Assembly: GCF_051194135.1 (NCBI RefSeq)
Contig: NZ_JBLZNH010000004.1
Location: 54,183-86,182, forward strand
Length of the DNA stretch: 32,000 nucleotides
Direction: 5' to 3'
Source of the DNA: Halorubrum sp. HHNYT27
GTDB lineage: Archaea > Halobacteriota > Halobacteria > Halobacteriales > Haloferacaceae
Shown: one piece after another, positions 1-32,000 of the stretch
How the letters are laid out: the number at the start of each line of letters is the position of its first letter
How positions within the stretch are numbered: position 1 is the stretch's first letter
Position numbers and translations under genes: made by a program
Notes under the pieces: model-generated
Databases searched by the model: none
The model's input: the letters and a program-made list of their open reading frames with translations, nothing else
Told to the model about the DNA's origin: nothing

Positions 1-2
1 TG

Positions 3-383
3 ATCGTCTCCGGGACCGACCAGACGTTCCGGGGCGAACCGTTCGAGCCGCTCCCGCAACTCATCGCGACCGCGGAGTACGTCGATAAGCTACAGGCGAT
101 CTGCTTGCAGTGCGGCGAGCCAGCCTCGCGGAACCAGCGACTCATCGAGGGCGAGCCCGCTCACGCCGAGGACCCGACGATCCTCGTCGGCGCCGAGGAG
201 TCGTACGAGGCCCGGTGTCGTGACTGCCACGTGCTGCGGACGGGCGAGCGCCCGGAGGGCGGACGGGCGTACCTGACCGACGACGCGACGGAAACCGACG
301 AGCCGGGGGCGTCCGAGGAGTCCGGCGACCTCGACTCCTCGGTCGACGGTGCGGAGGAACCGGTGGACGCGAGCGACGACTGA
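3..383 (+). CDS. tdk: thymidine kinase, C-terminal part (5' end lies outside the window)
   Basis: The frame is open from position 3. It translates as [47 protein letters not shown]...ARCRDCH. This matches the thymidine kinase C-terminal lasso/zinc region with paired CxxC motifs, followed by an acidic tail. Confidence 0.85.
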
Positions 384-389
384 GCCTGC

Positions 390-665
390 CTACGCGTCGG
401 TCCGGTCTTCGACCGACGCCGAGGAAACCTCGTCTCCGTCCTCCTGTCCGCCGTTCTCGGCCGTGGCGACGCGGAACAGTCCGACTATCGAGACGAGCGC
501 GAGGACCGCCCCCTCAACCCGCGCGACGGCGTACACCCACTCGCGGGGCTTCGCGTCGCCGGCGTCTCGGTAGACGATCCTCGTCCACGCTCGCACGACC
601 GACCGCGGGGCGAGCGTCTGAATCAGTCCGACGAGGCCGACGACCAGCAGGAGTGCCGCTTTCAT
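390..665 (-). CDS. small membrane protein (hypothetical)
   Basis: 91-aa ORF with two hydrophobic segments (MKAALLLVVGLVGLI and GAVLALVSIVGLF) and an acidic C-terminus. I recognise no family. Confidence 0.4.
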   Translation of the reverse strand: MKAALLLVVGLVGLIQTLAPRSVVRAWTRIVYRDAGDAKPREWVYAVARVEGAVLALVSIVGLFRVATAENGGQEDGDEVSSASVEDRTDA

Positions 666-743
666 ACCGTATGATTCGTCGCGAGGAGTTAAAAATGGGC
701 GCGCCGCGGCGTCCGTCGATACGACACTCGTCGCCCGAACCCG

Positions 744-1259
744 CTACATGGGCTCCGCGGCCGCGAGATATCGGCGGCAGGTCGCGGCGGCCCATTCGCG
801 AACCGAGGCGGCGTCCGACCAGAGCACCGCGGCGAGTCCCCGCTCGTCGAACAGACCGACGACGGCGCGGTCGCCGACGAGGAGCACGGCGACGGGTGTC
901 TCCCCCTCGTGGCGGTACGACTTGACGCCGCGTGCGGCGAGTGCCGACCGAATCGGGGCGCCCGCCGGGCCACCGAGCCGCTGGGCCGCGCTTCCGGTGA
1001 ACACCAGCCGCGTCTCCGCGTCGAGGTCGCGGGTGACTCGACGAGCGAGCGACGGGTCCGCCCGCGGAATCACTCCGACGACGGCGTCGCCGCCGTCGCT
1101 CTCTCCGGTCCGTTCGAGGAGTGCGGCAACCCGCGCGGCGGGGTCGGGGTCGTCGCCGCGCTCGACGACGGTGACCTCGTCAGCGGGGCTCGCGAGGTCG
1201 TCGCCGACCGCCGCGAGCACGAACGCGCGGAGCGAGGCGCCGGGGCCGTCGTCACTCAC
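744..1259 (-). CDS. hypothetical acidic protein, possibly a DUF1724/FilR1-like regulator domain without an HTH
   Basis: 171-aa acidic ORF. It overlaps the upstream methyltransferase gene by 8 nt, which suggests an operon. The family assignment rests on weak recollection only. Confidence 0.45.
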   Translation of the reverse strand: MSDDGPGASLRAFVLAAVGDDLASPADEVTVVERGDDPDPAARVAALLERTGESDGGDAVVGVIPRADPSLARRVTRDLDAETRLVFTGSAAQRLGGPAGAPIRSALAARGVKSYRHEGETPVAVLLVGDRAVVGLFDERGLAAVLWSDAASVREWAAATCRRYLAAAEPM

Positions 1260-1875
1260 CCGCGGGCCCCTCCGACGGTCGCGGGGGATACGACTGCCGG
1301 CCCCCGGTCGACCGCCGAGCGAGAAGGCGGGCGGTCGCTCGGCGCCTGTCGTTCGGGCGCTCCTCGGTCGTCTCGTCGTAGTAGAGGACCGTCAGGCCGA
1401 GCCCCGCCCGGAGCAGTTCGTTGGCCGCGAATCGGTATCGGTCGTCGCTCGGTCCGGAGGGGGTCGGCGCCGCGGACCGGAGGTGCCCCTCCACGAACAG
1501 GTAGCCGCCGGGGACCAGCGCCTCGGTGAGGTCGGAAAAGCGGTCGAGCGTGTGAAAGAAGCTCATCGTGATCAGCTCGTACGCCTCGCTCGGGAACCCG
1601 TACGTGGAGACGTCGCCGAGGATCGGCTCGACTCGGTCGCCGATACCCATCTCTTCCGCGCGCTCGACCGTGACGCGCAGTCCCTCCCGGGAGGCGTCGA
1701 GCGCGTCGACCGAGTAGCCGGCCTCGGCGAGGAACACCGCGTTTCGGCCGGTTCCCGCGGCAACGTCGAGGGCGCGCCCGTCGGGGATCGAGGCCTCGTA
1801 CGCGCGCAGCACGGGCGACGGCTCCGGCTCTCGCGGGTAGTCCCCGGACGCGAACCGCTCGTCCCAGTCAGTCAT
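1252..1875 (-). CDS. class I SAM-dependent methyltransferase
   Basis: I place the start at the internal ATG (MTDWDERF...). SAM-binding motif I is LDVAAGTGRNAVFLAEAGY, followed by DALD. The 55 aa upstream in the track ORF are R/S-rich and look like non-coding extension. Confidence 0.8.
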   Translation of the reverse strand: MTDWDERFASGDYPREPEPSPVLRAYEASIPDGRALDVAAGTGRNAVFLAEAGYSVDALDASREGLRVTVERAEEMGIGDRVEPILGDVSTYGFPSEAYELITMSFFHTLDRFSDLTEALVPGGYLFVEGHLRSAAPTPSGPSDDRYRFAANELLRAGLGLTVLYYDETTEERPNDRRRATARLLARRSTGGRQSYPPRPSEGPAGE

Positions 1876-1934
1876 GGCGGCGATTGCGACCGACCGGGCG
1901 TAAACCCCACGGGCGTGGCGGTCGCATTCCCTGC

Positions 1935-2453
1935 ATGGACGAGACCGAACCCACCGCAGAGACCCTCGGCGACCTGTTGACCGACCGCGGCGAGAGCCTC
2001 GCCGTCGCCGAGTCGCTGACCGGCGGGCTGGTCGGGTCACGCGTGACCGACGTCCCCGGCGCGAGCGCGTACTTCGATCGCGGCTTCGTCACCTACGCGT
2101 ACGACGCGAAGCGCGAACTCCTCGGCGTCTCCCGCGAGTCACTCGACGCCGAGGGAGCGGTGAGCGCCCGAGTCGCGGAAGAGATGGCCGCCGGCGCACG
2201 AGACCGCGCGGGCACCACCTGGGCGGTCGCCACCACCGGAACCGCTGGGCCGGGCGGGGGCACTCCGGAGAAACCCGTCGGCCTCGTGTTCGTCGCCGTC
2301 GCCTACGCCGCGCCGTGGGGAACGGAGGCGTCGTTCACCCGGAGCGAGCGGGTGCTTCTCGACGGAGACCGAAGCGAGGTGAGACGCGGCGCCGTCGACG
2401 CCGCGATCGGTGCGCTCGTCCGGGCGGTCCGCGAGGTCGCCGCCGCGGAATAG
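1935..2453 (+). CDS. CinA C-terminal domain / nicotinamide-nucleotide amidohydrolase (PncC-like) protein
   Basis: From the ATG at 1935 (MDETEPT...). CinA-C signatures are present: LAVAESLTGGLVGSRVTDVPGAS.YF.RGFVTY, then ATTGTAGPGGG and GLVFVAV. Confidence 0.85.
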   Translation: MDETEPTAETLGDLLTDRGESLAVAESLTGGLVGSRVTDVPGASAYFDRGFVTYAYDAKRELLGVSRESLDAEGAVSARVAEEMAAGARDRAGTTWAVATTGTAGPGGGTPEKPVGLVFVAVAYAAPWGTEASFTRSERVLLDGDRSEVRRGAVDAAIGALVRAVREVAAAE

Positions 2454-2496
2454 GGCGGCGACTGCCCCCGCGCGAGTCCTCGCTGATGCACAAGCG

Positions 2497-2502
2497 TTTA
2501 TC
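2497..2502 (+). promoter_or_regulatory. TATA box (TTTATC) for a leaderless usp transcript
   Basis: The TTTATC is centred about 27 nt upstream of the ATG at 2526, the typical haloarchaeal spacing. Confidence 0.4.
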
Positions 2503-2525
2503 ACATAGATATGCGTACATATTGC

Positions 2526-2945
2526 ATGGTTCAACGCGTACTGGTGCCGATGGACGACTCAGAGCTCTCCGAGCGGGCGCTACGCTACGCGCTCGATGTG
2601 CACCATGACGCCGACGTGGCGGTGTTACACGTCGTCGGCGAGCCCTCTCGGATGATGGGGGCTGCGACGGGAATCGCGCTCGCCGACGACAGCGAGGAGC
2701 GGGTCCGGGAGCTATCCGCGGAGGTGTTCGAGCGAGCAACGCAGATCGCCGACGAGTACGGCGTCACTATCGAAACGCTGACCGAGGTCGGCTCACCGGC
2801 CCGTCGGATCGTCGAGCGGGCCGACGAGTTCGACGTGGTCGTCATCGGGACGCACGGCGGGTCGCTCGCGGATCGGCTTCTCGTCGGTAACGTGGCGAAG
2901 TCCGTCTTCCAACACTCGCCGGTGCCCGTGACGGTCGTGCGCTGA
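2526..2945 (+). CDS. universal stress protein (UspA family)
   Basis: MVQRVLVPMDDSELSERAL.YAL ... DVVVIGTHGGSLADRLLVGNVAKSVFQHSPVPVTVV. This is the canonical Usp N- and C-terminal motif set. Confidence 0.85.
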   Translation: MVQRVLVPMDDSELSERALRYALDVHHDADVAVLHVVGEPSRMMGAATGIALADDSEERVRELSAEVFERATQIADEYGVTIETLTEVGSPARRIVERADEFDVVVIGTHGGSLADRLLVGNVAKSVFQHSPVPVTVVR

Positions 2946-2984
2946 GCGAGAGCGTGCGGTCCGGGTCGGTTCCGGCCCGTGGCG

Positions 2985-3191
2985 TCACCCGTCGATGTAG
3001 GCGTGGCCGAGCACCGCGACGATCAGCGCCGCGACGACGATCCACGCGAACGGCTCGACCGCGAGCAGGCGGAGCGGTCGGGCCACCGACTCGTCGACGC
3101 CGAACAACACTCCGGAGGCGAAGAGGATAGCGACGACGAGGGCGGCGACGACCCCGGCGACGCCCAGCAGCGCGGTGTCGGTCCGATCCAT
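2985..3191 (-). CDS. small two-helix membrane protein (hypothetical)
   Basis: 68 aa from the internal ATG (MDRTDTALLGVAGVVAALVVAILFASG...FAWIVVAALIVAVLGHAYIDG). A TATATAA sits just upstream at 3205-3211. Confidence 0.5.
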   Translation of the reverse strand: MDRTDTALLGVAGVVAALVVAILFASGVLFGVDESVARPLRLLAVEPFAWIVVAALIVAVLGHAYIDG

Positions 3192-3313
3192 ACCGCGGAT
3201 CGGTCTCGTGCGTATATAAGCACATCCCGAGAGTCGATGCGAACAGGGTGAAGAGCAAGCCAGGGCAGGGCTTTGCAGATTATCTTTACAATCCCTCGAC
3301 TGCAGACTGAGGT

Positions 3314-4552
3314 ATGGGCGATCACGATCCACGTGCCGAGATCGACACACTGCGCCGCCGTATCCGGGGCGAAGTGGACGATCCCGACGCTGCTCGCGAC
3401 GTCACCGACGCCGACGCCGAGGCATTGATCAACTTCAGCGACCAACTCGATCTGCTCTCCAGTGAGTACTCCGACCACCGGCACCTCAAGCTGCTCCGGC
3501 ACTGCACTCGGATGGCCGAGCATACGAGCGTCCTCGCGGACGTCGTCGACGATCGCGACGCTGCCGAGGAGGTCGTCCGCTGGATCAACCGGGAGTACGA
3601 CAACGAGGAGACGAACCGGGACTACCGGAGCGCCATTCGCGTCTTCGCGAAGCGCGTCGCTCGCGAGAGCACGGCGCCGGACAGCGTTGACTGGATCCCA
3701 ACCGGTACCTCGAGCAGCTACGATCCGACGCCGAGCGAGCGAGATCTCCTCCTCTTCGAGCAGGATGTGAAGCCGATGGTCGAGGCCACACGCAACCCGC
3801 GCGATGCCGCCGCCATCATGATCCAGTTCGAGGCCGGACTCCGCGGTGGCGAGCTCGAGTCGCTTACCGTCGGCGACATTGTCGACGGCGAGCACGCGCT
3901 GGCTGTCCACGTCGACGGCAAGGAGGGCGAACGCGTCGTTCACCTGGTCGTCGCCGTCCCGTACCTCAACCAGTGGCTTGAGGCGCATCCGGCGCCGAGT
4001 GACCCCGACGCGCCGCTCTGGTCGCACCTCTCGAAGGCCTCGGGGCTTTCCTACAACGCCTACTTGAACATGTTCAAGGAGCCGGCGAAGCGGCTCGACA
4101 TGCACAAGGACGTCACTCCGACCAACTTCCGCCGGTCGAACACGCGCTGGCTCGTCCTCCAGGGCATGAGCCAGTCGCGTATCGAGGACCGTCAGGGTCG
4201 GAAGCGTGGCTCCGAGGCCACCCAGCGGTACATGGCTCGGTTCGGCGAGGAGTCGAACGAGCGCGCCTACGCGTCGATGCACGGGATCGACGTCGAGGAG
4301 GATCCCGACGGCGAGGACCACGCGCCCCTCGCATGCCCGCGATGTGACCGGGAGACACCCCGAGATAAGGAATACTGCGTCTGGTGTCACCAGGCGCTCA
4401 CGCCCGAGGCGGCTGAGCGCGTTGAGGAGGTCGACGACGCGCTCTTCGAGTCTGGCGTCGAGGCCACCGACGAGGCCACTGCTGAGGACCTTCGGGAGGC
4501 CAACCACGCCATCACGCCGCCGGTCAAACATCTGATGGCCGACCACGACTGA
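3314..4552 (+). CDS. tyrosine recombinase / phage-type integrase with a C-terminal zinc ribbon
   Basis: Catalytic-box candidates are FEAGLRGGE (Arg I), TNFRRSNTRWL (second Arg box) and SEATQRYMA (Tyr). A CPRC-x13-CVWC ribbon and an acidic tail follow. A TTTACA lies about 27 nt upstream of the ATG. Confidence 0.85.
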   Translation: MGDHDPRAEIDTLRRRIRGEVDDPDAARDVTDADAEALINFSDQLDLLSSEYSDHRHLKLLRHCTRMAEHTSVLADVVDDRDAAEEVVRWINREYDNEETNRDYRSAIRVFAKRVARESTAPDSVDWIPTGTSSSYDPTPSERDLLLFEQDVKPMVEATRNPRDAAAIMIQFEAGLRGGELESLTVGDIVDGEHALAVHVDGKEGERVVHLVVAVPYLNQWLEAHPAPSDPDAPLWSHLSKASGLSYNAYLNMFKEPAKRLDMHKDVTPTNFRRSNTRWLVLQGMSQSRIEDRQGRKRGSEATQRYMARFGEESNERAYASMHGIDVEEDPDGEDHAPLACPRCDRETPRDKEYCVWCHQALTPEAAERVEEVDDALFESGVEATDEATAEDLREANHAITPPVKHLMADHD

Positions 4553-4553
4553 C

Positions 4554-4727
4554 TCAGATATCACGATTACCCTCCTCGAGCTTGTCGAGCGCGTTCTGTG
4601 CGTACGGTGCGATCGGGAGGTCGGTGTCTGCGAGCCGCTCGAACAGCTCGCGATGGTCGCGAACGGTCTCGAGTGGTGACTCGGTGCCACTCGGTTCCTC
4701 CAGCTCGTCGATGTGGACAGCCCTCAT
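4554..4727 (-). CDS. hypothetical small acidic protein (57 aa)
   Basis: From the internal ATG (MRAVHIDELEEP...). Its ATG overlaps the stop of the upstream gene (ATGA), and the composition is acidic. Confidence 0.35.
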   Translation of the reverse strand: MRAVHIDELEEPSGTESPLETVRDHRELFERLADTDLPIAPYAQNALDKLEEGNRDI

Positions 4728-5062
4728 GAGGTCTCCTCCAGGTTCTCGGGATTGATTCGGGAGTAGTAGCTGGTCCCGAACTGGGCGTCGACGACGGCCG
4801 CAACGACAACGCCGTGGATGTTGGTGAGATGCTCTGGTTCGAGGCCATAACACGTCGTCAGCGTCTGCTCGCGCCGGAACACCACGAGGTCCGATCGCGC
4901 GTCATACCGTGCCTCGTCGTGTCGCGGGACAGGCGTCTCAGCAGGGATCTCGAGGCGGAGGCCGCGTTCCCACGCCGTCGCGACGGCAGCGCCACTGGTC
5001 GCGCGGATTCGGAACTGTTCGGCCGCGTGGTCGGTGGTGTACCGGGTGCGTTGGACGCTCAT
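4724..5062 (-). CDS. hypothetical protein (112 aa)
   Basis: ORF with a 4-nt start/stop overlap to both neighbours. I recognise no family. Confidence 0.5.
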   Translation of the reverse strand: MSVQRTRYTTDHAAEQFRIRATSGAAVATAWERGLRLEIPAETPVPRHDEARYDARSDLVVFRREQTLTTCYGLEPEHLTNIHGVVVAAVVDAQFGTSYYSRINPENLEETS

Positions 5063-5208
5063 GCGTCCACCTCGATGAGGAGGAGCGTGGCCTCGCGCAC
5101 GACGCTCTCGGTCGTATCGGTCGCCGGGTCGGTGGCGTTTGTGACGGGGCTTGCGATGCTGGAGTCGACGATCTCGTCGTGCGCGAGCGCGGAGATGGGA
5201 CTACGCAT
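5059..5208 (-). CDS. hypothetical small protein (49 aa)
   Basis: I chose the start MRSPISALAHDE because it overlaps the stop of the upstream micro-ORF (TGATG junction). Confidence 0.3.
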   Translation of the reverse strand: MRSPISALAHDEIVDSSIASPVTNATDPATDTTESVVREATLLLIEVDA

Positions 5209-5351
5209 CAGCGCGCCTCCGTGAGGTCGACGGTAAACGGCGACCGTATCCACGCGGCCGGGCTCTCCTCCGAGGAGATGACGTAGTCGCCGCAGACTTG
5301 GTAATCGTGGACCTCACCGTTCGCGCCGTCCGCGGCGTCACCGGCGGACAT
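5208..5351 (-). CDS. hypothetical micro-protein (47 aa, below the ORF-track cutoff)
   Basis: Hand translation gives MSAGDAADGANGEVHDYQVCGDYVISSEESPAAWIRSPFTVDLTEAR. Its ATG shares one base with the PadR gene stop (TAATG), and its stop overlaps the next ATG. Confidence 0.3.
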   Translation of the reverse strand: MSAGDAADGANGEVHDYQVCGDYVISSEESPAAWIRSPFTVDLTEAR

Positions 5352-5725
5352 TACTGCTCACCCCCCTCCCACGCCTGCCGTTCGGTGAGCAACGCCACGG
5401 CCGCGTCGGTCAGCGCGTAATTGTTCGTGCGCCTGTCGCGCTCGCTCTTCGCAATGAGATCGGCCTGGACGAGGTCGTCGAGGTTCGGATAGAGTCGTCC
5501 GTGGTTCACGTCCTCGCCGTACAGCGTCTCAAGCTGGCGCTTGACTCTGAGGCCGTACGCCTCGTGATCGGCCTCGTGGAACAGCGTCCAGAGGAGATCG
5601 CGTTGGAACCCGGTGAGTGCTGCATACGTGCGGAGCTGCTCGCGTCCGCTGTGGTCGCTGTCGATACGTCCTGGGTCGGTGGAGCCATCTTGATTAGGCC
5701 CCGTGTCTGATCTACTCATGGTCAT
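5351..5725 (-). CDS. PadR-family winged-helix transcriptional regulator
   Basis: From the internal ATG (MTMSRSD...). The PadR pattern is present: GLRVKRQLETLYGEDVNHGRLYPNLDDLVQADLIAKSERDRRTNNYALTDAAVALL. Confidence 0.7.
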   Translation of the reverse strand: MTMSRSDTGPNQDGSTDPGRIDSDHSGREQLRTYAALTGFQRDLLWTLFHEADHEAYGLRVKRQLETLYGEDVNHGRLYPNLDDLVQADLIAKSERDRRTNNYALTDAAVALLTERQAWEGGEQ

Positions 5726-5819
5726 CTGAGCCCTCGGAACGAGGGATTTGCTGGGGTGACCGGCCGTCGGCGCTGCCACGCCGGCGGGATTTTCCCGCGA
5801 CGGCCAGGTCAACGTAGAC

Positions 5820-6086
5820 TTATTCGACGGACACCTGATCCCACGGGATGAGGAGGTTCTCACGCTTGTCGAGGATCTCGTAGTGCTCGGCGTCGAGATC
5901 ATCGTCGCCGTTCTCGATCTGCCGGCGGCACCCTCGGCACCACACGTGGTTGTTCGTCCGGTCCCAGTCGACGTGGCCATTCGGACACACGTACCGATAT
6001 CGCTGCGACTCGACTGAGCGGTCGATCGTTACCACCAACTCATCGTCGTCGATGCGCCGAGCACCATATTCTTGCACGCGAGACAT
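5820..6086 (-). CDS. zinc-ribbon protein (hypothetical, 88 aa)
   Basis: MSRVQEYGARR...YVCPNGH-x13-WCRGC. The metal-ligand pattern is C-x3-H...C-x2-C, and the gene has its own TATA box. Confidence 0.55.
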   Translation of the reverse strand: MSRVQEYGARRIDDDELVVTIDRSVESQRYRYVCPNGHVDWDRTNNHVWCRGCRRQIENGDDDLDAEHYEILDKRENLLIPWDQVSVE

Positions 6087-6109
6087 CCGCTCTAGCTGAC
6101 GGGTTGAGG

Positions 6110-6115
6110 TATAAA
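6110..6115 (-). promoter_or_regulatory. TATA box (TTTATA on the minus strand) for the leaderless 6086 gene
   Basis: Plus-strand TATAAA at 6110-6115 is centred about 27 nt upstream of the minus-strand ATG ending at 6086. Confidence 0.45.
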
Positions 6116-6374
6116 GACCGTTTTTCTCCCCCGGGCCGGAAGTGAAGCCCCCATCGTGGAGGCCATCCGGTGACCGAGAGTGGGACTCTCTCAACAGATA
6201 CGCGCGATGAGAACAAGCGGGCATGAGCGAAAGTGGTCTCGTCGGTCGGGTCGATCCGGACACGAGCGCCACCCTCGAGCCACTTCGTTTCGATATCGCG
6301 AGCCCGTCGACGGTCGACGGGCTCCCTGAGGAGACGATCGGGATGTGCGTCTCGAGTGCTGCGAACGACCGCAT

Positions 6375-6590
6375 CTACGGCCCCTCCGTGAGCGTGACCG
6401 CGGTTCGATGCTCACCATCGATGACGACCTCGGTGAGTGACTCGCCGCCACACGGAACCCACGTCCGGCCGTTCCAGCGGTCGACACACCGGTCGGCGCG
6501 CCACGGCGCGTCCGGCACACGTTCGTAGCGGATACGCCGGCGCTCGCCCGACTCGGTCGTGTACACGATCGTCGGCAGGTCGTCACGCAT
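6375..6590 (-). CDS. hypothetical protein (71 aa)
   Basis: From the internal ATG (MRDDLPTIVYTTESGERRRIRYERVPDAPW...). The ATG lies inside the end of the upstream micro-ORF. Confidence 0.45.
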   Translation of the reverse strand: MRDDLPTIVYTTESGERRRIRYERVPDAPWRADRCVDRWNGRTWVPCGGESLTEVVIDGEHRTAVTLTEGP

Positions 6591-6756
6591 TGCGCACCTC
6601 CTCGTCGACGACGTCCTGGGTCGTCTGATACTGCTCAGCCACCAGTGCCGCGACCTGCTCGGCCTGCTCTTTATCGCCGTCCATCGCGGTGACAGTGACG
6701 AGCGTCTCGATACGCCCTGCATCGTCACAAATCGCGACGTCGTGTCTATTCACCAT
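6583..6756 (-). CDS. hypothetical micro-protein (57 aa, below the ORF-track cutoff)
   Basis: Hand translation gives MVNRHDVAICDDAGRIETLVTVTAMDGDKEQAEQVAALVAEQYQTTQDVVDEEVRNA. It is acidic and overlaps both neighbours by 8-11 nt. Confidence 0.35.
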   Translation of the reverse strand: MVNRHDVAICDDAGRIETLVTVTAMDGDKEQAEQVAALVAEQYQTTQDVVDEEVRNA

Positions 6757-6889
6757 TCGTCACCTCAAGCTCGAACGGGTCCGCTCGCGAGTAGTGCGCG
6801 ATCGCGTCGAGCAGGCTGATGTCGGCGGGATATTGCCGCGCGACGAACACGGCACGCGTGAAGCGCTCGTCGGCGTCCCACCTAGACAT
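6746..6889 (-). CDS. hypothetical micro-protein (47 aa, below the ORF-track cutoff)
   Basis: Hand translation gives MSRWDADERFTRAVFVARQYPADISLLDAIAHYSRADPFELEVTNGE. It overlaps the upstream gene by 8 nt and the downstream gene by 11 nt. Confidence 0.35.
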   Translation of the reverse strand: MSRWDADERFTRAVFVARQYPADISLLDAIAHYSRADPFELEVTNGE

Positions 6890-7256
6890 CGGCCGTCGCC
6901 TCCTCACTCGAGAGGTGCCGGACGGTCACGACCTCGCCGCGCTCCAGGTCGGCACCCTCGCAGGCAACGATCGCGTCGAGTTCCTCCAGAACGATTCCAT
7001 CTTCCCAGCGGTTGAGACAGTGGGTGAGCACTCGTGAGACGGCACCGTCCCAGTCGCCCTGGACGCGCACAATGGGCGTCTCGATCATCTTGGAGATGCG
7101 CGCGTCGGTGACCGTGCGAACGCCCGTATCGACGACGTCGACGGGGCGCGTACGGTCGCCGAAGACGACGCGGTCGCCCACGCGGAGCTCACGCAGGTCG
7201 GTGATCGTGTCGGTGCTATCAGTACCGTTTTGGGGTGTCGGATTCGTGGTTGACAT
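6882..7256 (-). CDS. hypothetical protein (124 aa), first gene of the micro-gene array
   Basis: Acidic ORF (MSTTNPTPQNGTDSTDTITDLRELRVGDRVVFGDR...). I recognise no family. Confidence 0.55.
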   Translation of the reverse strand: MSTTNPTPQNGTDSTDTITDLRELRVGDRVVFGDRTRPVDVVDTGVRTVTDARISKMIETPIVRVQGDWDGAVSRVLTHCLNRWEDGIVLEELDAIVACEGADLERGEVVTVRHLSSEEATADV

Positions 7257-7330
7257 GCTGTCGTTAGTGGACAGCGCGGTCGTCGGCGGTGCAACGCCGG
7301 CGGCCAGACCTTCTGACCGCGTCCCGCGCT

Positions 7331-7432
7331 TCTACTAGTTAGTATATTTGCTAACTATTTATAGATTAGCATTTGCGCTAACTATTAGTATATGCGCTAA
7401 GTACCGTCTTGTAGTGGTTAGCAAATACTACA
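7331..7432. promoter_or_regulatory. AT-rich divergent control region with repeated GCTAA/TTAGC operator-like cores
   Basis: Direct GCTAA cores lie at 7350, 7377 and 7396; inverted TTAGC cores at 7366 and 7418. TATTTGCTAAC (7345-7355) and GTTAGCAAATA (7417-7427) form an 11-nt perfect inverted repeat. GCTAACTATT is repeated at 7350-7359 and 7377-7386, and TTAGTATAT at 7339-7347 and 7385-7393. Confidence 0.5.
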
Positions 7433-7675
7433 ATGGGCACGCACAGAACACACGGTATGGCGAAGACTCGCGCGCTTCTCACAGAGACGGAGCGCGAGCA
7501 GATCGCGGGCGAGCATGGTAACTCTCGAAAGTACCAAGCAACATCTCGAGTCCGAGGACGGATCCAGGAAGAGCTCGAAAGCGACATGGAGGTCCTCAAA
7601 GAGCACCACCCGGACCTGCTCGAGGAGCTCCGCGAAGTCGTCTGCAAGGAGATCGCTGAGGGCGAAGACGAATGA
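7433..7675 (+). CDS. small putative HTH protein (80 aa; the start may be the second ATG at 7457)
   Basis: MAKTRALLTETEREQIAGEHGNSRKYQATSRVRGRIQEEL resembles a short LT-x-x-E HTH module. An acidic helical tail follows. Confidence 0.5.
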   Translation: MGTHRTHGMAKTRALLTETEREQIAGEHGNSRKYQATSRVRGRIQEELESDMEVLKEHHPDLLEELREVVCKEIAEGEDE

Positions 7676-7771
7676 CAGTCTCGACACCGCCGACGTACCA
7701 AGACGAGTCTCTCTATTGAAACCGTCGTGACCGATAGTAAGTATTCTACAGATGAGTGAATACCCTCTCGC

Positions 7772-8380
7772 ATGAGCAGTGAGCAAAAGTTGGCAGCGCT
7801 GGCAGAAGACATCGCGACGGTCATCTCGGCTGTCGATCGGAACACCGAGGGACAGTACGGAGACGGAATCGGGTCCGAGGACGAGCCACGGCAGGTAAAA
7901 CTCCTCGTCGAGGAGTTACAACGACACGGTTCGCCGTATCGAGACACGCGATTGGAGGTCCCATATCCCGATAGCTCCGAGAGCTGCGATCTCATCCTCC
8001 CGGACGGGATCCCGGTCGAGTGTAAGCTGCTCCGATACTGGCGAGCAAACGGCGCTCCGGAGGACTCGATGCCGATGCGCGTTTTCAGCCCGTTTCACGA
8101 GCACACCCTACTGAGTGACGCCCAAAAGTTGAGCGAGTCCGGTTTCGATCGCGACGGGGGATTGCTCGGACTGTTCTACAAGCGGTCGGATGACGACCCA
8201 GAAACTGTCGCTAGTCTGCCCGACCAGTTTACGGCGGAGCGTTTGGCCGACAAGACGGCTCGCGATCTCGAGTACTGGTTCGATATCGAGGTCGATGTCT
8301 GTGGAGTTGCGAAATTCGACAACCTGCGGCATCCGGTACAGGCGCAAGGAGCAGCGATCACGTGGGGAATTCGCTCATAA
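7772..8380 (+). CDS. PD-(D/E)xK-fold nuclease-like protein (uncharacterised)
   Basis: The core motif is SCD73LILPDGIPVE83CK85 (nt 7988-8026), preceded by a helix carrying acidic residues (LLVEELQRHG). The stop lies 8 nt before the next gene. Confidence 0.55.
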   Translation: MSSEQKLAALAEDIATVISAVDRNTEGQYGDGIGSEDEPRQVKLLVEELQRHGSPYRDTRLEVPYPDSSESCDLILPDGIPVECKLLRYWRANGAPEDSMPMRVFSPFHEHTLLSDAQKLSESGFDRDGGLLGLFYKRSDDDPETVASLPDQFTAERLADKTARDLEYWFDIEVDVCGVAKFDNLRHPVQAQGAAITWGIRS

Positions 8381-8388
8381 AAGAGTAG

Positions 8389-9267
8389 ATGAGTCATTTA
8401 ATGAGAAAGATCAACAAATCGGACTACGACGCCGCCGATTGGATGGGGTTCGACTGGTCGTCGTGGCTAAGTCTGGATCCGGCCGATGGCGAACTTTCCC
8501 GTATCTCCACGAACCCAGGGATCTACCGCGTTCGACACCTCGATCGAGACGGGCTGACATACATCGGCCAGACCGGGCGCAGCCTCCGAGGTCGCGTACG
8601 TGCTCTCTCGGGGTGCTACAACGTGAAAATGCCGTACACCGACCCGCACGTCGCGGCGCCGAGCCTCTGGGCTGTGCGTCAGGAGTACGGTCCCGAGTTC
8701 CAGGTATCGGTCGTCGAGCCCGACGATGTCGACAAGCGACGGCGACGGCTCTCGATCGAGGAAGCACTGATCGCGGTGTACCGCCGGGAATCTGGCGAGA
8801 ACACGACGGCGAACTTCGGTCGCATCATCGACGGCTACAAACGGTCGAGCATGCGGTCAAGCGGGTTCACCGGCGGGACACTCACCGACGACGAAACTGA
8901 GTCAAACTCGGCACCCGGCATCGGGCCGCTACCATGGACCGACGCGGACGAGCCAACGAGTCGATCGTGGATGGGGCTCGACTGGACGGCACCGGAGCCG
9001 CTCGCGAACGCCTACGGACTCCCGACCGATCCCGGTGTGTATCGAATCTGGGACCAAGATGAACCGGAACCACTGGAGTACATCGGGCAGAGTGGGAACC
9101 TGAAGAGTCGGCTCTATCAGCATCGTCGGAATCGCGACGCGGAGCTGGTGTTTAGCTATGCGATTCTCCGTGAGGGCGATGAGAAGCACAAGCGGGAACA
9201 GGTCGAGACCGACCTGATCGGCGCACACTGGCTGGCGACTAAAGAGGCGCCGCGAGAGCAGTTCTGA
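8389..9267 (+). CDS. tandem GIY-YIG nuclease-domain protein (uncharacterised)
   Basis: Module 1 reads PGIYRVRH-x7-LTYIGQTGRSLRGRV...IEEALIAVYRRESGENTTANF. Module 2 reads PGVYRIWD-x8-LEYIGQSGNLKSRLYQH...REQVETDLIGAHW. Each module is preceded by a WMG(F/L)DW motif. Confidence 0.7.
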   Translation: MSHLMRKINKSDYDAADWMGFDWSSWLSLDPADGELSRISTNPGIYRVRHLDRDGLTYIGQTGRSLRGRVRALSGCYNVKMPYTDPHVAAPSLWAVRQEYGPEFQVSVVEPDDVDKRRRRLSIEEALIAVYRRESGENTTANFGRIIDGYKRSSMRSSGFTGGTLTDDETESNSAPGIGPLPWTDADEPTSRSWMGLDWTAPEPLANAYGLPTDPGVYRIWDQDEPEPLEYIGQSGNLKSRLYQHRRNRDAELVFSYAILREGDEKHKREQVETDLIGAHWLATKEAPREQF

Positions 9268-9294
9268 TTGACGTTGGCCAAGAGGCTATTTCGC

Positions 9295-10164
9295 TTAGTT
9301 CAACGGGTAATGTCGCTGCTCTGCTTTTTTGATCAGTTCCTCATTGAACGCGTCTCTATCCTCTCCTTCGTGAACCCGACGGTGGCAGTTTGCACAGAGT
9401 GCGATCACATTCTCGGGCTCGTCAGCGCCGCCGTCGGCCCGTCGATAGAGGTGGTGGACTTCGAGGTAGGGATCGCCGCTCTTAGTGATGAACGGGGCGT
9501 CCTCCTCACAGCCTTGACAGACGCCGTCGGCGTGCGCAAGCGCGTAGTCTCGGACAGCTTGCGATCGAGAGTACCGCTTCCGTTTTGACGTCGACGATCC
9601 GCCGGAGTTGCCGCCAGAACCGGACCGCGGGCTGCTCGCTTTCGCGCGTTCGTAGAGGCTTTGGAGATTGTCACCGCCAGTGTCGTCGAGCTCTACCTCT
9701 TCGCCGCCAACGGGTTCAAGCTCGAAACGGAACGCATCGCGGTACTCGTCGTTTTTGTCTTTGAGTCGGGCCTCCCGAACGCCGGTACATTCGAACTCGC
9801 CGACGTAGGTGACGACCCACGCTTCGTCGGTGTTCTCGAACAAGTGGAGCGACGTCTCGGTCCGCTTGTGGGAGTTGATTGCCGCGTTACCCTCATTCAT
9901 CTCCATGTCACCTTCGGTGCCCTCACCGGTGTAGAGGAAAGTTCCATCGTCGAGGAACTCGTCTTCGTACCCATATGTCTCACCCGAGTCGCCGGTGAAG
10001 AGGAATACGGCCGAATACTCGGTGGGCGTGGCGATCCCGCGGTAGCGCTGTCCACCGTAGATATCGTGGAGCGCTTTTCGATCGTACCGCTGACCTGGCG
10101 TGAAGCCGAGGTTGTCGTCGAGGTCGTCGTTGCTGAGGGGTTCGAGTTTCGATGACGAGGGCAT
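9295..10164 (-). CDS. SRA(YDG)-like domain fused to an HNH endonuclease (type IV, modification-dependent restriction enzyme)
   Basis: The ATG is at 10164; the track ORF begins at an upstream TTG. The N-terminal region YGGQRYRGIA...AVFLFTGDSGETYGYEDEFLDDGTFLYTGEGTEGD parallels the SRA block ...LAGGYEDD.D.G..F.YTGSGG. The C-terminal HNH is CQGC...EVHHL...NVIALCANCHRRVH. Confidence 0.8.
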   Translation of the reverse strand: MPSSSKLEPLSNDDLDDNLGFTPGQRYDRKALHDIYGGQRYRGIATPTEYSAVFLFTGDSGETYGYEDEFLDDGTFLYTGEGTEGDMEMNEGNAAINSHKRTETSLHLFENTDEAWVVTYVGEFECTGVREARLKDKNDEYRDAFRFELEPVGGEEVELDDTGGDNLQSLYERAKASSPRSGSGGNSGGSSTSKRKRYSRSQAVRDYALAHADGVCQGCEEDAPFITKSGDPYLEVHHLYRRADGGADEPENVIALCANCHRRVHEGEDRDAFNEELIKKAEQRHYPLN

Positions 10165-10346
10165 ATGCTCGTCAAATATCAACCTTTCCTTAATTTACTT
10201 ACTACATCATCGAAACAGAATACCTTCGGAAAGTAGCACACGACCTATTCTTGGCAGCATCCCTCATCCTGATCACATTGATAATAAGATGGAATAATAT
10301 GAATATCATAGCTATGTGATAACTGGAGTTCAGTTGATGGTAGAAA

Positions 10347-10352
10347 TTTATA
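10347..10352 (+). promoter_or_regulatory. TATA box (TTTATA) for a leaderless mcrB-like transcript
   Basis: It is centred about 28 nt upstream of the ATG at 10378, inside a very AT-rich divergent intergenic region (10183-10377). Confidence 0.45.
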
Positions 10353-10377
10353 TGGTTGTTATCAGTTAGTCATAGCA

Positions 10378-12864
10378 ATGGCGTCGCAAGCTGCAAAGCA
10401 GTGGCTTTCGTATTTTGAAACAATCGCTAACGCGGTTGACGTGCAAGTGGATCTCTCACCGACAGATATCTTCCAGATTACGTCGGACACAGCATCGCCT
10501 GCCGTGGGCAAGGTACGGACCTCCACCTATGGAACGCGTGATCAGCCCGCCATTTGGCAGCGATATGATCGAGAAATCGAACGGCTCAACGACAAGCGTG
10601 ATGAGCGGGTGTTTGCGATCCAACTTGACGTTCAGGACCGATCACGCTTCGATCCGGCACACGATCACTTCATCTTCCTCTCACAGGATCTCCTTGAAAA
10701 TGAGGCAAGCGAGACCGGCGATCTAACGATCGAGAGTGACGGACCGGGCCAATACGCAGCTCCCTTTCAGAGCCGCACAAACAACTGGAACGTTCTCTTT
10801 GAGTATCTCACCGGGGAATCAATTGATCGCGACCTTGGGGAACTAATTACCACCAGCGACCCGCCAACAGAGGAGTCCGATAGATCGTATTATTGGGTGA
10901 ACCAGAAGCGAGACATCGAGCTTGAGGGCGAATATCTTCGTTCAAGCGATACGAAGTGGCAGCGAGATCTGACAGTCATCGAACGAGGCGATGTTATCTT
11001 TCATTACACGGACCAAGCGATCCGAGCCTGTTCGGTCGCCACTGGTGGCGCATATCGAACGGCCCTCGAGGACGACGAATACTATCGGGTTGATGTCTCG
11101 ACGACCCAGCTTGACTCGCCGCTCCCACTATCAGTGATTCAGGACCAACTTCAGACCCCCGAGTACAAACAAAACAAACGTCGCTACCCGCTCGATAAGA
11201 ACGGCAACGTCATTCAGGCGTACCTCTGTCATCTTACTGATGACGCCGGACAGTATCTACTCAGGAAAGCAGATATCGACGTCCCGGACGTAGATCCGAC
11301 AGAGTCAACCAACTACTTCTGGATCACGGCGAATCCCGCGATCTGGTCCGTTGAGAGTATCGCCGACCACGGAGAGGTATTTTATACTGCATACAACCGC
11401 AACGGGAACAAACGCCGGATATTTGATGCCTTTGAAAAAGCCAGTCCTGGTGATGAAGTGGTCTTTTATGAGTCACAGCCGGTCCAAGCGATCGTCGCAA
11501 AAGGGCAGATCGTCGAAGGTCTTCACACGAGTGAACATGATGACTATGATGAACCAGTTGCAGGAATCACGATCGAATACACACGAGCAGTTGAGAAAAT
11601 CACATGGGAGCAGCTCACTGCAGTTCCCGCTATTGAGAACTCATCACCGGTGAAAAACCGGGCACAGGGTAGTCTCTTTACGCTCACCGAAGACGAATTT
11701 GAGTCGATTCTCGCCTTAGAAGCGCCCCGTACCGACGATGTGTCACAGGAGGCCGTTGATGCGCTCGCAGCGAAACTCACTTCGCCTGAAATTGCCGTCT
11801 CGATCCCCGACACGCTGTATTTCGATGATGCGGATCGACTACGCCGCGAGATTGAAGCGTCGCTCCGCTCCGGGAAACATATCATCTTCACCGGCCCGCC
11901 TGGCACCGGGAAAACCAAGCTCGCAAAAGCGATCGCGGAGACCGCTACGACGTACGACCAAGTCGATGATTACCGGTTTACGACAGCAACGTCTGAGTGG
12001 ACCGCGTTCGACACCATCGGCGGCTACGTCCCCTCCACAGGCGACGGTGGCCAACAGCTGCTATTCGAGCCACGACTCTTTCTCAACTGCTTCCGACAAG
12101 ACCAGATCGTCAACGAGTGGCTCATCATCGACGAGATCAACCGCGCAGACATCGACAAAGCCTTCGGCCAGCTGTTCTCTGTGCTTTCCGGCGACTCAAC
12201 CGAGCTCCCGTATGAACGCGATCGGACCGTCGAGCTCCGATCACTTTCGGGCACAACGACCGACGAGGAGCTCGCTGCCATCATTGAGAATCCGGATGCT
12301 TTCCCAGTCACCCCCTCGTGGCGGTTACTCGCGACGATGAACACCTATGATAAAACTTCACTGTACGAGATGTCGTACGCGTTCATGCGGCGGTTCAACT
12401 TCATTCACGTCGGCGTTCCTCCGCTGACGACCGACGACGAGAGTGTCCGCAGTTCACTGCTTGATCCTCACGGGACGACCAACTATGCGACCGCGTGGCT
12501 CACCGATAACAAGATGTTGGAGTCTGTTCTCGAGGAGAACTTCCAGGTTGTGACTGTGCTGTGGCAGCGCATTAACGAACACCGCACCATCGGCCCCTCT
12601 ATTGTCTACGATATTATTCGGTATCTGGACGCCTACACTGACAGTGGTGGCACGCAAGCTGATGCGTTGACGTCTGCGGTAATTTCGCTTGTCTACCCAC
12701 AACTTGAGGGGATGCGACCTGCCCAGCAGAAACAGCTGATTCGGTCGCTCACGGGCCAGACCGTCGCGACCGAACATGGCACAGTCGCACTCGATCTTGA
12801 TGGGACAATACTCCAGCAGAAAGCCGCCGATTTCTTCGGAATTGCATTTGAAGATGGCGCGTAG
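10378..12864 (+). CDS. mcrB: McrB-family AAA+ GTPase with an unknown N-terminal domain and two EVE/PUA-like reader modules
   Basis: Walker A is FTGPPGTGKTKLA, Walker B is WLIIDEINRADIDKAFGQLF, and the McrB signature region is LLATMNTYDKTS...MRRFNFI. Reader module 1 is YYWVNQ...RGDVIFHYTDQAIRACSVATG. Reader module 2 is NYFWITANPAIWS...PGDEVVFYESQPVQAIVAKGQIVEG...QGSLFTLTEDEFESIL. Confidence 0.85.
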   Translation: MASQAAKQWLSYFETIANAVDVQVDLSPTDIFQITSDTASPAVGKVRTSTYGTRDQPAIWQRYDREIERLNDKRDERVFAIQLDVQDRSRFDPAHDHFIFLSQDLLENEASETGDLTIESDGPGQYAAPFQSRTNNWNVLFEYLTGESIDRDLGELITTSDPPTEESDRSYYWVNQKRDIELEGEYLRSSDTKWQRDLTVIERGDVIFHYTDQAIRACSVATGGAYRTALEDDEYYRVDVSTTQLDSPLPLSVIQDQLQTPEYKQNKRRYPLDKNGNVIQAYLCHLTDDAGQYLLRKADIDVPDVDPTESTNYFWITANPAIWSVESIADHGEVFYTAYNRNGNKRRIFDAFEKASPGDEVVFYESQPVQAIVAKGQIVEGLHTSEHDDYDEPVAGITIEYTRAVEKITWEQLTAVPAIENSSPVKNRAQGSLFTLTEDEFESILALEAPRTDDVSQEAVDALAAKLTSPEIAVSIPDTLYFDDADRLRREIEASLRSGKHIIFTGPPGTGKTKLAKAIAETATTYDQVDDYRFTTATSEWTAFDTIGGYVPSTGDGGQQLLFEPRLFLNCFRQDQIVNEWLIIDEINRADIDKAFGQLFSVLSGDSTELPYERDRTVELRSLSGTTTDEELAAIIENPDAFPVTPSWRLLATMNTYDKTSLYEMSYAFMRRFNFIHVGVPPLTTDDESVRSSLLDPHGTTNYATAWLTDNKMLESVLEENFQVVTVLWQRINEHRTIGPSIVYDIIRYLDAYTDSGGTQADALTSAVISLVYPQLEGMRPAQQKQLIRSLTGQTVATEHGTVALDLDGTILQQKAADFFGIAFEDGA

Positions 12865-14218
12865 CCTCACTGAAGCGGAACTTCTCGACGCCACCGCCGC
12901 GGAGCTAAGCACCTACCTCCGAAGTGGCACCCTCAACACCCACGCATTGGCTGACTCACTTGCGTACGAGGGGCTCGATATCGACGACTGGGAGCGTGTC
13001 AAACGCATTCATTTCTGTCTCTCAACGCCGGTCCGTAAGTTTATCACGCAGCTCCCAGACCGTGTTCGACGGATCAAAACCGAACACCAACGCGACCAAC
13101 GTCCTACACGCGGGGAAGTCCGCGGCGCGATCGACTGGAGCGCGACACTCCGAACCCGTGCTGAAAGCGGATACGTTGACCAGAGCCGGTTCGTTTGTAA
13201 CACGCCGTACACCGAATACGACATCCCTGAGAATCGCGTGTTGAAACGGCTCCTATGGGTGATTCACCGTACAGTCAGCACCGATCTCGAGCCCATTGAG
13301 TACGACTGGCGCCACGAGTACTGGAGCGACGACCAGATCAGAGATTTCATCCGCCTGTACCGCCAGAATGTCCATCTCAATCGCATCAGCGATGGGCAAT
13401 CTCTCAGTGTCACCAGCCAGGATATGACTACCGCACGTCGCTCCCGTCTGTCGCTGTACACCGACGCCTATGAGCTGTACGATGCGTATCAACGCCTCCA
13501 AGCCGACACGTTTGATCCCGATATCACCGAGCTACTGGCGAACACGCTTGTTATTCCGACGCGTGCGCCGCAACTCTATGAGTTGTTTTGTTGTTTTCGC
13601 GTGATTCGTACCCTCAACGCTCACACCCCTGGCTTCAGACTGCAGCCGATTGATGGGGATACTGACGCACTTGCGCGCTTCAAATCTGATGATCGTCGTA
13701 TTGACGTGTATCATGACCGCACCGGGACGCTCAGCTTCTACGAGCCGCTAGATGGAGATAGACCGACCCATCCGCAGTTCGCGCGCTATCACGACGCGCT
13801 CACCGACTACGCGACAACCCTCGAAACACTCACCGGGAGTTCCCACGAGCCCGTCTTATACAACGGGCGTCCCGACCTTATTATTGAGCTGTATGACACT
13901 ACCAGCCAAGATGAACTGCTGACCGTACTCATCGGCGAAGTCAAGTATTCGGATGCGAAACAGACTTTCAAGCGAGGCCTTGCGGAACTCCTCACGTACC
14001 GTCGCTTTGGGACCGCCGATGACGTGTCTCTTCTCGACAACCCCGATATTTCTGTGGCCGGGCTGCTCATTACTAATGGGATCACAACAAGTGGAACAAG
14101 CGATCGTCTCGTCCATTGCAACGGCAGTGACCTTCTTGCTAACGACAGCGCCAGTTCACAGCAACCGGACTGGATCCGCCCGCTGACACAACAGCTTCCC
14201 GAGGCTAATAGCACGTAA
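12854..14218 (+). CDS. mcrC: McrC-like PD-(D/E)xK nuclease subunit
   Basis: The ATG at 12854 overlaps the mcrB stop by 11 nt. The C-terminal motif is RPDLIIELYD...VLIGEVKYSD (D...E-x-K). Size and position are typical of McrC. Confidence 0.75.
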   Translation: MARSLTEAELLDATAAELSTYLRSGTLNTHALADSLAYEGLDIDDWERVKRIHFCLSTPVRKFITQLPDRVRRIKTEHQRDQRPTRGEVRGAIDWSATLRTRAESGYVDQSRFVCNTPYTEYDIPENRVLKRLLWVIHRTVSTDLEPIEYDWRHEYWSDDQIRDFIRLYRQNVHLNRISDGQSLSVTSQDMTTARRSRLSLYTDAYELYDAYQRLQADTFDPDITELLANTLVIPTRAPQLYELFCCFRVIRTLNAHTPGFRLQPIDGDTDALARFKSDDRRIDVYHDRTGTLSFYEPLDGDRPTHPQFARYHDALTDYATTLETLTGSSHEPVLYNGRPDLIIELYDTTSQDELLTVLIGEVKYSDAKQTFKRGLAELLTYRRFGTADDVSLLDNPDISVAGLLITNGITTSGTSDRLVHCNGSDLLANDSASSQQPDWIRPLTQQLPEANST

Positions 14219-14296
14219 TCGTGCGTCAGATGCATTCGTTTGATACTACCCAAAATCACTGGGGACTCTGGACCAACTGTTCGCTAAGAGCGTGTC

Positions 14297-14503
14297 TTGA
14301 CCCCCGAAAACGACTGGAACACGTCGAAGACCTGTTCGCGGCGTGGTGACAATACACAGTCTAACCGCAAGCACCGTGGCTTGTACGCGTGTCAGTCGTG
14401 TAAATTGATCGGGAACGAAGATTGCAACGAGGTAGAGAATATGCGTCAGAAGATAACTCCGAGTCCTCGCGGTGAGGATAGGAGTAACGGCCGCTTGACA
14501 TGA
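14297..14503 (+). pseudogene. decayed 3' fragment of a TnpB (IS1341/IS605 OrfB-type) gene
   Basis: Translation gives NTSKTCSRRG-x11-YACQSCKLIGNEDCNEVENM. The TnpB C-terminal pattern is (D/N)TSKxCSxCG-x(10-14)-(F/Y)xCxxCG-x4-DxNAAxNI. Three of four Cys and the D/N/N positions are kept, while key Cys and Gly residues are mutated. A stop and probable frameshift lie just upstream at 14285, and no N-terminal part remains. Confidence 0.5.
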
Positions 14504-14597
14504 CCAGCAGTCCACCCGTCCGACGGTGTGAGACTACCCGCGCTCAAAAGGATTGGCAGTCCGGTAACTGGATTGCAAACCTCAAACTCCCACCGCA

Positions 14598-14642
14598 CCG
14601 GATTCCTCTGCGTTCACGCGGAGGATGTCAACGACAATCCGG
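14598..14642. other. compound stem-loop (possible fossil omega-RNA/IS right-end structure, or a terminator for the convergent genes)
   Basis: The outer stem pairs CCGGATT (14598-14604) with AATCCGG (14636-14642). The inner hairpin pairs CCTCTGCG (14605-12), TTCA loop, CGCGGAGG (14617-24): 8 bp with one G-U. It lies about 100-140 nt after the TnpB remnant stop and about 20 nt beyond the methyltransferase stop. Confidence 0.4.
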
Positions 14643-14663
14643 ATCTCTCTACGACTGGGCTGC

Positions 14664-16271
14664 TCACTCCTCTTCTCGAAACTCGTTCAGTGGGTCACCG
14701 CTCTTTAATCGTTCTTGAAGCTTCTCCTCTTCGAGGAACCGTATCTCTGAAGTACGAATGTACTCCTCGTTGCGCTCGAAAGTCAGCCAATGGCGATCAG
14801 CGTCCTCGGCGGTCTTCCCGGTCCAGTTTGACCCACCGAAGATGTCGAGCACGATCGGGCGATCGAGGTATCCTGGCGACGTCTGATCGCCACGTTCCCA
14901 CCCGTCGTAAGGCGGGTCGGGAGTCAGCAGGTTCACGAAGAACTGCGGTAACTTCTCCGGGAAGCGGGCAGGGTGTCGATCAAACCCGTATTTACGACAC
15001 ATCCGCTGATAGTGCGTGTTGCTTGCCGTGTTCGGTGTTTTGATGAAGTTCTTCGGAATCGCTCCATCGTTGTCGTTCGAAAACGAGTCTGAGCCGATAT
15101 CATGCCCCGAACTGCGCTTTCCTTCGTTGTATTCACCGGTCTCGATGAGCTCTTCTTGGCTCTCACTGTACGTCTTCAGCACCTGCGAGTTGCGCTGGTT
15201 GTTTACCTCGGGTTTGGGGTATGGCCGTCGGATTTCTTCTCCGTTTTTGATGTGGGCAAGTACTTTTTCCCCATAGACTCGTGGCGCCTTGTTTGTGCCA
15301 AGAATGAGGCTATGGACGTAGAGCGTCCAGTACGGAGAAATGTTCGCTAAGAGCGTCTCCCGTACGTCCTCGTCGTACCGCTCATCGTTGTTCGGTTCGA
15401 GGACCTCGAAGACGCGCTCTAAATCCGCGCGGGTAAGGTCGGTCTCGGCGGACCACGTTTCCGGATCTGACGAACTCACCTCGGCGAGAAGATCAAGAAC
15501 GTACGCGACCGAAAGGCGATCATCAGGCTCCTCGACGATTTCGTCTTCCTCTTCAGCTGCAGTGTTTAGAGTCGTCTGGTCCGTCCCATCGTCGGTAGTT
15601 TTCTGTGAGGGTAGTTCAGCCTCGCCGTAGAGAATCGCCTCGACGACATCCAGCAGTTCGTCGTCGGTGAGGCGGTCTCCAAACTCATCGCGGATCGTCT
15701 CAATGGTCTCGACTTTGTCTTGCAGATCCTGCGTGTAGGCAGGCTCCTTGTTGAGCTCTTTCGAGAACCACCACATTTGCGTCACGGCGTCGACGCCGCG
15801 GAGTTTCCGGACGTTCACCCACTCGATCGGGCTCGGGAGCTTGTTCGGATTGTACCAGTACCAGTCCTGGGCAAACTTCAGGTTGCCCTCCTCGACGATG
15901 CGCGTCAGGAGCTTCCACTGGTACAGAGAGCGCTCCGGCATCCCTTTCTTGAACGCGCCACCGATCTCGACGATGAAGCTCCCGTGCGGTTGGAGCACCC
16001 GCCGAACTTCTGGGATGAACTCCATGAACCACTCGTTGTATGAGTCCTGATCCTTATTCCCGTACTCCTTCTCGTTCTGGAGTGCGAACGGTGGCGACGT
16101 AACGATCAGGTCAATCGAATTGTCGGGTAGCTCCTTCAGCAGTTCGCGGCTATCGCCTTGGAACGCGGCGCCGAGTTCCGTCTCATACGTTGGGGAGGAG
16201 TCAAGAAGATCGGCAACGGACTCTTGATCATCCGCCCGACGATCGCTTTCTTCTACACTACGAGTCCCCAT
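14664..16271 (-). CDS. M.PvuII-like beta-class N4-cytosine DNA methyltransferase with a large acidic insertion
   Basis: Motif IV is IVTSPPFALQNEKEYGN (SPPF at nt 16086-16097). Conserved blocks are KLPSPIEWVN, WWFSK and HPARFPEKLPQFF. Motif I is VLDIFGGSNWTGKTAE (nt 14817-14846). From my recollection of the M.PvuII sequence, the order IV then I and the SPPF/DIFGGSN.TG wording match it. About 190 extra residues sit between WWFSK and the SGHDIG block. Confidence 0.85.
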   Translation of the reverse strand: MGTRSVEESDRRADDQESVADLLDSSPTYETELGAAFQGDSRELLKELPDNSIDLIVTSPPFALQNEKEYGNKDQDSYNEWFMEFIPEVRRVLQPHGSFIVEIGGAFKKGMPERSLYQWKLLTRIVEEGNLKFAQDWYWYNPNKLPSPIEWVNVRKLRGVDAVTQMWWFSKELNKEPAYTQDLQDKVETIETIRDEFGDRLTDDELLDVVEAILYGEAELPSQKTTDDGTDQTTLNTAAEEEDEIVEEPDDRLSVAYVLDLLAEVSSSDPETWSAETDLTRADLERVFEVLEPNNDERYDEDVRETLLANISPYWTLYVHSLILGTNKAPRVYGEKVLAHIKNGEEIRRPYPKPEVNNQRNSQVLKTYSESQEELIETGEYNEGKRSSGHDIGSDSFSNDNDGAIPKNFIKTPNTASNTHYQRMCRKYGFDRHPARFPEKLPQFFVNLLTPDPPYDGWERGDQTSPGYLDRPIVLDIFGGSNWTGKTAEDADRHWLTFERNEEYIRTSEIRFLEEEKLQERLKSGDPLNEFREEE

Positions 16272-16438
16272 TGTTGAGTATTGTTTTCAGACCCCACCGT
16301 ACTATCCTTTACGCCTTGAATTGACTGCGCAGAAATATCAACAAAATAATCTGTCACAATTCGGATCTATGAGGTGAGAAGACTCAGAGCACAATCTATG
16401 GTAGAGGCGCTCACGAACCTCCGCGGTGGACGCGTCGT

Positions 16439-19381
16439 TCAGGTAGCGTCATCGCCGAAGAGGTCATCAAACTCTGGTGGGTCACCAGTGGGCTGGTCGT
16501 GTGTCGTTTCCTCGTGATTGAACGAATCCGGGCCCGCCGTCTGGCCGAGATAGACCGTTTCCTCGTCAGTTCTGGTCGTCATGTGGCCACGCTCGTTGAT
16601 ATGGATCGTCCCACCGCTTTTCAGTCGATAGACGATCTGAGCGGCCTCTTTGACTTCCTCGTTGGTGATGAACGATCGGCTTGATCCGGTGCGTTCGAAC
16701 GGACGTCCCTCGGCGTCAACACTGATCTTGTAGCCGTGGGTCGGTCCCTCATACGGCTCACCCGGCTCGAGATCGGTTACGTCTGGGAACGATGGCTCGG
16801 TGTATTCTTGAACGTCTGGTCGATGGCCGTCGACGAGTTCGCCCTCTAACACCGACTCCTCAACTTCCCAGTGGAGGTGCTCAACGTCTGCGTTGCCGAG
16901 TTGCTCTTCCCAGTCGTATTCGCGGAAGATGTTCTCATCAACAGTGTCGCGCGCATACAAGACGTACAGTTCCGACTGCCGATCCGGGTTATCCCCAGTT
17001 CGGAGGATCCGCCCAAGCGTCTGGATACGTTGGCGAACGCTGCCGCTCGAAACCCGAATAATACCGGTGTCGGCATCTGGCACGTCAACACCCTCGATCA
17101 GGGCTTTGACACTGAGCATGACGTTCGCGTGGTCGTCGGCGCGGAACCACTCCATCGCGAACTCGTTCCATATCTCACGCCGATGTCCTGAATGATACAT
17201 AACTGGCCAGTAATCCGGGCGGGCAAATAGCTCCTCAACCGCTTGGTCGACTTCCTCAAGCTCTGGGAACTCATCGTAAAGCTGGGAACGGTAGCCACTC
17301 GCGCTTTCGGCTGAAATTTCGCCCTCTCGCGTTTGCCCGAGTCGTTCCCAGGGGGCAATCAGCTGTTTCAACTGCTCAATCCGTTCTTGAAACACGATCG
17401 CCTTCTCATCAGTGTCGATCCCCTCTAACAGTCGGAGCGTGATCGCCTGCCGTGCGACCGCATTCTGAACGAGGTAACGACGCCGCTGAGTAAGCGTGAA
17501 GAACTGCCCCACCGACGGGTGAGGCGACTCATCGGAGTTCAGAATCGTATTCAGCTTTTGATGGAGATTGCCATTCAACTGATACAGTCGATTAGCGTAC
17601 CGCGTCCGGATCTCTTTGAGTGCATCTGTGATCTCCCGGCTGAGGCTTTCGTACTTTTGTCGCTCGGCTGGCGCGAGATCGAACCCGACGTAGTTAATTT
17701 TGAAGCTCGGAATCAACTCCTGTTCGATCGCTTCGCTGTAGGTGAGCGTGTAGAACGGTTTCCCGAGGTAGGTGAATAACTGCTCTTCAGTCTCGGTGAG
17801 ATCACGCTCACTCTGTGGTTTTTCTGTCGGTGTCGCAGATAGACCAAGCGTTGCAGTGTTGTGATACCCAAGGACATTCGAGTGGACATCACCGGTATAG
17901 TTGTGACACTCGTCGGCGACGAGCAGATGGGGTGGGAACCCGATGTCATCGAGACAGGTAGCTAGGTAGTCGTCTTTGACAGCCGTGTTAACAATGGTAA
18001 CTAAAATCCTGATCTCATCACCGTCGAACGAATCGCGGTGGCCGTCGCCTGCCCAGCCCAGATCCTCAAGCGGAACGTTGAGCTTTTGAGTCAGTTCGGT
18101 GAGCCACTGATACATCAACACCTTCGTCGGAACAACAATGGTGACAACGCCGTCATCAGTTTCATCGAGCCATCGCCGGATGACTTCAAGGGCCATAACT
18201 GTCTTTCCAGCGCCAGTTACGACCTCTGCAATCCCTTCCTGGGGGTCGGTTTGGGCGGTTCCCGTGAACCAGGTGTTGGCCGCGTCTGCTTGCCAATCGT
18301 ACAGCGTGAAATCGTCCTGGAACGTGTAGGATTTGTTCCCAACGAACTCGGAGAGATCAGCCCGTGTGAGACCACTTCCACATTTAATGAGTTCGCGACG
18401 GGCCTCATCAGGGGACTCCGTACCCTGGATCCGCTGGAGATCATCGACAGAAAGATTTCTGAGTCGGGCGGTCTCGATCCCGAAGTCCGCGTTAATCTGA
18501 GTGCGTAGCTGTTTCCGCTTATTTTTCACTTCAACAAACTCGTCGTTTCGCTGCAACTCGGGATTGCGGTTCGTTGCATGACGAGCACTGGGCTTCAGAT
18601 ACGACTGCCAGAACTGTCTGTACCACTGTTTTCGTTTAGACCACCCACCTGATTCGCGGTACATGTAGTACTTCATCAGGGCTTGTTTCGCCTTCTTGGG
18701 TGGATAATCCGCTAGCACTCCCTCACGCTTGAGATAGTTCTCATATTTTCGAAACAGATCTGGGTTCCGAAGACGGGTGAGCGCCTTCTCAGCATCAACA
18801 GATACGGGAATCTGATACCCATTATCTGTCTCCTCTAAGTAGCCCATATGGCAGAGGAGTTCTGGGTATCCGCGAAGCCCCTGTTGGCTAAACTGATAGC
18901 CGTACTCAGTCTGTAAAGTAGTCTTGATGCTGCGTGAACTCGCTGGCTGGATACATTCGTAGGTGATCGCATGATACACCCGCTCAAGGGCTTCAAAGCC
19001 TTCTGGATGCTCTGCCCGGAGAACCCATCCGCGTTTGAGTGCTTTGTACACGCAGTCACTGAATTCGATTTCACCCTCGAGCCACCGTTGAGCGTCGTTC
19101 TCGACTCGGAGCCGTTTGTCACTCCCTGATCCGATCTCAGCCGATTCTCGGATGAACCCCGAGCGAATGAGATCAGTGATGATGTGACGGGTCCATGAGT
19201 CGCTCAGCGTATCCGCGTGGCGTCGTTCAATCGCAGCTTGACAGGGCTCAACGAATTCAGATTTTGTCGGTGGCTCGGACAGCTCAGCTAACGTCGAGAG
19301 GACTGTTTCGTACCGTTCTTGCTCGTTTGGTAATCCAGGAACGGGTGGAGGGAACCGTCGGATGAGCACCTCATCTGTCAT
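16439..19381 (-). CDS. brxHII: superfamily-2 DEAD/DEAH-type helicase, BrxHII-like, with a long N-terminal extension
   Basis: Motif I is VVTGAGKTVMAL, motif II is LLVADECHNY, motif III is GLSATP, and the helicase-C/motif VI region is LIEGVDVPDADTGIIRVSSGSVRQRIQTLGRILRTG. It sits directly downstream of pglZ. The first roughly 350 aa contain two winged-helix-like segments. Confidence 0.8.
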   Translation of the reverse strand: MTDEVLIRRFPPPVPGLPNEQERYETVLSTLAELSEPPTKSEFVEPCQAAIERRHADTLSDSWTRHIITDLIRSGFIRESAEIGSGSDKRLRVENDAQRWLEGEIEFSDCVYKALKRGWVLRAEHPEGFEALERVYHAITYECIQPASSRSIKTTLQTEYGYQFSQQGLRGYPELLCHMGYLEETDNGYQIPVSVDAEKALTRLRNPDLFRKYENYLKREGVLADYPPKKAKQALMKYYMYRESGGWSKRKQWYRQFWQSYLKPSARHATNRNPELQRNDEFVEVKNKRKQLRTQINADFGIETARLRNLSVDDLQRIQGTESPDEARRELIKCGSGLTRADLSEFVGNKSYTFQDDFTLYDWQADAANTWFTGTAQTDPQEGIAEVVTGAGKTVMALEVIRRWLDETDDGVVTIVVPTKVLMYQWLTELTQKLNVPLEDLGWAGDGHRDSFDGDEIRILVTIVNTAVKDDYLATCLDDIGFPPHLLVADECHNYTGDVHSNVLGYHNTATLGLSATPTEKPQSERDLTETEEQLFTYLGKPFYTLTYSEAIEQELIPSFKINYVGFDLAPAERQKYESLSREITDALKEIRTRYANRLYQLNGNLHQKLNTILNSDESPHPSVGQFFTLTQRRRYLVQNAVARQAITLRLLEGIDTDEKAIVFQERIEQLKQLIAPWERLGQTREGEISAESASGYRSQLYDEFPELEEVDQAVEELFARPDYWPVMYHSGHRREIWNEFAMEWFRADDHANVMLSVKALIEGVDVPDADTGIIRVSSGSVRQRIQTLGRILRTGDNPDRQSELYVLYARDTVDENIFREYDWEEQLGNADVEHLHWEVEESVLEGELVDGHRPDVQEYTEPSFPDVTDLEPGEPYEGPTHGYKISVDAEGRPFERTGSSRSFITNEEVKEAAQIVYRLKSGGTIHINERGHMTTRTDEETVYLGQTAGPDSFNHEETTHDQPTGDPPEFDDLFGDDAT

Positions 19382-19593
19382 TGTGAGTCACTCTGAGCGA
19401 GCTGCAGGTAGTTGTTTTTCTTGGTCATAGACTTAGTGAGGGTTTTCCTGGTATAGTACCGGGTGATGTAATCAAGAGACAACTAGTGGATAGTCATAAC
19501 CGATTTTATCAAGCGTGCCAACAAAGCTCTGAGTTCTTGTGATACCAACAGACAGAGTGGATTTTACTTGAGAGATCTATGTGGCGGTGCGTG

Positions 19594-21702
19594 CTACTGT
19601 GTAATCTCCAAAAATGAGAGCATACACTCCTGTGGAAGAAGCCCACCGTGGTAGTAGCGATCACCACTGTAGCCCTGCTTGCTGAAGTACTGACGCGGAT
19701 CGACGAGAAGCTGGAGGTCCGTATCTAAGTAGTTCAAGCCGGTCGTGTTCGGTGACACCTGTACACCGTTGGACAGTCCGTTCAGGTCACCGCCAGCAAC
19801 GCGCCGGTACTTGACTTCACCGCCTGGTGCATCTGACGGGACAGCTTCCGTTGTCGTCCCCTCGGGCAGGAGGACGAATCCATGGTCTGTGGTAACGTAA
19901 ATCCGATCCCAGTTTTCGTCATCCAACTTCTGCCGGATCGTCTCAGCAAGATCGGAGAGGTAATTGTCGAAATGGTGTTCCATTTCGCCGATTTCACCTT
20001 CGCCAACCTCATCGATTTCCTTATCGTAATAGGCGATTCGACTCTGCCCCCAGCCCGACTCTCGATCTTCGGGGACAGCCCAGCCTTCATCGCTGAGGAA
20101 CGCGATGCGCTGCTGTTTGTTCGATAGCGAGCGTTCACCCTGCGAGGGCGTAAGCGTCTCATTCCGCATGTCGACCGAAAATCTGAACGCCCGGCCCGGA
20201 GTGAGCGCGGCCATACCAAATTTTGTCTCAGAAGGTAACGTCGATAGCCGCGTTTCACGCGTGACATCGAACGAATCGCCGAGCGTCTCGGCGAGACGTT
20301 GGGCAAGGTCGAACCGCAAAGCGTCGATCAACAGGATTGCGACGGTCCCGGCTTTTTCAAATTCGCTTTCGTGATCGGTCCACCACTCATGAGCCGGCGC
20401 TTTGTCCGCAAGGGGATTGCCGACTTGCATGGCAGCCTCAACGTCGCTGGCTAATGTCTCCAGATATTCGCGATACCGAGTTGTCAGCATTTCCTTGCGA
20501 ACTTCTGGGAGTCGCTCCGTCGCCGGGTGGGCTGCGGGTATCTCACTTTCCGGTGTCCCAGTGAGTTGGATGTGGAGCACTTCGTTGTCGATCTGCCAAC
20601 TCCCATCTTCAACGTCAGCATAGGCCGTAAACGGGTCGTCTGTTCCCTCTTGGCTCTCCCATGCGTCGAACTGTTGTTGTAGCCGAGCCAGGTGTTCACA
20701 CTGGGCCCAGAGGTCACGCCAGCCGGTACTTTCGGGATAGACCGCTAATGCTGATTGCCGAGTCTGTGCATGGTCAATACACGTAGCCAGCTCCCCGGCC
20801 TCGAATCGGTCGATCCAGGCTTCCCAGAGCGCATCATCTAGTGCGCGATCCACTGGACACGCAGCATACTCCCAGACATCGTCGAGACGGCGAATGATGT
20901 CTGGCCAGAACTCAACGCTCAGATATTCTTCGGCCCGGGCTCTAGTTCCACCCATATTGAGTAGCGTCGTTAAGGGGCTGTGCGTGGATTCGCCGTACCC
21001 CTCGGGAAAGAGTGAGCCGTCGACACCCGTGTCGTGTAGCGATTGGGCGACTGCCCACCGACGAACCGTCTCTGTAATCTCTGCCGGGCCGGCACCGGGC
21101 GGAATCGGGATGTCGTCATCGAGCCTGTTGCGGACGTCAGCGACTGTCGCCGGATCTCGACTAATCTCCGGCCAGCCATCCCGCAGAAGGTGGTCGATCA
21201 ACTTTCCACCTCCACGCGTGATGATCTCTTCTCGGAGACTGTCGTACTGGGGAGTGCCCCGTGTTTCGAACTTCGCTTTGATTAAGTCAGCTACCCGCTC
21301 TCGAATAACGTCGTCATGGCGCTCAACGTCGAAGATATCCCAGGGGTTGACCTCATAGAGGTCGGCAGTGAGCTCTTCGATGCTACAGGCGACTTCACCA
21401 CCCGTCTCGCGAATGTCTCGAAACCAATCTCGGCCATCCTTGTCGTCAGCGATATACCATACAACCGGTCGGTCCATCTCGCGTTCTTCAGCGAGGGCGT
21501 CGGTACGCAGTCCAAGCGGGAACCCGTCCGCGGCGCGAAAGCCGATATCCATCTCCTCTGTGGCGGCTTCAACAATCTCTCGAAGATAGCCGCCGTCGTC
21601 CCACCACACGACCCGCACGGTGCTCGTGTGGCTCTCTGGGAACGCTTGTTGGAGCCGCTGTTGTGCTTCGTCAGTCAGTGATCGTTTGGGCTGCTGAATC
21701 AT
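19594..21702 (-). CDS. pglZ: PglZ (BrxZ) alkaline-phosphatase-fold protein
   Basis: PglZ hallmarks are present: VAILLIDALRFDLAQRL and IYVTTDHGFVLLPEG. The start overlaps the brxC stop by 4 nt. Confidence 0.9.
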   Translation of the reverse strand: MIQQPKRSLTDEAQQRLQQAFPESHTSTVRVVWWDDGGYLREIVEAATEEMDIGFRAADGFPLGLRTDALAEEREMDRPVVWYIADDKDGRDWFRDIRETGGEVACSIEELTADLYEVNPWDIFDVERHDDVIRERVADLIKAKFETRGTPQYDSLREEIITRGGGKLIDHLLRDGWPEISRDPATVADVRNRLDDDIPIPPGAGPAEITETVRRWAVAQSLHDTGVDGSLFPEGYGESTHSPLTTLLNMGGTRARAEEYLSVEFWPDIIRRLDDVWEYAACPVDRALDDALWEAWIDRFEAGELATCIDHAQTRQSALAVYPESTGWRDLWAQCEHLARLQQQFDAWESQEGTDDPFTAYADVEDGSWQIDNEVLHIQLTGTPESEIPAAHPATERLPEVRKEMLTTRYREYLETLASDVEAAMQVGNPLADKAPAHEWWTDHESEFEKAGTVAILLIDALRFDLAQRLAETLGDSFDVTRETRLSTLPSETKFGMAALTPGRAFRFSVDMRNETLTPSQGERSLSNKQQRIAFLSDEGWAVPEDRESGWGQSRIAYYDKEIDEVGEGEIGEMEHHFDNYLSDLAETIRQKLDDENWDRIYVTTDHGFVLLPEGTTTEAVPSDAPGGEVKYRRVAGGDLNGLSNGVQVSPNTTGLNYLDTDLQLLVDPRQYFSKQGYSGDRYYHGGLLPQECMLSFLEITQ

Positions 21703-24700
21703 TTGTCGGCCTCCGTCTCGATGACGACGATTGTTCCGTCGTCGTACTCCGATAGCTGTTGCCAGAGTTGGGTGTCTGTTTCTCCACCATCATCCTCGTC
21801 GTCACCAGCGAGAATCGCTCGTCCCTGCTCGAGAAGCTGTTTGGCGCGATCTGGTGTCGGAATCGTCGCGCCGGACACAGCCTTGGCGATTTGCTGGGCG
21901 ACGAATCCATCAGGGCTGGCGGGCAGCTCAGTATTGACGGCCTCGAGCTGGGTATGTAGTGAGTCACCGTCGTCCGGTGTCTCGAGGAGTGTGCGTCCAT
22001 TCGCAAGGGTTTCGATGTTATTCCGCAACGCTGAATTGGCAAACGCCTCTTCCGAGAGTGGCTCGTCTGCGTTGTTCGCGTCATCGATTGCCTCTTGAAG
22101 CGCCTCCAGGTTCACCTGTGGATACGTCTCGGTGACCTGTTCGATATCTGCGGCAAGATCTCGACTCACGAGTCTGTCGGTGAGTTCCGCCCGGAGGGCG
22201 TCGATATCGTCGGTCGTCATCGACTGCCCTGCGATCTGTTGATACAGCTCTTGTAGCGTCTCAACCCGGAATTGGCTCGCTTCGTGAAGTTGCGATTCCA
22301 GTATATCGACGCTCGGGATCTTTGAGCCGTTGGTGGCCGTGCTCAGCTGTCCCGTGACCGTCGCCTTGGGATAGTATTCTGTGAGCCAATCTGAAACAGC
22401 GGTAACCTGGTCCCACAGCGGCTCATCCTCATCACTCTCTGTGAGGAACAACGGTGCAACCTTCGCAAACCGTTCGGCCTGTTCGACGACGCTCTCATTC
22501 GTCAGAAGATCAGCATCCAGTTCACCGCCGGAGAACGCTGGGCTGAGGGCATCGTCCAGATCCCCCAGCGTGAGGCGAGTATCGAACTCGAGATTCGTTC
22601 GCGAGACGACCGTGTTGAACGCCTCCGTATGCTGGGTCGCCCACTTGTTGAGCCCGTCGAGCAGCTCGTGAGGATCATCAGTTTCCGGTTCCTCGCCAAC
22701 GAGCGCCGCATAGACGTCAGTGAGGTCCTCCGGTGGGGGCGAGGGGTCGAACACGACGATCGCGTCGGTGAACTTCGTTGTGCTGGTGATCGTACGAGCG
22801 ATCGTCCGGGTATCAGTCACCCGGTCTCCATCGACTCGGAGGGCGATCCGGTTTGCAGCCACAAGAACGAACAGGAGCGTCTGTAGCGCCTCAGTCGGAG
22901 TCCCGAGGAACGCTCCTCCACGAGCGTTGATCGTCTCCAGCACCCGCTCTCCACTGACTCGCTTATCATTATCGAATCGGTCTAGATCGAGGAACTCTTC
23001 GGCCCAACCGTTACTGATCGTCCGTGGCACACGATTTACACCCAGTCGATCGGCGTCCGTTGTGCTCAGAGGCCAGGCTCCGTTGTCTTGGAAGAAGTCG
23101 ATAAGCTCCTGGAGATCCTCCATCTGGAGGGTGTGGTCGATGTTCTTTCGGTTAGGGAACTTCTCATTGACGGCAGTCGTGACCACACTATCGAGATCTT
23201 CGAGGTAGCTTCCGTAGGCTGTCGCCCGCTGCGGCAGGTACACCGCCGCCTCATTAAGACGAGTCCGGAGTTCGTCTTCGACGTCCTCCTGCATCGATTG
23301 GCGTTGGAGCCGGTAATCCGGATCCGGGTCGGCCATCCCCTTCAACACGAGCTGCATGCCGATGAGTTCCCGAACTTGCCGTCGGATTGTCTCTGTGAGC
23401 TCGGCGGTGACTAGCACGTCTTCACGGCCGGTAGGTCCGCTGTGAGCTTCCTGCCACTGCTTGCGCTGGGTGCTGATCGTTGCTTCGTCGTGGACCAACA
23501 GCCGGATAACAATCGTATCGTACTCCTCCGTGACAGAGTCTGGGATCGACCGGTCAATCGAGTACCGAACGGTGTAGCTGATCCCATCGAGCTCGCCAAA
23601 GGCCCCCGTTTGAGTCCCCTCATGAGCCGGTAATCGCGTTGGATCGGCTTCCTGAATGAACTGCTGGATGTTGTTCTGGACTTGGTGTTCAGGAAGCTCG
23701 GTGGCCTCCTGCTGGACTTCCTGCCAGAACTGGATGTCTTCCTCAGAGAGAATGGTATACGTCGGCTCTGCAGTGTCCGTACTCTTTCGGATCAGATTGC
23801 GCTGAGCCATCGCTTCCAGCTGGGTTCGGACCTCTTCAGTCAGTTCATCGACGTCTGTTCCGACATCACGCACCAGCAGGCGAGCCATATTTTCGGCAGT
23901 CCGTGGGACGGTCTCCACCTGGCTGAGCAGAAAGAGCGCTTTGGCCGTTCTGGTTGTTGTTTCGTTTTCGAGCGTGTTCTCCACCCGAGTGATCAGTCCC
24001 GTTGCCCAGCTCGAGATGAGTTCCGTATCGGCGTCGATGATGTCGAAGATCGTGTCCCAGGCGACGACAACACCGGGCTGGCGAGCCGCCCAGCCATGCG
24101 TCACGAACAGCGACCGAACGCGTGCCAGCAGTGCTCGGCCCTGGATGTACTCCCGGTCAGTATCTCGATCTCCCTCGATCAGCCCCTGCATCGATTCACG
24201 GAGGAGCCACAGGTCCAGATCGCGGAACGGGTACGCTTCGACTGGGTTGTTGTGGTCCGGTGGGTTGGCATCTTCAGTAAGTGTCGGTGCTAACTCCGGA
24301 GCGTCGGTGAGGAGTTCTGATTCGATGTAGTCCGCGCCCGTCCCTGATTTCTGGAGCCAGCGCTTTCGAACGATGGTTTCGGTGTCGGCGCCTTCCAGTT
24401 TAATCTCCTGTGCGTACCAGGCTTCCTCATCGACGTCACCGATGAAGTTCTGCTGCATGTCCCGCATCGGCCATTGACCGGTGCCCAAGATCGGCGGATT
24501 AAGGCCATCGATGAGGGCGGTCACCGTTTCAATTACCTCTTCGTACCGCCGCTGCTGATCACCGACGTAGATCGCGATTTCGTCAAGCCCGATCAGGTAT
24601 TGATAGGTGTCGCCGTCCTGCTCGAGATGGCGTTTTGTCCGATGAAGTCGCTCGACGAGGTCGTCCGGACTGAAGGATGCGGGATCGATCGCTTCCTCAG

Positions 24701-25388
24701 CAGCGTCAATTTGGGCGTCGACGGCTGCAGCAGAGTCCAGTCCGGCTGCGGCAGCCCCATCGAGCTGGGGAATCGCCGCTTGGAGCCACGGGCGAAGGGA
24801 GGCAGGACGGTCGACGACATCCGCTAGCTGCAGATCTTTGTGCTCGATGGTCGTGAGTGGCTCCCAGAGGTCGTGTTCGATATCGAGCCGCCAGCAGAAC
24901 TCGAGCAGCCAAGGGAGTTCAGTATGGTAGCCTCGGCGGCGCCCGAGCTCTTCATACAAGATTAATGGAAGCTTCGTATCGTCCCGATCGCGGTCAAGGA
25001 GATTCAAGAACAGCGGCTGGAGGTGGTCGATGTTGCCATCAGCGATCGCATCCCGGAACTGTTTGAACCCTGTCGTGGTGTTTGCGAGATCGTGAGCATA
25101 TGACTCCAACCCCTCCATCTCGCCCGTCGCGACGCCGATGAGCTTCAGTAGATGGGACTTCCCCGACCCGAAGGTCGCGTGGACGTACCGGAAGCGGTGA
25201 TCGACATCGGTGTTAGCAACAATTGCGGCTGTTTCTCGGAGCACACGCCTTGCGCTCGCGGTTTCGTAGAACTCGTCGATGTCGCGCTCGATCTGGTCGG
25301 TCCGGTCCACCTTCTGGATCGGTTCGAGCTCACGAGTCGGTTGGCGATCCGCCGGGAACAAATCGGAGAGTGTGTTAAATTCAGACAT
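21699..25388 (-). CDS. brxC: BrxC/PglY-family P-loop ATPase (copy 2, 1229 aa)
   Basis: Walker A is HATFGSGKSHLL (GSGKSH at nt 25152-25169) and Walker B-like is YLIGLDEIAIYVGD. Its size of about 1200 aa and its position between brxB and pglZ fit the family. Confidence 0.85.
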   Translation of the reverse strand: MSEFNTLSDLFPADRQPTRELEPIQKVDRTDQIERDIDEFYETASARRVLRETAAIVANTDVDHRFRYVHATFGSGKSHLLKLIGVATGEMEGLESYAHDLANTTTGFKQFRDAIADGNIDHLQPLFLNLLDRDRDDTKLPLILYEELGRRRGYHTELPWLLEFCWRLDIEHDLWEPLTTIEHKDLQLADVVDRPASLRPWLQAAIPQLDGAAAAGLDSAAAVDAQIDAAEEAIDPASFSPDDLVERLHRTKRHLEQDGDTYQYLIGLDEIAIYVGDQQRRYEEVIETVTALIDGLNPPILGTGQWPMRDMQQNFIGDVDEEAWYAQEIKLEGADTETIVRKRWLQKSGTGADYIESELLTDAPELAPTLTEDANPPDHNNPVEAYPFRDLDLWLLRESMQGLIEGDRDTDREYIQGRALLARVRSLFVTHGWAARQPGVVVAWDTIFDIIDADTELISSWATGLITRVENTLENETTTRTAKALFLLSQVETVPRTAENMARLLVRDVGTDVDELTEEVRTQLEAMAQRNLIRKSTDTAEPTYTILSEEDIQFWQEVQQEATELPEHQVQNNIQQFIQEADPTRLPAHEGTQTGAFGELDGISYTVRYSIDRSIPDSVTEEYDTIVIRLLVHDEATISTQRKQWQEAHSGPTGREDVLVTAELTETIRRQVRELIGMQLVLKGMADPDPDYRLQRQSMQEDVEDELRTRLNEAAVYLPQRATAYGSYLEDLDSVVTTAVNEKFPNRKNIDHTLQMEDLQELIDFFQDNGAWPLSTTDADRLGVNRVPRTISNGWAEEFLDLDRFDNDKRVSGERVLETINARGGAFLGTPTEALQTLLFVLVAANRIALRVDGDRVTDTRTIARTITSTTKFTDAIVVFDPSPPPEDLTDVYAALVGEEPETDDPHELLDGLNKWATQHTEAFNTVVSRTNLEFDTRLTLGDLDDALSPAFSGGELDADLLTNESVVEQAERFAKVAPLFLTESDEDEPLWDQVTAVSDWLTEYYPKATVTGQLSTATNGSKIPSVDILESQLHEASQFRVETLQELYQQIAGQSMTTDDIDALRAELTDRLVSRDLAADIEQVTETYPQVNLEALQEAIDDANNADEPLSEEAFANSALRNNIETLANGRTLLETPDDGDSLHTQLEAVNTELPASPDGFVAQQIAKAVSGATIPTPDRAKQLLEQGRAILAGDDEDDGGETDTQLWQQLSEYDDGTIVVIETEADK

Positions 25389-26019
25389 CGGTCATGTACC
25401 CCTCAGTCACTTTGTTGCCGATCCGATGGGCCGGGTAGTAGTGGCGCGCACGTTCGTTGAAGAAGCTCAGCCGACCGCCCACAACGGATCCCGGGAACGG
25501 GATCCCGACGGTTGTATTGACGTTTTTGCGGTCGAGTTCGTCGAGTAACTCGGATGCTCTGGTAAACGGATACAGGCTCCCGAGACCGAGGAGGACCAGC
25601 ACCGACGAGCGATCGTTGGTGACACTGCCACCAGAGATATGTTCGCTAATGAGCGTCTCAACGAGTTCTGAGGCAAGGTTTCGCTCCAAGGTATCTTCGA
25701 CAGCCGCCGTTTCAACCCGTTCTAGTGGTCCCAGATCGATACTGGTCTCGAAGGCTGTCGTCTGGGGCAAGAGTGCATCCAGACGGACACTTGTAATTCT
25801 CACCGCGGTGCCACTGGTGTCGGTAACGTCCTCCCAATCGGCGAGTCGCCCCTCAGGTGCGCTTGCCCATGCCTCAAGTCGATTCGTCACCCGGTGTTCG
25901 ATCCGTGGCTCGACGGGCACCATCACGAAGGGGTTCCGAATCCCGCGGCGCTCGCCGCGGGCGAAATCAACCAACTCGTCGGTGAATGCGACAAGCGGGT
26001 TCTTTGTTGTCTCACTCAT
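25381..26019 (-). CDS. brxB: BrxB (DUF1788-like) protein
   Basis: 212 aa. The typical C-terminal pattern is present: VLVLLGLGSLYPFTRASELLDELD...VGIPFPGSVVGGRLSFFNERARHYYPAHRI. It is translationally coupled to both flanking brxC genes. Confidence 0.8.
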   Translation of the reverse strand: MSETTKNPLVAFTDELVDFARGERRGIRNPFVMVPVEPRIEHRVTNRLEAWASAPEGRLADWEDVTDTSGTAVRITSVRLDALLPQTTAFETSIDLGPLERVETAAVEDTLERNLASELVETLISEHISGGSVTNDRSSVLVLLGLGSLYPFTRASELLDELDRKNVNTTVGIPFPGSVVGGRLSFFNERARHYYPAHRIGNKVTEGYMTDV

Positions 26020-29000
26020 CGGACGATCACCCCGCCGTCAACATCGACGAGATCAAGATCTATCCCGCTGTCTTCGAGCGACTCGATTTGGGCTCGGAGC
26101 GTCTCCGCATCCGCATGCAACAGGCCGACTCTGTTCACCTCACGCGGCGTCTTGCCATCGAGCAGTCGATCGATCGTCGCGAGCTGCTCTCGACGCTGGG
26201 CGACCGTTTCTTCTGAAAGCGCGTCCCAGTCGAGTCGCCCGTTGAGCCGCCCCAATATCGTCGTCAACACGCTTGAATCGGCGGCTCCTGGCTCGGGGTC
26301 GGTTAGACCTTCCAGTGCTGTCGTACTGTGCTCAACGGTGTTCCGGAAGGTTCGGAGGGGGTTGAGGTATGTGGTCATGAATCCGTCCTGGACCATGGTG
26401 AGCTCCGTTGGCTCGATCAGCCATGGATGGTCCTCCAACTCTGCCAGAAGCGACTCGACTGCTGTGGTGGCCTGTTGCTCGGCCCATGCCTCCTCGAGTG
26501 CGTCAATAGCTGGCTGGCGCGCATCGAGTTCGTCGACAAATTCGGGCCATCCGTCATCTGTCCACCAGTCCATCTCGGTGGCACCTTCGACTTGGTCAGT
26601 CAGGGTTTGTAGTTGGTCGCGGACATCGTCGCCGAACCATCCGACTTCGCTCAGTTCAGATCGGGTGAGGCCTTCCAGCTGGAGGAGGAAGGGAAGGCGC
26701 TCGTCCCACTGTGTCTCGGCCATCGTCAGGATGGTCGCTTCCGTCTCCGTCGCTTCGATCATCTCTCGTAAGTCCTTGGTGTCGGACGTCGTGGCTCGAT
26801 TTTGTCGTTCTGCGGTTGCGTCCGCGATGGCTTCGGCCTGCGTTGCGAGCCGCCGGACAAGCGTCTCTACCGCCGTCTCAAATGTGGTGTCCGCTTTGAC
26901 TCCAGCATTACTTGCAAGAGCGTTTGCCCGAGTCTCGACATCTCCGAGCCAGTCCGCGAAGTTGATGTACCCCTGATTTTCGCTTTCAGTTGGCTCGATG
27001 AGATCGTGCTCAACGAAGACGTCTTTTGCTCGCTTCCCTGGCGGAACTGTCGCAAGGGTGAGGTCAGTGTGCCGACGCGGGCTGAGTAAGGCGTCGAGCT
27101 CGACTGGGTCCTCATCGACTGTCGTGACTCTGAACACGCCAGCCCGGCAGAGGCCCCAGAGGACAGCGAGCAGGGCGGGCGACGGATCCTGTCCGGAATC
27201 GGTGGCAACACTGAATAGCGGCTCCTCATCGATGGCCCGGTCTAGAATGGTGGCGACGTCTACCCCCGCTTCGCTGTTCTCGATTTGGGTCCCAACCAAC
27301 CGACGGACCTCGAGTGCAATATCACTGTACGTCGCGTAATTCCCCGTTTTATCTGCAGGCACACCAATCGTCTCGGCCCAACTCGGGAGGGCATCGTCAT
27401 CGTCGTCAAGCTGGCGCAGCTCGTCTAAGTGCGAGTCTGAGATCCGGGCAAGCAACGGGTGGAAGTAGTCCGGGTATGTCTCGGTGATATACTCCGTTAA
27501 GGCGTTCGGGAACGTCGCAAACTCATCGGCTTGGACAGTATACGTCCCGTTTGACAGCGCAGATCGGAGTTTATCAGCGACGCGATTGGCGGCATCATTC
27601 CGATCACGGACGACAGATTCTGGCGGGTTCGTCCGTCGAGTTGCCTTCTCGAGGGCCCACCATTCGGTCAGTTGCGTCCGGAGCTCGTCAAGTCCCTCGG
27701 TCTCCAACATCCAGTAGAGCTTATCCCGTGCAATCCGGTCAGTATCCACGTCCGGTCGCAGCCCCCGGACAACCACATCGACGTCAAAGACGGTGTTCTC
27801 CTCTTCGGAATATCCGGTCTCCAGGTGTGTCCCGTCGATGTGGAACGAATAGCCGGCCGGGTAAGCAGTGGTCTCACCGTCGTCGGTTCCCCAGTCGTAG
27901 CTCCCTGGCAGGTCTAACTCAGCGATAATGTCGCTCCAGAGCTGCTGGTCGAGCGTCTCGATAATCTCATCCCAGTCAGGATCGGTTTCGAACTCGCGGG
28001 CGTTAGAGATGAGTCGCTGTTCCTCTCGATCGGTCAGTCGCAGGTCGGCTCCGTCCGTGCTGGTGTCGGGGCGGATGTACTTTTCGAGGTTCCCTTCCAG
28101 AGAGTTCCGCACCTGTGTTTGGACGTTAGATCGGATCTCTCCCTCGAGGTCATCCATAACCGCCGTCGCGAGGTTGGAATCACTCTGTGGAACCATCTCA
28201 GGGACGTAGGACAGCAGCAGGACCGCTTTGGCGACTTTCACGTCAAAGGCCGTCGTTTCGGGATCCGTCTTGATGTCCTCGATGACATCCGTTTTGTCCG
28301 GGATGATGTCTTCAAGCTCGTACTGGACTAGATCGTAGAAATCGACGAGGCTGATGATCGGCTTTTCGCCATCTTTCTCAGCCCATTCGGCGCGGAGGCC
28401 GGCAACAATCGACAGAACCGCTCGTGCCGTTCCGGAGAAAATTGATTTTGTCGCGTCCGACAGTTGGTTCCGCAGGTTCGAGAGGATCTCCATGAACAGC
28501 GCCGGTTGGTAGGGAAGCAGTGGATAGTACTGAATAAACTGCTCTTGGTCAAGCTCGTCAAGGCCCGGCGCCGTGTTCTGGGTCACCTCCCGATAGGTGA
28601 GCATAATCTCCGGGTCAACCGTCGCCGTGAGGGCGTGATTCTCGATCCACTGTCGCCCCTGATCGGATTTCGCGAGGAGGCGCTGCTGGACAATCTCTCC
28701 GACGTGGCGACTGGGGAGCTCGTACTGTTGTGGGAACCTGTCTTTGAGAATCCCGAAGTTGAGCTGTTTGACAGCGAGTCCGGGTTGGACATCTTCAATA
28801 TTCGACTGGGCCGTCACGACGGAGATGATGTTGCCCTGGCCAACGTCTTTGATACCCTCTGCGAGGGCGTTCAGTTCTGAGAGCCGCTGGTAGTTCCCCC
28901 CAATAAAGAGCGTCACCTCGTCCATCAGGAGCGCGATCTTCACTGGGCGATCGAACTGTTGTTCAAGCTCTTGGCGGTACGACTCGATCTTCTGGACGGC

Positions 29001-29765
29001 GAGTTCCTGTCCGATCTTCTTGTTTTGGATGTCGCCCAGATTATCGACCATCCCCGTGGCGCGCTCAGTCAGGTCCGGGAGGACGATATCCGAGAGGATC
29101 TGGTACTGGCGAACGTCATCCCAGGTATAGTTGGGGTTCGGGACCCCTTCGTCGACGAGAACCTCGTTCAGCAGTGTCTCGCGCTGGTCCCACACCTCAC
29201 GGGTATCGAACATGCCGCCCGCCCGATTGAACTCCTCTTCGAAGAAAGCGACATCGAGCCGGTCGGCGAAGCCGCGCTGGTTGTAGACCGCTTGGAGGAC
29301 GATCTCGCTGAAGCTCTGCTCGCGGACGCCCTGGTACTGGAGGAGGTTGATCGACAGCGGGACAACGACGGTGTCCTCGTGGAGGGCCTGCCAGGCCTCG
29401 CCCAGCTCCGACTCGGCGTCGTTGCTGTCGAACCGACCCCACACGGCCTCCGGTCCCGCAGCTTCTACCTGTTCGGTGTCGAGCAGGAGATCCAGCGCAG
29501 TCAAGAGGTGGCTCTTCCCGCTGCCGTAGTAGCCATAGAGCCAGTGGTTCCGTTCGTCGGCGTCAGGGGTCTCCTCGTGGAAGTGGCGGAATAGATCCTC
29601 GAGGAAGGTTCCGGTGGCCTCTGTCAGGTGATAATCATCGAGATAGCGACGATAGAGTTCTTCACGCCGCTCTGCCTGGTCGTCAATCTCGAAATCCCGG
29701 TCGATCCGGATCGATTCCTCGAACTGCGGGTCAGGGTCTTCGAATAGGTGGTCGTCGTCGATCAT
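26016..29765 (-). CDS. brxC: BrxC/PglY-family P-loop ATPase (copy 1, 1249 aa)
   Basis: Walker A is LYGYYGSGKSHLL (GSGKSH at nt 29508-29525) and Walker B-like is IALLMDEVTLFIGG. It is highly diverged from copy 2 outside the P-loop region. Confidence 0.85.
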   Translation of the reverse strand: MIDDDHLFEDPDPQFEESIRIDRDFEIDDQAERREELYRRYLDDYHLTEATGTFLEDLFRHFHEETPDADERNHWLYGYYGSGKSHLLTALDLLLDTEQVEAAGPEAVWGRFDSNDAESELGEAWQALHEDTVVVPLSINLLQYQGVREQSFSEIVLQAVYNQRGFADRLDVAFFEEEFNRAGGMFDTREVWDQRETLLNEVLVDEGVPNPNYTWDDVRQYQILSDIVLPDLTERATGMVDNLGDIQNKKIGQELAVQKIESYRQELEQQFDRPVKIALLMDEVTLFIGGNYQRLSELNALAEGIKDVGQGNIISVVTAQSNIEDVQPGLAVKQLNFGILKDRFPQQYELPSRHVGEIVQQRLLAKSDQGRQWIENHALTATVDPEIMLTYREVTQNTAPGLDELDQEQFIQYYPLLPYQPALFMEILSNLRNQLSDATKSIFSGTARAVLSIVAGLRAEWAEKDGEKPIISLVDFYDLVQYELEDIIPDKTDVIEDIKTDPETTAFDVKVAKAVLLLSYVPEMVPQSDSNLATAVMDDLEGEIRSNVQTQVRNSLEGNLEKYIRPDTSTDGADLRLTDREEQRLISNAREFETDPDWDEIIETLDQQLWSDIIAELDLPGSYDWGTDDGETTAYPAGYSFHIDGTHLETGYSEEENTVFDVDVVVRGLRPDVDTDRIARDKLYWMLETEGLDELRTQLTEWWALEKATRRTNPPESVVRDRNDAANRVADKLRSALSNGTYTVQADEFATFPNALTEYITETYPDYFHPLLARISDSHLDELRQLDDDDDALPSWAETIGVPADKTGNYATYSDIALEVRRLVGTQIENSEAGVDVATILDRAIDEEPLFSVATDSGQDPSPALLAVLWGLCRAGVFRVTTVDEDPVELDALLSPRRHTDLTLATVPPGKRAKDVFVEHDLIEPTESENQGYINFADWLGDVETRANALASNAGVKADTTFETAVETLVRRLATQAEAIADATAERQNRATTSDTKDLREMIEATETEATILTMAETQWDERLPFLLQLEGLTRSELSEVGWFGDDVRDQLQTLTDQVEGATEMDWWTDDGWPEFVDELDARQPAIDALEEAWAEQQATTAVESLLAELEDHPWLIEPTELTMVQDGFMTTYLNPLRTFRNTVEHSTTALEGLTDPEPGAADSSVLTTILGRLNGRLDWDALSEETVAQRREQLATIDRLLDGKTPREVNRVGLLHADAETLRAQIESLEDSGIDLDLVDVDGGVIVR

Positions 29766-30598
29766 CCTGTCTCTCCAAGTTTAGCGTAGAAATCGTCGAC
29801 TGGTTCGTACCACAGTCGCCCGTGGGACTCATGCGTGGACCAGCGGGTGGATTCCGCGAGCCGGTTGCTCTGCGGGCTCCAGAACGATTCGGGCTGGAAG
29901 AGGTACCGCCATCCGAGTGGGTTCATGAGCCACTCGTCGTCCAGCTGTTGCCAGGACCAGTATGCAGCCACTTCCAAGGGAACGTCACCGATGTTCGGGA
30001 CATCGCCGTCGGTTCCCTGTTTGGATTGAATCACGCCGATCGATCGAAGGACACCGCGGAAGTTCGTCCCCCAGCGGTCCTTGGTCGACTCTGAGAAGTC
30101 TAACGGGGAGCCGTCAGTATGCTGGAACTCATCGAGGAACTCGATAATCTGCTCGTTCGAGAAATCGAGGGCGCTGACACTCCGGCGTTGGAGTTGCTGA
30201 AGATACTCATGCAGGACGTACTGTACAACCGTGTCCTCGGCGACAAGGTAGCAGTACAGCACCTGCAGTTGGTCCCGCTCTTTGCGGCACGTATCGAGGA
30301 TATCCGGAAGATACTGGAGTGGCGGGAGCCCGCCGCCGGCCTCCTGTAGTCGGGGCTTGATCGCGTTGAACGAGCGACGAGAGCCCTCAACGGTGAGGCG
30401 CTCTGCCTCTCGTCGTTCGAGCCACTGCTCGCTTGCCGTCGTCCAGTCCCCACATTCGTTGTATAGGTCTATGATGGCACGGGTCTGTTCGAGGTCGAGG
30501 CTGGCAGCGACGAGCCCGATATGTGTCTCGTCCTGGCTGAATTGGCCATTCAGGGATCGAATTTCGTGATCGTCCCTCGCCGGCCGGCCGTTTGCCAT
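29762..30598 (-). CDS. brxA: BrxA (DUF1819-like) protein, longer than usual
   Basis: It is the first gene of the coupled operon, with a 4-nt overlap to brxC. The helical protein carries a pattern like ...LDLEQTRAIIDLY......RSFNAIKPRL. The assignment rests mainly on position and size. Confidence 0.6.
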   Translation of the reverse strand: MANGRPARDDHEIRSLNGQFSQDETHIGLVAASLDLEQTRAIIDLYNECGDWTTASEQWLERREAERLTVEGSRRSFNAIKPRLQEAGGGLPPLQYLPDILDTCRKERDQLQVLYCYLVAEDTVVQYVLHEYLQQLQRRSVSALDFSNEQIIEFLDEFQHTDGSPLDFSESTKDRWGTNFRGVLRSIGVIQSKQGTDGDVPNIGDVPLEVAAYWSWQQLDDEWLMNPLGWRYLFQPESFWSPQSNRLAESTRWSTHESHGRLWYEPVDDFYAKLGETG

Positions 30599-30722
30599 GG
30601 GCAGAGAGGAGGGAGGTCCCCACTTAGATGTTCTTGTCCTAACTCATTTTAGAAATCAGAAACTACCCGCCCTCCTGCCATGCGAAGGTTCATGTAGCCT
30701 GCGTTGAGGGTTGTATACAATT

Positions 30723-32000
30723 GTGTCTGGGTCCGATTCAACTCAGCGGAAAGCCCAACTCGACAAGGCCGAGCGCGAGCACCTCGAAGATGTCGTTACT
30801 GATCTTCGGGAGCTCGTTGAGCGTGAGATCGAGTACGAGCTCGAACATCAGTATGAGTTAACATCGAGGGAGGGTGGTGAGGGACTCTCTACAGAGGAGG
30901 AGGCAATTCGGAAGAAGTTGGTCGAGGCGATCGAGTACGAAAATCCGGGCGAGAAGTCCTGGCAGTGGGCGTACGACCAGTACGTGACCGGCGTCGGCTA
31001 CACGCTCGTGAATCGGCTCGCGGCGCTGCGATGTATGGAGGTCCGTGGCTTTCTCGACCAACCGGTGACACAGATCGGTGACTCTGGGCTGACGCCGGCT
31101 GCGGAGCAAGTTCTTGGCGAGCGGTTCGATGTCGGGCCCGACGAAGCGCTCATCGTCGCCTTCCAAGAGGCGTGTGAGCAGCTCGACGACGAAATTGAGA
31201 TCCTTTTCGATACCAACTCGCCGTACACGGTGTTGGATATCGAGCCGGATCTCTTCGAAGATGCGGTGGCGGAATTAGACGAGATTCCAGAGGCAGTGTG
31301 GCGCGCCGACGACGTCCTCGGGTGGGTGTACGAGTACTACAACCGCCCGGTCGTCGAGGCGCTCGATGCCAAAAACTCGCTCGAACCCGAGGACGTAGGG
31401 CCGGCGAATCAGTTCTACACGCCACACTGGGTCGTGCGTATGCTCGCGGACAACTCGCTGGGGAAGCTCTATCTTGAAGCGACCGATCGAGAAGACTCCA
31501 TCCCCGATCCCGAGGCGCTCTCTCCCGACGAGCGGAAGAACCGCCTCGTCACGCCGGAAGACTCTCCCAACATCCCGGAACTCTGTACCTACCTCATTCC
31601 CGATGAGGAGCCCGGTGACGCGCCGGAGTTCGACCACCCGCGCGAGCTGCGCGTCATCGATCCGGCCTGTGGCAGCGGCCACTTCCTTCTCTACGCGTTC
31701 GACATTTTAGAGCGCATCTGGTGGGCGGAGACGGAACTCGACCGCGCGGAGATTCCCGCGAAGGTCCTCGAACACAACCTCTACGGCGTCGACATCGACC
31801 TGCGCTCCTGTCAGCTCTCGGCATTCAATCTCTATTTAAAAGCCCGAACGCGGGCCGAAGCGGAAGACGGCGCGTTCGAGATGCCCAACGTCGGGATCGT
31901 CTGTGCGGACGCATCGATCGCGGAGGTGGAGGAGGCGACCGACGTGCTCGACGAGATCACCGGCGAGGGGAGCGATCTGCGGGAAGCGCTGGACGACGTG
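30723..32000 (+). CDS. pglX: PglX (BrxX) BREX adenine methyltransferase, N-terminal part (3' end outside window); start codon uncertain (GTG 30723 or TTG 30711)
   Basis: The frame is open from the TGA at 30705-30707 to the window end and is absent from the ORF track. It contains GPANQFYTPHWVVRMLADNSLGKLY and SAM motif I LRVIDPACGSGHFLLYAFD (DPACGSG at nt 31659-31679). The first in-frame ATG comes only about 100 codons in. Confidence 0.85.
   Translation, partial: MSGSDSTQRKAQLDKAEREHLEDVVTDLRELVEREIEYELEHQYELTSREGGEGLSTEEEAIRKKLVEAIEYENPGEKSWQWAYDQYVTGVGYTLVNRLAALRCMEVRGFLDQPVTQIGDSGLTPAAEQVLGERFDVGPDEALIVAFQEACEQLDDEIEILFDTNSPYTVLDIEPDLFEDAVAELDEIPEAVWRADDVLGWVYEYYNRPVVEALDAKNSLEPEDVGPANQFYTPHWVVRMLADNSLGKLYLEATDREDSIPDPEALSPDERKNRLVTPEDSPNIPELCTYLIPDEEPGDAPEFDHPRELRVIDPACGSGHFLLYAFDILERIWWAETELDRAEIPAKVLEHNLYGVDIDLRSCQLSAFNLYLKARTRAEAEDGAFEMPNVGIVCADASIAEVEEATDVLDEITGEGSDLREALDDV

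Follow-up and report, generated by a model that had tools for sequence, protein, structure and literature searches.

GIY-YIG domains carry one active site and cut one DNA strand, and the known restriction enzymes built on this fold form dimers or tetramers to introduce a double-strand break. In the type II enzymes Eco29kI, Cfr42I and Hpy188I, which occur with cognate methyltransferases, two active sites are brought together by homo-oligomerisation to cut both strands. The domain is also the catalytic part of many homing endonucleases. [quoted passage not shown] PDC-M57, a computational PADLOC candidate, consists of a DUF6884 protein (M57A) and a GIY-YIG-like protein of ~238 aa (M57B). SRA-HNH type IV enzymes such as ScoMcrA act alone (PMC7461809), and no auxiliary nuclease for them is described in the literature searched. 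Haloarchaeal genomes contain many defence candidates that are known from prediction only (bioRxiv 10.1101/2025.11.08.687337).

We analysed a stretch of 32,000 nt from Halorubrum sp. HHNYT27, hereafter the window, in which the original prediction had placed an undescribed defence cassette of a small PD-(D/E)xK protein and a double GIY-YIG nuclease. The two genes, g1 (7772–8380, plus strand, 202 aa) and g2 (8389–9267, plus strand, 292 aa), are co-directional and 8 nt apart, as described there. With 111 and at least 312 homologue clusters, respectively, in a set of 5.8 billion proteins, they represent real genes and not chance GC-rich ORFs. Neither matches a named or candidate PADLOC system, so the pair is indeed unassigned, and the searched literature on tandem GIY-YIG proteins, DUF6884, PDC-M57 and SRA-HNH partners describes neither family.

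Among the described systems, PDC-M57 resembles the combination of DUF6884 and g2 found in other genomes in being a small two-gene module, but M57B has one catalytic domain where g2 has two, and g1 is not a component of PDC-M57. Membership of this system requires both M57A and M57B, and g1 and g2 match neither model. A relationship of g2 to M57B was rejected, as hhalign aligned the GIY-YIG core only (E = 0.019, probability 2.5%); assignment of g2 to PDC-S14 was likewise rejected, with matches confined to residues 214–250. CMoRE/PD-T4-3, which acts in defence, is like g2 in being a methyltransferase-less GIY-YIG protein and appears among its structural matches. However, this match is weak (Foldseek E = 0.5 over ~100 columns, catalytic domain only), and g2 falls outside the CMoRE/PD-T4-3 group, having the motifs GIYRV and GVYRI and no third domain in its model. 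Eco29kI, Cfr42I and Hpy188I share the GIY-YIG fold with g2, but in g2 a single chain contains the two domains, and no methyltransferase gene lies next to it.

Two putative nucleases within a defence island

The predicted motif D73-x9-E83-C-K85 is present in g1, and D73, E83 and K85 are invariant among 24 close relatives. When 30 relatives with identities as low as 23% are compared, D73, E83, E38, D22, Y65 and D116 show no variation, and at least 90% of the sequences have K85. The contigs of other distant relatives (P0262, P0235, P0290 and P0365) are too short to inform on gene context. The family forms 248 clusters at 50% identity. g1 itself has no match in Pfam, NCBIfam, PADLOC or PHROGs, a Pfam scan of the 24 relatives at E ≤ 10 returned noise only, and a PADLOC scan of the 30 distant relatives returned nothing. 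In the AF2 model (pLDDT 85), secondary structure elements follow the order alpha-beta-beta-beta-alpha-beta, with D73 in strand 2 (residues 71–75) and E83 and K85 in strand 3 (residues 81–87). SfsA is the top Foldseek PDB match of this model, and the family profile aligns with SfsA (4dap) at E = 0.019 across the strands bearing D73, E83 and K85, although the likeness to known members (E = 0.019 and 0.2) lies below conventional significance. The same core and E...D...ExK set are common to SfsA, Cas4, NucS, R.SwaI and EcoRV, whereas g1 has neither an OB domain, as in SfsA, nor the cysteines of the Fe-S cluster, as in Cas4, and belongs to a separate family with motifs of its own (RYWRANG, SPF, GLLGLFY and H187). 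The hallmarks of PD-(D/E)xK proteins, the motif on strands 2 and 3 and a Glu in the upstream helix, are kept family-wide. Judged by sequence and model, g1 stands alone as a protein and represents a new PD-(D/E)xK-type family that lacks annotation, with E38, D73, E83 and K85 as candidate catalytic residues.

The second protein contains two GIY-YIG modules, as had been proposed. PF01541 matches g2 in two stretches (E = 1.8e-8; 35 bits versus a cutoff of 22.6; best stretch 216–253), and an alignment of its N-terminal half with its C-terminal half gives E = 7e-9. The AF2 model (pLDDT 92.6, pTM 0.90) comprises two beta-beta-alpha-alpha-beta-alpha units, and its Foldseek matches are single GIY-YIG domains only (AtGRXS16-N, UvrC-N, PD-T4-3/CMoRE and Hpy188I). 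Family members are typically 286–288 aa long. The N-terminal module (8422–8838, plus strand) consists of a W-rich lead-in (DWxGxxWSxW) and a GIY-YIG domain, in which Y46, Y58, R69, E124 and N142 are invariant among 25 sequences. In register with the UvrC GIY-YIG motif, R69 occupies the catalytic Arg position and L73 the Tyr/His position; with Leu at the latter, this module is likely, but not certain, to be active. The C-terminal module (8956–9267, plus strand) has a WMGLxWS lead-in followed by a canonical GIY-YIG domain, with Y218, Y231, R241, H245 and E273 invariant in the same number of sequences. Its spacing (Y231 + 10 = R241, + 14 = H245) agrees with that of I-TevI (Y17/R27/H31). The distal Asn is not evident here, and an invariant H280 lies near that position. 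Both modules thus have the profile match and the catalytic residues of the GIY-YIG superfamily, with Tyr, Tyr, Arg and Glu kept in each across the 25 sequences (49–88% identity). No sensor domain is recognisable in g2, and the pair as a whole has no methyltransferase, ATPase or sensor domain, as the original prediction stated. The sole g2 fusion found is a 508-aa Halomicrobium protein with an HTH-like N-terminus; it was rejected as a Rosetta stone, as this N-terminus matches neither g1 nor DUF6884. By fold and conserved catalytic residues, g1 and g2 are both predicted nucleases.

Homologues of g2 start at the position of Met5, so that the true start is probably 8401 and the gap to g1 then 20 nt. 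The NCBI annotation begins at Met81 and gives a protein of only 212 aa, from which the first GIY...YIG motif is lost. A terminator-like stem-loop with a T-rich tail lies 3' of g2 (9275–9288, plus strand), and no such site was found between g1 and g2; as the heuristic is of bacterial type, this is no more than suggestive of co-transcription, but in HHNYT27 the two genes are probably co-transcribed.

The neighbours named in the original prediction, SRA-HNH, McrBC and BREX, are all present in the window. Convergent with g2 lies an SRA-like plus HNH type IV restriction enzyme gene (9295–10182, minus strand), a recurrent companion of g1, which matches the HNH family PF01844 (1.1e-10), weakly SAD_SRA and DUF3427, and PADLOC mREase_IV (5.5e-19). 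It belongs to the ScoMcrA/TagI class, whose SRA and HNH domains are absent from g1 and g2. It is followed by genes for an EVE-domain McrB (EVE + AAA_5, 10378–12864) and a McrC-like protein (together 10378–14218, plus strand), and then by PglZ, BrxB and BrxA of BREX. A tyrosine integrase gene (3314–4552) lies upstream of g1 and g2, and the defence island around them is part of an integrative element or adjoins one; no convincing direct repeats that could mark att sites around g1 were found in positions 1–10400. The 80-aa gene at 7433–7675, which had been suggested as an HTH regulator, has no HTH match, but matches the viral family phrog_26393 (E = 3e-41). It is a mobile-element gene that is not conserved together with g1 or g2 and has no conserved linkage to either.

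Neighbours of g1 and g2 in related genomes

The island setting and the two nuclease families of the proposed immunity cassette stand, but neighbourhood counts do not bear out a fixed two-gene unit. g1 lies within 3.5 kb in only 5 of the 36 species-level g2-anchored loci, and four of these five have a split or truncated g2. Such damage affects 12 of all 36 g2 copies, which fits rapid turnover. The four closest Halorubrum g2 genes (80–85% identity; L003–L006) and the nearest full-length homologue (88%; L096) are without g1, and 16 of 24 intact g2 genes have no g1, DUF6884 or M57B nearby. Partner families are absent from 9 of the 17 g1-anchored loci that extend at least 2 kb on each side. Among ~100 loci, intact g2 directly after g1 is found in the window only; elsewhere their order and orientation differ, and four loci have g2 remnants near g1 (L039, L045, L050 and L082). 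As g1 and g2 are mostly apart over these loci, they resemble separate modules of the restriction type, which now and then move as a pair.

It is DUF6884, and not g1, that g2 has as its conserved partner. DUF6884 occurs in 12 of the 36 loci, mostly overlapping the start of g2, and also in cyanobacteria, where a Tolypothrix plasmid has the two genes 8 nt apart. This DUF6884 protein is a homologue of PDC-M57A (E = 5e-30), and M57B itself lies beside g2 in two loci (L015 and L033). McrBC genes adjoin g2 in six other loci (L005, L011, L015, L022, L024 and L026).

We therefore favour, with moderate confidence, the reading that g1 and g2 are separate restriction-kind nuclease modules, each viable alone, which are joined here at the edge of an island and probably co-transcribed. 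Because one GIY-YIG domain cuts one strand and the known enzymes oligomerise, g2 would cut both strands as a single chain, its two domains acting as a built-in pseudo-dimer. DUF6884, a YaaA-like DNA-binding protein for which base flipping is predicted (fold and prediction in PMC11701544) and which is translationally coupled to g2 in many genomes, would provide target recognition. The HHNYT27 window, in which no DUF6884 or M57B homologue was found, would lack this recognition partner. g1 would be a small, usually solitary PD-(D/E)xK nuclease, which in Halorubrum occupies a fixed low-GC chromosomal hot spot with a changing set of integrative elements and defence genes. As no methyltransferase accompanies the two proteins and the neighbouring SRA-HNH and EVE-McrBC systems are modification-dependent, g1 and g2 may both act in a type IV-like manner in defence, attacking foreign and probably modified DNA.

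The association of the two families is facultative, but it is not random. GIY-YIG genes of three different families neighbour g1 relatives far more often than expected by chance, in at least seven apparently independent settings. On plasmids of Salinigranum, Natrinema and Halomarina, the stop of a 456-aa tandem GIY-YIG gene (g2L) and the start of a g1 homologue share 1–4 nt, and in one locus McrBC adjoins this pair (L092). g2L was rejected as a g2 orthologue, as only the YIG-R-H core aligns (E = 2e-4); its duplication is independent and its architecture analogous. These settings, including the overlaps on three plasmids, suggest more than shared island residence. The gap of 8–20 nt in the window, the common direction and the lack of a terminator-like site between the genes are the usual arrangement of subunits and count against independence.

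It is accordingly possible, though unlikely, that g1 and g2 function together as a true two-component system, in which g1 would replace DUF6884 as the partner that targets or activates tandem GIY-YIG effectors and the window would represent a DUF6884-less variant. In the window, g1 takes the usual place of DUF6884, upstream of and co-directional with g2, and g1 is co-directional with tandem GIY-YIG genes in all 15 of their co-occurrences. Tight g1-DUF6884-g2 triplets occur in two loci (L024 and L025). g1 also adjoins PDC-M57B (E = 1.8e-73), divergently, in five contigs; since DUF6884 is M57A, either g1 or DUF6884 can be seen with either M57B or g2. However, M57B pairs with g2 too, and every pair combination occurs, as would be expected of independent island cargo. 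The counts given above also weigh against such a system: most g1 and most g2 genes are without the other, including near relatives of the window g2, g2 copies adjacent to g1 are mostly degraded, and neither order nor spacing is conserved. Furthermore, g1 retains a full catalytic set, which is unexpected of a mere adaptor, and fusions of g1 with g2 were not encountered, the HTH-like domain being the only partner to which g2 was seen fused.

Other roles proposed for g1 and g2

A further reading, which we consider improbable, extends the association to the SRA-HNH enzyme: this or a related reader-HNH protein would sense modified cytosine, and g1 and the tandem GIY-YIG protein would serve as auxiliary cutters that extend or complete degradation. 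g1 relatives co-localise with SRA-HNH enzymes over large evolutionary distances, with homologues adjoining g1 in L039, L041, L050, L053, L020, L093 and L084–L087. In the last four, which are metagenome contigs, a homologous SRA-HNH gene (HMM E = 1e-67) is followed after 43 nt by a g1 homologue of 28% identity, but these contigs represent a single lineage. The trio recurs in shuffled order: g1 and g2 are convergent with SRA-HNH in the window, g2 is convergent with a reader-HNH gene that is followed by g1 in L001, g1, HNH and g2 are arranged in tandem in L020 (gaps of 39 and 116 nt), and g2L and g1 are convergent with SRA-HNH in L093. Decayed versions are seen in L039, L041, L045 and L050. However, the HNH gene is absent from many g1 and g2 loci, its frequent convergent or divergent orientation does not fit one operon, and SRA-HNH enzymes are able to act without a partner, as the ScoMcrA precedent shows.

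Equally doubtful is the view that g1 encodes a chromosomal nuclease for DNA repair or housekeeping and flanks an integration hot spot, next to which g2 landed by an insertion accident. Solitary g1 genes do occur among housekeeping genes, in Halobonum (L002) and in H. salipaludis (L081), where g1 lies alone between zf-CHY and VTT/GtrA/sulfatase genes. The same slot holds g1 in three more loci (L042, L082 and L083), with differing insertions and integrase remnants, so that it is shared by four Halorubrum genomes. In addition, an RlmE/FtsJ-TRAM rRNA methyltransferase gene lies directly downstream of g1 in eight contigs, and in L089 the gene of a g1 homologue and that of an AGOG-type DNA glycosylase overlap. 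Against this, g1 in Halorubrum has a lower GC content than the DNA around it (0.62 for the solitary L081 gene versus a background of 0.70–0.71) and its distribution is patchy, plasmid-borne copies adjoin BREX, McrBC-like and type I R-M genes, and a repair function would hardly explain the repeated adjacency to restriction-type nucleases.

Finally, it is very improbable that g2 is a selfish homing-type endonuclease or mobile-element nuclease instead of an immunity gene: its GIY-YIG domain, the integrases near some copies (L096 and L099) and its frequent pseudogenisation would fit, but the homing-endonuclease or mobile-intron context that the original prediction named as refuting is absent, with no NUMOD/IENR1 or other DNA-binding tail, no intron or intein and only E = 0.19 for the group I intron endonuclease model TIGR01453 (cutoff 56 bits), 2.9 million viral contigs of IMG/VR hold one g2 locus and no g1 locus, and g2 shows a conserved coupling to DUF6884 and is repeatedly adjacent to McrBC.

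Implications for restriction-like immunity

Taken together, this analysis delimits two sizeable families missed by current catalogues. g1 represents a PD-(D/E)xK-type family of ~250 clusters at 50% identity without a Pfam model, and g2 a tandem GIY-YIG family of more than 300 clusters at 90% identity, whose annotation is generic and whose start is often truncated. The module that is truly conserved around g2 consists of DUF6884 and g2, occurs in archaea and cyanobacteria, and ties g2 to the PADLOC candidate PDC-M57.

In the widest sense, and as a speculation that we regard as rather unlikely, these genes could belong to a modular restriction-like immunity family of archaea and bacteria, in which GIY-YIG effectors (M57B, g2 and g2L) are combined with small, interchangeable partners, either DUF6884 or g1, often together with SRA-HNH. 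The window would then hold the first member that combines g1 with a tandem GIY-YIG protein, and with g2 a natural GIY-YIG enzyme would, for the first time, combine two active sites in a single chain. If monomeric g2 does cut both strands, it would do so in a way new to the GIY-YIG superfamily and offer a compact scaffold for nucleases. The repeated occurrence of g1 with SRA-HNH genes, in turn, hints that some type IV enzymes may have helper nucleases.

Genomic setting of g1 and g2

The two genes are co-directional: g1 (7772–8380, +) encodes a putative PD-(D/E)xK-type protein of 202 aa, and g2 (8389–9267, +), which follows after 8 nt, encodes a protein of 292 aa with two GIY-YIG modules. The g1 product is 100% identical to a protein of Halorubrum sp. 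HHNYT27 (P0001), which places the window in that strain. An ORF scan of this GC-rich DNA showed spurious long ORFs overlapping both, so that conservation serves as the proof that g1 and g2 are real. A tyrosine integrase gene (3314–4552) and a PadR-like gene lie upstream, while an SRA-like/HNH enzyme (PADLOC mREase_IV, 5.5e-19), an EVE+AAA_5 McrB with a McrC-like gene, and the BREX genes PglZ, BrxB and BrxA are found downstream of g2. The defence-island setting described in the original prediction is therefore correct. Across the window, G+C content is ~0.70 over the first 3 kb and drops to 0.50–0.62 from ~7 kb on.

Between the McrBC and BREX genes, the minus strand (14664–19381) encodes an N6_N4 DNA methyltransferase of 535 aa and a ResIII/DEAD helicase of 980 aa, possibly a type III-like R-M pair or else accessory genes of BREX. 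A methyltransferase gene in L050, ~6.5 kb upstream of the SRA-HNH/g1 block of that locus, shares 87% DNA identity with the first of these. The N-terminal ~180 aa of the window McrB (10378–10914, before EVE) are homologous (31% identity) to the N-terminal region of an HNH_2 enzyme of 315 aa encoded between g2 and g1 in Halorubrum BOL3-1 (L001 7003–7950, −); judged by this likeness, the shared region would be an unannotated putative reader domain.

The gene at 7433–7675 (+) had been proposed as an HTH regulator of the pair, a role that was not borne out: its 80-aa product has no HTH match, and a match to the viral family phrog_26393 (E = 3e-41) covers its whole length. The gene appears to be cargo of a provirus or plasmid; in L005 and L024, homologues are encoded 3–7 kb away from g2 on the other strand. 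The AT-rich stretch upstream of it (7339–7430) contains a 27-nt tandem repeat (7339–7365/7366–7392, 74% identical) and a perfect 11-bp inverted repeat, TATTTGCTAAC (7345–7355) ... GTTAGCAAATA (7417–7427), and these repeats may mark an operator/promoter or an element boundary.

Sequence families and predicted folds

Homologues of g1 fall into 111 clusters, all haloarchaeal where named, and an exhaustive profile search extended the family to 248 clusters at 50% identity, mostly of ~200 aa. Searches of Pfam, NCBIfam, PADLOC and PHROGs gave no match for g1, and 24 relatives scanned singly against Pfam gave none. Among 30 aligned members reaching down to 23% identity, D22, G32, E38, Y65, D73, E83 and D116 are invariant, and K85, R88, G94, P107, K119 and H187 are conserved in at least 90%. 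The AlphaFold2 model (pLDDT 85, pTM 0.87) comprises a helix (38–51), three strands (60–64, 71–75 and 81–87), helices, a strand (129–137), a helix and two further strands. The order is that of PD-(D/E)xK proteins: D73 falls on the second strand and E83-x-K85 on the third, in agreement with the catalytic core originally assigned to these residues. A Foldseek search with the model gave no significant match; its top PDB list includes SfsA, R.SwaI, Cas4, NucS and EcoRV, and the best entry of its viral list is a “PD-(D/E)XK nuclease superfamily” protein (E = 8.8e-3). Independently of Foldseek, the family profile aligned with SfsA (4dap, E = 0.019) precisely over Y65...D73...E83-x-K85. From sequence and model together, we conclude that g1 founds a putative distinct PD-(D/E)xK family with a catalytic set predicted to be intact.

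The g2 family contains at least 312 homologue clusters. Its two GIY-YIG modules, as first proposed, are supported by two stretches of Pfam GIY-YIG coverage (E = 1.8e-8), by the alignment of the two halves with each other (E = 7e-9, 41% identity over a W-rich lead-in, DWxGxxWS, and the GxY...YIG...R segment), and by a model (pLDDT 92.6, pTM 0.90) with two beta-beta-alpha-alpha-beta-alpha units. Among 25 homologues of 49–88% identity, the conserved residues are Y46, Y58, R64, R69, E124 and N142 in the N-module and Y218, Y231, R241, H245 and E273 in the C-module. The UvrC GIY-YIG motif is in register with the N-module, where R69 corresponds to the catalytic arginine and L73 takes the position of the UvrC Tyr. 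Structural matches are to single GIY-YIG domains only (AtGRXS16-N, 7.8e-4; UvrC-N, ~0.03); the 5hmC-specific restriction enzyme PD-T4-3/CMoRE and Hpy188I matched weakly. No description of a tandem GIY-YIG protein was found in the searched literature.

Since homologues begin at the position of Met5, the true start of g2 is probably 8401. NCBI models of 212 aa in several Halorubrum genomes (P0115, P0119, P0121 and P0125) start at Met81, so that window 8389–8628 and with it the first GIY...YIG motif is lost; residues 18–80, which they drop, are conserved family-wide. A 508-aa protein on a Halomicrobium urmianum plasmid (L101 3344–4870) joins a ~220-aa N-terminal region with an HTH-like stretch to a full g2 body (HMM E = 2e-52), a natural fusion to a probable DNA-binding domain. 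Two g2 homologues filed as bacterial, from a Rhizobium sp. S152 contig (L008, with a DUF6884 gene) and Actinoplanes utahensis (P0131), have 59% identity to g2, a similarity to the haloarchaeal proteins that suggests contamination or very recent transfer.

Partners and linkage across loci

We compiled 36 species-level g2 loci and 42 metagenomic g1 loci, with more from exact-protein look-up and plasmid searches, and scored every locus by tblastn and family HMMs. A g1 gene lies within 3.5 kb of g2 in 5 of the 36 g2-anchored loci (L018, L020, L024, L025 and L038), four of which carry a g2 that is split across frames or truncated, as are 12 of the 36 g2 copies overall. By our own estimate, ~0.1 such loci in 36 would be expected for a single-copy g1 placed at random in a ~3.5-Mb genome, a figure that would rise substantially under a defence-island null. 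The four closest Halorubrum g2 genes (L003–L006, 80–85% identity) and the nearest full-length homologue (P0112, 88%; L096) lack g1, and among the loci scored only the window has an intact g2 directly after g1. Where both occur, g1 and a tandem GIY-YIG gene are always on the same strand. The proposed unit thus stands in part: g1 relatives do recur beside GIY-YIG nucleases, but the cassette itself is not conserved.

Tighter partners were found for each gene separately. All-against-all ORF clustering revealed a family of ~143-aa proteins whose genes directly precede g2 and in most cases overlap its start; it occurs in 12 of 36 loci (13 with a remnant). This family is DUF6884 (PF21818, E ~1e-40), which has a YaaA-like DNA-binding fold and a predicted base-flipping pocket (PMC11701544). 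RefSeq annotates the pair independently on Natrinema J7-2 and Natrialbaceae plasmids, and on a Tolypothrix plasmid g2 (37% identity) is followed by DUF6884 after 8 nt. DUF6884 is also component A of the PADLOC candidate system PDC-M57 (E = 5e-30). Component B (M57B; E = 1.8e-73), a ~238-aa GIY-YIG-like protein, is the divergent neighbour of g1 in five contigs and adjoins g2 in two of the loci studied; g2 was rejected as its relative, the likeness being confined to the catalytic core. Neither DUF6884 nor M57B is present in the window. That g1 takes the place of DUF6884 here, in a genuine two-component system, is the main rival reading and a possible though unlikely one.

On plasmids of Salinigranum rubrum, Natrinema sp. 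DC36 and Halomarina sp. BND7 (three families), the end of g2L, a 456-aa tandem protein annotated as “GIY-YIG nuclease family protein”, overlaps by 1–4 nt the start of a g1 homologue (~42% identity, mis-annotated “transcriptional regulator”). g2L is internally duplicated (halves at E = 3e-12), with lead-in and GIY-YIG-like modules. Its likeness to g2 is limited to the YIG-R-H core, yet it has the same tandem plan, so this architecture has been paired with g1 twice independently.

Homologues of the window SRA-HNH enzyme adjoin g1 in six loci (L020, L039, L041, L050, L053 and L093), and on four contigs another such SRA-HNH homologue (HMM E = 1e-67) is followed after 43 nt by a g1 homologue of only 28% identity. 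A trio of g1, reader-HNH and tandem GIY-YIG genes occurs in four arrangements (window, L001, L020 and L093); a functional trio with SRA-HNH seems improbable to us. McrBC genes neighbour g2 in six loci and, in L092, the g2L-g1 pair. A DUF4268 protein (PADLOC PDC-S11, E = 3e-107) directly downstream of g2 (L010 9572–10531; L012 10969–11928) is a further candidate defence gene in g2 islands.

In H. salipaludis, g1 is solitary, with zf-CHY on one side and VTT/GtrA/sulfatase genes on the other, and it occupies the same slot in L042, L082 and L083. In this slot g1 is GC-poor; in H. salipaludis (L081) its G+C content is 0.62 versus 0.70–0.71 in the surroundings. In L082, an integrase + PadR element is inserted just upstream of g1 and a 34-aa g2 remnant lies 1.4 kb downstream; in L042, integrase fragments follow g1. 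In other lineages, an RlmE/FtsJ-TRAM methyltransferase gene lies just downstream of g1 (eight contigs), and in L002 g1 is found among PrkA/SpoVR/FEN1 genes. We doubt that g1 is a housekeeping or repair nuclease.

Three observations accompany these loci. The full integrase gene of L082 (Halorubrum sp. N11, 5686–6834) and short integrase-derived fragments ~3 kb downstream of g1 (10731–10863; 92% and 79% protein identity) hint at repeated integration at this hot spot, or at an att site within that integrase gene. Within a few kb of g1 or g2 in Halorubrum there is repeatedly a minimal tyrosine recombinase of ~203 aa (L004 7852–8463; L001 9289–9894; L096 4938–5552; also L006, L037 and L041), which has the Phage_integrase catalytic domain only (E = 4e-22) and could be related to the shuffled gene orders there. 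In L089 (genes at 1–378 and 375–989), the last 4 nt of a gene whose product has an AGOG-type N-glycosylase/DNA lyase domain (E = 6.6e-9) overlap the gene for the g1 homologue P0235 (40% identity), a repair-like pairing.

Interpretation and significance

Every pairwise combination of g1, g2, DUF6884 and M57B was seen, in variable order and orientation, and solitary copies are common: none of the other three is near 16 of 24 intact g2 genes, and of the 17 g1-anchored loci flanked on each side by at least 2 kb, 9 have no partner. These mixed pairings, solitary copies and frequent decay fit independent restriction-type modules accumulating in the same islands or hot spots, from which DUF6884-g2 and g2L-g1 stand out as two tighter operonic couplings. 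That g2 is a homing endonuclease is very unlikely.

The best explanation, to which we give about even credence, sees g1 and g2 as autonomous nucleases that are co-transcribed here. Co-transcription in this strain is suggested by a terminator-like site after g2 and the absence of one between the genes. In this reading, g2 would be a single-chain pseudo-dimer that makes double-strand breaks. Foreign and possibly modified DNA would be the probable target of both proteins, to judge from the missing methyltransferase, the SRA-HNH and EVE-McrBC neighbours, and the CMoRE precedent.

The searched databases and literature contain no description of either family. Each is part of a well-known nuclease superfamily, and the two genes fall into a familiar class, that of restriction-like defence genes without a methyltransferase. 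Worthwhile leads are the tandem arrangement of GIY-YIG modules, the DUF6884-g2 module shared across domains of life, and the association of g1 with SRA-HNH.

What the first reader, a model, noticed from the sequence alone, without database searches (positions are those of the whole stretch)
19594..32000. BREX type 5-like system with a non-canonical gene order: brxB sandwiched between two brxC paralogues, pglX divergent
The components match my recollection of BREX type 5 (Goldfarb et al. 2015): brxA, brxB, two brxC/pglY, pglX, pglZ, and the brxHII helicase in place of brxL. As I recall, that type is a largely haloarchaeal variant. The order here is brxA-brxC1-brxB-brxC2-pglZ, with every junction overlapping by 4-8 nt. 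pglX has been moved to the opposite strand upstream of brxA, rather than sitting between brxC and pglZ. The two BrxC copies share the GSGKSH P-loop but little else by eye, which implies an old duplication with subfunctionalisation. To my knowledge type 5 has had little experimental work, so the role of the second BrxC and the helicase is open.
Basis: partly seen in the sequence, partly recalled or inferred. Interest (0 to 1): 0.65.

Follow-up and report, generated by a model that had tools for sequence, protein, structure and literature searches.

The report
Ordinary type 5 BREX defence locus
This is an intact-looking copy of a known haloarchaeal anti-virus system (BREX type 5), and the gene order that looked unusual is the normal order for one of the two lineages of that system, so the finding is ordinary.

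Summary
brxA, brxC1, brxB, brxC2 and pglZ lie on the minus strand (30598..19594) with overlaps of 4, 4, 8 and 4 nt. pglX starts divergently at 30723 and runs off the window. NCBIfam's type-specific PglZ and PglX models assign the locus to BREX type 5.

The order is not non-canonical. In all 65 related loci where the three genes are visible, brxB lies between the two brxC genes. Divergent pglX, with pglZ fused behind brxC2, recurs in 13 other species or plasmids. Six of the seven proteins make this a separate lineage. There, brxHII follows pglX, so here it should lie beyond base 32000.

The only helicase near the locus (19381..16439) fails the BrxHII profile. It resembles PbeA/Dnd-restriction helicases and lies outside the conserved cassette.

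The two BrxC proteins are true, deeply diverged paralogues that both keep their ATPase motifs.

A 2026 preprint already characterises a type 5 system. It reports that both BrxC are required, that brxA and brxHII are dispensable, and that the mark is m4C.

Verdict: a new member of a known kind, of low interest.

The parts
19594..21702 (-). pglZ (702 aa), last gene of the brxA-pglZ operon. The alkaline-phosphatase-type motifs IDALRFD (20308-20328) and TDHGF (19876-19890) are present.
   Evidence: NCBIfam BREX_PglZ_5 770 bits, cutoff 250. PADLOC PglZ 1.9e-162, full length. Motif positions. DNA synteny with L001, L005 and L006 stops at its stop codon.
21699..25388 (-). brxC2 (1229 aa), the second BrxC/PglY-family ATPase. 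Walker A GSGKSH is at 25152-25169. Walker B (GLDEIA) is at 24573-24590.
   Evidence: PADLOC BrxC PDLC02473 1.6e-249. NCBIfam BREX_BrxC 173 bits, below the type 1 cutoff. Walker residues G74-S75-G76-K77, H79, D269 and E270 are invariant in 5 diverse orthologues.
25381..26019 (-). brxB (212 aa), lying between the two brxC genes.
   Evidence: PADLOC BrxB 2e-64. Pfam BrxB 47 bits, cutoff 26.8. It holds the same position in all 65 related loci where it is visible.
26016..29765 (-). brxC1 (1249 aa), the first BrxC/PglY-family ATPase. Walker A GSGKSH is at 29508-29525. Walker B (LLMDEV) is at 28914-28931.
   Evidence: PADLOC BrxC PDLC02474 5.5e-279, full length. NCBIfam BREX_BrxC 221 bits. G81-H86, D282 and E283 are invariant in 5 orthologues.
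29762..30598 (-). brxA (278 aa), first gene of the minus-strand operon.
   Evidence: PADLOC BrxA 1.3e-76. The Pfam BrxA hit is weak at 19.5 bits, below the cutoff of 23.
30599..30722 (.). 124-nt divergent intergenic region. It has two blocks conserved across the divergent lineage: CACTTAGATGTTCTTGT (30621-30637, 23-39 nt from the brxA ATG) and GAAGGTTCATGTAG (30684-30697, 26-39 nt from the pglX GTG). These are inferred promoter elements for two leaderless transcripts.
   Evidence: Alignment of 7 loci and coordinates. The promoter role is inferred from position only.
30723..32000 (+). pglX, first 426 of about 1400 codons, cut by the window end. SAM-binding motif I DPACGSG is at 31659-31679. Motif IV (NPPY in all relatives, near residue 515) lies beyond the window.
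   Evidence: PADLOC PglX PDLC02518 4e-215, aligned 1-426 to 1-427 of 1412. NCBIfam BREX_5_MTaseX 776 bits on 30% of the length. It is 91% identical to the Halorubrum salsamenti PglX N-terminus. Motifs in relatives.

Best explanation
The region is the visible 12.4 kb of a BREX type 5 (type V) anti-virus cassette of about 19-20 kb. It belongs to one of two deep lineages of that type.

In this lineage the genes form two divergent operons. One is brxA-brxC1-brxB-brxC2-pglZ, whose genes overlap by 4-8 nt, as expected if they are translationally coupled. The other is pglX followed, in every relative that can be read, by brxHII. That gene should therefore lie just past base 32000.

Likely mechanism, by homology with the characterised Haloarcula hispanica type V and E. 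coli type 1 systems:
- PglX, together with BrxB, both BrxC ATPases and PglZ, methylates one strand of a short non-palindromic motif on host DNA.
- Incoming viral DNA that lacks the mark is recognised through PglX, and its replication is blocked.
- BrxA and BrxHII are accessory or regulatory.

Shown here: gene identities, type assignment, intact catalytic motifs, lineage membership and conserved synteny.

Inferred: the presence of brxHII, the promoters, the methylated base and motif, and defence activity.
For: - Type assignment: BREX_PglZ_5 at 770 bits (cutoff 250) and BREX_5_MTaseX as top hit. Full-length PADLOC hits for all six gene products.
- Same architecture at 74-77% DNA identity over 19603-31997 in Haloplanus rubicundus pCBA1112-01, Halorubrum salsamenti and Haloarchaeobius sp..
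- Survey of 72 related loci plus the window: 14 divergent (including the window), 42 colinear, 17 undetermined.
- brxHII follows pglX in 11 of 11 divergent loci with sequence available.
- NJ trees of BrxA, BrxC1, BrxB, BrxC2, PglZ and BrxHII each separate the two architectures as monophyletic groups.
- Walker A and B motifs are invariant in both BrxC families. PglZ and PglX motifs are present.
- Function of a type V system comes from bioRxiv 10.64898/2026.04.28.721311. Both brxC genes, brxB, pglX and pglZ are required for defence. Methylation was lost on disruption of either brxC or of the cognate methyltransferase. brxA and brxHII are dispensable.
Against: - pglX is truncated by the window, and brxHII cannot be seen.
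- The source contig could not be recovered.
- There is no functional or methylome evidence for this locus.
- The characterised Haloarcula system is of the colinear layout. In the sampled loci, core proteins of colinear and divergent systems are only 32-55% identical (mean 36-49% per protein), so extrapolating requirements and the m4C chemistry is an inference.
- All type 5 PglX relatives carry NPPY. From my own knowledge, that motif is more often associated with N6-adenine methylation, so the modified base is uncertain.
Confidence: 0.88

Rival explanations
1. The locus would be a non-canonical, rearranged type 5-like system whose unusual order (brxB between two brxC genes, pglX inverted) marks a new variant with possibly different function.
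For: The layout differs from the colinear order brxA-brxC1-brxB-brxC2-(insert)-pglX-pglZ-brxHII. That order is found in 42 loci and is the one described for Haloarcula hispanica. The divergent group is a distinct clade for six of the seven proteins.
Against: - brxB between the two brxC genes is universal, seen in 65 of 65 loci.
- The divergent layout recurs in 13 other loci from at least 9 genera. These include RefSeq plasmids whose pglX and pglZ carry BREX-5 names.
- The gene content is the same in both layouts.
Confidence: 0.08
2. The 980-aa helicase directly downstream of pglZ (16439-19381, minus strand) would be this system's brxHII-equivalent, occupying the place of brxL.
For: It lies on the same strand, 212 nt after pglZ. 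It has ResIII, DEAD and Helicase_C domains, the domain types that I recall the original classification using to define brxHII.
Against: - It gives no hit to the BrxHII profile PDLC02504, whereas true BrxHII scores above 1500 bits.
- It is only 23% identical to Haloplanus BrxHII, and only over the generic SF2 core.
- Its best hits are PbeA (1.6e-47) and TIGR04095 dnd_restrict_1.
- Conserved synteny with three close relatives ends at the pglZ stop codon.
- No related BREX locus has it.
- Its full-length homologues sit elsewhere on plasmids, with other partner genes.
Confidence: 0.04
3. The locus is an incomplete or decaying BREX-5 system, with pglX disrupted or brxHII lost beyond the window, as reported for both Halobacterium salinarum systems.
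For: - Disrupted type 5 systems exist. brxHII is transposon-hit in strain R1, and pglX is disrupted with no helicase found in strain 91-R6 (PMC7002104).
- Degraded copies are seen in L053 and L007.
- The window ends inside pglX.
Against: - All five complete genes are full length against their profiles (PADLOC profile coverage).
- The 4-8 nt start/stop overlaps are intact and the catalytic motifs are present.
- The 426 visible pglX codons are uninterrupted and 91% identical to an intact relative.
Confidence: 0.1

Closest known systems
Type V (type 5) BREX of Haloarcula hispanica ATCC 33960 (Gordeeva et al. 2026, bioRxiv 10.64898/2026.04.28.721311; type defined by Goldfarb et al. 2015)
   Same: The same gene families are present: BrxA, BrxB, two deeply diverged BrxC paralogues, PglX and PglZ. 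Relatives of the window locus also have BrxHII. PglZ passes, and the PglX fragment best matches, NCBIfam's BREX-5 models.
   Different: - That locus is colinear. It has nucS inserted after brxC2, two pglX copies, and brxHII as the last gene.
- The window has a single visible pglX, transcribed divergently from brxA, and pglZ fused behind brxC2.
- Core proteins of the two layouts are only about 36-49% identical on average.
Haloplanus rubicundus CBA1112 plasmid pCBA1112-01 BREX-5 locus (NZ_CP031147.1, 94332-112567)
   Same: Its architecture is identical: pglZ<brxC2<brxB<brxC1<brxA | pglX>brxHII>. It is 74% identical in DNA across 19603-31996 and 73-81% identical in protein. The brxA-pglX spacer is 124 nt in both.
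   Different: - The genes downstream of pglZ differ. There they are type II R-M genes. Here they are a PbeA-like helicase and a methyltransferase.
- The window stops before the rest of pglX and brxHII.
Type 1 BREX (E. coli HS, Bacillus cereus; brxA-brxB-brxC-pglX-pglZ-brxL)
   Same: The core families BrxA, BrxB, BrxC, PglX and PglZ are shared, as is the presumed logic of methylation-based self-marking. BrxC1 and BrxC2 both hit the type 1 BrxC model, at 221 and 173 bits.
   Different: - Type 1 has one BrxC rather than two, and brxB precedes brxC.
- BrxL is replaced by the SNF2-like BrxHII.
- m6A is reported for type 1 (PMC9240713), whereas m4C is reported for type V.
The 'distant' BREX of Halobacterium salinarum 91-R6 (Pfeiffer et al. 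2019, PMC7002104)
   Same: It belongs to the same divergent lineage (L012: pglX< brxA> C1> B> C2> pglZ>).
   Different: That copy has a disrupted pglX and no helicase was identified. The window's visible genes are all intact.

Membership tests
BREX type 5 (type V) | PglZ of the type 5 subfamily | tested here: met
   NCBIfam NF033444 BREX_PglZ_5 scores 770.1 bits against a curated cutoff of 250, aligned 8-701 to 2-704 of 704. The next best model, BREX_PglZ_1_B, scores 110 bits.
BREX type 5 (type V) | PglX methyltransferase of the type 5 subfamily | tested here: met
   Only 426 of about 1400 residues are in the window. NF033454 BREX_5_MTaseX scores 775.7 bits on model positions 3-421 of 1404. 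The full-length cutoff of 900 cannot be reached by a fragment. The next best model, BREX_1_MTaseX, scores 237 bits. PADLOC PDLC02518 gives 4e-215. Motif IV is outside the window.
BREX type 5 (type V) | Two BrxC/PglY paralogues | tested here: met
   Each hits a distinct full-length PADLOC BrxC model, PDLC02474 and PDLC02473. They are homologous by hhalign at 99.6% probability over 775 columns. Both have Walker A and B motifs.
BREX type 5 (type V) | BrxA and BrxB present | tested here: met
   PADLOC BrxA 1.3e-76 and BrxB 2e-64. Pfam BrxB is above its cutoff and Pfam BrxA is below its cutoff.
BREX type 5 (type V) | BrxHII helicase in place of BrxL | not testable with these tools
   By synteny it should follow pglX at about 34.9-37.9 kb, beyond the window. 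It is present there in 11 of 11 divergent-lineage loci with sequence available. The source contig was not found. None of the ten large window ORFs scanned hits a BrxL model. No BrxHII homologue is found anywhere in the window.
BrxHII (PADLOC PDLC02504), tested for the 980-aa helicase at 16439-19381 | Match to the BrxHII profile, or orthology to BrxHII of related loci | tested here: not met
   There is no BrxHII hit at E <= 0.01. The best hits are PbeA at 1.6e-47 and TIGR04095 at 110 bits, below its cutoff of 600. Identity to Haloplanus BrxHII is 23% over the SF2 core only. The gene lies outside the conserved cassette.
Divergent-operon lineage of BREX type 5 | pglX divergent from brxA; pglZ directly after brxC2; core proteins clustering with that lineage | tested here: met
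   The layout is shown. BrxC1 is 48-79% identical to the divergent loci (L067 and the degraded L053 are scored on partial segments) and at most 41% identical to all others. The window falls inside the monophyletic divergent clade in the BrxA, BrxC1, BrxB, BrxC2 and PglZ NJ trees.
BREX (any type) | Methylation-dependent exclusion of viruses | not testable with these tools
   This needs a methylome and virus challenge of the host. It is known for a colinear type V system only.

The most novel reading that the evidence does not exclude
The divergent lineage may be a functionally distinct subtype of type 5. In it, the specificity module (pglX with brxHII) is a separately transcribed, separately exchangeable unit, driven from a conserved bidirectional promoter region opposite the brxA-pglZ core. 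This would explain why pglX phylogeny is uncoupled from the other six genes. It could also allow independent regulation of modification and exclusion. In this particular locus, the PbeA-like helicase and methyltransferase inserted right after pglZ could additionally cooperate with BREX.
Probability: 0.15. Interest if true: 0.4.

Novelty: new member of a known kind. Interest (0 to 1): 0.2.

Why it matters
Mainly as a correction. The features flagged as odd are the rule for BREX type 5, so this locus does not open a new question.

The comparative by-products are modestly useful to people working on BREX:
- Type 5 splits into two deep lineages with different operon layouts.
- pglX moves between the lineages, while the other six genes co-diverge.
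- BrxHII is the most conserved protein, although it was dispensable in the one system tested.
- An uncatalogued nuclease-helicase pair often sits next to type 5 loci.

A host carrying this locus could serve to test whether the requirements found in Haloarcula hold in the second lineage.

Tried and rejected
- Recovering the source contig to see the rest of pglX and brxHII failed. Exact-protein look-ups for BrxA and BrxC1 found nothing. An exact 51-nt scan of metagenome contigs found nothing. A protein search with the PglX fragment returned only relatives at 86% identity or less, and at most 73% over the whole fragment. The nearest species-level genomes are 76-77% identical in DNA.
- Goldfarb et al. 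2015 is not in the paper library. The 'canonical' order was therefore established empirically from 72 loci rather than from the paper's figure.
- No tRNA gene marks an integration site.
- I considered the 980-aa helicase plus the adjacent beta-class methyltransferase as a type III-like R-M pair, or as part of a Pbe/Dnd-type system. No dnd or pbe partner genes are in the window. The conserved partner genes of its plasmid homologues are also absent. Its role is left unresolved.
- I considered that the PglX tree incongruence might come only from the variable target-recognition region. It holds for the N-terminal, middle and C-terminal thirds taken separately. These are NJ trees without bootstrap support.
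Full report
**What is in the sequence**

The minus strand of 19594-30598 carries five ORFs in a row. They are brxA (29762-30598, 278 aa), brxC1 (26016-29765, 1249 aa), brxB (25381-26019, 212 aa), brxC2 (21699-25388, 1229 aa) and pglZ (19594-21702, 702 aa). Successive genes overlap by 4, 4, 8 and 4 nt.

An open frame begins on the plus strand at GTG 30723, 124 nt from the brxA start. It runs uninterrupted to the window end, giving 426 codons.

PADLOC profiles identify the products as follows:
- BrxA, E = 1.3e-76.
- BrxC, model PDLC02474, E = 5.5e-279.
- BrxB, E = 2e-64.
- BrxC, model PDLC02473, E = 1.6e-249.
- PglZ, E = 1.9e-162.
- PglX, model PDLC02518, E = 4e-215, aligned to model positions 1-427 of 1412.

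The many other long ORFs listed in this G+C-rich region overlap these genes, mostly on the opposite strand. I take them to be spurious.

**Typing**

NCBIfam has type-specific models. BREX_PglZ_5 scores 770 bits against a curated cutoff of 250, and the next PglZ model scores 110 bits. BREX_5_MTaseX scores 776 bits on the 30% of PglX that is visible, against 237 bits for the type 1 model. The refutation condition 'profile typing assigns the locus to another BREX type' is therefore not met. The locus is type 5.

**The two BrxC proteins**

- BLASTP between them finds only the P-loop.
- Profile-profile comparison of five-sequence alignments gives 99.6% probability and E = 6.8e-24 over 775 aligned columns at 22% identity.
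- Both hit the type 1 BrxC model NF033441, at 221 and 173 bits.
- Walker A and Walker B residues are invariant in both families.
- In all-against-all BLASTP, BrxC1 versus BrxC2 scores 39-76 bits. BrxC1 versus type 1 BrxC scores 73-124 bits. BrxC2 versus a haloarchaeal type 1 BrxC scores 82-98 bits.

The split between the two is thus at least as deep as their split from type 1 BrxC. Neither belongs to 'a different ATPase family'.

**Is the order unusual?**

I collected related loci in two ways. The first was tblastn of BrxC1 against plasmids (annotated regions). The second was a scan of one genome per species with a BrxC1 alignment, which returned 68 loci. I annotated the loci by BLASTP of their ORFs against reference proteins.

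brxB lies between brxC1 and brxC2 in every one of the 65 loci where the three genes are visible. That feature is simply what type 5 looks like.

Two layouts exist.
- The colinear layout is brxA>brxC1>brxB>brxC2>(a spacer of 75 nt to 4.8 kb that in most loci carries variable inserted genes)>pglX>pglZ>brxHII. It is found in 42 loci. These include Natrinema sp. J7-2 and Halobacterium salinarum R1. By its published description, Haloarcula hispanica also has this layout.
- The divergent layout is brxHII<pglX< | >brxA>brxC1>brxB>brxC2>pglZ. It is found in the window and 13 other loci: Haloplanus rubicundus, Haladaptatus, Halorubrum salsamenti, Hrr. trapanicum, Haloarchaeobius, Natronococcus (rearranged), Halonotius, Halogranum, Halorarius, Halobacterium salinarum DSM 3754 and others.

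Seventeen loci were too short to classify. The divergent layout therefore accounts for roughly a quarter of classifiable loci. In the two plasmid records I inspected, its pglX and pglZ are already annotated with BREX-5 names. The second refutation condition, that the same order proves to be a common arrangement already present in databases, is met.

**The divergent layout is a lineage**

BrxC1 identity to the window is 48-79% for the divergent loci and at most 41% for all others. L067 and the degraded copy L053 were scored on partial segments.

I compared 9 divergent and 7 colinear complete loci.
- NJ trees of BrxA, BrxC1, BrxB, BrxC2, PglZ and BrxHII each separate the two groups as monophyletic clades.
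- Mean between-group identity is 36-49% for the five core proteins and 67% for BrxHII.
- PglX does not separate the groups, with identities of 53% and 58% within the two groups and 52% between them. This holds for each third of the protein.

This points to exchange of the methyltransferase between lineages. The trees are simple NJ trees without support values, so the exchange is a lead rather than a demonstrated result.

**Limits of the cassette, and brxHII**

DNA similarity to the three closest loci (74-77%) runs without a break from 19603 to the window end. It stops at the pglZ stop codon.

In all 11 divergent loci with sequence available, pglX is followed by a gene of about 967 codons, directly in most. 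The two copies scanned score 1552-1588 bits on the PADLOC BrxHII model. By synteny, brxHII should therefore lie at about 34.9-37.9 kb, outside the window. I could not recover the source contig.

The helicase that is visible lies at 16439-19381 on the minus strand, 212 nt after pglZ.
- It does not hit BrxHII.
- Its best matches are PbeA (1.6e-47) and TIGR04095 'dnd_restrict_1', the latter below cutoff.
- It shares only 23% identity with BrxHII, and only over the generic SF2 core.
- It is absent from all related BREX loci.
- Its full-length homologues on five haloarchaeal plasmids lie elsewhere. In the three loci inspected they sit beside conserved hypothetical genes that the window lacks.

It is a neighbour in a defence island, not part of the BREX cassette.

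**Regulatory region**

The 124-nt spacer between brxA and pglX has the same length in Haloplanus and Haloarchaeobius. Two blocks are conserved across seven divergent-lineage loci: CACTTAGATGTTCTTGT (30621-30637) and GAAGGTTCATGTAG (30684-30697). Each lies about 23-39 nt from the adjacent start codon. I infer that they are promoter elements for two leaderless transcripts. This was not tested.

**How it most likely works**

The preprint on the Haloarcula hispanica type V system reports the following.
- Host DNA is marked at non-palindromic motifs.
- The system reduces plaquing of unmodified virus by about 10- to 100-fold for three of seven viruses tested, without killing the host.
- brxB, brxC1, brxC2, the pglX genes and pglZ are each required for defence. 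brxA and brxHII are not.
- Both BrxC ATPases are needed for methylation.
- The mark is N4-methylcytosine.

Applied to this locus, PglX would act with BrxB, BrxC1, BrxC2 and PglZ to methylate host DNA and to recognise unmarked incoming DNA. BrxA and BrxHII would modulate the response.

The gene identities and intact motifs are shown here. Everything functional is inferred across 32-55% identity in the core proteins.

All type 5 PglX relatives carry NPPY as motif IV, and in this locus that motif lies beyond the window. The modified base here is therefore not predictable.

**Comparison and novelty**

The locus is a member of BREX type 5, in the divergent-operon lineage. Its closest annotated relative is on Haloplanus rubicundus plasmid pCBA1112-01. 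It is new only as a sequence, at no more than 79% BrxC1 identity to any species representative.

The divergent layout does not seem to have been singled out in the papers I could read. Pfeiffer et al. noted a 'distantly related' BREX in Halobacterium salinarum 91-R6 without commenting on its layout. It is nevertheless a rearrangement of the same parts and is common in public genomes.

**Verdict**

It is wrong on the order being non-canonical, and it is out of date on the state of experimental work. Interest is low.

Noticed in passing
window 16439-19381 (-) and 14664-16271 (-): A 980-aa SF2 helicase (PADLOC PbeA 1.6e-47; TIGR04095 dnd_restrict_1 below cutoff) is followed, after 167 nt, by a 535-aa beta-class N6_N4 DNA methyltransferase. 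The three plasmid homologues of the helicase that I inspected are preceded by conserved hypothetical genes (245-375 aa). Those genes are absent here, and no dnd or pbe genes are in the window. The pairing with a methyltransferase appears specific to this locus, and its function is unresolved.
   Followed up: partly
L004 3208-10018, L082 12103-18922, L081 37815-43264, L083 38239-43645 and 16 further loci: A PD-(D/E)XK nuclease (about 860-1100 aa) plus UvrD-type helicase pair flanks type 5 BREX in 20 of the roughly 85 loci held. It often lies about 200 nt upstream of brxA and divergent from it, or directly after brxHII. The nuclease has no PADLOC hit, and the helicase has only generic GajB/UvrD hits. 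It is a possible uncatalogued companion module of BREX-5. It is not present in the window.
   Followed up: partly
L048, L056, L057 (Salinivenus/Salinibacter), L066 (Nanohaloarchaea MAG), L067 ('Nealsonbacteria' MAG): Type 5 BREX cores with the brxC1-brxB-brxC2 order occur in hypersaline Bacteroidota-type bacteria and in a nanohaloarchaeal MAG. The papers read describe type 5 as exclusive to Halobacteria. The Nealsonbacteria contig looks like misbinned haloarchaeal DNA.
   Followed up: no
L001-L085, per-protein comparisons: BrxHII is the most conserved type 5 protein, at 67% identity between lineages against 36-49% for the core proteins. It was nevertheless dispensable in Haloarcula hispanica. 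PglX phylogeny mixes the two lineages in all three thirds of the protein, which suggests exchange of the methyltransferase gene.
   Followed up: partly
window 10378-12864 (+) and 12776-14218 (+): An 828-aa protein has an EVE domain plus an AAA_5 (McrB-like) ATPase. It overlaps a 480-aa partner that has no family hit. This is probably a modification-dependent McrBC-type restriction pair. Two related BREX-5 loci carry homologues of the pair or of its ATPase (L001, L034), and L082 carries an annotated AAA ATPase plus McrC-family pair.
   Followed up: partly
window 1-10200: G+C content falls from 0.64-0.73 (1-7000) to 0.50-0.62 (7000-32000). The left part carries a universal stress protein (2511-2945), a tyrosine integrase (3314-4552, +), a PadR-type regulator (5351-5980, -), a GIY-YIG protein (8389-9267, +) and an HNH endonuclease (9295-10182, -). 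No tRNA gene is present. This looks like the edge of a horizontally acquired defence island.
   Followed up: partly
colinear type 5 loci, between brxC2 and pglX (e.g. L023 18092-22506, L079 8974-16236): The brxC2-pglX junction of the colinear lineage is a hot spot for insertions of 0.1-4.8 kb. The inserted genes include transposases, regulators, a nucleotidyltransferase and, in Haloarcula hispanica, nucS. In the divergent lineage this junction is replaced by a tight brxC2-pglZ fusion.
   Followed up: no
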